A stretch of DNA of 64,000 bases from contig OX597827.1 of assembly GCA_951406725.2 (NCBI GenBank), forward strand, positions 72,106,001-72,170,000, written 5' to 3'. The translations under genes were made by a program, and so were the position numbers. Below the pieces are notes generated by a model. It saw only the letters and a program-made list of their open reading frames with translations, did not search any database and was not told where the DNA came from. The DNA is from Octopus vulgaris. Lineage: Eukaryota. Below are positions 1 to 64,000 of this stretch, piece after piece. Positions within the stretch are counted from its first letter, which is position 1. Each line of letters starts with the position of its first letter.

Positions 1-238
1 CTGAATGGGATGCCAGTCGGTCAAAGGGTCAACTTGCTTGTTACTGCTGTTACTCATTTACAGCTGAGTGGACTGGAGCAATGTGAAATGAAGTGTTTTG
101 CTCAAGAACACATTGCACCACCCAGTCCAGAGATTGAAACCACAATCTTGTGAATGTCAGTGCAACCCACAAACCACTAGGCCATATGCCTCCAGATAAA
201 GCAAAGTAAAAAAAAAAGAGTGTAAAAAAAAAATTTAC

Positions 239-330
239 CAAAACGTCTTCTCTGGAACCCATCATCATTATTTTGAGATTAGGTTTGAGCTTTAAGGTTC
301 CAAGTTGAATGTCATCCTCTGGAGGTCGAC
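239..330 (-). CDS. UBLCP1: UBLCP1 coding exon 2 (end of the ubiquitin-like domain); gene continues beyond the left edge
   Basis: Translates (G)[30 protein letters not shown], resembling UBLCP1 [29 protein letters not shown]. AG acceptor at 332-331, GT donor at 238-237. 92 nt; phase matches exon 1. Confidence 0.92.
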
Positions 331-1339
331 CTGGAATAATAAACAATTAGATAGGAGATATTTTGTTCTTTGTACATTGGAGAAAATACCATTTTACATT
401 GGACTTATAGGAACAACAAAAGACACAATAACAATTACCATATTTGATAGTATATAAAATGCACTATTTTCCTTCTAAAAATTCTCAAAAATTTCCACCC
501 CAAGTCTTATATGCAACGCTAGGCTTCCCATAAGCTTTAAGGCACTAAAGCATTTATTCTTGAATATGTGCACAAGAAATTGGGGTGTTGTGTCTAATAT
601 GCCAGTGTGCCTTTTATGCCATCAAATATGGTGACGGTGATAGTTGTCATTTGCAACTAAGTAAGACTTGATGGAGTGTACCATACTGTTGTCTTTCATT
701 TTAGGTGCCTATGTAGCTATAAGCAGACATAGACTTTCTCTCAACTTTCCCATGGTTCACCTGGCAATGTTGATGAATTATCTTAGGGACTACAGCTTTG
801 AATTTTTCCTCAGGGTTTACTCCTGAAGCTTTTTCTATAGGTTGGTATCGTTGCAAAGCATCAGATGTTCGGGGTCAAAATTTGTCCTCTCTTGGTTGGA
901 TTACCTTCATATGGTGACAAGTTTCACTCCACCTTTGTTTCAAAGATGTTTAAACTTTTAGCATGTGGAATACGCTGCCAAAAGCAATACCTATGTATTC
1001 ACATTGTTTTGAATTTGTCATGCATTATCTCAGCTTCAAGATTTTGACGATATATTTGTTTAGTTTTAGAATGACATTGTAGGGTAGGTGTGAGAGGCTA
1101 GATCTGGCCAGTTTAAACATAAAAAAGGTAGAAAATTTGGGCCAGATATAGCCAGTTTAATCCTTTTAATACGAAAAGATTTGAATTAAAATCTTCCACC
1201 AAACCTTAGTCACAATTTATGTTCCTAACACTAGCTTAATGATAACAAAGTTATTTTACTAAATTGTTATATTTAAAATTAATTGAAAGAAACACAGAGA
1301 ATCTCAACAGAAATATGGTAAGAGAAGGGCTAAAGGGTT

Positions 1340-1670
1340 AAAAAAGCAACATAAAGCCTCTTAATAGGAACATTGAAAAGCGGATGGATACTGCTGCTAA
1401 TTGCTCCCACTGGAGACAGGAGCTAGACGAAGATTTTGAAAATATGAGAGTAGGGGTTGAGGATTGCTGGAAGGAAAAAAATGCAAATTTGCCAAAAAGA
1501 GGCACCAGGACAAGACTAGTGGCGAACAACACCTTTAAGTGTAGTCGCTGTGACCAGGACTGCCACTCACATGGTGATCTCTATGATTACAACAGATGTT
1601 GTTATGCCAACAAAGTTAAAAGAAGAGTTTCTAGGAGCAGATCCATGGTCCCACAAGATTAATATTGCCT
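1340..1670 (+). mobile_element. RTE-clade LINE 3' end remnant
   Basis: ORF 1384-1662 ends in TFKCSRCDQDCHSHGDLYDYNRCC...SMVPQD, resembling the C-terminal zinc finger and tail of RTE LINEs. Confidence 0.7.
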
Positions 1671-2935
1671 TCTCCAATTTTATCTCACATAGTCATGAAA
1701 CAAGAAATTTAAAAGGTGGAGTTAATTGAGTAACCCTTTAACATTTATACTGGCCACATCCGTCCTAAAGATTCTGTTTTATGTTCAGACTGGCCAGATT
1801 TTGGCCTCCCACACCAACCCTGTCATTCTAAAACATACAATCAGATCATTGAAATCTCAAAGCTACAAGATGATGCATAATTAATTCAAAACAATGTGAA
1901 TAAATAAACATTATAGGAGCAGGAGTGGCTGTGTGGCAAGTAGCTTGCTTACCAACCAGGTACAGTCCCACTGCGTAGCACGTTGGGCAAGTGTCTTTTA
2001 CTATAGCCTTGGGCTGATCAAAGCCTTGTGAGTGGATTTGGTAGACAGAAACTGAAAAGAAGCCTGTCGTATATATATATATATAGTTTTATATATATAA
2101 ATATACATTCACACACACACATATATATATATATATATACATATATGCATCATCATCATCATCTAACGGCCATTTTCCATGCTGGCATGGGTTGGACAGT
2201 TTGACTTAGGTCTGGAGAGCCAGTGGCTGAACCAGGATCCAATCTGATCTGGCAGTGTTTCTACAGCTGGATGCCCTTCCTAACGCCAACCACCCTGAGA
2301 GCATAGTGAGTGCTTTTTATGTGCCACTGGCATAGATGCCAGTCAGGCAGGCCTGGCATTGATCACCCTGAGAGAGTGCTTTTTACATGACAACGGCACG
2401 GGAGCCAGTCAGGGGGCACTGGCCACAGGCCACAGCTTTGATCTTGGTTTTACTTGACTCAACAGGTCTTCTCAAGCATATTATATCGCCCAACATATCA
2501 AGCGTACTTTTAAATGGGCTGGACATGCAACACTGGCATCGGCCATAGCTACGCTGTCTGTGTTTGTGCCCCCCAACATCACTTGACAACCAATACTTGT
2601 GTGTTTACGTCCCTGTAACTTAGTGGTTCAGCACAAGAGGCCAATAGAATAAGTACTAGGCTTACAAAGAATAAGTCCTAGGATTGATTTGTTTGACTAA
2701 AAGGCGGAGCTCCAGCATGGCCACAGTCAAACAAATAAAAGAATTACATTCGATAAAGTCATCTGAATACTAAAAGGTTAATTCAACTCTGCCTAACATT
2801 TGACTGGTACTTACTTATCAACCCTGGAAGGATGAAAGGCAAAGTTATCCTCAGTGGAAATTGAACTCGGAATAAACTTAAATATCGTTATTCTATTGGA
2901 ATTTTATTCTGATCCAAAATTTGTAAAAGTATATC

Positions 2936-3318
2936 TCTTTCTCTTTTTACTTGTTTCAGTCATTTTGACTGCGGCCATGCTGGAGTACCGCCTTTTATCG
3001 AGCAACTCGACCAAGGGACTTATTCTTTGTAAGCCCAGTATTTATTCTATCGGTCTCTTTTGCCGAAGCGCTAAGTCACGGGGACATAAACACACCAGCA
3101 TCGGTTGTCAAGCAATGCTAGGGGGACAAACACAGACATACACGCACATACATATATACGACGGGCTTCTTTCAGTTTCCGTCTACCAAATCCACTCACA
3201 AGGCTTTGGTCAGCCCGAGGCTATAGTAGAAGACACTTGCCCAAGGTGCCACGCAGTGGGACTGAACCCGGAACCATGTGGTTGGTAAACAAGCTACTTA
3301 CCACACAGCCACTCCTGC
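2936..3318 (-). mobile_element. tRNA-derived octopus SINE, family A (head GCAGGAGTGGCTGTGTGGTAAG, central (AT/GT)n, tail GAAACAAGTAAAAGAG)
   Basis: Recurs through the window, e.g. 8176-8556(+), 9300-9625(+), 16900-17510(+), 27405-27798(-), 33072-33394(-), 35420-35966(-), 41157-41562(+), 43095-43440(+), 56164-56560(+). The head has tRNA-like A/B boxes. Confidence 0.85.
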
Positions 3319-5238
3319 TATAGCGCTGAAAAATAAAAACTTTCCTAATTTCAATTAGTTTTTAAAATATTTAATATCGTCATCTACGTAATAAAAAATG
3401 TCATCCACCGTCTCGCTTGATAAAGCAGATGTTACTCGGTTTCGAACGTGGCCTGTAAGCATTCGACTGAAGTCTGATGTCCTGATAAATCCACTAGATT
3501 AATATGGCTTAGGACTGCCTTCAAAATATTTGGCGGATGCGGATGAAATGTACATCCACTGAAAAAAAAGTACCAGCGTATATCAGCTAACATACCCAAA
3601 TGATCTCTCTGGTAATTATTGGTGACAGATAGGTAAAACAAAAGAAAGCATTCGGCAGATTTAAGTGCAGGGCTAAACCCCTGCAGTGAGTTTGAACTAA
3701 AAAAACTTCTGAGCTTGTAATCTATCCAATACCATTATTATACTAAGACATCACACACCCAATGCACAATGTACGTGTGTCTACAAAAAAACATATAGTC
3801 TTTAATAAAAGAATTATGATTTTAAAACAATGTCTGACTGAAGATATGTACATATCCCCATAATAAACTTAACGATTGACGCGGACAGTTTTCAAATACG
3901 ATCAGTGTCGACAGGGAATGGAACTCGGAACGACTGTTTGGAAGGCAACCACAGGAGAAGTTTCTGTGCGGACGCTCGAACTGCTAGAAATACCAGCGAA
4001 ATCTCCACCAAACAAATCACGCTTACTGTTTTGCACCGGGTAAGAAGACGATGGATAATGTTGTCCTATAAATCCTTAATAGGAAAGCATAGCCATGACT
4101 GGAATAATTTTGTTCATGGGTTTGCTCGATTGGGGTTGAACTAGAGCTAAATAAGAGCAAAAACAACGATTTGATGGCAACCCTTTTCAGTGCGTGGGTG
4201 AAAAGGGAGAAAGAGGTGTGTTTATAGTCCTTAACTTTTAATGTATAATATTTATTAATTGCAACACGTATCATAAACAGGTAATAGCGGAACACAAACC
4301 ACGTCTATAAACAGAAAAGGAATCTATGAAACACACCAATAAAGATATTATTTCTTCAAGGCCAATGGCTTTTGTACATTTCTCTCCCTATTCCTTATAA
4401 TTCTTCATCCTTTCACGAAGGTTATGTTTGCTTATATTCAGTAATCACCAGAAGCCATAAGTTTTAATTAATGATGACAAACAAATCAAATTTAAATTCA
4501 GGCTAAAAAAAAAAATGATTTCGGTTTAATGTTTCTTGTACAGGCCTATATTTACACACACACACACATGTTTATGTAATTTAAACTGATCACAAGGATT
4601 TGTACTTCATAATACGGTTGTTCTTCTCATACACAAAAAGAATCAGATGAACAATAATAATAATAATAATAATGCGCTTAACTTTATATTCCTAGATAAA
4701 TTACTATGTCTTTAAAAATGAGATAAAAATAGATTTGGGTTCGTCAATCGAATCAAAATGAATGTTTGATGAAATCATTCATTACTAAGCTCTGATGTTT
4801 ATAACAGCAATGTCATAGTTTCATAAAGGAAATTATTTTCCATCTTCTGACTCACTTCGGCAACGGTCACTCTTACTCATATTCCATTTTAATAAATGTA
4901 ATAAATGACAGATTGCAATTATAATGGGTCGTCTATTATTTTAATTGCGTAAACTGAAGAAGATAATTATAATAAATTAATACATGCTAAGGGTCGTCTC
5001 ATTTTTTTTTTCTTTCCTTTTCTTTAGTTCGTCTCCTAATTTAATTTTAAAAAGGCTCGAATTCTAAGCCTGATTTAGGTTCCGAACAAGCTCGACTTCA
5101 TCGAATCGTGCCTGCATTTTAAAATATAAAATTAAATAATTCTATATCTCTTCTAACCAGGCTGTAAATAGAAGGTTTTTAAGTTAAAGGCAGTAAACAT
5201 CAAAACAATGAACAGAACGATGAAATCCAAGCGCAAAC

Positions 5239-5404
5239 CATTATACTGCAGGCCTAACAGCTTCTGTCTGTGAGGAAGAACTCCGGTCAAGTTCTGTATT
5301 TTGGACTTTAGATCAGCGACAGTGTTCGAACTCGTCAGATCGGTCAGTTTATACTCGTTTCCACTCCAGCGGACAGTCATTTCTACTGGGGTGTCTGCTG
5401 CCAT
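5239..5404 (-). CDS. UBLCP1: UBLCP1 coding exon 1 (ubiquitin-like domain-containing CTD phosphatase 1)
   Basis: MAADTPVEMTVRWSGNEYKLTDLTSSNTVADLKSKIQNLTGVLPHRQKLLGLQYN(G) carries the UBLCP1-type UBL signature TGVLPxRQKLLGL. Phase-1 GT donor at 5238-5237. Confidence 0.92.
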
Positions 5405-5469
5405 CCTTGCAGACAAGACGGAACCGTTGACAATTCTCGACGTTGTTATTATTGATGAACAAAACACGA

Positions 5470-5575
5470 ACTGATTGAGGGAGGGGACGTAGCCGGATAT
5501 CCGGTTCGTACACGTGACTGCTACTTCCGGCCTACCGACGGCTCCGAACAGAATCTCTTGGCACGTGTTAACGTC
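5470..5575 (-). promoter_or_regulatory. Likely UBLCP1 promoter
   Basis: CpG-rich patch just upstream of the ATG, with an ETS-like ACTTCCGG, two CACGTG E-boxes and the palindrome CCGGATATCCGG. Confidence 0.5.
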
Positions 5576-5922
5576 CTCGTCCTCCCATCTTCTAACTTAA
5601 TCCTTTCTATCATAGGTGCAAGGCCTGAAATTTTGGTGGGAGGGGTTGCTAGTTCGATTACATCGATACCCCAGTGCTCAGACACCTTATTTTATCGTCT
5701 GTGAAAGGATTAAAAGGCAAAGTTGACCTCGGCAGAATTTGAACTCAGAACGTAAAGACGGACGAAATGCCGCTAATCTTTTGTCCGTCGCAGTAACCAT
5801 TCTGCCAGCTCGCCGCCTTCCCATATCGAAATAACACAGATACGACATTGACTTTTCGGACACTGGAGGTCCGGAATCTCTTATAATCCGAATTAATTTA
5901 TGCCGAAGGGCACAAATATTCC

Positions 5923-6330
5923 GGATTTTTCGGTTTGAACGGCAGTTTTTTAAAATAATTTCCACGTAACTAAACACTTTTAAACTTAGCATACTGGTAG
6001 AATGTGTTTACAAAACATCTTTTTCTCTTGGCTTTATTGAGAAAATTCTATAGTTTGTAAGATATCTTGTTTTTTTTCTTCAATTTCTGCAATTTCAACC
6101 AATCAATGACGACTATTGAGGTGAAAAACATTCTGTGCTGAATGAATATGTCCCTCGTTTAAGAAACAGATTGGGTTTATTTACATTTCTGAAGAAAAAA
6201 ATATACCCTTCCCCCACCCCTAACCCTAAAAGAGATTGAAATGCAATAGATCGATACTAGGGTCATAATTATGGGTGACAATTTCATATGACACCGCTAG
6301 AAAAAACTGCCGTTCAAACCGAAAAGATCC
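5923..6330. mobile_element. MITE with ~28-bp terminal inverted repeats
   Basis: GGATTTTTCGGTTTGAACGGCAGTTTTTT at 5923 and AAAAAACTGCCGTTCAAACCGAAAAGATCC ending at 6330; non-coding interior. Confidence 0.7.
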
Positions 6331-6991
6331 AATATACCCGGTGTCGAGTCAAAACAAAAGATTGCTATTTATTTCATCAACAACAGTGGAATTTGAACTT
6401 AGAATGTAAAAATGGACGAAATGCCGCTAAGCTTGTTGCCAGCTCACCGCCTTAAATTAAGCAAATATTAAAATTTACTTGGATAAGGAAATGAAATACA
6501 GGCACCGGAGCACTAGTATAAATTATAAAAAATAAAAAATAAATGTTGCTTCTTGAGCCTTGCTAGGCTTTTAAGGGCCGTTTTCTCGGTTCCAGTGGCG
6601 TAGAAATTCCCCACCTGGACGGGACACCGGTCCATTGCAGGATTACTCACTTTTGCCAGCTGAGTGAACAGGAGCAACGTGAAATGAAGTGTTTTGCTCA
6701 AGAACATAACACCTCGCCCGGTCCAGGAATCAAAACCACAACCTTACGATCAGGAGTTCAACACCCTAACCACTAAGCCACGTGCCTCCACAAGTATAAA
6801 TTATACAAGTTTATTAATACTATACTGTGCAAGGTACCCGTAAATCAGTCTGATGGCCACGGGTGTATGGCTATCTTTCATATTGAAACATAACCAAATA
6901 AGTATCACTGGGGTCGATGTGATCGACTCTGCTGCCTGTCCCTTAAAATTGCCGGCCCCGTGCCAAAATTTGAAATCAATATTTGTTTAAT

Positions 6992-7218
6992 TTAACCCTT
7001 TAGTGTTCTGATTATTCTATCAAACATAATGCTTATTGATTCCCATTGATTTGTATTAATCATGCATTATCTCATATCTTCAAGATCTTGATGGTGTAAT
7101 TACTTAATGTAGAATAACATTGTAGGGTAGGTGTGAGAGCCTGGATCTGGTCAGTTTGAACATAAAACAGATTAAATATTTTGGCCAGATATGGCCAGTT
7201 TAAATACTAAAGGGTTAA
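6992..7218 (+). mobile_element. piggyBac-like MITE (TTAACCCTTTAG ... CTAAAGGGTTAA)
   Basis: TIRs with TTAA at both ends. Related copies at 34441-34622(-), 63725-63954(-), about 990-1340, about 1735-1910 and about 52055. Confidence 0.7.
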
Positions 7219-8175
7219 GGCAGTAAGCTGGTAGAATCGTTAACGCAGCGGGTAAAAAGTTTAGCAGCATTTTATCTGTCTTCGTGTTCTGAGTTCAAAT
7301 TACGCCGAGATTGACTTCTCCTTTGATACTTTTGGGGTCGACGAATTAAGTACCTGTTGGGCACTAGGGACGATGTAATCGACTTAACCCCATCCCCCTA
7401 AACTGCTGGCCTTGTGCCAAAATTTGAAACAAATAGTTGTTTAACTAGTACTTTATTTTAATGACTCTGGAAGAATAAGAATAGGTATTTCTAATATAGC
7501 CAGAAGGCTAGTAACTTTGAGGGGAGGGGCTGATTGGTTAAATTGACCCCAGTACATTATTTTATTGGCCTCTGAAGGCCAATTTGACGTTGGTAGGACT
7601 TGAACTCAGAACTTAAGTGGTCGTGACAACAATGGCTGTTGTAAACTATTACTGTAGGCAATATGTGTTTTTTGTGGGGTCTGGGGGCAGCAAACAGAAG
7701 GGCTGACCTGGGTGGCACTGTAATGATTCCTCCATCTGACTCACTTTAATCGTTTAAGGGGAAGAGTTAGTCAGCACCTTTGTTCCCCTACTTGACTCAA
7801 ACTCCATTTTATTGACTTTGTAAAGTTAAAAGGCAAAGTTCACCTCGACCAGATTTGAACTCAGAATCTAAAGAACCAAAACAAATACAGCCAGGCTCTT
7901 TTTCTTTTCTTTTTTTTTTAATTGCTTTAACAATTCTGCCAGCAGACCGACTCTGTTTCTTAAAAGTAATCATTAACAGTTCAGGCCTCATACTCAGCAC
8001 TGGATTAGCCATTAAGCAAAATAAGCACGTGCTTAGGGTATTGTGGGAAGGAGGGGGCACCACAGAAATGGTAAATGGTTTAAGGCACAAAAGAAATCAC
8101 TTTAAACTTGCTAAAATAATATTCAGGATGCTTTTATCTCTACTAAGTATAGATGCAGATGTGTTACCTAAGATT

Positions 8176-8556
8176 AGGAGTGGCTGTGTGGTAAGTAGCT
8201 TGTTTACCAACCACATGGTTCCGGGTTCAGTCCCACTGCATGGCACCTTTGGCAAGTGTCTTCTACTATAGCCTCGGGCTGACCAAAGCCTTGTGAGTGG
8301 ATTTGGTAGACGGAAACTGAAAGAAGCTTGTCGTATATATGTATATATATGCATGTGTTTGTCCCCCTAGCATTGCTTGACAACTGATGCTGGTGTGTTT
8401 ATGTCCCCGTTACTTAGCGGTTCGGCAAAAGAGACCGATAGAATAAGTACTGGGCTTACAAAAGAATAAATCCCGGGGTCGAGTTGCTCGATTAAAGGCG
8501 GTGCTCCAGCATGGCCGCAGTCAAATAACTGAAACAAGTAAAAGAGTAAGAGTAAA
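8176..8556 (+). mobile_element. SINE family A, near full length
   Basis: Head, central (AT)n and tail all present. Confidence 0.85.
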
Positions 8557-9715
8557 GACTTTGCAATTCAAAAAAGCAGGAGGAAACTTTTCAAATATAA
8601 ATGAAGTGGAAGTAGACAAAAATAGACCATTATTTTCCCTCTCACTGTTTTGTTTCATTTTGAAACATAAAAATATATTTTATGGTTTGTTATTGTTTAT
8701 ATTTTGAATTACATAATCTTTTATGAGGTTACCAAAATTTTTAAGTGCTTTGGGCTTCGATGGGTCTTAAGCCAGCCCTGCTCATACTGTTCTTTTAAAG
8801 AAAATTTCTCTTGGTCATTTAACAATATGCAAATGTGAGAATATCAGTGAACCACCTAATTATAAATACCAGTACTCAAACATAAAACGTGTGTGTGTGT
8901 GTGTTTGTATGCCTATCTGACATTGAGACTTCGAAACAGGTTGTTATATTCATTAATTAATTCACAGACACACTCATACATATTAAGTGTGTGACAAGGA
9001 TTGTTTTTAAACTCCCAGTAAATGATTAAAATTCAAAAGATAAACATACATTGAGTACTTTGCGTCTTTTATTTACACACTCCAACACTTTTATACAGGA
9101 CTGACATAAGAAAAAAAATGTTTGTCTTCAGGGTGTTGAAAATGACACATACATTCTTCGTTAATAAGTAACTTGAATATTATTTTCACTACATAAACTT
9201 TGGTTTGTAGTACTGAAATGAAAAGTGCCATTTTTCCTGTGACTATGTCTATTCACTACACAGACAGACACAAAGTAGTGGGTGTTTGTAAACAAACAGG
9301 CACAGGAGTGGCTGTGTGGTAAGTAATTTGTTAACCAACCACATGATTCTGGGTTCAGTCCCACTGCGGAGCACCTTGGGCAAGTGTCTTCTACTATAGC
9401 CTCGGGCCGACCAAAAGCCTTGTGAGTGGATTTGGTAGATGGAAACTGAAAGAAGCCCATCGTATATATATATATGTGTGTGTGTGTGTCCGTAACTTAG
9501 GGATTCGGCAAAAGAGACCGATAGAAAAAGTACTAGGCTTACAAAGAAGTTCTGGGGTCGATTTGTTTGACTAAAGGTGGTGCTCCAGCATGGCCACAGT
9601 CAAATGACTGAAACAAATAAAAGAAAAAAAATAGAATCTATATTTTTCTCATAATTATTTCAAAATAACTATATTTTATTTGAAAATATCCAAATATGTA
9701 AATAGAATTTAGAAG

Positions 9716-10330
9716 TCAATCTTGAAGCACCTCAGAGTAAACAATATTCATCGTGTAATTTTTTATTGGTGTCCGAATGAATAAATTGTTGCTGCTTCCA
9801 AGTTGTGAGGAAGCAACATAGAGTCGGCTGTGGGAGAAGAATGTAGTAGTGAGATGAAGTCCAACAACTTTGAGGGACTGACACTGAGATTTATTAATTG
9901 AAGTACCAAAACTCAGTTTGACTGGAAACTGAAGTGTCTTAAATTCAACTGGAACTTGAGACACTTCTGTAGGTATGAGAGAAAATTTTGAAATAAAGAC
10001 ATTTTCTTCTTTGTGACTACTTGTAACGATTGTTGCCTGTAAGACATGGGACTTCATGGAAGTGACAATTAAAGGAGTTCCATTACATAGGCAAGGTGGA
10101 TCAAGATTCCTAAGCAACATAATGGGAGCATCCGGCTTTAGTGTCAAGTCATGTGGTAGAAATTAAACAGCCTGACCTTGATCGACTGTTGTGTGAATTG
10201 ATGGAAAAGTCATTTCTGATGTATCTGTTAACTTTTGGGGAAGTTCGTGATTGAGTTTCTCAACCATTTCATTAGTTGGAGCCAGTATAGCTCTTTCTCA
10301 TAGCCAGTTTACATCAGTGAAATTGACAAT
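9716..10330 (-). mobile_element. Helitron RepHel (PIF1 helicase) C-terminal fragment, degenerate
   Basis: ORF LKPDAPIMLLRNLDPPCLCNGT...QFPVKLSFGTSINKSQCQSLKVVGL...SHSRLYVASS matches PIF1 motifs. Upstream on the same strand is ERAILAPTNEMVEKLN, with stop codons. Confidence 0.85.
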
Positions 10331-10394
10331 CACACATACACTTGCATATTCATACATTACATGTACTAAGACAGACATACATTTATGTAATGAA

Positions 10395-10630
10395 AATGCA
10401 AAAACACACACATATACAAAATGTGCCGTCATCATTGTGGTATAAAATGTCCTTTACTATGTCATACATAACGAACATGCAAATATACACGCTCATAAAC
10501 AGAATGTCATCATCATTGTCATGGTGGTATAAAATGTCCTTTACTATCTCTTGCATAACAAATGTGCAAACACACACAATCATATACGAAATGTGTCAAG
10601 ATGGTGGTATGAAATGTCCTTAACTATAGT
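10395..10630. repeat. Degenerate tandem repeat, about 3 units of 82-87 bp
   Basis: GGTAT(A/G)AAATGTCCTT(T)ACTAT recurs at about 10438, 10525 and 10607. Confidence 0.6.
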
Positions 10631-11880
10631 TGACTATAAAATAATTATCTTTATATTTAAATGTTATATTGTTTTAATCCAAATGAAAATAAAAATTATA
10701 TGTTGACACTTGTGAGGTCTAATACTGTTACCTTGTAAAATTTGATTTGATTTGGTGGAGCCATTTCAGAATGTATAGGGAACTGATAGACAGACAGACA
10801 AAGAATTTTATACATATAGTGATGAGAAAGTGACACATTAGATTTGTGGGTGTTGTGAAAAAAGACAAAATTAAGTGGGAAACAATTAAGGAATTTATCA
10901 AGAGTTATGTCCCTTAGTCCTCCCACCACCACCACCAAGAACAACAAATCCTGAGTTAGCTGTAAAGCAGCAAGAGTCTGGTGGGTAAAAATATGTTTGT
11001 ATGTGTGTATGGAGAAGTTTAAGAGGTTGGTATGAATGTAAAGCTGATATATATGTAGTGAGAATATTTTTGAAGGGTGGAATGAGCAGGTACCTGGACT
11101 TTTAACTTGATGTTTCGGTGCATATGGGTGTGTGTATTCCTGCATGTATGTTTTGGTTAAAAGCTTTGTTGGGTTCTCAGGATGTAACCGTGGGAGGACC
11201 GATGGTGGAGAACCTAGTGGAGAGGCCATGCTTACACTGTAAAGTGAGAAAGAAAAATGGCACATTCATGCTCAAACTTTGATCACATGACCACAATAGT
11301 TTCAACTATAAGCATGCTGGCACAGAAGGTGGTGTGACAATAATAAAGATATGTTGTGGCAAAATTACAGATAACTTTTGACTTCCTTTTGTAGATACAC
11401 AGAGTTTCTTACAGCTGTTTCTGGAATAGTCGAATGTGCGGTTCACCATATTGAGTAAGGATTTCATGGCCTGAGTATTCCATCATCAGAGGGGAAAATG
11501 TCAGAGGGATGTAAAAGCAAGGGAAAGTCTCCAGTTGAGGATATTAGTTGTATTCCAGTTTGTTGAGAATGAGGGAAGGATCAGAGTCAAATAGGAATGG
11601 GTTAGGTAGATCCATGATCAAATAAAAATTCAGGTATAGTTTAATGTCCAATAGTAGCTTCAAATGGAAATGTTCAATGATAATTCATGGTGAGGAAAAG
11701 TGCAAGTTTTAAATAAATAAATAAATAAACAAAGAAAGAAAATAGAAAGATATGCACGCATACTTAAACATGCATATAGAGTCTATTTTGAAATTCAACT
11801 CCAAGATAAGGAACAAGTCTATCTTTGTCATCACTTTTTGTAGAGTATATCAATATATGTGTGTGTATTTCTGTGTATAT

Positions 11881-11920
<40 letters not shown>

Positions 11921-13527
11921 CAACACATTTCACCACACAAATATTGATGACAAAGACATATTTGTTTCTTATCTTGGAGTTGAATTTGAAAATAAACTGA
12001 ATACATATCAGTACATTGAATCACATGTGAACACACATATACATATGTATGTATACATGCACACGCACACGTATACACACACACGTATACATACATACAT
12101 ACATACATGCATGCATACATACATATAAACATACATATATACATACATACGTATATATATCCTTTCATGTGATGTTGCATTTTTAGTAGTGGGTTTAGTC
12201 TTAGCACTTACTGTATATCCATTATATGCCATTTTTTATCAGCTTCTTATGTATTATACATACATACATACATACATACATACATACATACATACAGGCA
12301 GACAAAAATATGGACAGACAGACAGACTGATAAAGAGATAGATAAATATATATATTTGTGTGTGTACATACATACATACGTATATGCATATTTATGTACT
12401 CTGTTTTCTCCATGGATTACCAAGAATTTTTGGAAAAAAGTAAAAAATTTAAGAAATTGGGGTGGGGAGGGAAAAATTAAAAATATTGAGAACATGTTTT
12501 TTGGACAAAATCCTAATCTCCTGCATCAAAAACATAAGAATTAGAAGAAATTTAAGAGGAAAGTAAAGTGGGGGTGCAAGTGTTACCGCAGACATGCTAG
12601 AAACAACAGGTAAAGGACAGAATTTCTGAAAAAACTTGCCTTTAAGTTTATATCAATGATTGGGTTTTTAAATACACTCAATACAAAAAAATTAGAAAAG
12701 GTCATTTCAATTGGATTTGAGCTGTAATTTTGTGCATGGACACAGCAAGAAATAACATACTTCATACAGAAGTTTTACCTAGAGTGTGTGTGTGTGTGTG
12801 TGTGTGTGCCAAAGGAAGTTATTTTATGGCACTCTTTCATTTAAAGCAGCAAAGTTATCAACTTGATTATATGGTCAATCAGATGGGATCAAATAATTGT
12901 TCGTTAATTTTCATAGAAATTTTTTAATTGTTTTATGCTTTGAAGAAAGCAAAAATTGAAAGAGAAGAGAAAGTGAAACTGCAGCATTTGCTTTGAAGTG
13001 AGACCAGAAAGTGAAAGAGAGGAGAATGTGAAAGATGTATGTATGTGTGTATGCAATGGACATGTGTGTGTGTGTATGCGTGCATGAGAAAGAGAAGAGA
13101 GTGAGTGAAGGTGTGTATTGTCGTGTATGTATTTTTTGCATGTTTGTGTAAGTGGCACTTGCTCTCTCTCTCACTTTCACACACACACACAGTCTTTCAT
13201 ATGCACGTACATAAATATATATGTATATATCCATTTTGTATGTATGTGTGCATGTGCATGTGAGGGAGAGACTGAGTGACTGTATTTCCTCATACTATAT
13301 AGAGAAGTGGCTGCCTTTTAATGAAATATTTTTGGTAGTGACTTACTTTAGTACAATATTTATGTGTACATTTTCATAAATATTTGTCCGAGTAGAGTTC
13401 TACACATGCGTGAAACAAGCAAATCAAAATATTGCCCAAAAATGACCTTAAAATTATGTGACCCAACCTCATTTCCGAGGTTATTTTAGTAATAAAAAAG
13501 AGTTGTTGTACCAAAACTATAGTTTAT

Positions 13528-13800
13528 TTATTACCTTTGCCTTAGCGAAGGCAGAGGTATTGTTTTCAGTCATGTTTGTTTATTTGTTTGTCTGTGAACA
13601 AGATATTTCAAGAACCACGGGATGAATTCAGATGAAACTTTCTGGGATGTTTGGCCTCCTCACTAGCACAAACTGATTAGATTTTGGGATTGATCTGGTA
13701 CCGGTCAAGGGTCCTGGATTATTTTTCCTGTTTTTATTAATTAATTTTTGAGAGCAGTCAGGTTCATTTTTAGTATTTTTGTTGTAGTCCACATCTTACT
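13528..13800 (+). mobile_element. Non-autonomous Helentron/HINE-like element
   Basis: Starts TTATTACCTTTGCCTTAGCGAAGGCAGAGGTATTGTTTTC (short hairpin), followed by a GTTTGTTT/GTCTGT microsatellite, the usual HINE layout. Confidence 0.5.
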
Positions 13801-15272
13801 TGCATATAAGAATGAAGGTAAGAGGGTACTATTGAAGAGTATATCACATATGGTGTTGAGTTTATGAGATAGGTGCAGGAATGTCTGTATAGTTAAGAAT
13901 TTCACTTCTCAGTTATATGGTTTGGAGTTCAAAAGATTTTAATATGTTGTCAGCCTTTCCAAGGGTGAGCAACAATAGAAAAAGCAGACTGGTCAGTATT
14001 ATGTCCCATCTTTTTTACTTGCAGAGATTGGCAGAAGGAGCAGTACCCATGATTGGTGAGTTGTGAGTTTGATTCTGATTCTGTTAACTCATAAATCACT
14101 GGGATCTGCACTTACATAGTATGGACTGTTGAGCACGTTTTATGAGAATGAGACTATCATGCACACATGAAAAACAAAAAATAGTTAAAATATCTTCTTA
14201 GTATATAACGGTGGCAAGTTTTACATCATCTGAAAAGTCATTGGTTGAACTATTAGTCCTCCTGCATTCTGGTGGGTATCGGAGCGTTTAAATGACATTA
14301 GACCGCAAAAAAAAAACACCCATAAATTAAATGCATCTATCTGGGTTACAATCGTGGCCTTTTGACCTGTGCCTGACAACCACAATTGTGGCCCATCATG
14401 CTTTATGTGTTAATATTCTACTTAACCCTTTCTTTACTGTATTTATTTTGAGATGCTCTGTGTTTCTTTCAATTACTTTAAATATAACAAAGAATTTAGT
14501 AAAATAACTTCGTTATCTTTAAGCTAGTGTTAGGAACATAAATTGTGATTAAGGTTTGGTGGAAGATTTTTATTAAAAACTTATGAAAACAAGGTATTTG
14601 TACTCAGAGCCAGAGCTGGTTTCAGCCAGGTTGGTATCAAAAGGGTTAAGCTTCACATTCCCAGGTGGCAAGTCTCTCACCTGAAATGTAACCAGCAGTG
14701 ATGTTTTCTCCAGCAGCAATCTTGTAAAATTGGCATCTTACAGGAACAGAAGGATTGCAAGCTGACAAAGTACCAGCCGTTCTGATAACTGGGGTATTTT
14801 GCTCTAATTAAATCTATAGTAGAAGAAATGTCTGGTGACTTAGGGTCTACCAAACTATTTCCCTACATATTTTGTTTGGGATGGCAACTGCTGTCTCTAT
14901 TTTTCAAGGTAATGGAAACATTTGTGTGACCAACTATAATATATTTCTCAATAAAAAATATTTGATCCACTGTATTTGTTTCGTTGTTTTCCAAACAGGA
15001 CATTTATAGGCACAGACAGGGCTGCGTGAAGTTTACTTCCAAACCACGTGGTTTTGAGATCAGTTCTATTGCATGGTACCTTGGGCATGTGTCCTCTACT
15101 AAAGCCCCAAGCTGACCAAAACTTGCTAGACAATACTTGAAAAAAAAGACTCATGGCGTGAAAGCCTCTTCAAAATAGCTTATGTCTCACATGTGTATAA
15201 GAGTACTTGTAGGATGGTGCTATTGAAGAAACTGCTCAGCTTTGCTTCAGGCACATCATTTGCTGAGGTAAA

Positions 15273-16707
15273 TATGAAATGGTGTCAAAAGTTCCTGTAG
15301 CACACCAACAGATGGCAACACACAGCTGCATGCACAGTGAGAGCTGGCAGTGTTGGAACAAAGAGCCAACAAAGAGCCAACGTGAAATTTGTGTTAAATG
15401 TGGGAAGTCTGCTACAGAGAGACATCGAGCATGCTTTGGCAAGCTTATGGTGATGAGGCAATGGGTTGCACTCAATATTTCATTTGAAAAGTGGAAGAAT
15501 GTCCCTGGATGATGATGAGCCATCTCAAAGGCCTGCCATGAGTGTCATCCCTCAGAAAAGTGGAAAAAATTCATGAGCTTGTGCATGAAAATTGTCGGAG
15601 GATAATCATTGGCATTGCTGATGTCATTAGTCTGTCGTATGGGCACACGCAGACAATCCTAATGTCTGAATTGAATATGCAGCGTGTCTCTGCCAAGTTT
15701 GTCCCCTGCCTGCTGACCACTGAGCAGAAAGAATGTAATGTCAAAGTCTATCAAGATCTGCATCAGCATGCTGCAGACGACCATCCTTTGAGTTGAAGGT
15801 CATCGCTGATGATGAGAGTTAGGTCTATGGGTATGAACCTGAGATGGAGCAGCAGTCATTACAATGTAAGAGCCCTTCATCTCCATGACCAAAGAAGGCA
15901 CGGCAGAACTGCGACTCAACCAAGAGCATGCTCATTGTTTTTTTCTTTGACATCTGTGGTATTGGGCATCAAGAATTCATTCCCCAGGGCTAGACCATCA
16001 ATCAAGAGTTCTACTTATTTCTTTATTGCCCACAAGGGGCTAAACACAGAGAGGACAAACAAGGATAGACAAAGGGATTAAGTCGATTACATCGACCCCA
16101 GTGTGTAACTGGTACTTAATTTATTGACCCCGAAAGGATAAAAGGCAAATTCGACCTTGGCGGAATTTGAACTCAGAACATAACGGCAGATGAAATAACG
16201 CCAAGCATTTCGCCCGGCGTGCTAGCGATTCTGCCAGCTCACCGCCTTAATCAAGAGTTCTACTGCAAAGCTTTAAAGCATTTGCGGGAGGACATTTGGT
16301 GAAAGCAGCCGGATCAGTAGAGGGTGAAGAATAGGTTTTTTCACAATGACAATGCACCTTGTTACTGGGCTCTCCCCACTTGTGAGTTTCTCAGCAAAAA
16401 CAACATAGTATTACTTTGCCAGATTTAGCACCTGTATACTTCCATCTCTTCCCCGAGATGAAAATGCAGCTCAAAGGTCGCTGTTTTAACACTTTTGTCA
16501 AAGTTAAGAGTGAATTGCAAAAGGTCTTCGACTCGCTTATGAAAAACAACTTCCAGTCTGGATTCCAAAAGTAACAGGAATGCTGGGACCGGTGTATTGC
16601 TGCTCAAGGTAAATATTTTGAAGGAGATTATGTTAAAACTTAAGTAAATAAGTTATTTTTTGTTATTAAACATAGTTAGTCTGGGAACCTTTTGATACCA
16701 CCTTGTA
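15273..16707 (+). mobile_element. Decayed mariner transposon interrupted by a SINE
   Basis: Fragments VHENCRR..IADVISLSYG..TILMSELNMQRVSAKFVPCLLT, DDES.VYGYEPE, MLIVFFDICG, FHNDNAP and PDLAP. Degenerate TIRs TATGAAATGGTGTCAAAAGTTCC / GGGAACCTTTTGATACCACCTTGTA. Confidence 0.85.
16016..16248 (-). mobile_element. SINE family B (head AGGCGGCGAGCTGGCAGAA, core GCCTTTCATCCTTTCGGGGTCGATAAATTAAGTACC) with a 16-bp target-site duplication
   Basis: AATCAAGAGTTCTACT flanks it at 16000-16015 and 16249-16264. Other copies at 25279-25509(+), 28433-29010(+), 32200-32590(-), 52855-53080(-), 62275-62700(-). Confidence 0.9.
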
Positions 16708-17787
16708 CCTTCAATCCTGCCCTTATTCTTCTCAAGATTTCTGTATCCACGTCTTGATAATGGTAAGATGGTGGAATAAAATGATTTGGGCCATAAAAGA
16801 ATGGCTTAATCAAGAAAGAATTGCAGCACTATGTGACCAATAGTGTGTGGCAACATCTGATTGTCTGGCTGGGCAGGTAATACAAGAAATGTATACATGG
16901 CGTAGGAGTGGCTGTGTGGTAAGTAGCTTGCTTATGAACCACATGGTGCCAGGTTCAGTCCCACCACGTGGCATCTTGGGCAAGTGTCTTCTACTATAGC
17001 TTCGGGCCAACCAAAGCCTTGTGAGTGAATTTGGTAGACAGAAACTGAAAGAAGCGCGTTTGTAGAGGCGCAATGGCCTAGTGGTTAGGGCAGCGGACTC
17101 GCGGTTTCGATTCTCAGACCGGGCGTTGTGTGTGTTTATTGAGCGAAAACACCTAAAAGCTCTACGAGGCTCCGGCAGGGGGTGGTGATCCCTGCTGTAC
17201 TCTTTCACCACAATGGCGGTGCCCCAGCATGGCCACAGCTCAAGAGCTGAAACTGGAAAAACAAAAACAAAAACAAATATATATAAATATATACATATAT
17301 ATATGCATGTGTGTGTGTTTGTTCCCCAACATTGCTTAACAACCGATGCTGGTGTGTTTACGTCCCTGTAATTTAGCGGTTCGGCAAAAGAGACCGATAG
17401 AATAAGCACTAGGCTTACAAAAAATAAATCCTAGGGTCGATTTGGTTGACTAAAGGCGGTGCTCCAGCATGGCCACAGCCAAATGACTGAAACAAGTAAA
17501 AGAGTAAAAAGAACATGTGTTGTGTGTTTGTGCCTCCTTGTCTTGACATCAGGTGACAGATGTCAATGAGTTTCATGCTCACACAAGAGGTGTTGCTCAT
17601 TTCCAATCTTCTGTGGAAATATACCTGGTCATGGGAAAATATTACCTTGCCTGGAAATAGGTGAGGGTTGGCAACAGGAAAGGGATCCGGTCGTAGAAAA
17701 TCTGTCTCAATAAATTCCGTCTGTGTGATGCAAGCATGGAAAAGAGACCGCTAAAATGATGACCATGAAGCACAAGATTATATAATG

Positions 17788-17856
<69 letters not shown>

Positions 17857-18060
17857 AAATAGAAAGATGAATAATCTTGTAGTAGATTAATCAAAAGTTT
17901 AACCGATACCTTAGTAGCAAAAATCACAGCAGTAAAACAGCACGGTTGGAGGTACAACCATATGGTGTTGCAACCGTGTGTTGGTGCGGATAATTGAAAT
18001 TAGAACATTATTGGTGAATTGAAGAAATGGAGCTGAACGCAGATTGAACAGAAATCGTTT

Positions 18061-18155
18061 TATTTCATTCTACACGTGTTTCGAAAGGCACAAATTACCA
18101 AAATCCGATGGAATAATGGGACCATATTGTGTCTTTCTCTTCAGGAAGAAAATAG
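18061..18155 (-). ncRNA. Mirror-image type I hammerhead ribozyme motif
   Basis: Reverse complement of the 18195-18289 motif within the palindrome; predicted cut between 18071 and 18070. Confidence 0.7.
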
Positions 18156-18194
18156 GAAATCTGTTGGAAAAACATTGTTTTTCCAATGGATTTC

Positions 18195-18289
18195 CTATTT
18201 TCTTCCTGAAGAGAAAGACACAATATGGTCCCATTATTCCATCGGATTTTGGTAATTTGTGCCTTTCGAAACACGTGTAGAATGAAATA
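18195..18289 (+). ncRNA. Type I hammerhead ribozyme motif (long stem II, palindromic stem III)
   Basis: CTGAAGA at 18206-18212; stem II GAAAGACACAA/TTGTGCCTTTC; GAAA at 18268-18271; C-ACGT-G, then TA, with predicted cut after 18279. Stem I (TTTCTTC / GAATGAAA) is imperfect. Confidence 0.7.
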
Positions 18290-18547
18290 AAACGATTTCT
18301 GTTCAATCTGCGTTCAGCTCCATTTCTTCAATTCACCAATAATGTTATATATATATATATATATATATATAAGTAGTTGAATGAATTATCCTATTATGGA
18401 TAATTCGGTTAACCGATACCCGGGTAGCAAATTTACGTCAGAAAGCACGGTTGAAGCTACATGCCAAGGGCAGAAATCACATTATCACTATGGACTCCGT
18501 GTGGGCAGTCATCTAAAAGTTTTTGTTCGTCATGATGCTGACATGAG

Positions 18548-18646
18548 TTCCTTGTCTTTCCTGAGGAGAAGACGGCATAATGCACCCTTTATTCCTTCGG
18601 AATTAAGAATATGCAGTCTTCGAAACATGTGTCGAGAATAAAGGAA
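18548..18646 (+). ncRNA. Type I hammerhead ribozyme motif, family 2
   Basis: CTGAGGA at 18561-18567; stem II GAAGAC-GGCATA/TATGCA-GTCTTC; GAAA at 18622-18625; C-ATGT-G-TC with predicted cut after 18633. Stem I TTCCTT..TTTC / GAGA..AAGGAA. Confidence 0.7.
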
Positions 18647-18675
18647 TTTTGTTAAATCCTCGTTCGACTCCATTC

Positions 18676-18727
<52 letters not shown>

Positions 18728-19049
18728 CTGTATGTGCTCAGAAATCATTCCTAGACTTCTGGAAAACGAAAGAAGCGCTTTCGTTACCTTTTCTTGGAAA
18801 CCGTTATAGATTCATTCACACATAATATCCAAAAGAACGAGAATTCGAAGGGAATAGTAAGTTAATTAAAAACACAAGTGTAAACTTGTGAGAAGTTAAT
18901 AATAATAAAAAACAAAACAAAAAAGAACAAAAATTAAATTGGGTCACCAATGACAGGTGAAAAGAAAAAAAGAATTTTGTTTCGAAATGCAAATGATAGA
19001 TTAAGAGTGTGTGTGTGTGATAGAAGAAATGTGAGAAAGACAGAGTTAG

Positions 19050-19413
19050 GAAGAGGGGGAGGAATAGAGAGGGAGAAAAGGAGAGGAAAAAAGATAGACA
19101 AAGGGAGTTTGAAAGAGAGAGAGAGAGATGGTGGGAGAAAGAGAGAGAGATGGTGGGAGAAAGAGAGAGAGATGGTGGGAGAAAAAAAGAGAGACGGTGG
19201 GAGAGAGAGAGAGAGATGGTGGGAGAAAAAGAGAGAGATGGTGGGAGAAAAAGAGAGAGATGGTGGGAGAAAGAGAGAGATGGTGGGAGAAAGAAAGAGG
19301 TGGTGGGAGAAAGAAAGAGAGAGAGAGGAGATAAAGGGAGAAGATGACAAGATAAGACAGAGAAAGAGAAAGAGAGAGGATGAAGCGAGAGAATGATAGC
19401 AGGAATATAAAAT

Positions 19414-19449
<36 letters not shown>

Positions 19450-19589
19450 AAGTGTCGAGAGAGATTGACACGCAAACGAAACCAGCAAAACCAGACATAG
19501 ATATAAAAAGTGAATGAATTAGAGATGAAGAAAATAAAAGAACGAACGAAAGACTACAAAATCAGCAAAAAAAGAGAAAAGAAATACAT

Positions 19590-19658
<69 letters not shown>

Positions 19659-20180
19659 GGTAAGGAGAGTGAGAAAGGAGAGACAATCAATGATAGCAAG
19701 AAATGAAAAGAGGGAGAGAGGAAGAAAGAGAAAACGAAGAGAGATAGAAGAAAAAGCAAGAGTGAGAGAGGGAGGGTGGAAAGAGAGATAGGGAGAAGGG
19801 AAGAGAGAAGTAAATAGAGAAAAAGATAGAACAAGAGAAGACGAGAGGGGTAAGGAGAAAAAAGAGAAAGACGAAGAGAGAAGCGAGGAATAGAGAAAGG
19901 GAAAGAGAGGAGAAGAGAAAGAGAGAGGAGAAGAGAAAGAGAGAGGAGGAGAAGAGAAAGAGAGAGGAGAAGAGAAAGAGAGAGGAGAAGAGAAAGAGAG
20001 AGGAGAAGAGAAAGAGAGAGGAGCAGAGAAAGAGAGAGGAGAAGAGAAAGAGAGAGGAGGAGAAGAGAAAGAGAGAGGAGGAGAAGAGAAAGAGAGAGGA
20101 GGAGAAGAGAGAGAGAGAGAGAGGAGGAGAAGAGAAAGAGAGAGGAGAAGAGAAAGAGAGTGGAGGAGAAGAGAACGAAT

Positions 20181-20218
<38 letters not shown>

Positions 20219-20550
20219 GAGAAGAGAAAGAGAGTGGAGGAGAAGAGAACGAATGAGAAAGAGAGAGGAGGAGAAGAGAAAGAGAGAGGAGAAGAGAGAG
20301 AGAGAGAAAGGAGGAGAAGAGAGAGAGAGAAGAGAAGAGAAAGAGAGAGGAGGAGAAGAGAGAGGAGGAAAAGAGAGAGGAGGAGAAGAGAGAGGAGGAA
20401 AAGAGAAAGAGAGTGGAGGAGAAGAGAACGAATGAGAAAGAGAGAGGAGGAGAAGAGAAAGAGAGAGGAGGAGAAGAGAAAGAGAGTGGAGGAGAAGAGA
20501 ACGAATGAGAAAGAGAGAGGAGAAGAGAGAGAGAAAGGGGAGCGAAGAAC
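19050..20550 (+). repeat. ~1.5-kb GA-rich polypurine tract with nested GA minisatellites
   Basis: Units such as GAGAGAGATGGTGGGAGAAA (about 19120-19320) and GAGGAGAAGAGAAAGAGA (about 19900-20530); one interrupting (TA)n(GA)n run near 19590-19650. Confidence 0.9.
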
Positions 20551-20559
20551 TAGCGACAT

Positions 20560-20720
20560 GGAAGCCGAAAGCGGAAGTTGTTCCGGTTGCATTCTCCTGC
20601 ACCACTATTCCTACTGCAGCAAGCGAGTTCGGGGGAAAGAAATATTATCCCCCAACTAAAACACCAAGGAGGTGGGCAACAACACTACTACTGAACCTTC
20701 GGATATTTACTGAATATTTT
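20560..20720 (+). promoter_or_regulatory. Candidate promoter / non-coding first exon, possibly of HTT
   Basis: CpG-containing unique sequence right after the GA tract, with ETS-like GCGGAAGT and TTCCGG. The HTT ATG exon starts at a splice acceptor, so an upstream exon should exist. The link between the two is inferred. Confidence 0.35.
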
Positions 20721-23120
20721 TTTTTAAAGAAAGAACCCCCATATACACATTCATATGTAGATAGATAGATTGATTTATCTCTGTGTGTATTTTTTTTATA
20801 GGAAAAAATGAAAAAATTTGTAAATGTCTACAACAGAAGAAATTTGTAACAGAGAAATTTGTAACGCTTCTTCTCTCAAGTTAAAATCCATTTGTGGTGA
20901 AGAGAAAGAAATATATAGGAAGGAAAAAAAATTAAGGCAGAAAATGACATCAAAACAAGGAAATCGAACAGATTGTTTGTTGAACCATTTGTAGAAATTT
21001 CATTGAGAAAAACAAAAAGGAAAGAGAAACTAAAACAACAATAATAATAATAATAAGAAGAAGTAAACGGAATGAAGTGACTGGGATTATTAAAAACAAG
21101 ACGAGCAGACGAAAAGAGGGTAAAAGGAAAAAATATATTAGGGATCTTAGGGAGTAGAATGAACCAAGTGTCTGTAAATATGTGTGGTTGGAAATACTAA
21201 TTAGTAGACCTGTATGTAATAATACGGAATTAATTTTATGATAATTATTAATTAATTAATAAGTGAAACATAGTCTGTGGATGTGTAGGTTTGTTTGTTT
21301 TCTTTTTGAACAAACCCAACCTTGTGTTGTTCTAGGTTAACTTGGCTGGATGTTCACGTAACCCATTTACTGGTGTTTATTTTCTTTTTGCATTTCTTCA
21401 TTCTATATATATTATATTATATTATATTATATTGAGTGGTGACAAGGCTATTTTCTATTGCTTTGCCATTCAAGCACCTTTTCCATTCATGTATATATAT
21501 ATTAACTAACCCCCCCCCCAAGTGGAAAACCAAAAAAAAAAATATAGAAAAAAGAGAACATCAACAGCAAACTGCTCAACAATGTTTAATGAAAACCGGA
21601 TGATGTTTTCCTTCTCTTCATTATTATTACTATATACAGCATTTGCTGGTCTTTTTATCACATATATCTCATTCACTACGTGACTGCAGTGGCCTTCGGC
21701 CACATTTTCACACCACCCGTCTTCTGCAAACTGATATAAATTACAGAAAGAAAATCAGAAAGAACCAGTTTCAAAAGCTAAAGCGAAAGGTTTGTTCTGA
21801 TCTATTTTATTATTATTTATTATTATTATTGTTGTTATTGTTGTTGTTGTATTCAGTGTTCGAATCTTCTTCTTCTGGGGTGTCGATATAAAATAACCAC
21901 AACGCAAGCACTTATATCGAGATGATTGACTGTTGGCCTTCAAAAAAAAAAAAAAACCCCGAAATTCGTGGCCTTATGTCGAAGTTAAGAAATTATTATT
22001 GTAAAATATTTTATAGTGACGTTTTGATGTCCTTCAGGCTGATAAACAAACACAAATTGATGTTGATCGAACATGGTAACATACACACGAACGAACGAGC
22101 ATTAAGGCGATTTAACAGGAAAACGTGAGCATCTAGACAACACCTTTCAGGATTACGTTTAATTTCCTTCCTCTAAGTTCTCTGTGTGTGTGTGTGTATA
22201 TATATGTATTATAACACTGCTTAAAAACTATGCACACTTCGGCTATACCGATTTTTGCCTGTGCTCTAGATTCTGAATTCGATTTCCACCGGTGTCAACT
22301 GTCTATACTTTCATTTTGTTGGGGGTTTGGCAGATGAAGTCAGGGGTTGATTCAACCGACTACTGTCTCCTCACTACAAGGTCTATTACCTTCTATCAAT
22401 ACAACAGCCATCAATAAAATCATGGTGTTACTAGTAACAACTAGAGAGATAATAATAATAATATGTTGTACGAAGGTGAAAGGGCTGTTGTCAGCTGTTT
22501 TCCTCCCCAGTCGAAACACCTCGTAATTTGACAGAAGGGCGGGCGATTGCTAAAACCGTTGAGGGTGTCGGATAAATTGTTTCGCGGGTATGTCTTTCGA
22601 CTGTTTACGCTCTGAGTTCAAATCCGGCCGAGGTCAACTTCGCTGTCCATCCTTTCTGGGTCGATAAAACAAAGTACCCGTCAAGTGCTCGGCGTCTGTA
22701 GTATTTATCTCTTCTCCCAAATTCCACCTCTATTACTTACTAGTAACAATTATTATTGTTTTGCTTGGGGTGTCACTTTGAGAGACAGACAGGAAATCCT
22801 ACCACTTGTGATAATTTCTTTTTTTTTTTTTGAAATGTGCAGCGGCTTTGATATGGGTAACGTGATAGAGCAATTTTGCTCATAGATTTCGAGCCAAGTG
22901 GAAATTATTTAATTTGCCAAGGACAGAATTTCCGAATGCTTTAATCATCTCTGCGTGGCTGGTTTTGAAAGAACCGCATCACGATCTTAGGCTGCATACG
23001 GCTGCCTATATTAATTATATATATATATATATATAATTAATTAAGGGTAGAAATTGATATTAGTCAATTAAAACCAGTGGTCTAGCATATTAAAAAGAAT
23101 CCGAAGATTAAAATATTTTT

Positions 23121-23308
23121 ACATACAAATTAAGGACTGAACACGTAAAGTGGACAGTCAACATGCTAGATATAGACGTCAAATCGCCATTCTCCACAAA
23201 GAGTATGTGCTGAGTTTTATTTGAGAACATACTCTTTGGGGAGAATGGCGATTTGACGTCTATATCTAGCATGTTGACTGTCCACTTTTCGTGTTCAGTC
23301 CATAATTT

Positions 23309-23314
<6 letters not shown>
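23121..23314. repeat. Fold-back element, 88-bp arms with an 18-nt loop
   Basis: Arms 23121-23208 and 23227-23314 are reverse complements with a few mismatches; (TA)n lies nearby on both sides. Confidence 0.85.
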
Positions 23315-23354
<40 letters not shown>

Positions 23355-24278
23355 GCACACATATATATGCGCGCGCGCTGTACTCCAGTTGTTGCGAAGA
23401 AATGGTACGAAACATAGAACACAACGAAAAGCTTTTAGTTATATGTTTTGTGTAATGTTTTATTATTTTACATTTTTTAAAGAAAAAAAAAAGGTTATTG
23501 CTTCATGGTTACTGAAAAGAATTTCGTTATTGAAACATAAATCATAATTATTATTTGATTATGTATAACGCCCACAGTAGGGAATTGTTACCACCGTGAA
23601 AGATGATAGAACGAACCTACTTCCTGGAAAAAAAAAATTTAATGAATTCTTACATTGGCCTAAGGAGATGTTATTTGTAATATAACTCTACTCACTCTCA
23701 CCCAGTGTGTGCATTTTTCTCCCTTTTATTTTGCATATTTTATCGACTTCAACATCCGTCCTAGAAGGGATGGAAGACGATGTCGTCCGTCGTGAGATTC
23801 GAACACGATGCTATAGAAGGACGACGTTTAGTATTATAGATCGTGACCACCTGTACCACTCATCACCTTGATGATGATGATGATGGTGATGATTACAGAA
23901 GATATAATGTACAAATAATAGCAGGAAAAGAAATTAATGTTCATTTGTTGACCCCCTTTTTTTCAATGCAAGATAACCCGTTTTGGGGTTAACATGTTAT
24001 TACATAGTGACATATTCCCACAATCAAGTAGAAAACCACGTTTATATATATACATATATATATATATATATACATACATATATATATATATATATAATAT
24101 GTAGATTGTCTATTTTATGTGTTTCCTCTTGGGGAGTGGCGCTGTTTACTAGGTTTTACAAACACATAATCTTGCACATCTAAACAACTACGAACCAAAG
24201 AAGGAGCTTCTGTTTAGTCCATCGACCGACTCGGTATAACGACCGAATCTCCCCTCAAACCACGCCCTGCTATCGTGG

Positions 24279-24311
<33 letters not shown>

Positions 24312-24664
24312 TATGTAGCCTTATATGTTGTTAAGTTTCTGGTCAGCAAAATTACGGGATGGTCACAGCCGAGGCGCTCTGTGATAAAGTAGGTTCGTTC
24401 GCTCAGAACTAACGTGGAGATAGAATGACATCTGTGCCGTGCGAGATTGTCATTTTTTATTTAAAAGGGTTTGATGAAGGGAATTGGCGGAAGTTTCATT
24501 TAAAATCCCAATATTTGAAAGGTCTGTTGATTGGAAAACTAACAGTCGTAGGTATTATCATATTTTAGCATAGGATAATATCAACACACAGCCTATGAGT
24601 ATATAAATGCATGTGTATGTGTGTTTAATATATCTATCTATTTATCTATCTATCTCCATATTTT

Positions 24665-24710
<46 letters not shown>

Positions 24711-24807
24711 AACAGATGTGTGTATGTATATATACCGACACGTGTATGTATATACATGTATACATACAAAGATACACACAAATATACATACACACTTTCA
24801 TACATAC

Positions 24808-25120
24808 ATTGTCATCATCATCACTTAACGTCCACTTTCCATGCTGGCATGGGTTGGACGGTTTGATTGAGGACTGGCAAACCAGAGGGCTGCACCAGGC
24901 TCCAATCTGATTTGGCAAAATTTCTGCAGTTGGATGCCCTTCTTAACGCCAACCACTCCGAGAGTGTAGTGGGTGCTTCTTACGTGCCACCGGCACGAGT
25001 GCCAGTCGAGTGGTACCTACATTTATATGTATTTGATATGTATGTATATATGTGAAGTCCAACCCATGCCAGCATGGCAAACAGACGTTAAATAATGATG
25101 ACGATGATGATGATGATGAT
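24808..25120 (-). mobile_element. RTE-tail retroposon with (GAT)n end (core CTGGATGCCCTTCCTAACGCCAACC)
   Basis: Same family at about 2150-2540, 30480-31080, 44312-44505, 54620-54890 and 61500-61710. Confidence 0.65.
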
Positions 25121-25278
25121 GTATGGCATAGCCAAATGGTTAAGAAGTTTACTTTCCAAGTATGAGGTTTCCATGCTTAGCATCTTGAGTACATTTGCCC
25201 AAGCCTTAGATTAACAGAAGCTTGTGTGTGTGAAATTGGGCAGACAGAAACTGCTTAGAAGCTGTATTATTTACAATG

Positions 25279-25509
25279 AGGCGGCGAGCTGGCAGAAACG
25301 TTAGCATGCCGGGCGAAATGCTTAGCGGTATTTCGTCTGCGTTACGTTGTGAGTTCGAATTCCGCCGAGGTCGACTTTGCCTTTCATCCTTTCGGGGTCG
25401 ATAAATTAAGTACCAGTTACGCACTGGGGTCGATGTAATCGACTTAATACCTATGTCTGTCCTTGTTTGTCCCCTGTGTGTTTAGCCCCTTGTGGGTAAT
25501 AAAGAAATA
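25279..25509 (+). mobile_element. SINE family B, full length, with target-site duplication
   Basis: (T)GTATTATTTACAATG is duplicated at about 25263-25278 and 25510-25525. Confidence 0.9.
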
Positions 25510-25512
25510 TGT

Positions 25513-25793
25513 ATTATTTACAATGGACGGATAGGTGTCCTCATCTTCTTTGTTGTTATCTCAACGTTTCGGCTGATGTACTCTCCAGCCTTCTTCAGGT
25601 GTCCTGGTGGAATTTTGAAAAATAACATCAGCAACATATTTCAGGAATGAGAACAGCGTACCCCATTAGTCAAATAAAGGGTTGGGTTTGAAATTCCACC
25701 AGAACACCTGATGAAGGCTGCAGAGTACATCAGCCGAAATGTTGTGTTAACAACAAACAAGATGAGGAAACTGATCTATCCATTGTAAGTAAT
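25513..25793. mobile_element. Fold-back element carrying minimal hammerhead motifs in both arms (Penelope-like)
   Basis: Right arm: AACAC-CTGATGA-A-GGCTG(10 nt)CAGCC-GAAA-TGTT-GTGTT at 25703-25748. The left arm is its diverged reverse complement. About 100-bp arms around a unique loop. Confidence 0.65.
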
Positions 25794-25829
25794 TTACATG
25801 ATTCCTCATCCCCAAAATATAGAATGCTT

Positions 25830-26130
25830 AGGAGCATGTTGGGTGGACTTGTACCTGAGAATTATGCGAAGAGTATACATGTCTGTGGAATAGCCGACCA
25901 CTTGGCACAATATGTAGGTTGTCCAGTGACTGGGTACTACAGATTTGTAATTAGAATGTCGCAGGAAAGAATTGCAAGATGGATTCTTCAAGGTGAGCCT
26001 ACCTGCAGGAGACATTGAGGGTAAACCAAGAATGAGAGGGGTGGATGATAATATTCATAGTCCCAGTTGGTCACACTTGGGAATCCAACCGGAAAAGTGT
26101 AATGGTGGTTGCTTCTGATCGGACCCTATG
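25830..26130 (+). mobile_element. RTE-type LINE reverse-transcriptase C-terminal remnant
   Basis: YYRFVIRMSQERIARWILQGEPTCRRH resembles the W.GHV.RM...R..K..L.G....R..GRP motif. Confidence 0.55.
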
Positions 26131-28035
26131 GAGAATTCTGCCCTCACAACCTTTCCAGGAACAGTGGGTGGATATGTGTGTGTGTGTGTGTGTGTGTATT
26201 ATATAGGTGTTTGCTTGTGGTTAAAAAGTTTGCCTTCCAACTGTATGGTTTTGGGTTCAGTCCCACTGTGTAGCACCTTGGTAGGTGGTAAGAGACAGCA
26301 CTAGATTAACTATCAAGCGAAATAAACACATCCTTAGGGCATCTAGAAAAGGGAGGGTCACCAGAGAAATGGTAAATGGTCTTGGCACAAAAGAAATCAC
26401 TTTAAACTTGCTGAAATAATGTTTGTTTCAACTTTTGGAATACGGCCAGCTTTTTCGGCAAAGGGGTTAATTTGATAACATGGACTTCAGTGCTCAACTG
26501 GTACTTAATTTATCAACCCTGAAAGGATGAAAGGCAAAGTTGACCTCAGCGAAATTTGAATGTAAAGACAGATGGTGCTTTTTACGTGCTACCAGCACGA
26601 GGCCAGTTGGGGCGGTGCTGGCAACGGCCATGTTCGGATGGTTCTCTTACGTGCCACCGGCACTGGTATCACAGCTGCAGTTTCTCAAAATAAATACAGT
26701 AATGAAAAGGTTAAAATCTAAATTTATAGAAACTATTTTGTTTTTCACACATTCACTTGTGTAGGTTTGCAACAGAACTCTCTGAGAGAACATGTTCTGG
26801 TGGCTGGAAACATATTAAACTATGTAAAATGTTAGAGAAAGAAACCTAGCTCTTTCTTGCACTACATACATGTAAAGCAAAGTTTTTTCATGAACCCTTA
26901 AAATAATACTGTGAATCCCCAATTTACTATTTTGTTTGCATGACCCCACCATCGTACATACCCCCACCGGGCCCATTTTGACCCTGATTGAGAGCCACAA
27001 CCCAAAACCATCATTTCCGTTGCAATTATTCTGTGTTTAGTAGACAGTGTTGTAGCTTTAGAGCAACATCGGATCAGATCAAGTAGAACTATGCCCAATG
27101 GCAATCCAATCATGACTATCACCTACATTTTTTGTTCTCAGTTATAGTGTCCCTAAGAATACACTATCTAATGTCACCGTGCCTTTTTTCTTTTTTAAAG
27201 ATTTTATGGTGTAATTTGGTCACGTGAGAGATGTCAGTAACCCAACCAGCTAAAATTGAATTAAATACAAGTTATTATAAACATGACGTGCACACACCTA
27301 AAATAGTTTTAACATCCGGATGGCTAAGTATTTGAGGTTACTGTCAAGAGAGAAAATAATTTGGGGCAAGGGAAAACCTGTTCTTTCAAAGTTTGACTCT
27401 CTCTTTTACTCCTCTGCTTGTTTCAGTCATTTGACTGTGGCCATGCTGGAGCACCGCCTTTAAGTGAGCAAATTGACCCCAGGACTTATTCTTTGTAAGC
27501 CTAGTACTTATTCTATCGGTCTCTTTTGCCAAACCGCTAAGTTACGGGGACGTAAACACACCAGCATCGGTTGACGAGCGATGTTGTAGGGACACACACA
27601 CACACACACACACATGTTCACACGCACACACATATGACAGGCTTCTTTCAGTTTCCATCTACCAAATCCACTCACAAGGCTTTGGTAGGCCCGAGGCTAT
27701 AGCAGAAGACACTTACCCAAGGTATCATGCAGTGGGACTGAACCCGGAACCATGTGGTTGGTAAGCAAGCTGCTTATCACACAGCCACTCCTGCACCTAG
27801 CTACTTACCACATCTTCAATACCAAATAATTTAACCATTTTTTTAGAAAAAATGCATTTCCTAATAATATTTAATTCTAAAAATATAACAGGATTTTTTA
27901 AACATGAAATGTTTGAGGGTCCACCCAAGTAAAATTGGGATCAAAGGGGTCCATAGGTGAAGTGATGGTTGAGAATCACTGCCCTTCTCTAAACTTTCAT
28001 TTCCACTGCAGTTTGGCTGTGTTTAGTAAACAATG

Positions 28036-28376
28036 TGAAGGCGCATGCTTCAGTGGTTAGAGTGTCGAACTTACGATCGTGAGGTTGTGAGTTTGAATCC
28101 CGGACCGGGCTGCGTGTTGTGTTCTTGAGCAAGACACTTTATTTCACGTTGTTCCAGTTCACTCAGCTGTAGAAATGAGTTGCTACGTCATTGGTGCCAA
28201 GCTGTATTGGCTCCTTTGCCTTTCTCATGGATAACACTGGTAGCATGGCAAGGGGAGAGTTGGTACGAATGGGTGACTGCTGGTCTTCCTTAAACAACCT
28301 TACCTGGACTTTTGCCTGGGAGGGTAACTTTCTAGGTGCAATCCCACGGTCAGTCATGACTGAAGGGGGTCTCAAG
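28036..28376 (+). mobile_element. tRNA-derived SINE family C (head GTGAAGGCGCATGGCTCAGTGGTTAGAG)
   Basis: Also at 45277-45620(+), with reverse-strand pieces at about 20-190, 6550-6790 and 37260-37505. Confidence 0.75.
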
Positions 28377-28432
28377 TAAACAATGTGATAAATTGAAAGT
28401 GTTGCTAGTGTTTGTTATTTCAAATAGCTTCA

Positions 28433-29010
28433 GGGCGGCGAGCTGGCAGAAACGTTAGCGCGCCAGGCGAAATGCTTAGCGGTATTTCGTCTGTCGCTAC
28501 GTTCTGAGTTCAAATTCTGCCAAGGTCGACTTTGCCTTTCATCTTTTGGGGTCGATTAAATAAGTACCAGTTACGCACTGGGGTCGATATAATCGACTTA
28601 ATCTGTCTGTCCTTCTTTGTCCTCTCTGTGTTTAGCCCCTTGTGGGTAGTAAAGAAATATGTATTTCATCTGCCATACGTTCTGAGGTCAACTTTACCTT
28701 TCATCCTTTCGGGGTCGATAAATTAAGTACCAGTTATGCACTGGGGTCGATGTAATCGACTTAATCCCTTTGTCTGTCCTTCTTTGTCCTCTCTGTGTTT
28801 AGCCCCTTGTGGGTAGTAAAGAAATAGGTATTTCGTCTGCCATTACGTTCTGAGTTCAAATTCCGCTGCGGTCAACTTTGCCTTTCATCCTTTTGGGGTC
28901 GATAAATTAAGTACCAGTTACGCAATGGGGTTGATGTAATCAACTTAATCCCTTTGTCTGTCCTTGTTTGTTCACTCTGTGTTTAGCTCCTTGTGGGCAA
29001 TAAAGAAATA
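28433..29010 (+). mobile_element. Tandem trimer of SINE family B
   Basis: One full head followed by two 5'-truncated repeats of core plus tail. Confidence 0.85.
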
Positions 29011-29703
29011 TATATATATATAATAGCTTGTGGTGTGTGTTCTGACACTGTGCTGTGAGTTTAAGTTCTGCTAAAGACAATATTAGCTTTCATCCGTTCA
29101 GGATTGTTAAAAAGGAATATGTACTAATCCCGTGTATGGGAATGTTAGTGTCAGATTGGTTGCCTTTCACTGTTTATTTTGGCTCTTTAAATGCCAGTAT
29201 GGTCTAGCTGGGTATTAGACTTTCACCTTGAGTACCTTTAGCAGAGTTGACTCTAGTGGAAACATTTGGGTCAAGTATCTTAAGTTCAGGATACCTTCTT
29301 CCCTCCCTCACACCAGTGTGGGAGGCTCTGTAAAAGTTCCTCACCTGGATCTCTCTTTCTCTGTGTGTGTGTGTACATATACATACTAACACGCACACAC
29401 ACACACACATATTGTGGAGGCGCAATGGCCCAGTGGTTAGGGCAGCGAACTCATAGTTGTAAGATCTATTCCCAGATCGGGCATTGTGAGTGTTTATTGA
29501 GTGAAAACACCTAAAAGCTCCACGAGGCTCTGGCAGGGGGGTGGTGATCCCTGGTGTACTCTTTTGTCACAACTTTCTCTCACTCTGTCTTCTGTTGGCC
29601 TGCTTGCTTAGTCAGCGGGTTGGCGTCATTTGAAGGCTAAAACAATGCGAAGCGCATTGTGACCTGTGATGTGTAGCAACATCTAATAGCCTGGTTGGTC
29701 ACG

Positions 29704-29742
<39 letters not shown>

Positions 29743-30170
29743 AATTGCAGTGTGGAAGGTGTTTATAAGGCCATTTAAGAAACACACAAAAAAAACATTA
29801 GATTCACTTCAACATTTAAATTTAATTTGTCAAAATATTTTTGTTGCTTTGAGACCGCGACCTGTTCACTGACAGAATTCTGTGCTGCAGATCAGGTCAC
29901 TTGCTATGCAAGTACATCTCCGACATAAATAAATAAATATATATATATATAGTTCGTAGATGGGAATCAGATATTCTTCGTATAGAATACACTTAGTAAT
30001 GCTCAAGATTTACACTTGAGCGGGTAGAGAAGTAAATGTGTAAGGATAAGCAAGTTTAACAAATCAATATATAAATTATGTTAAATGCATGAAATGCAAA
30101 AAAATGTGTATGTTTACATACAAAAAGGTTCGACTTACACAGAATACAAATGATATAGAGAATTAACAGT

Positions 30171-30221
<51 letters not shown>

Positions 30222-32826
30222 CAGGCACTTGCCACCATCTATATCTCTCTTTCTCCTCCTCCTGCACCTCCCTCAGGTTGGCCCACTGTGTATTTTCTTT
30301 GCGGCAGCACACCTCTTTCTGTCTTCATTCCTGATCTTTCTCTCTCTGGCCGAGTAAGGCACCTGTATCTGTTTCACTATAACCTTTTCATCATCACTTC
30401 CTCCAATGTCTCCTCCCCCTCTTAAAAAGTTTTTGTTTAATGTCTTGCAAGTACTTGGTGACCCTGTCAGTGCAGGTGCCACTTAAAACCATCCAGTCCT
30501 CACTGTAAAGTGGTTGGTGTTCGGTAGGGCATCCAGCTATAAAAACCTCGGCAAAACTCACCTTGCCTGTGCTTGTGCCACGTAAAAAGCATCAATTCGA
30601 CTCTGCTGTGTGGTTGGTGTTAGGAAAGGCATCCAACTGTTAAAATCCTGCAAAAACAGTCACAGAAGTCTGGTGCTGACTTCGGCCTGGCTGGCTCTTG
30701 TGGTACTGTCCTACCCTTGCTAGCATGGAAGATGGGCGTTAACGATGATGACGATATATAAATATATATATAGCGCCGCCCCGACTGGCTTCTGTGCCAG
30801 TGGCACATAAAAAGCACCATCCGAACGTGGCCGTTGCCAGCACCGCCTTGGCTGGCTTCCGTGCCGGCGGCACGTTAAAAGCTCTAACCGATCGTGGCCG
30901 ATGCCTGTGCAGGTGGCACCCACTACACTCGCGGAGTGGTTGGCGTTAGGAAGGGCATCCAGCTGTAGAAACTCTGCCAGATCAGACTGGAGCCTGGTGC
31001 AGCCCCTGGCTTCCCAGACTCCGGTCGAACCGTCCAACCCGTGCTAGCGCGGAAAACGGACGTTAAACGATGATGATGATATATATAAAAAAATTAAAGT
31101 AAGCTAATGAAGTTTGTGATATAATTTCTCATCCTCTTGTTCTTTTAATTTCTTATTACTGCTCTGTGATTGACTGGTGCTTAATTTTGAAGCATATGAT
31201 TGATTGATTGATTGATTGATTCTAGTTTCAGCTCACGAGCTGTGGCCATGCTGGGGCACCACCATATGTATATTTAGTTTTAATATCAGGTTATTAATAT
31301 CATTATACCTTAGTGAAATAATAATACTTACTACTATAAGCACAAGGCTTGAAATTTGGGGGAGGGAGATAATCGATTACATCAACCCAGTGTGTAACTG
31401 GTACTTAATTTATCGACCCTGAAAGGATGAAAGGCAAAGTTGACCTGAGTGGAATTTGAACTCAGAACATCACTATGGGCGAAATACCGCTATGCATTTT
31501 GTCCACTATGCTAATGATTCTGCCAGCTTGCCACCTTAAATAATAATATGTACACACACACACGTGCATATGAAGAGATAGTGGGGCTCCAAAAGGGATC
31601 TCAGGGTGTAGTGCCCCTGTCTTCCTGAGCTAGCTTTTCATCACATTTCTTAAAAATTGTGGTAGGGGCCTTGGTCTCGGGACCACTCATATCTAGAAAC
31701 TGAGGTTGGGGGTAAGCAAGAGCATGCTCCCTGTAGAAAATCCAGCTCCAAAAAAGCCTCATGATAGCAAAGGAGAATGGGAACCAACCAGCCCAAAGGT
31801 TGGGGTGGGCTGCACCTGCTTACCTCAGTTGCTATGGCATTGAGGTAGAGCCAGCCACCCTTGTTAATGGGGACAAAAACCTGGATTTAAAACACTGGAT
31901 GATAATGACAAGAGAGAATGGCATGTGACATTCTCGATTGCTGCTTCTGGGTCAGTTTTTATCTTTCATGTGTCTTTAAACACAGCATGCCTAGAAGAGA
32001 TGTTATGTCTAAATGAATACCACAGAAACTCCCTTTTCAATGATATATTTACATTATGTATCATACATAGATGGTTATTTTAATATAATACTGCTTCTAT
32101 TGCATATAATGTGTGTGTGTGTGTGTGTGTCCTTTCAGTTTGTTTACAGGAAGCGTTTTTGAGTATTCACATGAAAGCTATGTTATTATGTTCTTTTCTA
32201 CTCTAGGCACAAACAAGGCCTGACATTTTTGGGGAGGGGACCAGTCGATTAGATCGACTCCAGTATGCAACTGGTACTTAATTTATCGACCCCGAAAGGA
32301 TGACAGACAAAGTTGACCTCAGCGGGATTTGAACTCAGAAATACAGACGAAATACCTATTTCTTTACTGCCAACAAGGGGCTACACACAAAGGGTACATT
32401 CAAGGACAGACAAACGGATTAAGTCGATTATATCAACCCCAGTGCGTAACTGGTACTTATTTAATCGACCCCGAAAGGATGAAAGGCAAAGTTGACCTCG
32501 GCAGAATTTGAACTCAGAATGTAAAGACAGACGAAATGCTGCTAAGCATTTCATCCTGTGTGCTGTTTCTGCCAGCTCGCTGCCTTTCCTATTATTATGT
32601 TGGCTATGATCTAGTGATTCCAACTTGCATAAACAATGACCAACCGTAATATCCATGAATATTACAGATTGTACTGTAATCATCCCATGGGTGTGGCTAA
32701 TGGTCACAAAAATCATGTGAACTAGGGAAATGAGTGTAGTGATGCATTAAAATATTTATAAATTCCATCCTTGGATTATTATTATTATTATCATTATCTC
32801 TATCTATTTATGTATGTATATATATA

Positions 32827-32902
<76 letters not shown>

Positions 32903-33150
32903 GGGTTTCTGTCTATCATTGTTTGAATTACATAATAGTGGTTTTTCTCTACACATGACAGAAGTAAATAGACACCCTTATAATCATTAAAATTTATTTA
33001 AATCTGAAATTATACATTCAATTTATTTATTAATTGTTATAATGTGAATATTTAATATTTAGTAGACAGATCCTTTTGCCGAACCACTAAGTAACGGGGA
33101 CATAAACACACCAGCATCAGTTGTCAAGCAATGCTAGGGGGACAACCAAA

Positions 33151-33228
<78 letters not shown>

Positions 33229-33404
33229 TACGACAGGCTTCTTTCAGTTTCCGTCTACTAAATCCACTCACAAGGCATTGGTCGGCCCGGGGCTATAGCA
33301 GAAGACACTTGCCCAAGATGCCACGCTATGGGACTGAACTCGGAACCATGTGGTTGGTTAGCAAGCTACTTACCACACAGCCACTCCTGCGCCTATAAAT
33401 AGTC

Positions 33405-34060
33405 TTTTTTAATCATTTCACCACTGGAGAAGATTTGAAGGAGTCCTTTCTGCAATATGGACACATATTTATCTGAGTTTATGTTTCCCTCACACTCCAC
33501 CAGCTCTGATCAACCATTGCTCCAAATTGTTCCCCAGACCATCACAGAATAGCTACTGTTTCATTGTTGGTTGCAATCTTTTCACATCAAATTCTTGATC
33601 ACAGAGTCTCCAGAGCCATACTCAACCTTTGTTAAGAAATACAGCAATCTGGACTCATCAGAGAATATGACAACATCCCAAAATGCTAGTGGCCTCTCCC
33701 CCATCTCACTGGCCCAATCTTTTCTCCACTTGGTTGGCTGGTCGGAGGAGTGGCTTTCTGCTTGCTGCTTTGCCATAGTAACCAAGTTTGTGGAGATACC
33801 TGACAGCTACTCTGGGACTGACATCAACTTGTTTTGCTATGTCCGAGGCCTTGCAATGAGGATTGTCTTCCAAACTTCTCTTAGCAAAGAGAAGGGTTCT
33901 ATGAGAGGGCCTTAGTTGATCTGGGTGAGGTGATTTGGACTCCTTCCCCTCTCTGGTGAATTGCACAATCACTCTATTAACCGTAGAAAGCAGGATCTCA
34001 AGGTTTTCAGTGATTTTACTCTATGTCCACCTTCAGAATGACCCACAATACGGATAGAAC
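33405..34060 (-). mobile_element. Decayed Tc1-like transposase fragment
   Basis: ASDIAKQVDVSPRVAVRYLHKLGYYGKAASRKPLL and WASEM...FWDVVIFSDESR (Tc1 HTH and the first catalytic D); frameshifted. Confidence 0.8.
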
Positions 34061-34169
34061 CTGAAAATATAAAAGTGTTAGTTAATAATAATAATATAAA
34101 CCATTACAAGTTAGAATAAACATAAAGCAATGTTTTATGAGGTGTCTATTTACTTCTGTCATGTCTGTG

Positions 34170-34205
<36 letters not shown>

Positions 34206-34334
34206 TGTATTTATACATATACAAACATACATATTCACACATGTACATGCATATGTCTATAGATATATGTAAAGATATTTATTTATTGTTATTTTTTTTT
34301 GTTATTTTTTATTCATTCAGATTAATCCAGAACC

Positions 34335-34420
34335 ATGGCAACAATTGAAAAACTTGTAAGATCCTTTGAGGCCCTGAAGGTTTTCCAGCCTGTAGGGGGC
34401 AGTGCTGAAGAACCTACCAA
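34335..34420 (+). CDS. HTT: Huntingtin coding exon 1 (N17 domain, single Q)
   Basis: MATIEKLVRSFEALKVFQPVGGSAEEPT(K), compared with human MATLEKLMKAFESLKSFQ. AG acceptor at 34329-34330, GTAAGT donor at 34421. Confidence 0.95.
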
Positions 34421-35760
34421 GTAAGTTAAAGATTATTCTTTTAACCCTTTAGTATTTAAACCGGCCATATCCGGCCAACATAGTTAATCTGTTTTATGTT
34501 CAAACTGACCAGATCCAGGCTCTCACACCTACCCTACAATGTTATTCTACATTAAGTAATTACACCATCAAGATCTTGAAGATATGAGATAATGCATGAT
34601 CAATTCAAATTAAAGGGTTAAACTTGTATCTTTATGTTTTGTTCTGATTTACACTTCTCAACTTATGCTGTCCCCAGTTTCTCTTCTACCACCAGAGAGA
34701 CAGTGGATGGTAGAATTGGCAGGGCTTTGGACAAAGTATCTTGGAATATTTGGTCACATTGTTTTGCATTGCGAGCTCAAATCCATATGAAGTTGATTTT
34801 GCCTTCATGCTTCCAAGGTCAGTAAATAGAGCGCCAGTTTACAAGTCCTGCAGTTGTTGATGCAATTGACTGTGCACTTGAAGGTGGTGCCTGAGCAGGG
34901 GTTTTGCCCCAGAACAGTCAAGTACTCCAGTACCTGACTGGTACTTATTTTATGAACCCTGAAAAGAAGAAAGGCAAAGTTAATCTTAGTGGAAATTGAA
35001 TTCAGAACATAAAGGATTGTAAGAAATACTTAACAGCATTTTGTCCAATTTGTTAAGGATTCTGTCAGCTCCTTGCCTTAATAGCAATAATAATAGTTTT
35101 TGTTCCTCTGTCATACTCTAACCTCTCATCATCTGACACAAAGCCATCTTTCTCAACACCACTCCCCATCTCAGTTGAGTGATCTTTGTTTTTCAAGTTA
35201 CTTGGTGATCTCACTGGTGCTGGTGCCATGTTCAAAAGCATCCAGTCCCCTCTGTGAAGTGGTTAGCATTAGGAAGAGCATCTGACTGTAAAAATTCCAT
35301 GTCAAAGCAGACAGTGGGGCTTAGCCCAATCCTCTGGCTCACCAGCTCCTGTCAGACCATCCAACCCATGGAAAACAGATGTTAAATGATGACGATGACT
35401 AAATCACTTCAAAGGTTACTCTTTTACTTGTTTCAGTCATTTGACTGTGGCTATGTTGGAGTACTGCCTTTAGTCGAGCAAATCGACTCCGGGACTTATT
35501 CTTTGTAAGCCCAGTACTTGTTCTATCGGTCTCTATTGCCGAACCGCTAAGTGACGGGGGACATAAACACACCAGCATCGGTTGTCAAGCAATGCTAGGG
35601 GGACAAACACAGACACACAAACATATACACACACACATACATACATATATATATATATATATAACGGGAAAGTTTACGAAAATAAACTAAAGACGAAGGC
35701 AGGTGGAGTACAAGCAAACAAATGTATTAGTATAGCGCTCAAGAATAGAAATAGAAAAAG

Positions 35761-35798
35761 TCTTTTACGTTTCGAGCCTACGCTCTTCGACAGAAAGA
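35761..35798 (-). ncRNA. Minimal hammerhead-like motif (variant core CUGUCGA) in a Penelope-like fragment at 35663-35800
   Basis: Minus strand: TCTTT-CTGTCGA-A-GAGC-GTAG-GCTC-GAAA-CG-TA-AAAGA; stems I and II pair perfectly. The fragment sits in the (AT)n of a family A SINE. Confidence 0.5.
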
Positions 35799-36030
35799 TA
35801 CATATATACGATGGGCTTCTTTGAGTTTCCGTCTACCAAATCCACTTACAAGGCTTTGGTCAGCCCAAGGCTATAGTAGAAGACACTTGCCCAAGATGCT
35901 ACGCAGTGGGACTGAACCTGGAACCATGTGGTTGGTAATCAAGCTACTTACCACATAGCCACTCCTAAAATGCAGTCATAATAATCATTTGTTTGTAAAT
36001 TATTATTATTTTTTTCTTCTTTTGCTTCAG

Positions 36031-36114
36031 GAAAAAGGAACCCCTTCCAAGTAAAAAAGACAAAATGATCAATTGTAATGTGATGGCGGATTGTATCTGC
36101 GCACCAAATATGCG
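36031..36114 (+). CDS. HTT: Huntingtin coding exon 2
   Basis: KKEPLPSKKDKMINCNVMADCICAPNM(R), similar to human [28 protein letters not shown]. 84 nt, AG/GT. Confidence 0.92.
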
Positions 36115-38890
36115 GTAAGTACATTAAGTTTGTTGTTGCTTTGTCTCAGGTTTTAATATTTCCCTTTTCTGTGAAACTGTAAGAAATGATTTGAGTGAGA
36201 TTTGGCTGATGTTTCTAACAGGATTGAACCACCTCTTAGAGACCCCCCCTTATTGGCTTGTTGCAGCTGTTGTTATAATTGAAGGCCAGCAGGAGAAGCT
36301 GGAATGATACAGCAATGAGCAAAGTACCTCACAGTGTTTAGTTTCTGCTTTCTACATTCTGAACTGAAAAACTTACTGTGGTAGGACTTGATCCTTTATT
36401 CCTCTCAGTGGCTGGGTCTGTCTATGAAATAAATATCAGTTATATATAGTGGAGTAGGATCATGGTGTAGTACTTATGGTGTTGCAGTCATGAGTGTAAG
36501 ATCATGGTTTCAATTCCTGAGCCAGGCAATGTATTGTGTTCTTGTGCAAAACATTTCATTTCCAAGTCACTCCAGTCCACTCAGCTGTAGAGTCATGTGG
36601 CTTACTGGTTAGGGTGTTGCACTCATGATCATAAGATTGTGGTTTCGATCCCTGGACTGGAGAATGCGCTGAGTCCTTGAGCAAAATTCATGTTGCTCCA
36701 GTCCACTCAGCTGACAAAATGAGTAATCCTGCAATGGCCCAGTGACCCATCCAGTGGGGGAATATATACACCACAGAAAGCAGGGAACCCTATGGATCTG
36801 TATGACTTGGGGAAGGAGCTAAATGAGTTCCAGCAATAATGAGGGAGTTAACCCTATTGTTTATCTTTTTACTTGTTTCAGTTCTTATATTGTGGCCATG
36901 CTGGGGCATCACCACTAAAGAACTTTTAGTTGAACAAATCAACCCCAGTACTTATTTTTCCTTAACCTGGGTGTTTCTTCTATTGACCTCTTTTTCTTGA
37001 ACTGCTAAGATATGGGGACACAAACACACCAACACCGGTTGTCAAGTGGTGCTGGGGGACAAACAAAGACAGACACAAAGACACACACATACATGTATAT
37101 CTTGGGCTTCTTTTGGTTTCCGCCTACCAAATCCACTCACAAAGCTTTGGTCATTCCGAGGCTGTAGTAAAAGCCACTTGCCCAAGGTGTCACTCAGTGG
37201 AACTGAACCTGGAACCATGTGATTGAGAAACAAGCTTCTTCCCATACAAAAAATTAAATGCGCCCTTTTAAAGCCTAGCCAGGCTCATGGGCTCAGTTTC
37301 CTGGTTTCTATGGCGTATGTGTTCCCCAGCTGGATGGGACGCCAGTCCATCGCAGCGTTACTCTTTTTTGCCAACTGAGTGGACTGGAGCAACGTGAAAT
37401 AAAGTGTTTTGCTCAAGAACACAACGCGTCGCCCGATCCAGGAATCGAAACCACAATCTTGCGATCATGGTACTGACACCCTAATCACTAAGCCATGCAC
37501 CTCCACTCTTCCCATACAACCACACCGTATTTTTTTCTTTTTGTTTTTTTTTTTCTGTCTATGGCAGCATTGTTCACTGTATTCTTTCCTTGCTGCTATA
37601 TGTAACAGGCTGAGTAGCCTTGTGGGAGATTCCCCTCAATGGCTATTGTCTGTTCAGTTAATTTCTGTTGCCATAATTCCTTATCAGTTCCATTTTCTGT
37701 TTCACATTCTCTCTGTAAATCAACAATCTTTTCATTGTCAGACTTAGTAATTCTTACTGAATACCTCCACACATTTACAACTGGTAAACTTTGGTTTATC
37801 TCTCATCTTTTACTTGTTTCAGTCGTTTGACAGTGGCCATGCTGGAGCATCAACTTTTTACTCTTTCACTTGTTTCAGTCATTTGACTGCGGTCATGCTG
37901 GAGCACCACCTTTAGTCGAGCAAATCGACTCCAGGACTTATTCTTTGTAAGCCTAGTACTTAATCTATCGGTCTCTTTTGCCGAACTGCTAAGTTACAGG
38001 GATGTAAACACACGAGCATCGGTTGTCATATATACGACGAGCTTCTTTCAGTTTCTGTCTACCAAATCCACTCACAAGGCTTTGGTTGGTCCGAGGCTAT
38101 AGTAGAAGACACTTGCCCAGTGTGCCATGCAGTGGGATCGAGCCCGGAACCATGTGGTTGGTAAGCATCCTACTTACCAGCCTGGTGCTTATTTTATTGG
38201 CCTCTTTTGCCAAACCACTTACCATATTTTAATGTGTATAGGGAACCCTTTTTTGTCAAAAATTAGGTTTAAAAAATATGGGAGTTTTTTTTATATGGAT
38301 AGTATTATAATCTCTTACAAAACCTTTTTTCCAAATTTTAATCCCCAAACATTAGGGGGTTCCTTATACACATTAAAATACGGTACTTACTGGGATATAA
38401 AGACACCAACACCAGTTGTCAAGCAGTGGAGTTGGGACAATCACTCACATACATGCACGCATGCACACACACATGCACGCATGCACACACACACACGATG
38501 GGCTTCTTTCAGTTTCCATCTACCAAATCCACTCGCAAGGCTTTGGTCAACTCAGAGATATAGTGGAAGACACTCACCCAAGGTGCCATGCAGTGGGACT
38601 GAACCCAGGACCATGTGGTCGGGAAGCCAGCTTCATACCACACTATCTCGGAAAACAAATTATCACAAGATGATGTTGAGATGGATAAGATTCTCTTTTC
38701 AGCATCTCATGATGCACGTCTAAAACTTTGGTCACATGATGTACAGACAGAGAACTGCTACATTCCTATCTCCCTCCTCCCCCTCTCTCTCTTACTGTCC
38801 TTCCTTCTTCCACCCCCCCTTGTTTCATCTTCTTTCTCTATTCATGCTTCTCTCTCTGTCTGTCTCTGCCTGTCTGTCTCTCTCTCTCTT

Positions 38891-38946
<56 letters not shown>

Positions 38947-39278
38947 CTTCTGTCTCTTTCACTCACATCTTTCTACCCTACCACCACCACCACCACCACT
39001 TTTAGTTTCATATAAGAATGGTATTCTTGATGGCGTTTGTTTAATCATTACTGGCACCATTATTACAGACCTAATTATCATCCACATAAAAAAAAATGTT
39101 CAGATATTATTATAATTAATATGACTTCATTTGAGAGTCTCTGAGAGAAGAAAGCCATTAGACACTCACAACAATGGAACAGATAAGTGAATGCAGGACA
39201 GACTGTGATGAGCATTAAGTATGCCAGCAAAGAATAAAAGAAAGCCTTTCATATACTGGTCACGTGTAGATATAGCTT

Positions 39279-39890
39279 TAAATAGCAGCTGATATACTCA
39301 TTATGTACATGTATTCTGTCAAATAGCATCTGATATACTGCTCAGTTGTATATGTGTTCTGTCAAATAGCAGCTGATATACTGCTCACTTGTATATGTGT
39401 TCTGTCAAATAGCATCTGATGTACTGCTCAATTGTATATGTGTTCTGTCAAATAGCAGCTATGTACTGCTCAATTGTATATGTGTTCTGTCAAATAGTAG
39501 CTGATGTACTGCTCAATTGTATATGTGTTCTGTCAAATAGCATCTGATGTACTGCTCAATTGTATATGTGTTCTGTCAAATAGCATCTGATATACTACTA
39601 AATTGTATATGTGTTCTGTCAAATAGCATTTGATATACTGCTCAGTTGTATATGTGTTCTGTCAAATAGCATCTGATATACTGCTCAATTTTATATGTGT
39701 TCTGTCAAATAGCAGCTGATATACTGCTCAATTGTATATGTGTTCTGTCAAATAGCATTTGATATACTGCGCAGTTGTATATGTGTTCTGTCAAATAGCA
39801 ACATATATAGTGCTGCATGCATTCTGTCAAATAGTAGCTAATATACTGGTCAGTTGTGTACATGATCTGTCAAATAGCAGCTGATATACT
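39279..39890. repeat. 43-bp minisatellite, about 14 copies
   Basis: CTGTCAAATAGCA(T/G)CTGAT(A/G)TACTGCTCAATTGTATATGTGTT; GTCAAATAG starts at 39318, 39361, 39404, 39447 and so on to 39869. Confidence 0.95.
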
Positions 39891-40464
39891 GGCTGTGTAC
39901 ATTGTACTTTGAAACAGTGGATTTCCACTGCTTTGATGAAGGGTCAGCGAGGTGCAGCTGCACAGTGTTATGAAAAAAGTGTGATGGTTTTGTGCTGATG
40001 TTTTTATTTGATGAACATTTTGCACAATGAATATCATTATAAGGAAATGTTTTGTGCTGAGCCAAAGAGCTAGTCCTACTCTCTCATCCTTCAGGTTTGT
40101 ATTGACCTGGTGCAAGAAGGGCCACAAATCTGGTAGTTATCTGGGGCACAGGATTTGTGTGAAGTTATGTTCTAAGGAGTTGAAGGGCCTCATTTTTCCC
40201 TGAGTTCATTGGTGTGTCTATAGGTGACCTTCTTCTAGAACTAAGTCTATGACATGCTAATTTACCCACAGCTGAGACTCTGACAGGTATCAGAGAAGAT
40301 GTACATTGGGAATACTGGTGACTAAGTGGTGATCCCGTACCCCTCAAATCTCTGGAACTCCCAAACCAAGGTCCCACTACCGATGTGGTTTAAAGTTATA
40401 CCTAGGACAAACATGCACTGCCAAATAACTAGTGTATTGGTACTTACTTGTATATGGTCAAAAG

Positions 40465-40770
40465 GAGGCGCAATGGCCCAGTGGTTAGGGCAGCGGACTT
40501 GCGGTCGGAGGGTCACGGTTTCGATTCCCAGACCGGGCGTTGTGTGTGTTTATTGAGTGAAAACACCTAACGCTCCATGAGGCTCCGGCAGGGGGTGGTG
40601 GTGACCCCTGTTGTACTCTTTCGCCCCAACTTTCTCTCACTCTTTCTTCTTGCTTCTTGAGTAACGCTGCGATGGACTGGCGTCCCGTCCAGCTGGGGGG
40701 AACGCATGTGCCATAGAAACCAGGAAACCAGGCCCATGAGCCTGACTAGGCTTGAAAAGGGTGCAAAAAA
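40465..40770 (+). mobile_element. tRNA-derived SINE family D (head GGAGGCGCAATGGCCCAGTGGTTAGGGCAGCGGAC)
   Basis: Same head at about 17085, 29413 and 58548. Confidence 0.75.
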
Positions 40771-41664
40771 AATGGTCAGATAGAAGCACTTGTATATTAT
40801 ATGTAGTTTGGGCCCCAGTCAACTCTTGTCAAAAGATCTATGATCAAAGAGAGATCTGGGTTTTTGAGTAAGCTACAATGGTACTCAGTTTGGTGGAGCA
40901 GAAACTGTTGTAGTAGCAGTAGAGGAAACAGATATTGGACACAGCATGTCAGTTGGGCTAGATGTTCAATTGTAAGTGAGCCATGACCTAGCATTTATGG
41001 CCAGTTTTGTCACCATCTTGTCATATTTTTTTTCTCCCAATGTTATATATTTAACACTACATTATCCAATGTATCCATCCTTTCTAAGATGCTGGGGGGG
41101 GGGGGGGTGTATGATTCGAAGGATGTTTGGCTACTCTTTTTAGCTGAACAGTGAACAGGAGGAGTGGCTGTGTGGTAAGTAGCTTGCTTACTAAACACAT
41201 GGCTCCGGGTTCAGTCCCACTGCATGGCACTTTGGGCAAGTGTCTTCTACTATAGCCTCGGGCCGACCAAAGCCTTGTGAGTGGATTTGGTAGACAGAAA
41301 CTGAAAGAAGCCCGTCGTATATATATATATATATATGTGTGTGTGTATATTTTTCTGTGTCTGTATTTGTCCCCCCAACATCTCTTGACAACCGATGCTG
41401 GTGTGTTTGCTTCCCTGTAACTTAGCGGTTCGGCAAAAGACACTGATAGACTAAGTACTAGGCTTACAAAGAATTAAGCCCTGGGGTCGATTTGCTTGAC
41501 TAAAGGCGGTGCTCCAGCATGGCCACAGTCAAATGACTGAAACAAGTAAAAGAGTAAAGAGAGTGCAGAGGTCTCCTTGTTGGTTTATCTGTTGGATTGT
41601 AGTTGTTGAGTGTTGGTTCTTGAAGACTTGTTGGTCTTTATATCAATACAGCTAAGAATAGTTA

Positions 41665-41886
41665 GTGCGTAGTTGTAGTAGTAGTAGTTGTAATAGTAGT
41701 AGTTGTAATAGTAGTAGTAGTAGTAGTGGTAATAGTAGTGGTAGTAGTAGTGGTAGTGGTAATAGTAGTAGAGTAGTGGTAGTAGTGGCAGTGGTAGTAG
41801 TTGTAGTAGTAGTGGTAGTAATAGTAGTAGTAGTAGTAGTAGTAATGGTGGTATAGTAGTAGTTGTAGTAGTAGTGATGTTGGTAA

Positions 41887-41924
<38 letters not shown>

Positions 41925-42103
41925 ATGGTGGTATAGTAGTAGTAGTAGTGGGTAGTAGTGGCAGTGGTAGTAGTTGTAGTAGTAGTGGTAGTAGTAGTAG
42001 TAGTAGTAGTAGTGATAGTAGTGGCAGTGGTAGTAGTTGTAGTAGTAGTGATGTTGGTAGTAGTAGTAGTAGTAATGGTGGTATAGTAGTAGTAGTAATA
42101 GTC

Positions 42104-42138
<35 letters not shown>

Positions 42139-42240
42139 TGTGGTAATAGTAGTGGTGGTGGTGGTGGTAGTAGTAGTAGTAGTGGTGGTGGTAATAGTAG
42201 TAATAGTAGTAGTAGTAGTAGTAGTAGTAGTTGCAATAAC
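41665..42240. repeat. Long imperfect (TAG/GTA)n trinucleotide microsatellite
   Basis: About 575 bp of GTA repeats interrupted by GTG/ATA/TTG. Confidence 0.95.
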
Positions 42241-42923
42241 AACACTGACATTGAAACATTTCGTTGCAGTCAGAAACGTTCTTCGGTTTCATTATTATTT
42301 CTCATGAGGGTTATTTTATCCTTTTACTGCAGAAATCGGAGATATACTCTCAAATATTCAACATCCGCAACTGTAGAAAGCAGTTTTTATATACCAATCT
42401 ATTCTTTTGTCAAAGAATGTCATGTTAGAAACTATCCTCAGTTGAAATATGTCAAGTTTATTGGGGTAACGTGACTTGCAGAAAATACCAATTCAGTTTT
42501 TTTTTGGTAGATGTTTAACATTATTACAAGAATAAACATGAAACTTAATTTTTCAGTTGAAGGGTTAATGTCCATTTTTGCCTTGCTAGCATGTATTAGA
42601 TGAGGAATTATTTTATAGATTGATATATATATATATATATACTACAAAATTAGAGAATGGAGAAACATACTTAAATCAATAAAACATCAACTATCCGATT
42701 ATCTATAATTGAGTAGTTGAATGAATTATCTTATTATGGATAATTCGGTTAACCGATACCTCGGTAGCAAATTCACGTCAGAAAAACACGGTTGAAGCTA
42801 CATGCCTAGGGCAGAGATCACGTGCTATTGTGTGGAAATTTGTGTGTTTTTTTAAATACAAATAAATGAAAGAATGGAGTTGAACGAAGAAATTAGCAAA
42901 ATTCCTCTATATAAGTTCCTTGC

Positions 42924-43006
42924 TTTTCCTGATGAGAAGGCGGCATAATGCACCCCTTATTCCTTCGAAATTAGGAATATGCAGCCTTCGAAACATATGT
43001 CGAAAA
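42924..43006 (+). ncRNA. Type I hammerhead ribozyme motif, family 2, sense strand of HTT intron 2
   Basis: TTTTC-CTGATGA(42929-42935)-GAAGGC.GGCATA...TATGCA.GCCTTC-GAAA(42990-42993)-C-ATAT-G-TC|GAAAA, predicted cut after 43001. Enclosed by ~55-bp inverted arms 42856-42910 and 43011-43065. Confidence 0.8.
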
Positions 43007-43735
43007 TAAAATAGAGGAATTTTGTTAATTTAGTTGTTCAACTCCATTCTTTTATTTATTTGTATATATATATATATATATAATACTGCAGTAGAAAGTA
43101 GTGGCTGTGTGGTAAGTAGCTTGCTTACGAACCACATGGTTCCAGGTTCAGTCCCACTGGGTGGCACCTTGGGTAAGTGTTTCTACTATAGCCTCGGGGC
43201 GACCAAAGTGGATTTAGTAGACAGAAACTGAAAGAAGCCTGTCATATGTATGTATACGTATGTGTGTGTGTGTGTCTGTGTTTGTCCCCCCAACATTGCT
43301 TGACAACCGATGCTGGTGTGTTTACGTCCCCGTAACTTTAGTGGTTCGGTAAAAGAGACCGATAGAATAAGTACTAAGCTTACAAAGAATTAAGTCCTGG
43401 GGTTGATTTGCTCGACTAAAGGTGGTGCTCCAGCATGGCAGTTTATAAAATTATCTTACTCCTTTATTTGTTTCAGTCATTTGACTGTGGCCATGCTGGA
43501 GCACCACATTTAGTCAAGCAAATCGACCCCAGGGCTTAATTCTTTGTAAGCCTAATACTTATTCTATCGGTCTCTTTTACCGAACCACTAAGTTACGGGG
43601 ACGTAAACACACCAGCATCGGTTGTGTTAGTCTCGTTTGAAACTATTTTTCATTGAGATACATCAAGTTCATTCTGGTAGCTGGCTTGCAGAAAACGAAC
43701 CAATGGTAGATATTTAACATCATTACTGGAATAAC

Positions 43736-44003
43736 CAAGGCTGTGGAGTTGAAGCAAAAAAACTTTGACTCCGACTCTGATTCCTCTTTATGTAATTAAG
43801 TGATTATGGTCTGCTTATCTCATAAAGCATATGCATATGCTAGTATTTTGAGCAGGCCTCTATGTTAGAACTGGTTTATATTAAAGAATAAAGATATTGT
43901 GAGTCGGAATCAGAGTTGGTATAGTTTTACCAATTCTGACTCTAGTTACCCCTTAATTGTGTTTGGTTTCGTCTCCACAACCTGACTCCGTCTCCACAGC
44001 CCT
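43736..44003. mobile_element. hAT-like MITE
   Basis: Termini CAAGGCTGTGGAGT and TCTCCACAGCCCTG with internal GACTCCGACTC repeats. Confidence 0.45.
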
Positions 44004-44311
44004 GGGAATAACCATGAAATTTGATTTTGCAGTTAAAGGGTTTACGTCCATTTTTGCCATGCTAGCATGTGTTAGATGAAGAGTTGTGTTGCAGTTTGTG
44101 GAAAGCAGTTTTATAAACCAGTCTGTCTTTTGTTTAACCATGTCATGCTTAAAACTGTTTTTCATTGAGAGATATCAAGTTTATCAAAGGCAATGTGACT
44201 TGCAAAAAATACCAATTCTGTTTTTTTTTGGTAGATATTTAACATTATTACTGTGTTAACTATGAAATCTAATTTCACAGTTGAAGACTGTGAAATTAAA
44301 GATCAAGACTG

Positions 44312-44446
44312 GATGGTTGCACCAGGCTCCAGTCTTGATCTGGCAGAGTTTCTACAGCTGGATACCCTTCCTAATGGTTGGCATTAGGAAGGGCATCCAG
44401 CTGTAGAAACTCTGCCAGATCAAGACTGGAGCCTGGTGCAGCCATC
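44312..44446. repeat. Hairpin from inverted duplication within an RTE-tail element (65-bp arms, 5-nt loop)
   Basis: 44312-44376 is the reverse complement of 44382-44446 with 2 differences. Confidence 0.9.
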
Positions 44447-44557
44447 TGGTTGCCAACCCATACTAGCCTGGAAAACGGACGTTAAATGATGATGATGATG
44501 ATGATGAAGAATTAAACTTGCTAACCTTGTTTTATTTTTTTCTTCTTCTCTCTGCAG

Positions 44558-44678
44558 ATCTATAGCAGATTTTCCTAAGTTCCTTGGAATAGCTATGGAA
44601 ACATTTCTAATGCTCTGTGATGATCCTGAAGCTGATATTCGCATGGTTGCTGATGAATGCCTCAATAAAACAATTAAG
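44558..44678 (+). CDS. HTT: Huntingtin coding exon 3
   Basis: [40 protein letters not shown] (human: [33 protein letters not shown]). 121 nt, AG/GT. Confidence 0.97.
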
Positions 44679-46671
44679 GTAAACATCCCCCAAAAATTTT
44701 ATTTGTTTATTTCATAGGAAGTGATCATCTACGTTTGAGAATTTCAAAGACAAATTGTTGTTCGTTAGAGCCAAGGCAGCATTAATGAGACAGACCTATA
44801 ATCAAAGGCATTCCAGACTTGATCAAGTCTTTTTTTTTTTTTTTTTTTTTTTTCCAGACATACTGTACCTAGAACTAAAATACTCCAACATGTTCTCTTT
44901 TCCCTTGTTAATTGAGCTCTGACTAATCATTATGCCAAAGTGAGAATCTGGACTCTGTGAATGGGCTGATGTGACCTTTGTGGAATTATTACAACCTGTT
45001 GGTGCAGGCTTGGCTGTGTGGTTAAGAAGCTTACTTTGCATTCCAAATGGCTCTGGGTTCAGTCCTGCTATGTGACACAGTGATAGGAAATTTCACTGTA
45101 AACATTTTTGTCTGCGGATAATTTACCATAAGAAATTTCATTTTAAATGACATCATCAAGTTTGTTTAACGTTTGACAATGAATAATACTTGTCTACTTA
45201 ATGCTTTTTATTCGGGTATTATTCAATGTCAAACATTAAAAAATAAACCTGAAAACTTGTCTATTTAATGCTTTTATGTGAAGGCGCATGGCTCAGTGGT
45301 TAGAGCATCAAGCTGATGATTATGAGTTTGTGAGTTCGATTCCTGGACCAGGCTGTGTGTTGTGTTCTTGAGCAAGATACTTTATTTCATTTCGTCCTAG
45401 TTCACTCAGTTGTAGAAATGAGTTGCAACATCACTGGTGCCAATCTGTATCAGCCTTTGCTTTCCCCTTGGATAACATCTGTGGCGTGGAGAGGATAGTC
45501 TGGTATGTATGGGCGACTGCTGGTCTTCCATAAACAACCTTGCTCAGACTTGTACCGAGGAGGGGAACTTTCTAGGTGCAATCTCATGGTCAGTCATGAC
45601 TGAATTGGGTCTTTACCCTTTAGTTAACAGTTCATTAAAATCTTTTATTATTCCTTTTTTTATTTTATTTCAAAAATGCTGACATAATACGGTTTATCAT
45701 TGTCCATATGGTAAATTCATCTCACAACAAATTTTCCTCGACAGAGCCTGGTGCAGCCTCCTGACTTGCCAGTCCTCAGTCAAACTGTCCAACCCATGCC
45801 AGTGTGGAAAGTGGACGTTAGACAATGATGATGGTGATGAGGATGAGTGACATTTCTTATGGCAAATTTTCTGGACATGACATGGCACCTTGGGCCGATG
45901 TCTTCCACTATAGCCCTAAGCCAACTGATGTCTTATGAGTAAACTTGGTAAATGGAAACTGTGTGGAAGCATGTTGTATATAAAATGTGTGTGTGTGTGT
46001 GTCTTTGTGCTTGTGTTTTCTCCTTCCTCCACAGCTGACGATTGGTGTGCGTTTGTTTACATTCCCGTAACTTCACAGTCCAGCAAAAGAAACAAATATA
46101 TTAAGTGCCAGACTTAAGTACTGGGGTCATTTTGTTTGACTAAACTCTTCAAGGATGTGTCCTTGCAAGGCCAAACTCTAATAACTGAAACAAGTAAAAG
46201 ATAAAAATAATAAAAAAAAAAAAAAGAGACTGATCTTAGGACTTCAATATTCCAATATGTCCTACTTTCCTGTGTTAACTGAGCTCCAAGCTAATCCTTA
46301 CCCTCATAGAAGTATTTAGATTCTCTAACCAGGTTGATGTGACCTTTGTGAAATTATCACAATATATCACTCTCTATCTTGCTGTCTTTTAGTCGCCTCT
46401 TACACCATGCAGGGAATATAGCGACTGAATTCTACTGACCACCCCATCCCAGTCGCAGGGGATTTTGCTAGTTAACGAATAGCTGGGACCCTTACAGATG
46501 CTACCGCTCTGGGCCAGAATAGACCTGGGAACAATAGTGGCTAAGAGGTGCTTCCACATTCCTCAAACCCTGAAACCAGGGCCCCAGGGTCCTACTACCA
46601 GATGTAGTTTATAGTCATAGCCAGGTCTTGTGGGTACCCGCTCCTAAAAAAAAAATGGGGAATAGGCCTGG

Positions 46672-46713
<42 letters not shown>

Positions 46714-49700
46714 AAATTAAAGAAGGAAAATGCACACACTTTACATAGTTTTAATATATTTTGTATTGTGTTTGTCAACCGGTTTTGCTTTAGCTATTCA
46801 TGACATTAAAATTTATTTAAATATGTATTTTCTTAAGAAAAACATTTCTGCAGAAGTGACTCCATATATTTACATGCCATACAGTTAAAGAGAAAAAATT
46901 ATTGATATTAGTCATTACTCATTTTGCCACAGTTTAGACATCAGTTTATGAAAATTGAGAATTGTCAGATTAGATGTTAGTATGGAAAAAAATTGACTCG
47001 GAATCCAACAGAGAAAAGAATTTGGATTGTTTAACATGAAAAATTATCTAGATATCTTATTAGCAACCTCAAAAACAATTGGGTCAAAGTCAAAGAAAAA
47101 TTTATTGAAAAAAAGGACCTGTTACCCAATTGTTTCAAGCTATCTCAACTGCAATAGCAACTATGGTGGAAAATGTTTACTCCAAAAGAATATGCAAGAG
47201 TATAAAATGGCAATACAATGCTTGCAAATAAATAGTAAATAAAATAGTAAAGAAATAAAAAACAAATAATAAAGAAATAACAAAAAAATTGGTAATTACT
47301 CATTTTACCCCACTCCCCTGTTTGACAAAATGAAAAATGTTGAAAACAAAGGAAGAAAAAGATTTGATTTAATGAAAAACATGTGAGCATAAAAGCAATA
47401 ATTCCAAAGCTGAAAAATAAAAAAATGCTTTGGGCTGTTGAGTGATGCAATTTAATAATTAAAACTAAATTCGAAATTTAAATTTTGGAACATATTCATT
47501 ACTTACCTGCTTTTCTGTAAAGTAAGAGCAGTTTTCAATGCCTCACTGAAATAATGAAGTTCACAATGGCAATATGTGTGTATGCATGCGTGCATATTTG
47601 TGTGTGTGTGTCTTTATTTGCAAGTGGTCAATCTAAGGTCACTGCTCAGTCATGTGTTCAAAGAAGGAATTTAAACTAGAGACAATAACTAACTTCTTTC
47701 TATCAATCTCTTTATCTATCTTGAGCATAATCCTATGAACCTGGAAAAATTGAAAACAGAGAGTTACTTACTTGCAAATAAATGACCGAGGTTACTGTGG
47801 TCTTTTCTGTAGGCTTTTCTTTCTAGGGATAAACCTTATCTGCTTCCCCCTTTACACTTTACATCATGACATTTCTGTGATACACGATCCCTGTTGAGCG
47901 TTTTTTTTTCTTTTCTTTTTCTTTTTTTTCTTCTCCTTTCTATGATCCTTTTTGATCGAAAACCTACCCCACTTTTTTTTTCTCCCCAAAAAGAAAAGCT
48001 CTACTTTGTAATTTGTCCCATCTGTGTCCAGCCCTCTGTGGCTAATAAAGAAACATATCTTTATATACATTCATACTGTGTTTCATACACACACACTCAC
48101 AGATATACATTTTTAGGAGTGTTTTGTTGTTTCCTAATATCTGTCAATGTCCTTGAAGCAGCTACAATTAATCCCCCAAAAGAATTGGAGCTGCTTTGGT
48201 ACTTGGGTAGCAAAGTGTTTTTTAATTGAATGAATTGATGTCATTGATGTTGTTAAAACTAGGGTTATTAATAAAAAAAGACGGTCTGTGACATTTTTTT
48301 AAGATATGTTTGTTTATTGAAAGAGAGCCTCTGCATGCAAGATTGCTGGGAGGGGGAGGAACACTCTGTATTGAGTGCTACACATCCTTCATAGCAGGCG
48401 TGGGTGCCCGGGACAATTGCCCCCTTTGACCACCTATTAATTCAGCCCTAATCATCATAATCATCACCATCACCACCGCTATCATCACCATTACCATCAT
48501 CATCACCATTATAATCATCATCATCATCATCATCATCGTCTCCACCACCACCACCACCACCACCATCATCATCACTGTCATCATCATGATCACCATCACC
48601 ACTTTCACCACCGTTTTCACCATCATCATCATCAGCCGTTTAAGAATTTGGACCTGGAGATCTCCATTTACAGCGACTTCGAGAGCCACCTCCCATTGGT
48701 GTCGGGCGACAACGAAGAGCCCTCGACTACAAGATGGCCAAAGTTTTTTTTTTTCCAAGGTCTGGGGGTCTCCCGCCCCTAAGCCCTAGACCATCACCTA
48801 ATTACCCTTACCCATCTTGTTGCTTAACAACAACAACAATCATCATCATCATCAACAAGATCTAAGTGTTTCATTTTCCATACTTGCATGGATCGGAAGG
48901 AATTCTTCGAGGTAGACTTTCTACATTTGTATGCTCTTCTTTCCTTGTTTCTAAGCAAGATACTGATTCCATAACTCCCTGATTCCATCAAGCAACAAAC
49001 AGCCCAGACATGGTTACAAGTCTTTTTTTGTTAACGATGGCTGCACATGTCAAGACATGTCAAGAGTCCAGGTTATTCTTCCACGGTTGACTGCAAGCAC
49101 AGGACACCAGCTGTGTTTGATTGCGAGGCTGTTGTTTTGTTTACAGTCAACAAACGCAAGATTGACAAGGTGAAAATACTAACCACAAACATCCGCTGGA
49201 ACTCAAATGAGAAACCCACACACACAAACATATATAAGCATGCACATGCATGCACACCCACATACACATACAAACATACAAAATACAAAAGAATAAGCAC
49301 ACATACACACACACACATAGACATACACACACACACATAGACATACACACACACACATAGACATACACAGAGACACAGACACACACACACAGACATACAC
49401 ACACACACAGACACACACACACACACACACACACTGGATTTTTTTCAGTTGCTGCCTCCCAATTTCACTTGCAAGTTATAGGTCGGCCCTTAGCCATAGT
49501 ATAAAACCTCAGTCAACATTCACACAGTAGGGCCCAAAACCCCCAAAATACATGGTGCCAAGGTAAACCTGCTTACCACCCAGCCGCATCTTTGTACTAA
49601 CGACGAGTCCAAAGTATTGATTCTTTCACTAGCAAGTACAATGCTGTCCCTATCGTCGACATTGCCTGTGGCTGTCTTCCCAACCCTCCCCTCCACCAGT

Positions 49701-50471
49701 TTTAGTGTGATTGGTTATCTTCTTTCATTGCATATATTTATTAGCTTTCAACTCAGCATCATTTTTTTTTTGTTCTTTATTGGATCTACTTCATAGTCCT
49801 GTCGACATATTTTAAGCTTCGTTTACTTCTACTATACATTTGTTCCAAATTGTGGCCCAAAGCCAGCAAATTTGAGAAAGGAGCCAAGTCGATTAGATCG
49901 ATCCCAGTGCAAAACTAGGACTTATCTTATTGGCCCTGAATGGATGAAAGGCAAAGTAGACCTCGGTGGAGTTTCAGATCAGGAGTGCACAACTAGGACT
50001 TATCTTATTGACCCTGAATCGATGAAAGGCAAAGTAGACCTTGGTGGAGTTTGAAATCAGGACATAAAAACAGACGAAATGCCACTAAGCATTTTGCCCA
50101 GCATGCTAACAGTTCTGCCAGCTTGTTGCCTTAAACTTCCTCTGGATATTATCACCATCACTCTCCTTCTTCATTACCGTCTTCGTCATCTCCATCATCA
50201 TCATCATCACTATCATCGCCCAGCTATTGTTCTTTCACCCTTTTACTTATTTCAGTCATTTGACTGCAGCCATGCTGGAGCATCTTCTTGAAGGCTCTTT
50301 GGTCAAACAAGTCAACTCCAAGACTTATTTTTTCAAGCCTTGTTATTATTTTATTGGTATCTTTTGCTGAACTGTTAAGTTACAGGGACATAAACACACC
50401 AACACCGGTTGCCAATCAGTGAAGGAGGACAAACACAAATATAAAGACACTCACACATATACATACATACA

Positions 50472-50489
<18 letters not shown>

Positions 50490-50507
<18 letters not shown>

Positions 50508-50535
50508 TATATATACACACAAATATAAATATATG

Positions 50536-50567
<32 letters not shown>

Positions 50568-50584
50568 CAAATATAAATATATGC

Positions 50585-50625
<41 letters not shown>

Positions 50626-50640
50626 AATATAAATATATGC

Positions 50641-50681
<41 letters not shown>

Positions 50682-50740
50682 CACAAATATAAATATATGC
50701 ATATATACATATATGTACATACTTACACATATATGTATAT
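50490..50740. repeat. AT-rich minisatellite (ACACAAATATAAATATATGCATATATACAT(AT)n), about 4 units
   Basis: Direct reading of the sequence. Confidence 0.85.
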
Positions 50741-51788
50741 ATACATGCATATATGGGTACAGGACATCAAAAAATGTAGACACAATGAGAAAACGAAAAC
50801 ATAAAAACAAAAACATAGAAAATGAACTTTTTTTCGAACAACAAAAAAACAAAAACAAATGGAGAAACGAGACATGTAACATAAAGAACATTCCCCTTCA
50901 TCAGTTGTTCCTGTTTCATCTTCTCCGCATTGTGAAGGTAAGGACAAAACGCGACTTTGTTGAAACAGTCCTTCCTGCAAGGCAAATTAAAAAAATTTGG
51001 GATTTTTTGCGGAGGGTGAATGTGGTAACAAAAACAGGACAGTGAGAACAAGACAGTAAAAACAGACGGTGAGGGCTGTTAAGCCAAGACGATGTGAAAA
51101 AATTATTATTATGAATGATAGAAAGACAAGCTATGAGAAGAGACAGGTGAAAGCATGTCTTGTCTTTACGAAGGAAGTGAAAGAAAGATCGCCTTTTGTA
51201 ACGTGTCAGCAACGAGAGTCTAGGAGGAAGAGTGAAAGAGACAGAAAACGGTGATGGTGAGAGGAGGAGAATAGGGAAAGGGAGGGACAGAAAGGAAGAG
51301 CAAGAGAAGGAGATAGATAGACAGAGAAGAGGTAGAAGAGATACGGTTTGTTTCTACAACGATACATTAAGGACCCTTATTTATGAGAACTACTGGATCA
51401 CTTGAATCCATATACCGTGACTTAAATATTTATAAGAGTGGAAGAGATAGAAGTAGATAGAAGAGTGTGCATTGTAATTATTAAGATAAAACTTACTTGG
51501 AAAAGGATGCGTGGTGTATATACATGACAGGGTTCTGTGTTTCAGTTTCTGTCTGCCAAGTCAACCAAATCCACTTACAAGGATTTGGTTGGCCCAAGAC
51601 TGTAGTAGAAAATACTTGCCCAAGGTGCCATGCATTCTATACGGTCTGTTTGTACAACGATACATTAAGGACCCTTATTTATGAGAACTACTGGATCACT
51701 TGAATCCATATACCGTGGCTTAAATATTTATAAGATATATACACCAACAAACAATTCTCATCTTGTTTTTCTGTTCCTTTCTTTCCAG

Positions 51789-51928
51789 ACTTTGTTAGAA
51801 ACAAACTTGGGCCGTTTACAGGTGGAACTGTACAAAGAGATCAAGAAAAATGGACCATCTCGAAGTCTTAGAGGAGCACTTTGGAGATTTGCAGATATGT
51901 GCCATTTGATACGTCCTCAGAAATGCAG
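51789..51928 (+). CDS. HTT: Huntingtin coding exon 4
   Basis: [46 protein letters not shown](R). 140 nt, AG/GT. Confidence 0.97.
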
Positions 51929-53193
51929 GTATGTTAATCTACAAATCCCAGGTAATTTGTACACAAAGTACTGTATATTGTAGTAATGTACTATACTTTA
52001 GAGATCCCCTATGTGATTGTTAACTTGCTAGAAATAGCAGATATATCTTCCTTACCCCTTTAGTGTTCAGATTACTCTGTGAAATGTAATCTTTATTTAT
52101 TCGTATTGTTTTGAATTAATCATGGATTATCTCACAGCTTTGAGATTTTGATAAAATTGGGAGGCAGAAACTGAAGAAATCAGTGTGTGAATGTGTGTGT
52201 GTTTTTTCGTGTGTTTATGTTATGTTTTTGTGTTTTGTTTGTTTATGTGTGTGTTTGTGTGTGCATGTGTGTGTGTGTGATTTTTGTGTATGTTTTTTGT
52301 ACATGCATATTTGTGTTTCTGTGTATGTGTGTTTGTGTGTGTGTATGTTCATTTTTAAAAAGACATTGCAGGTGAGGTGTGAGAAGTCGAATCTGGCTGA
52401 TTTGAACATAAAACAAGTAGAATATTCGGCCCAGATATGACTGGTTTAAATGCCAAATTGTGAAATGACGCCTTATTACTTTTAAAGATGGTTACCCAGC
52501 TGTATTTTAAGGCCCTCGTGCAATGTTGGTTTAAGGGTTACACATATTTTATTATTTTACTAGTTTCAGTCATTGGTCTGTGGCCATGCTGGAACACTGG
52601 TTTTAAGGGTTTTAATCAATTCTCTAGATCTCACTCTTAAGCCTAATATTTATGTTGTTGACCTTGCAGGGATGAAAAGCAAGTTGACCTGACCTCACTA
52701 TAAATAAAATGATTTGGAGAGTTCTGTATGCTGTAGGGTATCTTTGATGGACATACCAATTACTGTATTTTAACATGTATAAGGAACCCCCTAATTTTGG
52801 GGGCTTAAAATTTGGAAAAATTGTTTTGTAAGGGATTATAATACTTATTTCTTTATTACCCACAAGGGGCTAAACACAGAGGGGACAAACAAGGACAGAC
52901 ATAGGTATTAAGTCGATTACATCGACCCCAGTGCGTAACTGGTACTTAATTTATCGACCCCGAAAGGATGAAAGGCAAAGTCGACCTTGGCGGAATTTGA
53001 ACTCACAACGTAACGCAGACGAAATACTGCTAAGCATTTCGCCCGGCGTGCTAACGTTTCTGCCAGCTCATCGCCTTAAATTATAATAAGGGATTATAAT
53101 ACTATCCATGGATTAGAGACTCCCATATTTTTTTAACCTAAGTTTTGACAAAAAAGGGTTCCTTGTACATGTTAAATTACGGTATATCATATG

Positions 53194-53270
<77 letters not shown>

Positions 53271-54089
53271 CCTTATCTATCACTGTCTCTATTGTGCCCA
53301 AAGTTCACGAGCTGAGTTTTCTAAATCTGTGCATTAGCCAAGTTTAATTAAAATAATTTTAGCCATTTTGGATCGTATTGAGGTTTATTTGAAATTGCCA
53401 GTAACATGAACTGACTTTGCCATTCTTTCAAATATATATATATATATCATTCACTTTCTATACTGGCATGAATTTGACAGGGAACTGGCAAGAGTCAGGG
53501 CTTTGTCAAGCTCCAGTGTCATCCTTGGCATGGTTTCTATGGCTGGATGCCCTTCCTAATGCCAACCACTTTACAGAGTGGACTGCTGTGTGCTTTTTGT
53601 GCCACACCATTCATCATTGTTTCAATGTCCATTTTTTCCATGATTGTTGGATGGGTTGGACAGAGGTTATTGAGGCAGATTTTCTACAGCTGAATGTCTT
53701 TCCTATTGTAATATATATTTGATGTGCTTCCACAGTGTCTGTTTGCTGGATTTCACTTTGAAGGTTTTTGATCAGCCCAAGGCTGTAACAGAAGACACCT
53801 ACCCAAGTTGGTTACACATTGGCATCAAATCTGGATGGTCTGGCTTCAAAGCAGACTTCTTGACTGCACAGCTGTAGCTGTGTCCTTATAGCAAGAAGCT
53901 TGAAATTTCTTTTAATCTTCTATAAGTGGACGCAAGCTTGGCTGTGTGGTAAGAGGTTTGCTTTTCAACCTCATGGTTCCAGGTTCAGTTCCACCTCGTT
54001 GCACTTTGGGCAAGTGTCTTCTACTATAGCCATGGGCTGACCAAAGCCATGTGAGTGAATTTGGTAAACAAAAACTGAAAGAAGACTGT

Positions 54090-54124
<35 letters not shown>

Positions 54125-54380
54125 CTGTCTGTCTGTCCCTCAGCGCCACTTGGCAGTTTGGCAAAAGAAACCAAAAGAATAAGTCCCAGGCTTTAAAAAA
54201 AAATAATTACCGGGGTCAATTCATTTGACTAAAAACTCTTCGAGGCAGAGCCCCAGCATGGCCGCAGTCTAATGACTGAAATAAGGAAAATAAAAAAACA
54301 AAGATGAAGTGAGGTTTACCATTTTATTTTCATATCACCATGTAAACTAACCCTTGTTCTCTTTCTTTATTCTTGTGCAG

Positions 54381-54519
54381 GCCATATATTGTCAACTTGC
54401 TGCCCTGCATTGCACGGGTTTGTAAGCGTGAAGAAGAGGCCATTCAAGAAACCCTTGCAGCTTCCATGCAGAAAATATGTCCTGTACTTATGGCTTTTGC
54501 AAATGATTCAGAAGTCAAA
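54381..54519 (+). CDS. HTT: Huntingtin coding exon 5
   Basis: [46 protein letters not shown]. 139 nt, AG/GT. Confidence 0.97.
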
Positions 54520-55004
54520 GTAAGGAACATTCTTCTTGCTCACATTTCTCTTGCATTTTTTCGTCTTTCCCTGTGTCATTGCAAAGTAACGGTTAATAAA
54601 TATTTACAACACAGTTACATCATCACCATCATCATCATCATCGTTTAACGTCCGTTCTCCATGCTAGCATGGGTTGGACGGTTCGACCGGGGATCTGGGA
54701 AGCCAGAAGGCTGCACCAGGCTCCGGTCTTATCTGGCAATGTTTCTACAGCTGGATGCCCTTCCTAACGCCAACCACTCCGTGAGTGTAGTGGGTGCTTT
54801 TTACGTGCCACCTGCACTGGTGCCAGGCGAGGCTAGCATCGGCCACGGTCGGATTGGTGCATTTTACGTGCCACCGGCATGGAAGTCAGTTACAAAGTTA
54901 TAAAAATTGAAGTGTTTTTTTTTATTGTCTTTCATATAGATAATCAAATTTATTTTGTTTATTTAACCTTTTGACCTGTCTTTTTTTTTGTCCCCCTCAT
55001 GAAG

Positions 55005-55146
55005 GCATTACTAAAGAGTTTTCTACCAAATTTGAAGTCTTCGTCTGCATCAACCCGGCGTACAGCAGCTTCAAGTCTCTCACTGATCTGTCAGCATTCA
55101 CACAACCCTTTGTCTTTCATAAACAGATTAGTCATTATGCTACTAG
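55005..55146 (+). CDS. HTT: Huntingtin coding exon 6
   Basis: ALLKSFLPNLKSSSASTRRTAASSLSLICQHSHNPLSFINRLVIMLL. 142 nt, AG/GT. Confidence 0.95.
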
Positions 55147-56755
55147 GTGAGTATTTGGATGGTTCCTTTCTCTTCTGTTTTTAAGCCAATATTATATTAA
55201 TGCATGATGTGTTAGAGCAGTGGCTCTCAACAACCATTTTTTGCCTATGGGCCCCTTTGATTACTATTTTACTCAGATGGACCCTCCTAATCATTTGATG
55301 TTTTAAAAATCCTATAATATTTTTATAATTAAACTAGCTTAAAAGCCACACTCCTTGTGGGCTTTTAAGCTAGCTCCTGCAGTGGCCTAATTGGGCCTGT
55401 AGCATAAAACTAAAGAGCGCTAACTAGCATGACTATAATATGTCTATAATGACTATATGCCCCGGTGGTGTTTGATCAGAGGTTAAGGACGGATGAGAAT
55501 TAATTCTGTTATGCAATCATTCTATTGTTCCGATCCCAAGTTGAATTCCTATTGTTGGCCAATTTGTCCCAAAGTTCTTATCTCGATGTAAAATTAATGA
55601 AACGAATGTCAGTTATCTCCTCCTTGGTCTCTGACGTCATCTGACAAATACCAACCAAGATGGCATGAATCAACCAAGCTTTGCCTGCTAGAAATAGCAG
55701 CCCAAATGCTTTTAAATCAGATCTCAATGCTGGATATTCAAGAACCAAATGAAGGGCAGATTTTCAATCCCGGGATCATCCTGATTCCAAAATGGTATAA
55801 TATGTCTATGTAGAGTAAATATAGACTGAAATACATGGAACCTGGACAGAGGGAATTTTGCTTTTATTACAGTAGATATTATTAGGAATTGTATAAAAAG
55901 AAATTGTTAAAATATTTTGTGTATTGTAAAAGTATAACTGATTTATTGCACATAAAAAACTTTAAGTAGGTTTGAGAAGCTGGGACATGGCCAGTTTGAA
56001 CATAAAACAGATAATTTATTTGGATGGGATATGCTTGGTTTAAATGCACATGTAATATAAGCCCAGCTTCACATGTAGGACCGAGGCCAATTTTTTGAGA
56101 CATTTTATTATACTGTCAAATATAGTAAATAGATGTTATTTTATATTAAATGCAACCAAACTAGGCGCAGGAGTGGCTGTGTGGTAAGTAGCTTGCTAAC
56201 CAACCACATGGTTCCGGGTTCAGTCCCACTGCGTGGCATCTTGGGCAAGTGTCTTCTGCTATAGCCCTGGGCCGACCAATGCCTTGTGAGTGGATTTGGT
56301 AGACGGATACTGAAAGAAGCCTGTCGTATATATGTGTATATATATATGTGTGTGTCTGTGTTTGTCCCCCTAGCATTGCTTGACAACCGATGCTGGTGTG
56401 TTTACGTCCCCGTCACTTAGCGGCTCGGCAAAAGAGACCGATAGAATAAGTACTGGGCTTACAAAGAATAAGTTCCGGGGTCGATTTGCTCGACTAAAGG
56501 CGGTGCTCCAGCATGGCCACAGTCAAATGACTGAAACATATAAAAGAGTAAAAGAGAGAGTAAAACTCTTAATTATTTTTCAAAATTAATAGAATCACAT
56601 AGCTAGTGTTTATCATCAGAAATATGGTTACAAAAGGGTTATGAAGTGGTGAAGTTGTTATATGTTCATGTGCACATGCACATATCTGCATATGTGTGTG
56701 CATTTCTTATCTACATCTAAAAGTTTTACTCGTAAACTTTTCCGATCATTTACAG

Positions 56756-56943
56756 ATTTAATTCTTCCTGTCGATGAAGAACACGAAGTCCATTATTTAC
56801 TTGGCGTTCTTCTCGCAATCCGGAACCTAGTCCCTTATTTAACTGGCCCTGAAAGGGACCTTGGCTTGAAAGGAAGCTTCGGTCTTGTACATAAAGGCAG
56901 CAGTGAAAAACACGTGAAAGTCAACATTAGACAAATCCTTCAG
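56756..56943 (+). CDS. HTT: Huntingtin coding exon 7
   Basis: (D)LILPVDEEHEVHYLLGVLLAIRNLVPYLTGPERDLGLKGSFGLVHKGSSEKHVKVNIRQILQ. 188 nt, AG/GT. Confidence 0.95.
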
Positions 56944-57249
56944 GTATGACATTTTTGGTTTCCTTTTTACCGTCTTTCGAGAATGGATATTCAAGGTGAT
57001 GTTGTAAAATACAGGATGTAGATTAATCAAAACATGATTCACTGTGTAGAAATACTGAATTCCTCTGTTTATTTATTGGTGCAGGCACAGGTGTGTGGTA
57101 AGATGTTTGCTTCCCAATCACATGGTTCTGGGTTCATTCCCACTGCAAGGCACCTTGGGCAAGTGTCTTCTGCTATAGTTTTGGGCTAACCAAATCCTTG
57201 TGAGTGGATTTGGTAAACAAAACCTGAAAAAAGCTCATTGTGTGTGTAT

Positions 57250-57560
57250 GCCCAGTATACCCATCATGACTACCCGTCTGATAAGGGTACATTAGGCACA
57301 TGCATCACAACCATATGTATGCGACATGGTAATCCCATATCAAGATTAACAGCACATTACCTTGCAGGTGGGGCCCAGTTAGAATTTTTTTCTGGTTGAG
57401 TAACCCATCCTGCTGAAAAGGTCCCTGAATAAGGGTTGTTTAAGGATGTTGAACGAAACACCCATGTTTCCAGAGGTGAATTATTCAAACCCCAAAGAAT
57501 CCCTCTCAGCACATGGTTATGATGCTCCCCCACTACTTCTGCTCGTGATCAGAGATGTAC
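57250..57560. repeat. Interspersed repeat (GCCCAGTATACCCATCATGACTACC...), second copy at 61020-61495
   Basis: Near-identical ~300-bp blocks; family not identified. Confidence 0.75.
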
Positions 57561-57920
57561 ATATCGTTCGCCCCTAAAGGACATGCTCAACTGGTTATGG
57601 TCTTTTTTTTATTATTATTATCGATCAATTCAGATAAATCCAACGCTCATTTGTTTGGGCAATGAATATTTGTAGGAGAGTGTTTGGAGCATTGTCCTTG
57701 CCCCCACCCCAAATTTTAGGAGTCTGCATGCTCCTCTTCCACCCCCTATTCTCGACCCTATGTCTGATGTGCTTCACGAGGACACAGCTTGGATTATAAT
57801 CTCTTCTATACACTAAATCATTTATATGAATGTATGTATATAATTATAAATAAATATATATATATACATATATACCGTCCAACCCATGCTAGCATGGAAA
57901 ACAGACGCTAAATGATGATA

Positions 57921-58014
<94 letters not shown>

Positions 58015-58073
58015 GTATGTATTAAGTATGTGTATGTATGTAATAGATATTAATATTGATGCAATATTTTCAG

Positions 58074-58269
58074 GTGTACGAGTTGTTGTTATACTTCACG
58101 GGTCATACTGACCACAACGTTGCCACTGCTGCCCTTGAAGGTCTTCATCAATTAATCAAAACGCCACCACCTCAGCTAATTCCCATCTTAGTGAACAAGA
58201 ACACCATCAAGCGGTCATCAGTTTACTCCAACGATCTAAGCACAGTCTATACACGACCTCGGACTCAGA
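58074..58269 (+). CDS. HTT: Huntingtin coding exon 8
   Basis: [40 protein letters not shown]... (human [35 protein letters not shown]). 196 nt, AG/GT. Confidence 0.95.
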
Positions 58270-59263
58270 GTAAGTTACAGGTTGGTCTCAGCCTTGAACC
58301 CAACCTCTCTCTCTCTCACAAGTTATCAGATTTGCTTTCGTTTTGCTCCTATTCTTCTTTTAACTCATGCTTCTTGTTAATACTTCTTGATGATTCAAAT
58401 TGTATGTTCTTACGTGGAGATAGAGGACACCCATCAAAACTGAAAGCTTGGACAAGCTCAAAGGACTCTTTACATCTGAATAATGTTGTTGAATGAAGCA
58501 ACGTACTTGTTGCAGACTCATATATGTGTATATATATATATATATGTGTGAAGGCGCAATGGCCCAGTGGTTAGGGCAGCGGACTCGCAGTCGTAGGATT
58601 GCGGTTTCGATTCCCAGACCAGGCATTGTGTTTATATTGAGCGAAAACACCTAAAAGCTTCACGAGGCTCCGGCAGGGGGTGGTGATCCCTGCTGTACTC
58701 TTTCACCACTCTTTCTCTCTTTCTTCTGTTGGCCTGCTTGCTTAGCCAGCGGGGTGGCGTCGCTCGAAGGCTAAAACAATGCGATTGCATTGTGACCAGC
58801 GATGTGTAGCAACATCTGATAGTCTGGTCGGTCACGTGATCACGTGATATATATATATATGTATATACTAGCAATATGACCTGGTAACACCAGGTCATAG
58901 TGCTAGTGCATGCATATACAGAGCTTCGTGCGTGCGCACATACACGCGAGTACTGTCCAAATCTCCGACCAATCACATACAGCTAGCTGACATTTTGATT
59001 GGGTTTTAGATGGAAAATTCACAAAAAAGTCACTTCTATTGACTTTTTAATGGCTTTGCGGGGTGACTGAGGAAATGTAAAGATGTGCACGATCACCCTT
59101 GGACGGTTTTGAATAACCATAGAAAGTGCGAGCACTCTAACTGAAAAATTGTGGATTTGTATAAAGGATACACACACACACAGACAGACATTTTGCCGTT
59201 GTAAATTGAACATTCATATATATATATATCATCATCATCATCATTAAACGATGATGATGATGA

Positions 59264-59308
<45 letters not shown>

Positions 59309-59858
59309 TGTTCAATTTACAACGAAAGATCCAGAGGAAGAGTATATATATATTATAGTTTCTTACATTTGTAAAAATGACTTATTGATGAACACTGTTT
59401 TATATATCATCCCTGATGAGATTGATGCATTTTTTCACATTATTCTCCCTCTTGGATTTATTTTAATGCATCTATTGAAACATATGCTGGTGATTTGGTG
59501 ATGTTAATGGTTTAATAACATCTTGAGCGCTTGTCTCCATTTTCCATTATTCTTATATGTATGTATGGATGGATGCATGGATTCACAAAAAAAACAAAAG
59601 ACGAAGACGGGTGGTGTAGACAACAAACATATGTATTAGTTTAGCACTCGGGAAGTGAAAAAGTCTTTAACGTTTTGAGCCTATGCTCTTTCACAGAAAG
59701 AAACAAGAAGAGAAAATAATATACATACATATATATATGTATATATATGTATGTATATATAATGGGAAGGTTTACGAAAATAAACAAAAGACGAAGGCAG
59801 GTGGAGTACAAACAAACAAATGTATTAGTATAGCGCCCAGGAATAGAAATAGAAAAAG

Positions 59859-59896
59859 TCTTTTACGTTTCGAGCCTACGCTCTTCGACAGTAAGA
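59859..59896 (-). ncRNA. Second copy of the CUGUCGA minimal hammerhead-like motif (Penelope-like fragment 59761-59910; more decayed copy at 59590-59700)
   Basis: Same layout as 35761-35798, with one mismatch in stem I. Confidence 0.45.
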
Positions 59897-59958
59897 TACA
59901 CAGAAAAAAACAAGGAGGGAAAAAAATGCGTGTAGGAGCTAACGATCTATCATGGCGT

Positions 59959-59997
<39 letters not shown>

Positions 59998-60100
59998 GTG
60001 TTATATATGTATGAACTATGATGAGAAATTGAGTGAAATTTGTATGTATTTTGTATAAATTGTATAAACAATGACACTAAATTCTGCTTTTGCATTTTAG

Positions 60101-60910
60101 GTGGTTTGGAGCGTTTTCCATCGGTCAGTGATGATGTTGGTTTGGAAGAAGATCAATCTGCAGCTGAAATTTACAGTCAAATCACGACGTCCGAAGACTC
60201 ATCTGGCTTCGCATCTGATTTTGCTTCCTCGACAAGTCAAGTGGATGAAGTAGGAAGTGCGCATGCCAGGAGTGGTAGCAATAGGTCGAATAATGTGTGT
60301 TTCAATGCCGACCTTGATGAAGAACTGCCCAATGAAGGAACATTCTCTACAGATTTAGAATCCACTGCAGCAGCATCTGTCGGCTCCTTCAGTGAAAATA
60401 CTCTCGATCCAGTGATTATAACGATGGAAAACGCTTACACGAACGTTGAAATTGGAGACTTGAATGAGGAGCGATCTGAACGCTCGACCCTTTCTCACAG
60501 CAGCAGTGTAGAGACTTTGTTGAGCATCAAAAGCCTGAGCCCTAAACACCGGCCCCCTCTACAAAAGGGAGTCAGCCAGGACTTGAATGGAAACCCTGAA
60601 TATGATAATGCATTGACGATTGACACAACTTCGCATGAATCAGCATCACCGTCTCCCATACCAGCAGTGGTAGTCGTAGTTGATGATGTACCCCCTGGTG
60701 TGGGACATTATTGTGATGGCGAGGTTCCTTTAGTCTACTGTATACGTCTCTTATGTCGTCGTTTCTTACTCTCTGGTACACCTCAGGGTCTAATTTCAGA
60801 CAAGACTGTCCGTGTCAGTGTGAAAACTTTAGCCCTTGGTACGATTGGCAATGCTATTTCTTTATTTCCTCGAATCTTACTCCACAATGTGTTTGTTGAA
60901 AATCATCAGT
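60101..60910 (+). CDS. HTT: Huntingtin coding exon 9 (acidic, Ser-rich disordered region plus resumption of HEAT repeats)
   Basis: 810-nt open exon ending PLVYCIRLLCRRFLLSG...LISDKTVRVSVKTLAL..IGNAISLFP (human PLVHCVRLLSASFLLTG..LVPDRDVRVSVKALAL). AG/GT, phase 1 at both ends. Confidence 0.95.
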
Positions 60911-60920
60911 GTAAGTTCAA

Positions 60921-60967
<47 letters not shown>

Positions 60968-63016
60968 GAGTGAGAGAGCAGTGCATGCCATCAAAGTGAC
61001 ACTGGGGTAAAATATACGAAGCCCAGTATACCCATCATGACTACCTGTCTGATAAGGGTACACTAGGCACATGCATCACAACCAAGGCACCTTGGGCAAG
61101 TGTCTTCTGCTATAGTTTTGGGCTAACCAACTCCTTGTGAGTGGATTTGGTAAATGAAACCTGAAAAAAGCTCATTGTGTGTGTGTGTATGTGTGTGTAT
61201 GCCCAGTATACCCATCATGACTACCCGTCTGATAAGGGTACACTAGGCACATGCGTCACAACCATATGTGCGCGACATGGTGATCTCATATCAAGATAAA
61301 CAGCACATGACCTTGCAGGTGGGGCCCAGTTAGAATTTTCTTCTGGTCGAGTAGCCCATCCTGCTGAAAAGGTCCCTGAATAAAGGTTGTTAAAGGATGT
61401 TGAACGAAACACCCATGTTTCCAGAGGTGAATTATTCAAACCCCAAAGAATCCCTCTCAGCACATGGCTATGATGCTCCCCCACTACTTCTGCCCGCCTG
61501 ACTTGTTCCTGTGCCAGTGGCACATAAAAACCACCCACTACACTCTTGGAGTGGTTGGCATTAGGAAGGGCATCCAGCTGCAGAAACATTGCCAGATCAG
61601 ATTGGAGCCTGGTGCAGCCGCTGGCTCTCCAGACCTCAGTCAAACCGTCCAACCCATGCTAGCATGGAAAGCGGACGTTAAACAATGGGAAACGGACGTT
61701 AATCGATAATGATGATGATTATTATTATTATTCTTACAGAATTATTAGCATGCTGGACAAAATTCTTAGCGGTATTTTGGTCATCTTCATGGTCTGAGCT
61801 CAAATTCCACTGAGATTGACTTTGCCTTTCATCCTTTCGGGCTTGATAAATAAAGTACCAGTGAAATACTGGGGTTGATGTAATCAACTAGTCCCTTCCC
61901 CACAAATTTCATGCCTTTTGCCTTTAGTAAAAAGGATTATTATTATTATTATTATTAAGGCAGGGAGCTAGCAGAATTGTTATCATGCTGGGCAAAATGC
62001 TTAGCGGCATTTCATCCATCTTTATGTTCTGAGTTCATATTTCGCCGAGGTCGATTTTGCCTTTCATATTTTCAGGGTCAATAAAATAAGTACCAGTAAT
62101 GCACTGGGTTTGATGTAATTGACTTGCCCCCTCCTCCAAAATTTCAGGCCTTGTGCCTGTAGCAGAAAGGATTATTATTATTATTAATATTATTGTTAAT
62201 ATCAGAGTGGTGAGCTGGTAGAATTGTCAATATGCCAGACAAAATGCTGTTTAGTATTTTGTCTGCCTTTATATTCTTATTTCTTTATTGCCCACAAGGG
62301 GTTAAACATAGAGGGGATAATCAAGGACAGACAAAGGGATGAAGTCGATTACATCGACCCCAGTGCGTAACTGGTACTTAATTAATCGACCCCGAAAGGA
62401 TGAAAGGCAAAGTCAACCTCGGTGAAATTTGAACTCAGAATGTAACAGCAGACGTAATACCTATTTCTTTACTACCCACAAAGGGCTAAACACAGAGAGA
62501 GGACAAACAAGGACAGACAAACGGATTAAGTCGATTACATCAACCCCAGTGTGTAACTGGTACTTATTTAATTGACCCCGAAAGGATGAAAGGCAAAGTC
62601 GACCTTGGCGGAATTTGAACTCAGAACATAGTGGCAGACGAAATACTGCTAAGCATTTCGCCCGGCGTGCTAACATTTCTGCCAGCTCGCTGCCTTTATA
62701 TTCTGAGTTCAAATCTGCCAAGTTTGACTTTGCCTTTCAACCACTTGGGGTCAACAGAATAAGTACAAGTTTAGCACTGAAGTTGATCAAATTGACTAGT
62801 GCCTCCCCCCTCCCACCAGTCTAAAAATTTTAGGTCTTGAGCTTATAATAGAAAGGATCATTATTATTAACATTCTCAGCTAAACAATAAAGTGTTTGTA
62901 TTATTTGGTATGTTTTAATGGTAATGATTTTCTCTCAGAACGTTAGTGGATGCTCATATGCTATTTTAAAATGTTTCCTTTTGTCTACAAATGCTAAAAC
63001 TTCCACCATTTTGCAG

Positions 63017-63190
63017 GTCGAGAGAGTCAGTATATCAGTGATGTGTTACTTTTTGCCAACCACCCCGATCCACAGTTAAAGGGAAACACTGCAGTGATTG
63101 TGGCGAATTTACTGCGCAGTGCTTTGATTGAAGGGCAAGGAGATTTCCAGAAGTGGTTGGAACATAACAGTTCATCCCTCTCAGAGAAAG
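63017..63190 (+). CDS. HTT: Huntingtin coding exon 10; gene continues beyond the right edge
   Basis: RESQYISDVLLFANHPDPQLKGNTAVIVANLLRSAL (human [27 protein letters not shown]). 174 nt, AG/GT. Confidence 0.93.
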
Positions 63191-64000
63191 GTTTGTCTTG
63201 TTGCTCGTTTCTATCGGGATTTTGTATTTTTATAGATGTCATACAAATGAAGGGGTTTTAGATCAGATGGGTTCAAAGGTTCCAGTATTTTAGTTTCTAA
63301 AGCCAATTATCTTGTTGACTTTGAATTTGTTGTTTAGTCACAAGTCAGATCTGACTGAATAGGTTTATAATCAATCAGAGGTGTTTCAGCCATGACCAGG
63401 TGTGTGATTAAGAAGCTCGCTTTCCAACCACATGGCTTCAGGTTCAGTCCCACTGTGCGGCACCTTGGACTATAACCCTGGCTATAACACCTTTTACTAT
63501 AACCCTGGGCCAGCCAATGCCTTGGATAGACAGAAACACTCACATGCACAGTCGAACAATCAGCTCCGGTACTGCTTATCAAATTCACTTATAAGGCATT
63601 GATTAGTCTAAGTCTACAGTAGAAGACACTTGTCCAAAGTGCTGAGCAATAGGACTGCATCTGAAACCATATGGTTGAGAAGCAAGCTTAAGCATACAGC
63701 CATGTCTGTGCTCGTGTGTGTATGTTAACCTTTAGCATTTAAACCTTCCACATCCGGCCAAAATATTCTACTTTTTATTTGTTCAAACCAGTCCAATCTG
63801 GTCTCTCACACTTACCCTGCAATATCCATTATTAAAATAAGCAATAACATCAGCAAAATCTCAAAGTTACAAGATAAAGCATGGATAATTCAAAACAATG
63901 TGAATAAATAAGCATCAGACATTAGACAAAGAAATTTGAATGCTGAAGAGTTAAACATATATTTGTGTGTGTGTGTGTGTGTGTGTGTGTGACAACATAT

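Follow-up and report, generated by a model that had tools for sequence, protein, structure and literature searches.

A near-perfect 349-bp palindrome with a predicted hammerhead motif on each strand lies within one copy of a short repeat family in Octopus vulgaris

The palindrome and the repeat family to which it belongs

The window, meaning the whole stretch of DNA that was analysed, comprises 64,000 nucleotides of the Octopus vulgaris genome (assembly GCA_951406725.2, contig OX597827.1, positions 72,106,001 to 72,170,000 of the forward strand). About 16 kb upstream of a huntingtin homologue it contains an AT-rich palindrome of 349 bp, which a repeat search of the window resolved into two 174-nt arms, 98% complementary, around a 1-nt spacer (Table 1). 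An earlier, sequence-only reading had placed this palindrome at 18004-18346, with two mismatches and a 1-nt spacer, and inside those limits that description is exact; a base-by-base check extends the full arms to 18001-18349, with three mismatches (18003/18347, 18162/18188 and 18163/18187), and beyond both outer ends complementarity ceases. The two mismatches 12-13 nt either side of the centre correspond to a TG at 18162-18163 and another at 18187-18188, the best explanation being that an ancestral CG in each arm has undergone CpG-to-TpG decay. Folded as single-stranded DNA, the palindrome has a predicted energy of -206 kcal/mol, against -34 +/- 4 for shuffled sequences (z = -42). An AT-rich, near-perfect palindrome of this length is likely to be a fragile site that is hard to assemble.

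Using BLAST and nhmmer, we located three further copies on the + strand, 70-75% identical, which we call B, C and the decayed D, the palindrome-bearing copy being A; a covariance model (R1) recovers five motifs at these four loci in the window. The copies are about 310-350 bp long, AT-rich and non-coding (GC 32-36% around the palindrome and in the arms matched by the covariance model), and they share a layout in which a conserved 5' head is followed by a hammerhead, in which helix II is unusually long and helix III is short and palindromic, and then by a 3' arm. Copies B and C are colinear from AGTAGTTGAATG through CTCCATTCTTT. Since the right arm of the palindrome and the head of copy A are colinear with B and C as well, the mobile unit is the head plus this module, and not the palindrome. 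Both arms terminate exactly where the 3' terminus of the element lies, and the flanks differ, with copy A's own head on the left and (AT)n followed by copy B on the right. Judged by these alignments, the palindrome is the last 174 nt of copy A, duplicated in inverted orientation behind the copy's own 5' head. The earlier view of the palindrome as the element itself has to be abandoned, as B, C and D each have one hammerhead and no long palindrome, which is present at one of the four family loci in the window.

A shorter inverted repeat is found in copy C, whose last 52 nt recur as an internal inverted arm (within 42845-42912) at 90% identity; a palindrome search sets the arms at 42853-42917 and 43004-43068, and taken together the two measurements make the arms of copy C only 86-90% identical. 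In copy A, the outer 65 nt of the arms are as identical to each other as the inner part. The inverted 3'-terminal fragment on the 5' side of copy C aligns over about 42646-42685 (shuffle p ~0.002). A similar inverted fragment upstream of the head of copy A seemed plausible by eye and was dropped (p = 0.26-0.65), and the sequence at 53380-53431, next to (TA)8, shares only a 10-nt match with the terminus of the element.

Copies A and B are adjacent and in the same orientation, with (AT)13 between them and an identity of about 71%, while C and D are solitary; these last two lie in introns 2 and 8 of the huntingtin homologue, respectively, both in sense. Six element termini, at the ends of A, B and C, adjoin (TA)n, although (TA)n tracts of at least 8 units make up only 1.4% of the window. 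Because other SINEs in the window likewise end in (TA)n, a role of these tracts as target is indistinguishable from a role as 3' tail. Outside the window, six regions with Pif1-like genes, drawn from O. sinensis, O. bimaculoides and one ENA assembly and amounting to about 116 kb of non-redundant octopod sequence, yielded no family copy with the covariance model R1 or nhmmer. Metagenome contigs, searched for exact matches to the head motif and to the helix II block, yielded none either. The Logan contigs around the huntingtin exon extend over only about 1.5 kb.

Table 1. Positions of the palindrome, the repeat copies and their predicted hammerheads in the window
Feature	Position	Strand	Remarks
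(AT)32	17790-17853	.	adjoins 5' end of copy A
Copy A, head	17854-18000	+	outside the palindrome; B and C have homologous heads (TTAACCGATACC..GTAGCAAA ... CACGGTTG)
Palindrome, left arm	18001-18174	-	inverted copy of the 174 nt of the right arm
Palindrome, centre	18175	.	one unpaired T
Palindrome, right arm	18176-18349	+	direct 3' module of copy A (hammerhead and 3'-terminal arm reaching (AT)n)
Copy A, helix I 5' strand	18197-18205	+	pairs with 18280-18288
Copy A, CUGAAGA	18206-18212	+	core
Copy A, helix II	18213-18267	+	55 nt
Copy A, GAAA	18268-18271	+	core
Copy A, helix III CACGUG	18272-18277	+	short, palindromic
Copy A, predicted cleavage site	U18278, A18279, G18280	+	predicted cut after A18279
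Copy A, helix I 3' strand	18280-18288	+	starts directly after the predicted cut
Hammerhead of the other strand	CUGAAGA 18144-18138, GAAA 18082-18079	-	predicted cut between 18071 and 18070
(AT)13	18346-18372	.	separates copy A (3' end) from copy B (5' end)
Copy B	18373-18679	+	non-palindromic: head, spacer, hammerhead, 3' arm; then (AT)23 at 18680-18726
Copy B, hammerhead	CUGAGGA 18561-18567, GAAA 18622-18625	+	CAUGUG; predicted cut after C18633
Inverted 3'-terminal fragment	42642-42712	-	between (TA)9 (42623-42641) and head of copy C
Copy C	42713-43062	+	head, internal inverted arm, hammerhead, 3' arm; then (TA)10 at 43063-43082
Copy C, hammerhead	CUGAUGA 42929-42935, GAAA 42990-42993	+	CAUAUG; predicted cut after C43001
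Copy D	~59401-59498	+	decayed hammerhead relic: CUGAUGA 59413-59419, 12-bp helix II, GAAA 59477-59480, CAUAUG

The hammerhead motif and its conservation

Read base by base, each arm of the palindrome displays the complete order of a type I hammerhead, as had been proposed, and our own hammerhead descriptor matches exactly these two sites in the 64 kb, whereas 300 dinucleotide shuffles yielded no match. The motif on the - strand is the mirror of that on the + strand, position x of one corresponding to position 36350-x of the other. The stem III segment ACACGTGT is identical to its own reverse complement, which bears out the self-complementarity claimed for it. A search with the Rfam hammerhead models had also been suggested, and here the answer is divided. 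At gathering thresholds Rfam gives no match in the window, and A, B and C all score below the gathering score of 34 bits for Hammerhead_1 (RF00163); the alignments are nevertheless full-length, with a 50-51-nt insertion in helix II, the isolated arm of copy A covering all 45 model positions at 14.8 bits (E = 0.54) and copies B and C scoring 20.4 and 25.5 bits. These low scores result from the length of helix II, which greatly exceeds that of the hammerheads tested to date. From its sequence, each arm of the palindrome carries a genuine hammerhead motif.

The comparison between copies points in the same direction. Core conservation across copies had been singled out beforehand as a point on which the ribozyme interpretation could fail, and in the window the catalytic core is invariant in A (CUGAAGA...GAAA...U-A), B (CUGAGGA...GAAA...U-C) and C (CUGAUGA...GAAA...U-C), where only the free position N7 differs (A, G and U, respectively) and G10.1-C11.1 is present throughout. 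Across these copies 86.9% of the helix cells are paired, compared with 34-49% when the partners are slid, and none of 500 shuffles attains the observed paired fraction, which gives modest support, as only three distinct sequences are involved. Six pairs are compensatory, four of them in helix II, one in helix I and one in the intermolecular helix III (C:G, U:G, U:A). In copy D the core fails, with C in place of U16.1 and with G10.1 paired to U. On this comparative evidence we conclude that the hammerhead is real and selected across the family.

Predicted folding of the palindromic RNA and probable masking of the ribozyme

It had been envisaged that a transcript of either strand would provide one ribozyme and also a dsRNA of about 170 bp. 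Each of these is possible, but the two are not possible together: enforcing the hammerhead fold within the palindrome is predicted to cost +142 kcal/mol relative to a 174-bp hairpin, whereas the corresponding cost is +6.8 kcal/mol for the right arm alone, +3.7 for copy B and +6.6 for copy C. In the + strand RNA the hairpin runs without interruption because both inner mismatches turn into G-U pairs. In any transcript across both arms the antisense arm is synthesised first, and such an RNA would be expected to zip into the 174-bp hairpin, thus sequestering the ribozyme; a free hammerhead would arise only in a transcript that starts inside or beyond the centre of the palindrome. According to this folding model, the ribozyme of copy A is most likely catalytically masked by the palindrome. 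Since the hairpin would sequester the ribozyme, the palindrome may be regarded as a by-product that masks it rather than as a device for placing ribozymes on both strands.

Because helix III is weak, a second, co-oriented hammerhead should be needed to form a dimeric active helix. Copy B, whose predicted cut site lies 354 nt downstream of that of copy A, could serve as such a partner, and A and B together might form an intermolecular helix III of 8 bp with one G-U pair. The predicted RNA of copy C is also strongly self-paired (z = -9.7). With E-value thresholds over the whole locus, the Rfam matches are dominated by miRNA-precursor models such as MIR5048 and MIR8562 (41-94 bits, under gathering thresholds of 83-211), which were rejected as generic matches to long hairpins; the palindrome thus matches no curated precursor family at threshold.

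Identity of the family and origin of the inverted arm

Based on its anatomy and on the literature, the family is in our view a retroposon that is non-autonomous and of either the Penelope-like (PLE) or the animal-retrozyme kind. The proposal of a ribozyme-bearing, non-autonomous retroelement is supported for a non-coding repeat of this description, and the assignment to retrozymes or Penelope-like elements probably holds as to kind; the homogeneous tandem array of a retrozyme is not seen, copies A and B being only about 71% identical. A Pfam search of 58 ORFs of at least 75 aa in the window detected no reverse transcriptase or GIY-YIG domain of an autonomous partner. Within the element itself there are only spurious ORFs of at most 86 aa, and neither the 78-aa ORF across the palindrome nor the 86-aa ORF in copy B has homologues. 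A tRNA-derived or pol III SINE head was also considered and is not supported, as ARAGORN found no tRNA and Rfam gave no tRNA-like match up to E = 10 over A, B and C. In each of these copies, T5-T7 runs occur downstream of the head and ahead of the sense hammerhead (18178-18182 in A, 18520-18524 in B and 42847-42853 in C), so that pol III transcription starting in the head would stop short of the ribozyme.

Arrangements of this kind are already known. PLEs are characterised by inverted pLTRs beside direct ones, with a palindromic junction (Craig et al. 2021, PMC8557442; PMC3846280), and in Schistosoma paired hammerheads on opposite strands, 100-700 bp apart, have been noted (Cervera and de la Pena 2014, PMC4209133). 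Copy A resembles PLEs in its head-to-head inverted and direct copies with a palindromic junction and in that each repeat has a type I hammerhead whose helix III is short and palindromic, which gives one motif on each strand; the association with (TA)n and the 5'-truncated inverted fragment on the 5' side of copy C are further likenesses. Unlike PLEs, the octopus repeats have no reverse transcriptase or GIY-YIG ORF between or near them, and the unit is about 340 bp long with a separate 5' head. Whereas the minimal hammerheads of PLEs have a helix II of 6-8 bp, that of the octopus motif spans 55 nt, with G10.1-C11.1 directly after A9 and no bulged base. A literature search found no description of a palindromic hammerhead arrangement in octopus; for the giant squid, 235 Hammerhead_1 matches are listed in the genome paper.

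Animal retrozymes, which derive from PLE pLTRs (Li, Clavereau and Pollet 2026; bioRxiv 10.64898/2026.07.22.740005), offer a second comparison. Like them (Cervera and de la Pena 2020, PMC7229834, and the 2026 preprint), the octopus family is non-coding and low in GC, has a type I hammerhead with a weak helix III that implies dimeric action (as short palindromic helices III do in general, PMC4209133), and is predicted to form a strongly self-paired RNA; the distance between the cut sites of A and B also falls within the retrozyme unit length of 170-400 nt. In contrast to them, the octopus copies do not form a homogeneous tandem array, and their long helix II has no recognisable contacts between loop 1 and loop 2.

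Two other known systems share part of this anatomy. Sm-alpha-type SINE-like repeats of Schistosoma and newt satellite 2 are hammerhead-bearing, and the octopus family is likewise a short, interspersed, non-coding repeat, the shared features being a length of about 330 bp, a type I hammerhead and a weak helix III with activity (in octopus, predicted activity) as a dimer; it differs from them in that no similarity to a tRNA-like or pol III promoter was detected in its head and that T-runs precede the ribozyme. In the hammerhead arm of Avsunviroidae, the hammerhead sequences of plus and minus polarity face each other in the native fold. The predicted palindromic RNA is similar in that a hammerhead is paired to a hammerhead complement and would be inactive at rest, with a ribozyme encoded in both polarities. 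However, the plus and minus motifs of Avsunviroidae are distinct, while the two ribozymes in octopus are identical copies within a palindrome of animal genomic DNA.

With this in mind, we consider it probable, though by no means assured, that copy A is a retroposon of the PLE or retrozyme kind whose 3' module underwent an inverted duplication tied to retrotransposition, and that this duplication masks its ribozyme. The inverted arm would have arisen during or soon after retrotransposition, and snap-back self-priming, template switching of the cDNA and priming from both cleaved target strands are candidate routes, all of which have been put forward for inverted pLTR structures in PLEs. Palindromes at inverted PLE junctions have been read as products of self-priming (PMC3846280), a PLE protein cuts and extends both strands of its target (PMC11167929), and PLE insertions, which occur at (TA)n targets and have hammerheads in their pLTRs, often carry an inverted, 5'-truncated copy at their 5' end (PMC8557442). 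In copy A the head lies to the left of the inverted arm, where simple two-strand priming would put (TA)n, and an additional template switch or a DNA-level event is therefore needed. As the inverted arm of copy C is not at the fold-back point, one mechanism may not cover both A and C.

An origin at the level of DNA, in which a short inverted repeat of the type seen in copy C was extended by replication template switching or break repair, with the centre base as an end-joining junction, is less probable but deserves some weight. Copy C displays the precursor state that such a route requires, and the position of the head to the left of the inverted arm is accounted for. The window also contains four short-spacer palindromes of unrelated repeats, and the palindrome at 59197-59324 extends on each side over 19 nt that lie outside the repeat, which resembles a DNA-level duplication. 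However, the precursor must have been very young, given that the copy A arms match each other as well over their outer 65 nt as further in, whereas those of copy C have already diverged, and nothing direct separates this route from template switching of the cDNA. The palindrome could also be an artefact of assembly, for instance a fold-back chimera or a graph walk back along the reverse complement, with only one true arm in the genome. Assemblers are known to produce near-perfect palindromes with tiny spacers in error, the long (AT)n flanks add to the suspicion, and inverted PLE structures do trouble assemblies (PMC8557442). Such an error is nevertheless quite unlikely, as it would have to stop both arms exactly at the 3' terminus of the element, between differing flanks, and to generate three arm differences, two of which fit independent CpG-to-TpG decay, one per arm; the palindrome is interior to the window, and the same architecture is seen at smaller scale in copy C and in other repeats.

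One may also speculate, much as the earlier reading did, that the palindrome is a functional unit, transcribed from one or both strands into self-cleaving RNAs or into a hairpin that feeds small-RNA or ADAR regulation of the family, or into both. An intact core is encoded by each strand, the hairpin of the + strand RNA is uninterrupted, generic miRNA-precursor models score on it (all far under their thresholds), and small-RNA profiles are reported to change polarity at inverted PLE structures (Arkhipova et al. 2013, PMC3846280). We regard this as improbable, since the hairpin and ribozyme folds are mutually exclusive, the long palindrome occurs at one family locus only, the arm mismatches resemble neutral CpG decay and miRNA-model matches are expected of any long hairpin. 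A bolder version, in which the palindromic unit is the propagating form of the family, either by circular, symmetric rolling-circle processing or as a source of dsRNA controlling it, would rely on an RNA that is nearly its own complement, with a hammerhead in either polarity that is inactive in a rod-like resting fold, on the pattern of the avsunviroid hammerhead arm; we give it hardly any credence. Equally little is given to a DNA transposon of the MITE or foldback type, bounded by long terminal inverted repeats and flanked by a duplicated TA target, in which the hammerhead-like sequence would be incidental. Such an element would fit an AT-rich palindrome with TA at both outer ends (18001-18002 and 18348-18349), and an ORF with a weak Tc3-type transposase HTH match is present at 33709-33972, but the TA at the right end belongs to (AT)n and is uninformative, and the palindrome as a unit occurs once in the window.

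An inverted duplication tied to retrotransposition is thus the reading we prefer, and it leaves established hammerhead and retroelement biology unchanged. What the locus would add to the short animal retroposons with hammerheads is a cephalopod family whose helix II is unusually long; it would also provide a very clean example of the inverted-plus-direct architecture known mainly from Penelope-like elements, with its junction at single-base resolution. This junction, the short version in copy C and the nearby fold-backs could help to test self-priming against two-strand priming and DNA-level switching. Vertebrate retrozymes are reportedly depleted from introns, in contrast to the intronic, sense position of copies C and D, and copy C places an apparently intact predicted hammerhead, in sense, within an intron of the huntingtin homologue.

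Palindromic arms and their hammerheads

A palindrome with near-perfect arms around a 1-nt centre was reported by the sequence-only reading, and both a repeat search and a base-by-base comparison confirm it. The arms are mismatched at three position pairs (18003/18347, 18162/18188 and 18163/18187), the centre is the single base T18175, and beyond both ends complementarity ceases at once. As single-stranded DNA the palindrome folds at -206 kcal/mol (shuffles, -34 +/- 4), and as RNA at -298 and -293 kcal/mol for the + and - strands, respectively. At the two central mismatches, each arm has TG on the + strand. Their most economical history would be an ancestral CG in each arm followed by one CpG-to-TpG decay in each, suggesting that the palindrome is genuine DNA that has existed long enough to mutate.

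The claim of one complete hammerhead motif per strand also held. Our custom descriptor (core, a G-C-initiated helix II of 4 bp or more, self-complementary helix III, U-H, and at least 6/7 helix I pairs) retrieved two sites in 64 kb, exactly the two arm hammerheads, and none in 300 dinucleotide shuffles. Every fixed core position of copy A is canonical, with G10.1-C11.1 present and A at H17; the left arm is the mirror image on the - strand, with its predicted cut between 18071 and 18070. Rfam at gathering thresholds does not call the motif. In the Rfam search that had been proposed as a check, Hammerhead_1 aligned to the isolated arm over 45/45 positions, with a 51-nt helix II insertion, but the 14.8 bits obtained fall below the gathering score of 34.

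Helix III of the copy A monomer has 2 bp closed by ACGU; between two molecules, ACACGUGU pairs into an 8-bp intermolecular helix III, as RNAcofold also predicts. In Metazoa, type I hammerheads whose helix III is 1-2 bp long with a palindromic loop show poor cleavage as monomers but cleave well when dimeric, and they reside in retrozyme repeats and in the repeats (pLTRs) of Penelope-like elements (PLEs) (PMC7229834; PMC4209133). The family described here has the core and helices of this dimer-dependent class, although it scores below the curated Rfam threshold, and it is predicted to work like a member of the class.

Family conservation and element anatomy

BLAST and nhmmer identified two diverged copies, B and C, which are 70-71% identical to the copy A module and 75% identical to each other. 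In the alignment of A, B and C (n=3) all fixed core positions are invariant, and the sole core position that varies is N7 (A, G, U), the one hammerhead core position known to be free. Helix cells are paired in 86.9% of cases, versus 34-49% after partners have been shifted by 1-3 columns. In six pairs both sides change; four of these pairs belong to helix II, one to helix I and one to the intermolecular helix III, namely its central pair, which is C:G, U:G and U:A across the three copies with self-complementarity kept. In this small sample of three sequences, the variation is the pattern predicted by selection for the hammerhead. Copy D is classed as a relic because U16.1 is lost and a G-U stands at 10.1-11.1. 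When the window was searched with R1, a covariance model built from the four copies, only five motifs were found, those of A (both arms), B, C and D.

Copies B and C are colinear from AGTAGTTGAATGAATT through CTCCATTCTTT. From 5' to 3' the element consists of a conserved head (~100-140 nt), a variable spacer that includes a T5-T7 run, the hammerhead and a 3' arm (~45-65 nt). The head pattern, TTAACCGATACC..GTAGCAAA..CACGGTTGAAGCTACA, has 3 matches in the window against 0.01 expected by chance. Apart from spurious ORFs of at most 86 aa the element has none. A tRNA-type SINE was rejected by the available tests, as the tRNA search of the element found no tRNA and Rfam no tRNA-like match. Between head and sense hammerhead, T4-T7 runs in A, B and C (18058-18061, 18178-18182, 18520-18524, 42847-42853) would stop a pol III transcript ahead of the ribozyme, so that its transcription probably depends on pol II or read-through.

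The sequence-only reading took the palindrome for the retroelement itself, which is not borne out. Copy A consists of its own head, the inverted module and the direct module, and both outer palindrome ends are the element 3' terminus; the palindrome, by this layout, is the 3' module present twice, head-to-head. Since the palindrome is not the repeated unit, a MITE was also rejected. Copy C carries, between head and hammerhead, its own last 52 nt reverse-complemented at 90% identity, which makes helix I a ~44-bp stem (z = -9.7), and a second inverted 3'-terminal fragment lies upstream of its head, adjoining (TA)9 (p about 0.002). The inverted arm is absent from copy B. A similar inverted 3' fragment upstream of copy A was not significant and was dropped.

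Arrays of (TA)n with at least 8 units make up 1.4% of the window. Such arrays adjoin A and B on both sides, C at its 3' end, and also the fragment lying upstream of C. At least two further families of short repeats likewise run straight into (TA)n or (GAT)n(TA)n, with ...GGTAGACAGAAACTGAAAGAAGCCTGTCG as the terminus of one and ...CATGGAAAA..GACG.TAAATGATGATGA as that of the other, so (TA)n may be a tail or target common to several retroposons here. At 53380-53431, ...GACTTTGCCATTCTTTCAA directly before (TA)8 resembles the element 3' terminus CTCCATTCTTTC; with one 10-nt exact match, this may be a severely 5'-truncated copy.

Coordinates of features in the window
Feature	Position	Strand	Remarks
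Copy A		+	core CUGAAGA; CACGUG-UA; cut after A18279; Hammerhead_1 14.8 bits
Copy A head	17854-18000	+	
Palindrome left arm	18001-18174		174 nt, inverted; 98% complementary to right arm
Palindrome right arm	18176-18349		174 nt, direct
Helix I, 5' strand	18197-18205	+	right arm
Core CUGAAGA	18206-18212	+	right arm
Helix II	18213-18267	+	right arm; 55 nt
Core GAAA	18268-18271	+	right arm
Helix III CACGUG	18272-18277	+	right arm
U, A, then predicted cut	18278, 18279	+	right arm
Helix I, 3' strand	18280-18288	+	right arm
Copy B	18373-18679	+	core CUGAGGA; CAUGUG-UC; cut after C18633; Hammerhead_1 20.4 bits
Copy C	42713-43062	+	core CUGAUGA; CAUAUG-UC; cut after C43001; Hammerhead_1 25.5 bits, E = 1e-4 on 108-nt stretch
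Copy C inverted-repeat arms	42853-42917, 43004-43068		
Copy D	about 59401-59498	+	decayed hammerhead copy
Palindrome	23121-23314		91-nt arms, 96%; beside (TA)n
Palindrome	43338-43591		102-nt arms, 94%; built from common SINE-like repeat
Palindrome	44312-44446		65-nt arms, 97%, 5-nt spacer; within another, unrelated SINE-like copy
Palindrome	59197-59324		(AT)n/(CAT)n, 19 nt unique flank each side; just upstream of copy D
(TA)n/(GAT)n-ended repeats	2010-2069, 41258-41317, 33223-33282 (-), about 43100-43235; also 17730-17789, 57880-57933, 44447-44490		
Huntingtin exon	34335-34418	+	Met1
Huntingtin exon	36029-36115	+	
Huntingtin exon	44556-44681	+	
Huntingtin exon	51780-51941	+	
Huntingtin exon	54376-54519	+	
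Huntingtin exon	54999-55145	+	
Huntingtin exon	56674-56958	+	
Huntingtin exon	58059-58316	+	
Huntingtin exon	60094-60894	+	
Huntingtin exon	63028-63171	+	

Proposed origin of the palindrome and probable masking of its ribozyme

Earlier work has described hammerheads in animal repeats, the dependence of such hammerheads on dimers, and inverted structures of the PLE type. An inverted 5'-truncated copy is frequent at the 5' side of PLE insertions, which prefer (TA)n (PMC8557442), and palindromes at PLE inverted junctions have been attributed to self-priming (PMC3846280). With a purified PLE protein, both target strands undergo cleavage and extension, hammerhead cleavage being dispensable in vitro (PMC11167929), and in Schistosoma opposite-strand hammerhead pairs lie 100-700 bp apart (PMC4209133). 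In its architecture and its association with (TA)n, our family is like the inverted and direct pLTRs of PLEs. Animal retrozymes are similar to it in size, composition and self-pairing, but the family does not form a homogeneous tandem array. We infer that it is a non-autonomous retroposon of the PLE/retrozyme kind; among the 58 window ORFs scanned, none has an RT or GIY-YIG domain. For the giant squid, the genome paper gives 235 matches to Rfam Hammerhead_1, and our literature search found no report of octopus hammerhead elements. The family is distinguished by its long helix II, and copy A by an inverted junction of exceptional clarity.

According to our model, 3'-module cDNA would have been copied back on itself to give the copy A palindrome, or a template switch would have been seeded by a pre-existing inverted arm of the copy C type; the single centre base would mark the junction. 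Template switching or break repair acting purely at the DNA level on a C-type precursor has to be taken seriously as an alternative origin, though we consider it rather unlikely. The window holds four other short-spacer, high-identity palindromes, all of unrelated repeats. In one of them (44312-44446) the direct arm runs on to the (GAT)n tail of its host SINE-like repeat, and in shape it resembles a fold-back formed at the point of 5' truncation. Other repeats would thus also seem to be subject to the process behind the hammerhead palindrome. The hammerhead palindrome, the longest and most perfect of the set, is one case of a general phenomenon in this genome.

For any RNA containing both arms, enforcing the hammerhead helices costs +142 kcal/mol, as against +6.8 for the right arm alone, +3.7 for B and +6.6 for C. 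Whichever strand is transcribed, the antisense arm is made first, so the hairpin should also be favoured kinetically over the ribozyme fold. With this cost and this expected advantage, the ribozyme of palindromic copy A is most likely masked. Its action would require a transcript that begins at or past the centre and that pairs with another hammerhead in the same orientation; with copy B, which lies 354 nt downstream, A could form an 8-bp helix III, one G-U included. The long perfect hairpin RNA could also be a substrate for dsRNA pathways.

Genes and repeats around the copies

Between 34335 and 63171, tblastn with a 2980-aa relative places ten exons of a huntingtin homologue on the + strand, with Pfam Htt_N-HEAT_1 matches in two ORFs (E = 1e-20 and 9e-17). 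Copies A and B lie ~16 kb upstream of the start codon of this homologue. The other two copies are intronic and run in the sense direction: C, whose core is intact, in intron 2, and the relic D in intron 8. On the - strand, ORF 9716-10147 contains a Pif1 2B domain (E = 5e-8) and its named relatives are only from Octopus sinensis and O. bimaculoides (uncharacterised or PIF1-like, 51-72% identity), in keeping with an octopod source; the ORF is probably a fragment left by a Helitron. Also on the - strand, ORF 5156-5467 has a ubiquitin-family domain above the Pfam cut-off (E = 5e-7), and ORF 33709-33972 a weak Tc3-type transposase HTH match below it (E = 3.5e-4). Tandem and simple repeats occupy 39280-39891, 41669-42231, 19617-20534, 28522-29015 and 61737-62646, among them a 43-bp unit x14.5, (GTA)n of ~187 units, a 0.9-kb tract that is rich in AG and extremely skewed in GC and AT, and SINE-like units arrayed in tandem or inverted form at periods of 184-235 bp.

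What the first reader, a model, noticed from the sequence alone, without database searches (positions are those of the whole stretch)
42856..43065. Intact hammerhead ribozyme in sense orientation within huntingtin intron 2
This is the best-formed copy. It has the canonical CUGAUGA and GAAA core, a GUC cleavage triplet (cut after 43001), perfect 5-bp proximal stem I (UUUUC/GAAAA), a long stem II with a nested hairpin (AUUCCU/AGGAAU), and a perfect palindromic ACAUAUGU for dimerisation. The ~55-bp flanking inverted arms extend stem I. It would be present in every HTT pre-mRNA between coding exons 2 and 3. If active, as a dimer in trans or with a protein helper, it could cut the intron co-transcriptionally and affect HTT output or splicing. 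Intronic hammerheads are known in other animals; a role here is inference.
Basis: partly seen in the sequence, partly recalled or inferred. Interest (0 to 1): 0.85.

Follow-up and report, generated by a model that had tools for sequence, protein, structure and literature searches.

The report
Retrotransposon-borne hammerhead ribozyme in huntingtin intron
The hammerhead ribozyme motif is real and intact and lies on the sense strand of a huntingtin intron, but it is the tail end of a Penelope-like retrotransposon present in thousands of copies (209 with the identical ribozyme), so it is an ordinary passenger and not a huntingtin-specific device.

Summary
Observation confirmed; interpretation only partly supported. 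At 42924-43006 (+) there is a complete type I hammerhead. It has stem I UUUUC/GAAAA, the CUGAUGA box, a 54-nt helix II, GAAA, a 2-bp helix III with a palindromic AUAU loop, and GUC with the cut after 43001. It lies about 1.56 kb upstream of the exon homologous to human HTT exon 3, on the sense strand.

It is not a locus-specific element. The 158 nt at 42911-43068 are the 3' end of a 5'-truncated retroelement. [quoted passage not shown] The "flanking inverted arm" (42853-42910) is an inverted, 5'-truncated second copy of the same 3' end. The whole unit sits in a (TA)n microsatellite. Both features are PLE hallmarks.

The genome holds at least 6,414 hammerheads of this architecture and 209 copies with the identical 73-nt ribozyme. 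The window itself holds three more strong copies and one decayed copy. Helices covary between subfamilies, so the fold is selected for the element's own RNA processing. Nothing indicates a role in HTT. Self-cleavage of this copy remains untested.

The parts
42624..42641 (.). (TA)n microsatellite on the left of the insertion unit
   Evidence: it matches the (TA)n on the right, and family copies are regularly flanked by (TA)n
42642..42711 (-). About 70-nt extension between (TA)n and the Y segment. It weakly resembles a diverged reverse-complemented PLE 3' end. Its origin is unclear.
   Evidence: I2: 42623-42684 vs 43020-43081, 77% complementary; a similar extension occurs in L019
42712..42852 (-). 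'Y' segment (141 nt, reverse-complement orientation): a one-sided terminal extension found next to the 3' end of one arm in most family-1 insertions
   Evidence: 92-100% identical copies (one distant 80% match aside) in about 40 loci, always on one side only, ending ...CATTCAACTACTCAATTA(TA)n
42853..42910 (-).
   Evidence: H positions 101-158 match on the minus strand, 89.7%; I1; the head-to-head layout recurs
42911..43068 (+). Sense, 5'-truncated 3' end (158 nt) of a Penelope-like retroelement, carrying the hammerhead
   Evidence: copies run up to at least 2 kb further upstream with variable 5' truncation into an RT/GIY-YIG-type ORF
42916..42921 (+). Native distal stem I, 5' strand UUCCUU; pairs with GAGGAA at 43014-43019
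   Evidence: helix 1, 84% of cells paired, 4 of 6 pairs with compensatory change
42924..42928 (+). Stem I proximal 5' strand UUUUC
   Evidence: helix 2, 88% paired
42929..42935 (+). Core box C3-U4-G5-A6-U7-G8-A9 (CUGAUGA)
42936..42989 (+). Helix II, 54 nt: GAAGGC/GCCUUC, then GCAUA/UAUGC, then a conserved asymmetric internal loop, then UUCCU/AGGAA with an 8-nt loop
   Evidence: helix 3: 92% paired, 6 of 11 pairs with changes on both sides
42990..42992 (+). Core G12-A13-A14
42993..43000 (+). Helix III (A15.1-U16.1, C15.2-G16.2) with AUAU loop; the 8-nt palindrome ACAUAUGU can form an extended helix III in a dimer
   Evidence: loop variants AUAU, AUGU and ACGU all keep self-complementarity if G-U pairs are allowed
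43001..43001 (+). C17; predicted self-cleavage between 43001 and 43002
   Evidence: position inferred from the hammerhead numbering; cleavage not tested
43002..43019 (+). Stem I 3' strand: GAAAA (43002-43006), internal loop UAAAAUA, GAGGAA (43014-43019)
43065..43083 (.). (TA)n microsatellite on the right of the insertion unit
44559..44679 (+). Context: 121-nt HTT exon homologous to human exon 3, 1.56 kb downstream of the cleavage site
18190..18301 (+). Context: intact hammerhead of a second, younger family (GUA triplet). Its mirror copy lies at 18049-18160 (-), and together they form a perfect palindrome.
18545..18651 (+). Context: older family-1 hammerhead with a compensated helix II (GAAGAC/GUCUUC)
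59397..59506 (+). Context: decayed hammerhead relic (C instead of U at 16.1)

Best explanation
The feature is a truncated insertion of a Penelope-like retroelement (PLE) into a (TA)n microsatellite inside an HTT intron.

Shown:
- The unit (about 42642-43068) consists of a one-sided extension (Y), an inverted 58-nt copy of the element's 3' end, and a sense 158-nt copy of that 3' end.
- The sense copy carries a type I hammerhead about 67 nt from the element's terminus.

Inferred, from the literature and from covariation:
- The ribozyme belongs to the element's own life cycle. In transcripts that read through tandem or partial copies, hammerheads cut out unit-length RNA with 5'-OH and 2',3'-cyclic-phosphate ends.
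- They probably work best as dimers that build an 8-bp helix III from the palindrome ACAUAUGU.
- That RNA then serves for reverse transcription by the element's RT and endonuclease.

Inferred for HTT: this copy is a passenger. It may cut a fraction of nascent intron RNA, or none. The intron is discarded anyway, and no host function is indicated.
For: - Repeat membership: at least 2,443 candidate matches to the 216-nt element, 6,414 family-descriptor hits against 0 in the control, and 209 exact copies of the 73-nt ribozyme.
- Retroelement nature: copies share homology upstream with staggered 5' truncation points.
- ORF content: the longest copies enter an ORF with RT motifs (KDHKPN, FDISSFYPSI, YRDD) and a C-terminal CxC...YIG...NH...CxxC...CxH block.
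- RT fold: the AF2 model of a homologue (pLDDT 88.5) has TERTs as its best PDB matches.
- Pfam: RVT_1 and GIY-YIG each hit 2 of 35 homologues.
- PLE insertion hallmarks as described in PMC8557442 and PMC4209133: head-to-head inverted 5'-truncated copies, (TA)n on both sides, a one-sided extension, and 3.6-kb direct tandems in the sister family.
- Selection on the fold at family level: 87% of cells paired, against 79% in shuffles and 35-51% in slid controls. Fifteen pairs have changes on both sides. This includes stem I, which was not part of the search pattern.
- Helix III loop variants stay self-complementary.
- The window copy carries 6 changes against the consensus, all outside the ribozyme.
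Against: - No experimental or RNA-level data were available, so neither cleavage nor transcription of the element is shown.
- The GIY-YIG assignment rests on motifs and weak Pfam hits in homologues. Pfam found nothing significant in the octopus ORF itself apart from a sub-threshold RVT_1 hit, and the domain-only fold prediction failed.
- The Y extension (141-148 nt) is much longer than the 30-40-nt PLE 'tail' in the literature and is unexplained.
- Rfam hammerhead models do not score the motif.
- The covariation alignment was fitted to a model built from these same sequences, and the sequences are related, so the counts lean towards the structure.
- In nearest-neighbour folding the hammerhead-compatible fold lies 4.9-8.1 kcal/mol above the MFE in every context tried.
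Confidence: 0.85

Rival explanations
1. Exapted intronic ribozyme: this copy self-cleaves co-transcriptionally in HTT pre-mRNA, alone, as a dimer in trans or with a protein helper, and tunes HTT splicing or output.
For: - Sense orientation, 1.56 kb upstream of an HTT exon.
- All core positions and all three helices are intact, and the 73-nt ribozyme has no change against the consensus while the rest of the copy has 6.
- Two-base-pair helix III with a tetraloop is the form described for efficiently cleaving invertebrate hammerheads (PMC7229834).
- Conserved intronic hammerheads exist in amniotes (de la Pena & Garcia-Robles 2010, cited in PMC6765202).
Against: - There are 208 identical copies elsewhere and two more intact sense copies in the same 64 kb, so nothing singles this one out.
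- Zero changes in 73 nt at 3.8% divergence is expected by chance about 6% of the time (my calculation), so it is not evidence of constraint.
- The insertion looks young (JC about 0.04).
- Animal PLE hammerheads tested in vitro cleaved poorly, and single motifs did not cleave at all (PMC4209133).
- No partner hammerhead lies nearby on the same strand; the nearest is 24 kb away.
Confidence: 0.05
2. Catalytically dead relic: the motif is intact on paper, but in this copy the RNA is trapped in other folds, so it never cleaves.
For: - The MFE of 42853-43068 is a -93 kcal/mol rod in which CUUUUC pairs with GAGAAG instead of forming stems I and II. The hammerhead-compatible fold is 6.6 kcal/mol worse.
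- The inverted arm offers the 3' strand of stem I a perfect 14-bp partner that replaces the native UUCCUU/GAGGAA helix.
- PLE hammerheads have low in vitro activity (PMC4209133).
Against: - The energy gap is no larger than in ordinary copies without the arm (8.1 kcal/mol) or in the bare ribozyme (4.9).
- Nearest-neighbour models ignore the hammerhead's core and tertiary contacts.
- During transcription the ribozyme is complete before most of the 3' arm has been made.
Confidence: 0.35
3. Member of a short-tandem 'non-LTR retrozyme' family that makes small circular RNAs, and not a fragment of an autonomous PLE.
For: Type I hammerhead with a short palindromic helix III and a rod-like fold of the 216-nt unit (z = -15), resembling retrozyme circRNAs (PMC7229834). 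Retrozymes are proposed to derive from PLE terminal repeats (bioRxiv 10.64898/2026.07.22.740005).
Against: - There is only one sense hammerhead of this unit at the locus.
- Among the listed genome copies I saw inverted head-to-head pairs and dispersed singles but no 170-400-bp head-to-tail arrays; the closest same-strand pair was 1,084 bp apart.
- Homology continues upstream into an RT-bearing ORF.
Confidence: 0.07
4. Miniature inverted-repeat DNA transposon (MITE) that happens to carry a hammerhead between its terminal inverted repeats.
For: 65-nt inverted arms at 86% complementarity with AT-rich flanks.
Against: - The arm length is not fixed. Other copies have inverted arms of 48 to about 560 nt, or none, with different junctions.
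- One arm continues into Y while the other ends in (TA)n, so the ends are not equivalent.
- Parent copies are 5'-truncated and RT-encoding.
- No target-site duplication can be defined.
Confidence: 0.02

Closest known systems
Hammerhead ribozymes of Penelope-like elements (Cervera & de la Pena 2014, PMC4209133; Lunse, Weinberg & Breaker 2017, cited in PMC6765202)
   Same: - Type I topology inside the terminal repeat or 3' end of an RT plus GIY-YIG retroelement.
- Thousands of mostly solitary copies from truncated elements.
- Pairs 100-700 bp apart on opposite strands.
- Conserved G10.1-C11.1 pair and palindromic helix III/loop 3 that imply dimers.
- Consensus families full of compensatory changes.
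   Different: The described animal PLE 'min-HHRs' have almost no helix III and a 6-8-bp helix II. Here helix III is the canonical 2 bp plus tetraloop, and helix II is a 54-nt three-segment helix with a sequence-conserved internal loop. Stem I has a canonical-like internal loop plus a distal helix. Rfam models miss the motif.
Canonical metazoan type I hammerheads in non-LTR retrozymes, Schistosoma Sm-alpha SINE-like elements and newt satellite 2 (PMC7229834)
   Same: Core, open helix I with an internal loop, helix III of 1-2 bp capped by a palindromic tetraloop, low GC content, rod-like folding of the unit.
   Different: Those occur in 170-400-bp head-to-tail arrays that yield circRNAs, and their helix II is about 4 bp with a loop that contacts loop 1. 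This one is single at its locus, sits in an inverted partial duplication, and has a long helix II.
Conserved intronic hammerheads of amniotes (HH9/HH10; de la Pena & Garcia-Robles 2010, cited in PMC6765202)
   Same: Sense-strand hammerhead inside an intron of a protein-coding gene.
   Different: Those are single-copy, orthologously conserved over hundreds of millions of years, and scored by dedicated Rfam models. This one is a multi-copy repeat member with no evidence of orthologous conservation.

Membership tests
Hammerhead ribozyme, type I | Conserved core: C3 U4 G5 A6 N7 G8 A9, G12 A13 A14, A15.1-U16.1 pair, H17 (not G) at the cleavage site | tested here: met
   CUGAUGA 42929-42935, GAA 42990-42992, A42993-U43000, C43001
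Hammerhead ribozyme, type I | Three helices around the core; helices II and III closed and helix I open; G10.1-C11.1 closes helix II | tested here: met
   Stem I 42924-42928/43002-43006; helix II 42936-42989 starting G-C; helix III AC/GU with AUAU loop
Hammerhead ribozyme, type I | Helices supported by compensatory change among relatives | tested here: met
   24 distinct sequences: 87.2% of cells paired (shuffles 79.1%, slid 35-51%), 15 pairs with changes on both sides, covariation score 0.294 vs 0.165. Caveat: the alignment was fitted to the model. Helix III and the three base pairs at the foot of helix II are invariant because they were part of the search pattern.
Hammerhead ribozyme, type I | Scores with the curated Rfam hammerhead covariance models | tested here: not met
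   No hammerhead family reported at gathering score or in the whole-window E-value listing (top 150 of 174 shown), and none at E<=10 on 42840-43080. The 54-nt helix II is the likely reason (inference).
Hammerhead ribozyme, type I | Site-specific self-cleavage giving 2',3'-cyclic phosphate and 5'-OH ends | not testable with these tools
   Needs in vitro transcription or RNA-end sequencing
Penelope-like element (PLE) | Single ORF with a telomerase-related reverse transcriptase | tested here: met
   Longer family copies enter an ORF with RT motifs. There are 45 homologues at E down to 7e-90. The AF2 model of homologue P0010 (33% identical, pLDDT 88.5) has TERT structures as top PDB matches, E=1e-9. 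RVT_1 is only sub-threshold in the octopus ORF.
Penelope-like element (PLE) | GIY-YIG endonuclease with CCHH cysteines/histidines, C-terminal to the RT | tested here: inconclusive
   For: conserved ...VY..(10)..YIG....R..NH...C.LC..EK...LLN...CRH block preceded by CxC...C...G.C. Pfam GIY-YIG hits 2 of 35 homologues, best E=6e-4. The beta-beta-alpha-alpha-beta-alpha order appears in the model. Against: no Pfam hit in the octopus ORF, no PDB sequence hit, and the domain-only fold failed.
Penelope-like element (PLE) | Complex insertions: 5'-truncation, partial tandems (pLTRs), and an inverted 5'-truncated copy abutting the 5' end | tested here: met
   Staggered 5' ends. Head-to-head pairs always in the order minus then plus. 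3,624-bp direct tandems in the sister family. The description of this feature is in PMC8557442.
Penelope-like element (PLE) | Hammerhead within the terminal repeat / near the 3' end | tested here: met
   Cleavage site 67 nt from the element's 3' terminus in all copies examined
Penelope-like element (PLE) | Insertion bias for microsatellites such as (TA)n; short one-sided 'tail' | tested here: met
   (TA)n flanks in the window and in most loci. A one-sided extension is present, but it is 141-148 nt and not 30-40 nt.
Non-LTR retrozyme | Head-to-tail arrays of 170-400-bp units, each with a hammerhead | tested here: not met
   One sense copy of this unit at the locus. Listed genome copies are inverted pairs or singles.
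Conserved host intronic hammerhead (HH9/HH10 type) | Single-copy and orthologously conserved | tested here: not met
   209 identical copies in the genome. Orthologous conservation itself could not be tested because no other cephalopod genome was available.

The most novel reading that the evidence does not exclude
The sense-strand PLE hammerheads in HTT (42913-43024, plus 18190-18301 and 18545-18651) are active in nascent pre-mRNA. They might, for example, dimerise in trans with abundant PLE transcripts through the 8-nt palindrome. Octopus HTT output would then be modulated by retroelement ribozymes. A related possibility is that the 54-nt helix II with its sequence-conserved internal loop defines a new structural subclass of hammerhead that current Rfam models cannot see.
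Probability: 0.06. Interest if true: 0.65.

Novelty: new member of a known kind. Interest (0 to 1): 0.28.

Why it matters
For HTT biology it probably does not matter. The ribozyme is a recent repeat insertion like thousands of others.

It has some value for ribozyme and transposon annotation:
- This genome carries at least 6,400 intact-core hammerheads with an unusually long, covarying helix II that every Rfam hammerhead model misses. Standard pipelines would therefore report the genome as hammerhead-free.
- The copies document PLE insertion architecture (head-to-head partial copies, (TA)n targets, a long one-sided extension) in a cephalopod.
- If intact sense-strand copies in introns do cleave, they would add a genome-wide layer of co-transcriptional RNA cutting. 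That could be tested by looking for orientation bias.

Tried and rejected
- Rfam at gathering score, at E-value threshold on the whole window, and at E<=10 on a 241-nt slice gave no hammerhead hit. The many 'miRNA' hits are microsatellites and repeat hairpins.
- My first DNA descriptor used a helix II gap that was too short and found nothing. The corrected one found the site.
- MITE hypothesis: rejected, because arm lengths and junctions vary and the parent copies encode an RT.
- Pfam on the octopus ORF pieces gave only a sub-threshold RVT_1 hit. A profile search against PDB sequences found nothing relevant.
- Single-sequence AF2 of the endonuclease domain gave pLDDT 37 and was not used.
- Locating HTT exon 2: the best candidate (29780-29863, 84 nt like the human exon) is out of phase with the downstream exon, so I do not accept it.
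- ARAGORN found no tRNA near the element.
- Thermodynamic comparison of the hammerhead fold with the MFE is inconclusive. The gap is 4.9-8.1 kcal/mol in all contexts.
- The Lunse et al. paper could not be read.
- The species was not independently determined.
Full report

Yes. Reading 42700-43250 shows, on the + strand:
- stem I 5' strand UUUUC (42924-42928);
- CUGAUGA (42929-42935);
- a 54-nt helix II (42936-42989) closed by GAAGGC/GCCUUC;
- GAA (42990-42992);
- A-C-AUAU-G-U (42993-43000);
- C17 at 43001;
- the stem I 3' strand GAAAA (43002-43006).

All eleven conserved core positions, the G10.1-C11.1 pair and the A15.1-U16.1 pair are canonical. A descriptor CTGATGA-N(35-65)-GAAAC-NNNN-GTC hits once in the window and never in 100 dinucleotide shuffles. 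The inverted arms are 42853-42917 and 43004-43068, 65 nt at 86% complementarity. The 216-nt unit folds into a rod of -93 kcal/mol, z = -15.

No Rfam hammerhead model reports the site. This holds at gathering score, in the listed whole-window E-value matches and at E<=10 on a 241-nt slice. The long helix II is the probable reason, but that is inference.

**2. Is it in huntingtin?**

The exon at 44559-44679 (+) has a cag|A acceptor and an AAG|gtaaac donor. It is 121 nt long, which as I recall is also the length of human exon 3. It translates to ...[40 protein letters not shown] and matches Huntingtin chains of the PDB (6ez8 residues 116-152) at E=1e-10.

Loose tblastn with remembered human fragments places further HTT exons at 51789-51929, 54376-54522 and 54999-55148, all on the + strand. 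The hammerhead is therefore on the sense strand, 1.56 kb upstream of the exon-3 homologue.

I could not find the upstream exon. The best candidate, 29780-29863, is out of phase. So 'intron 2' is plausible but not shown.

**3. What is it?**

*It is a repeat.* A search of the window's own 2.8-Gb assembly with the 216-nt unit gave at least 2,443 candidates. Most copies match only positions 59-216, which I call H (window 42911-43068), at about 96%. The first 58 nt match the reverse complement of the end of H. The left 'arm' is therefore an inverted copy of the last 58 nt of H.

*The inverted layout recurs.* Many loci show the same head-to-head layout with much longer arms, for example L011/L012, L017 (361 nt) and L028 (about 560 nt). 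It also appears among exact-ribozyme copies, always in the order minus copy then plus copy. Copies with short arms like the window's have different junction points, some at microhomologies. That points to independent events of one integration mechanism and not to a designed helix.

*H is the 3' end of a long retroelement.* Upstream of H, copies share homology with staggered 5' ends at many positions over at least 1.5 kb. This is the signature of a 5'-truncating retroelement. The longest copies enter an open frame of more than 740 codons containing:
- RT motifs (VKDHKPN, FDISSFYPSI, MGSTDSAQIADLVG, YRDD, FLDV);
- a C-terminal block IYQC...FYIGAT...RISNH...CGVC...RCMH.

*The ORF looks like a PLE ORF.* It has 45 homologues down to E=7e-90. 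Their alignment conserves a CxC...C...G.C cluster, then VY/YIG/R..NH/E/N and C.LC...CRH. PMC8557442 describes this pattern for canonical endonuclease-bearing Penelope-like elements. An AlphaFold model of a homologue (pLDDT 88.5) finds telomerase reverse transcriptases as its best PDB matches. That fits the known sister relationship of PLE RTs and TERTs. Pfam RVT_1 and GIY-YIG each hit only 2 of 35 homologues and do not hit the octopus ORF significantly. I therefore rate the endonuclease assignment as probable, not proven.

*The insertion site fits too.* The insertion unit is bounded by (TA)n on both sides, at 42624-42641 and 43065-43083. Most other copies are too. On one side only, family-1 insertions carry a 141-148-nt segment Y (window 42712-42852, reverse-complemented).

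PLE papers describe all of the following: inverted 5'-truncated copies, (TA)n targets, a one-sided 'tail', hammerheads in the terminal repeat, solitary motifs from truncated elements, and pairs 100-700 bp apart on opposite strands (PMC8557442, PMC4209133).

**4. How common is the ribozyme?**

The descriptor CTGANGAGAAR-N(40-50)-YTTCGAAAC-NNNN-GTH has 6,414 hits in the genome (3,183 + and 3,231 -). The reversed-pattern control has 0. The exact 73-nt ribozyme of the window occurs 209 times.

A covariance model built from six representatives finds, in the window:
- 42913-43024 (+);
- 18545-18651 (+);
- 18190-18301 (+);
- 18049-18160 (-);
- a decayed relic at 59397-59506 (+).

The pair at 18 kb belongs to a second family that is about 70% similar. 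Its genome copies are 99% identical, and four of them lie 3,624 bp apart as direct repeats. Hammerhead-bearing PLEs have therefore been active recently in this genome.

**5. Is the fold selected, and at what level?**

I took twenty further subfamily representatives from the genome and aligned them to the model. On 24 distinct sequences:
- 87.2% of pair cells are standard pairs, against 79.1% in shuffles and 35-51% with slid partners;
- 15 pairs show changes on both sides;
- the covariation score is 0.294 against 0.165, reached by 0 of 500 shuffles.

Stem I was not part of the search pattern, and 6 of its 11 pairs show compensatory change. The second segment of helix II switches between GCAUA/UAUGC, CACAA/UUGUG, UGCAUA/UAUGCA, CUGCAA/UUGCAG and others. 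The loop of helix III occurs as AUAU, AUGU or ACGU. Each of these keeps the 8-nt stretch self-complementary if G-U pairs are allowed. That is what a dimeric, extended helix III requires (Forster et al. 1988, as discussed in PMC4209133).

Caveats: the alignment is model-fitted, the sequences are related, and the pattern fixed the core and the foot of helix II.

The variation lies between subfamilies, so the selection acts on master elements, not on the host locus. The window copy has 6 differences from the 157-nt consensus (JC 0.039), all outside the ribozyme. At that divergence, zero changes in 73 nt is expected about 6% of the time (my calculation), so it is not evidence of host constraint.

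**6. Mechanism**

*Shown:* the anatomy described above.

*Inferred from the literature:* in read-through transcripts of tandem or partial PLE copies, the hammerheads release unit-length RNA with 5'-OH and cyclic-phosphate ends. That RNA may be circularised and is reverse-transcribed by the element's RT/EN (PMC4209133, PMC7229834, PMC6765202). Animal PLE hammerheads cleaved poorly in vitro and only as dimers (PMC4209133). Invertebrate canonical hammerheads with a 2-bp helix III and a tetraloop cleaved efficiently (PMC7229834). The octopus motif resembles the latter in helix III and neither in helix II.

*For this copy:* nearest-neighbour folding puts the hammerhead-compatible fold 6.6 kcal/mol above the MFE. 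That is no worse than in ordinary copies (8.1) or the bare ribozyme (4.9). The inverted arm is therefore not obviously disabling, and the calculation does not decide the matter.

*Possible effect on HTT:* if the copy cleaves, the cut is in an intron. From my own knowledge (Dye et al. 2006; Fong et al. 2009), intronic ribozyme cuts can be harmless or can abort processing, depending on their speed. In Xenopus about 43% of retrozyme copies are intronic (bioRxiv 10.64898/2026.07.22.740005), so such insertions are common.

**7. Verdict**

The sequence observation is correct. The HTT-specific functional reading is not supported. The feature is a new member of a known kind: a PLE-borne type I hammerhead. 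It has an unusual long helix II that makes the whole superfamily invisible to Rfam. I rate interest as low to moderate. What remains open is catalytic activity, orthologous conservation, the origin of the Y extension, and the role of the conserved internal loop of helix II.

Noticed in passing
window 18026-18324: Perfect head-to-head palindrome made of two copies of a second hammerhead family (CUGAAGA...GAAACACGUGUA, GUA triplet). Genome copies are 99% identical (at least 938 candidates). Four of them lie 3,624 bp apart as direct repeats on C1:119514306-119525343, which suggests a recently active full-length element. Rfam scored this palindrome as 'MIR6425', below threshold.
   Followed up: partly
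window 18372-18700: Older family-1 insertion. The reverse-complemented Y segment is fused directly to the upstream part of the element and to H, with (TA)n on both sides. Its helix II carries the compensated pair GAAGAC/GUCUUC, which recurs as a subfamily in the genome.
   Followed up: partly
window 59397-59506 (+): Decayed hammerhead relic (CUGAUGA...GAAACAUAUGCU, with C instead of U at 16.1) in a downstream HTT intron; 21.7 bits with my model.
   Followed up: no
window 44327-44431 (-): Near-perfect 105-nt hairpin 130 nt upstream of the HTT exon. It scores 56.5 bits with mir-449 (gathering score 60.4) and 58 bits with mir-3158. It is a repeat with at least 1,515 candidate copies in the genome, in which half of the hairpin is the end of another element, so it is not a conserved miRNA gene.
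   Followed up: yes
window 42712-42852 and loci L002-L051: The 'Y' segment (141-148 nt, ending ...CATTCAACTACTCAATTA before (TA)n) sits on only one side of family-1 insertions, next to the element's 3' end. It is far longer than the 30-40-nt PLE 'tail' in the literature. Its origin is unexplained; it could be a tail, the 5' end of a tandem partner, or a co-mobilised short element.
   Followed up: partly
window 42946-42961 and genome copies: The asymmetric internal loop of helix II (AUGCACCCYUUAUUCC) is conserved in sequence across subfamilies, while the helices around it covary. It might be a tertiary contact with the stem I loop or a protein-binding site. This was not tested.
   Followed up: no
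window 42853-43068 and 18026-18324: In the sense HTT pre-mRNA these inverted duplications would form about 55-bp and about 150-bp double-stranded RNA. Such RNA is a possible substrate for RNA editing or processing enzymes. This is inference only.
   Followed up: no
window 43095-43200: Immediately right of the (TA)n lies a sequence that looks like a tRNA-derived SINE by eye (…GGTTCCAGGTTCAGTCCCACTG…). ARAGORN calls no tRNA there.
   Followed up: partly
window-wide (e.g. 11850-12400, 23300-23370, 50480-50760): Dozens of sub-threshold Rfam 'mir-297/mir-466/mir-3149' matches fall on (TG)n/(TA)n microsatellites and are false positives.
   Followed up: no
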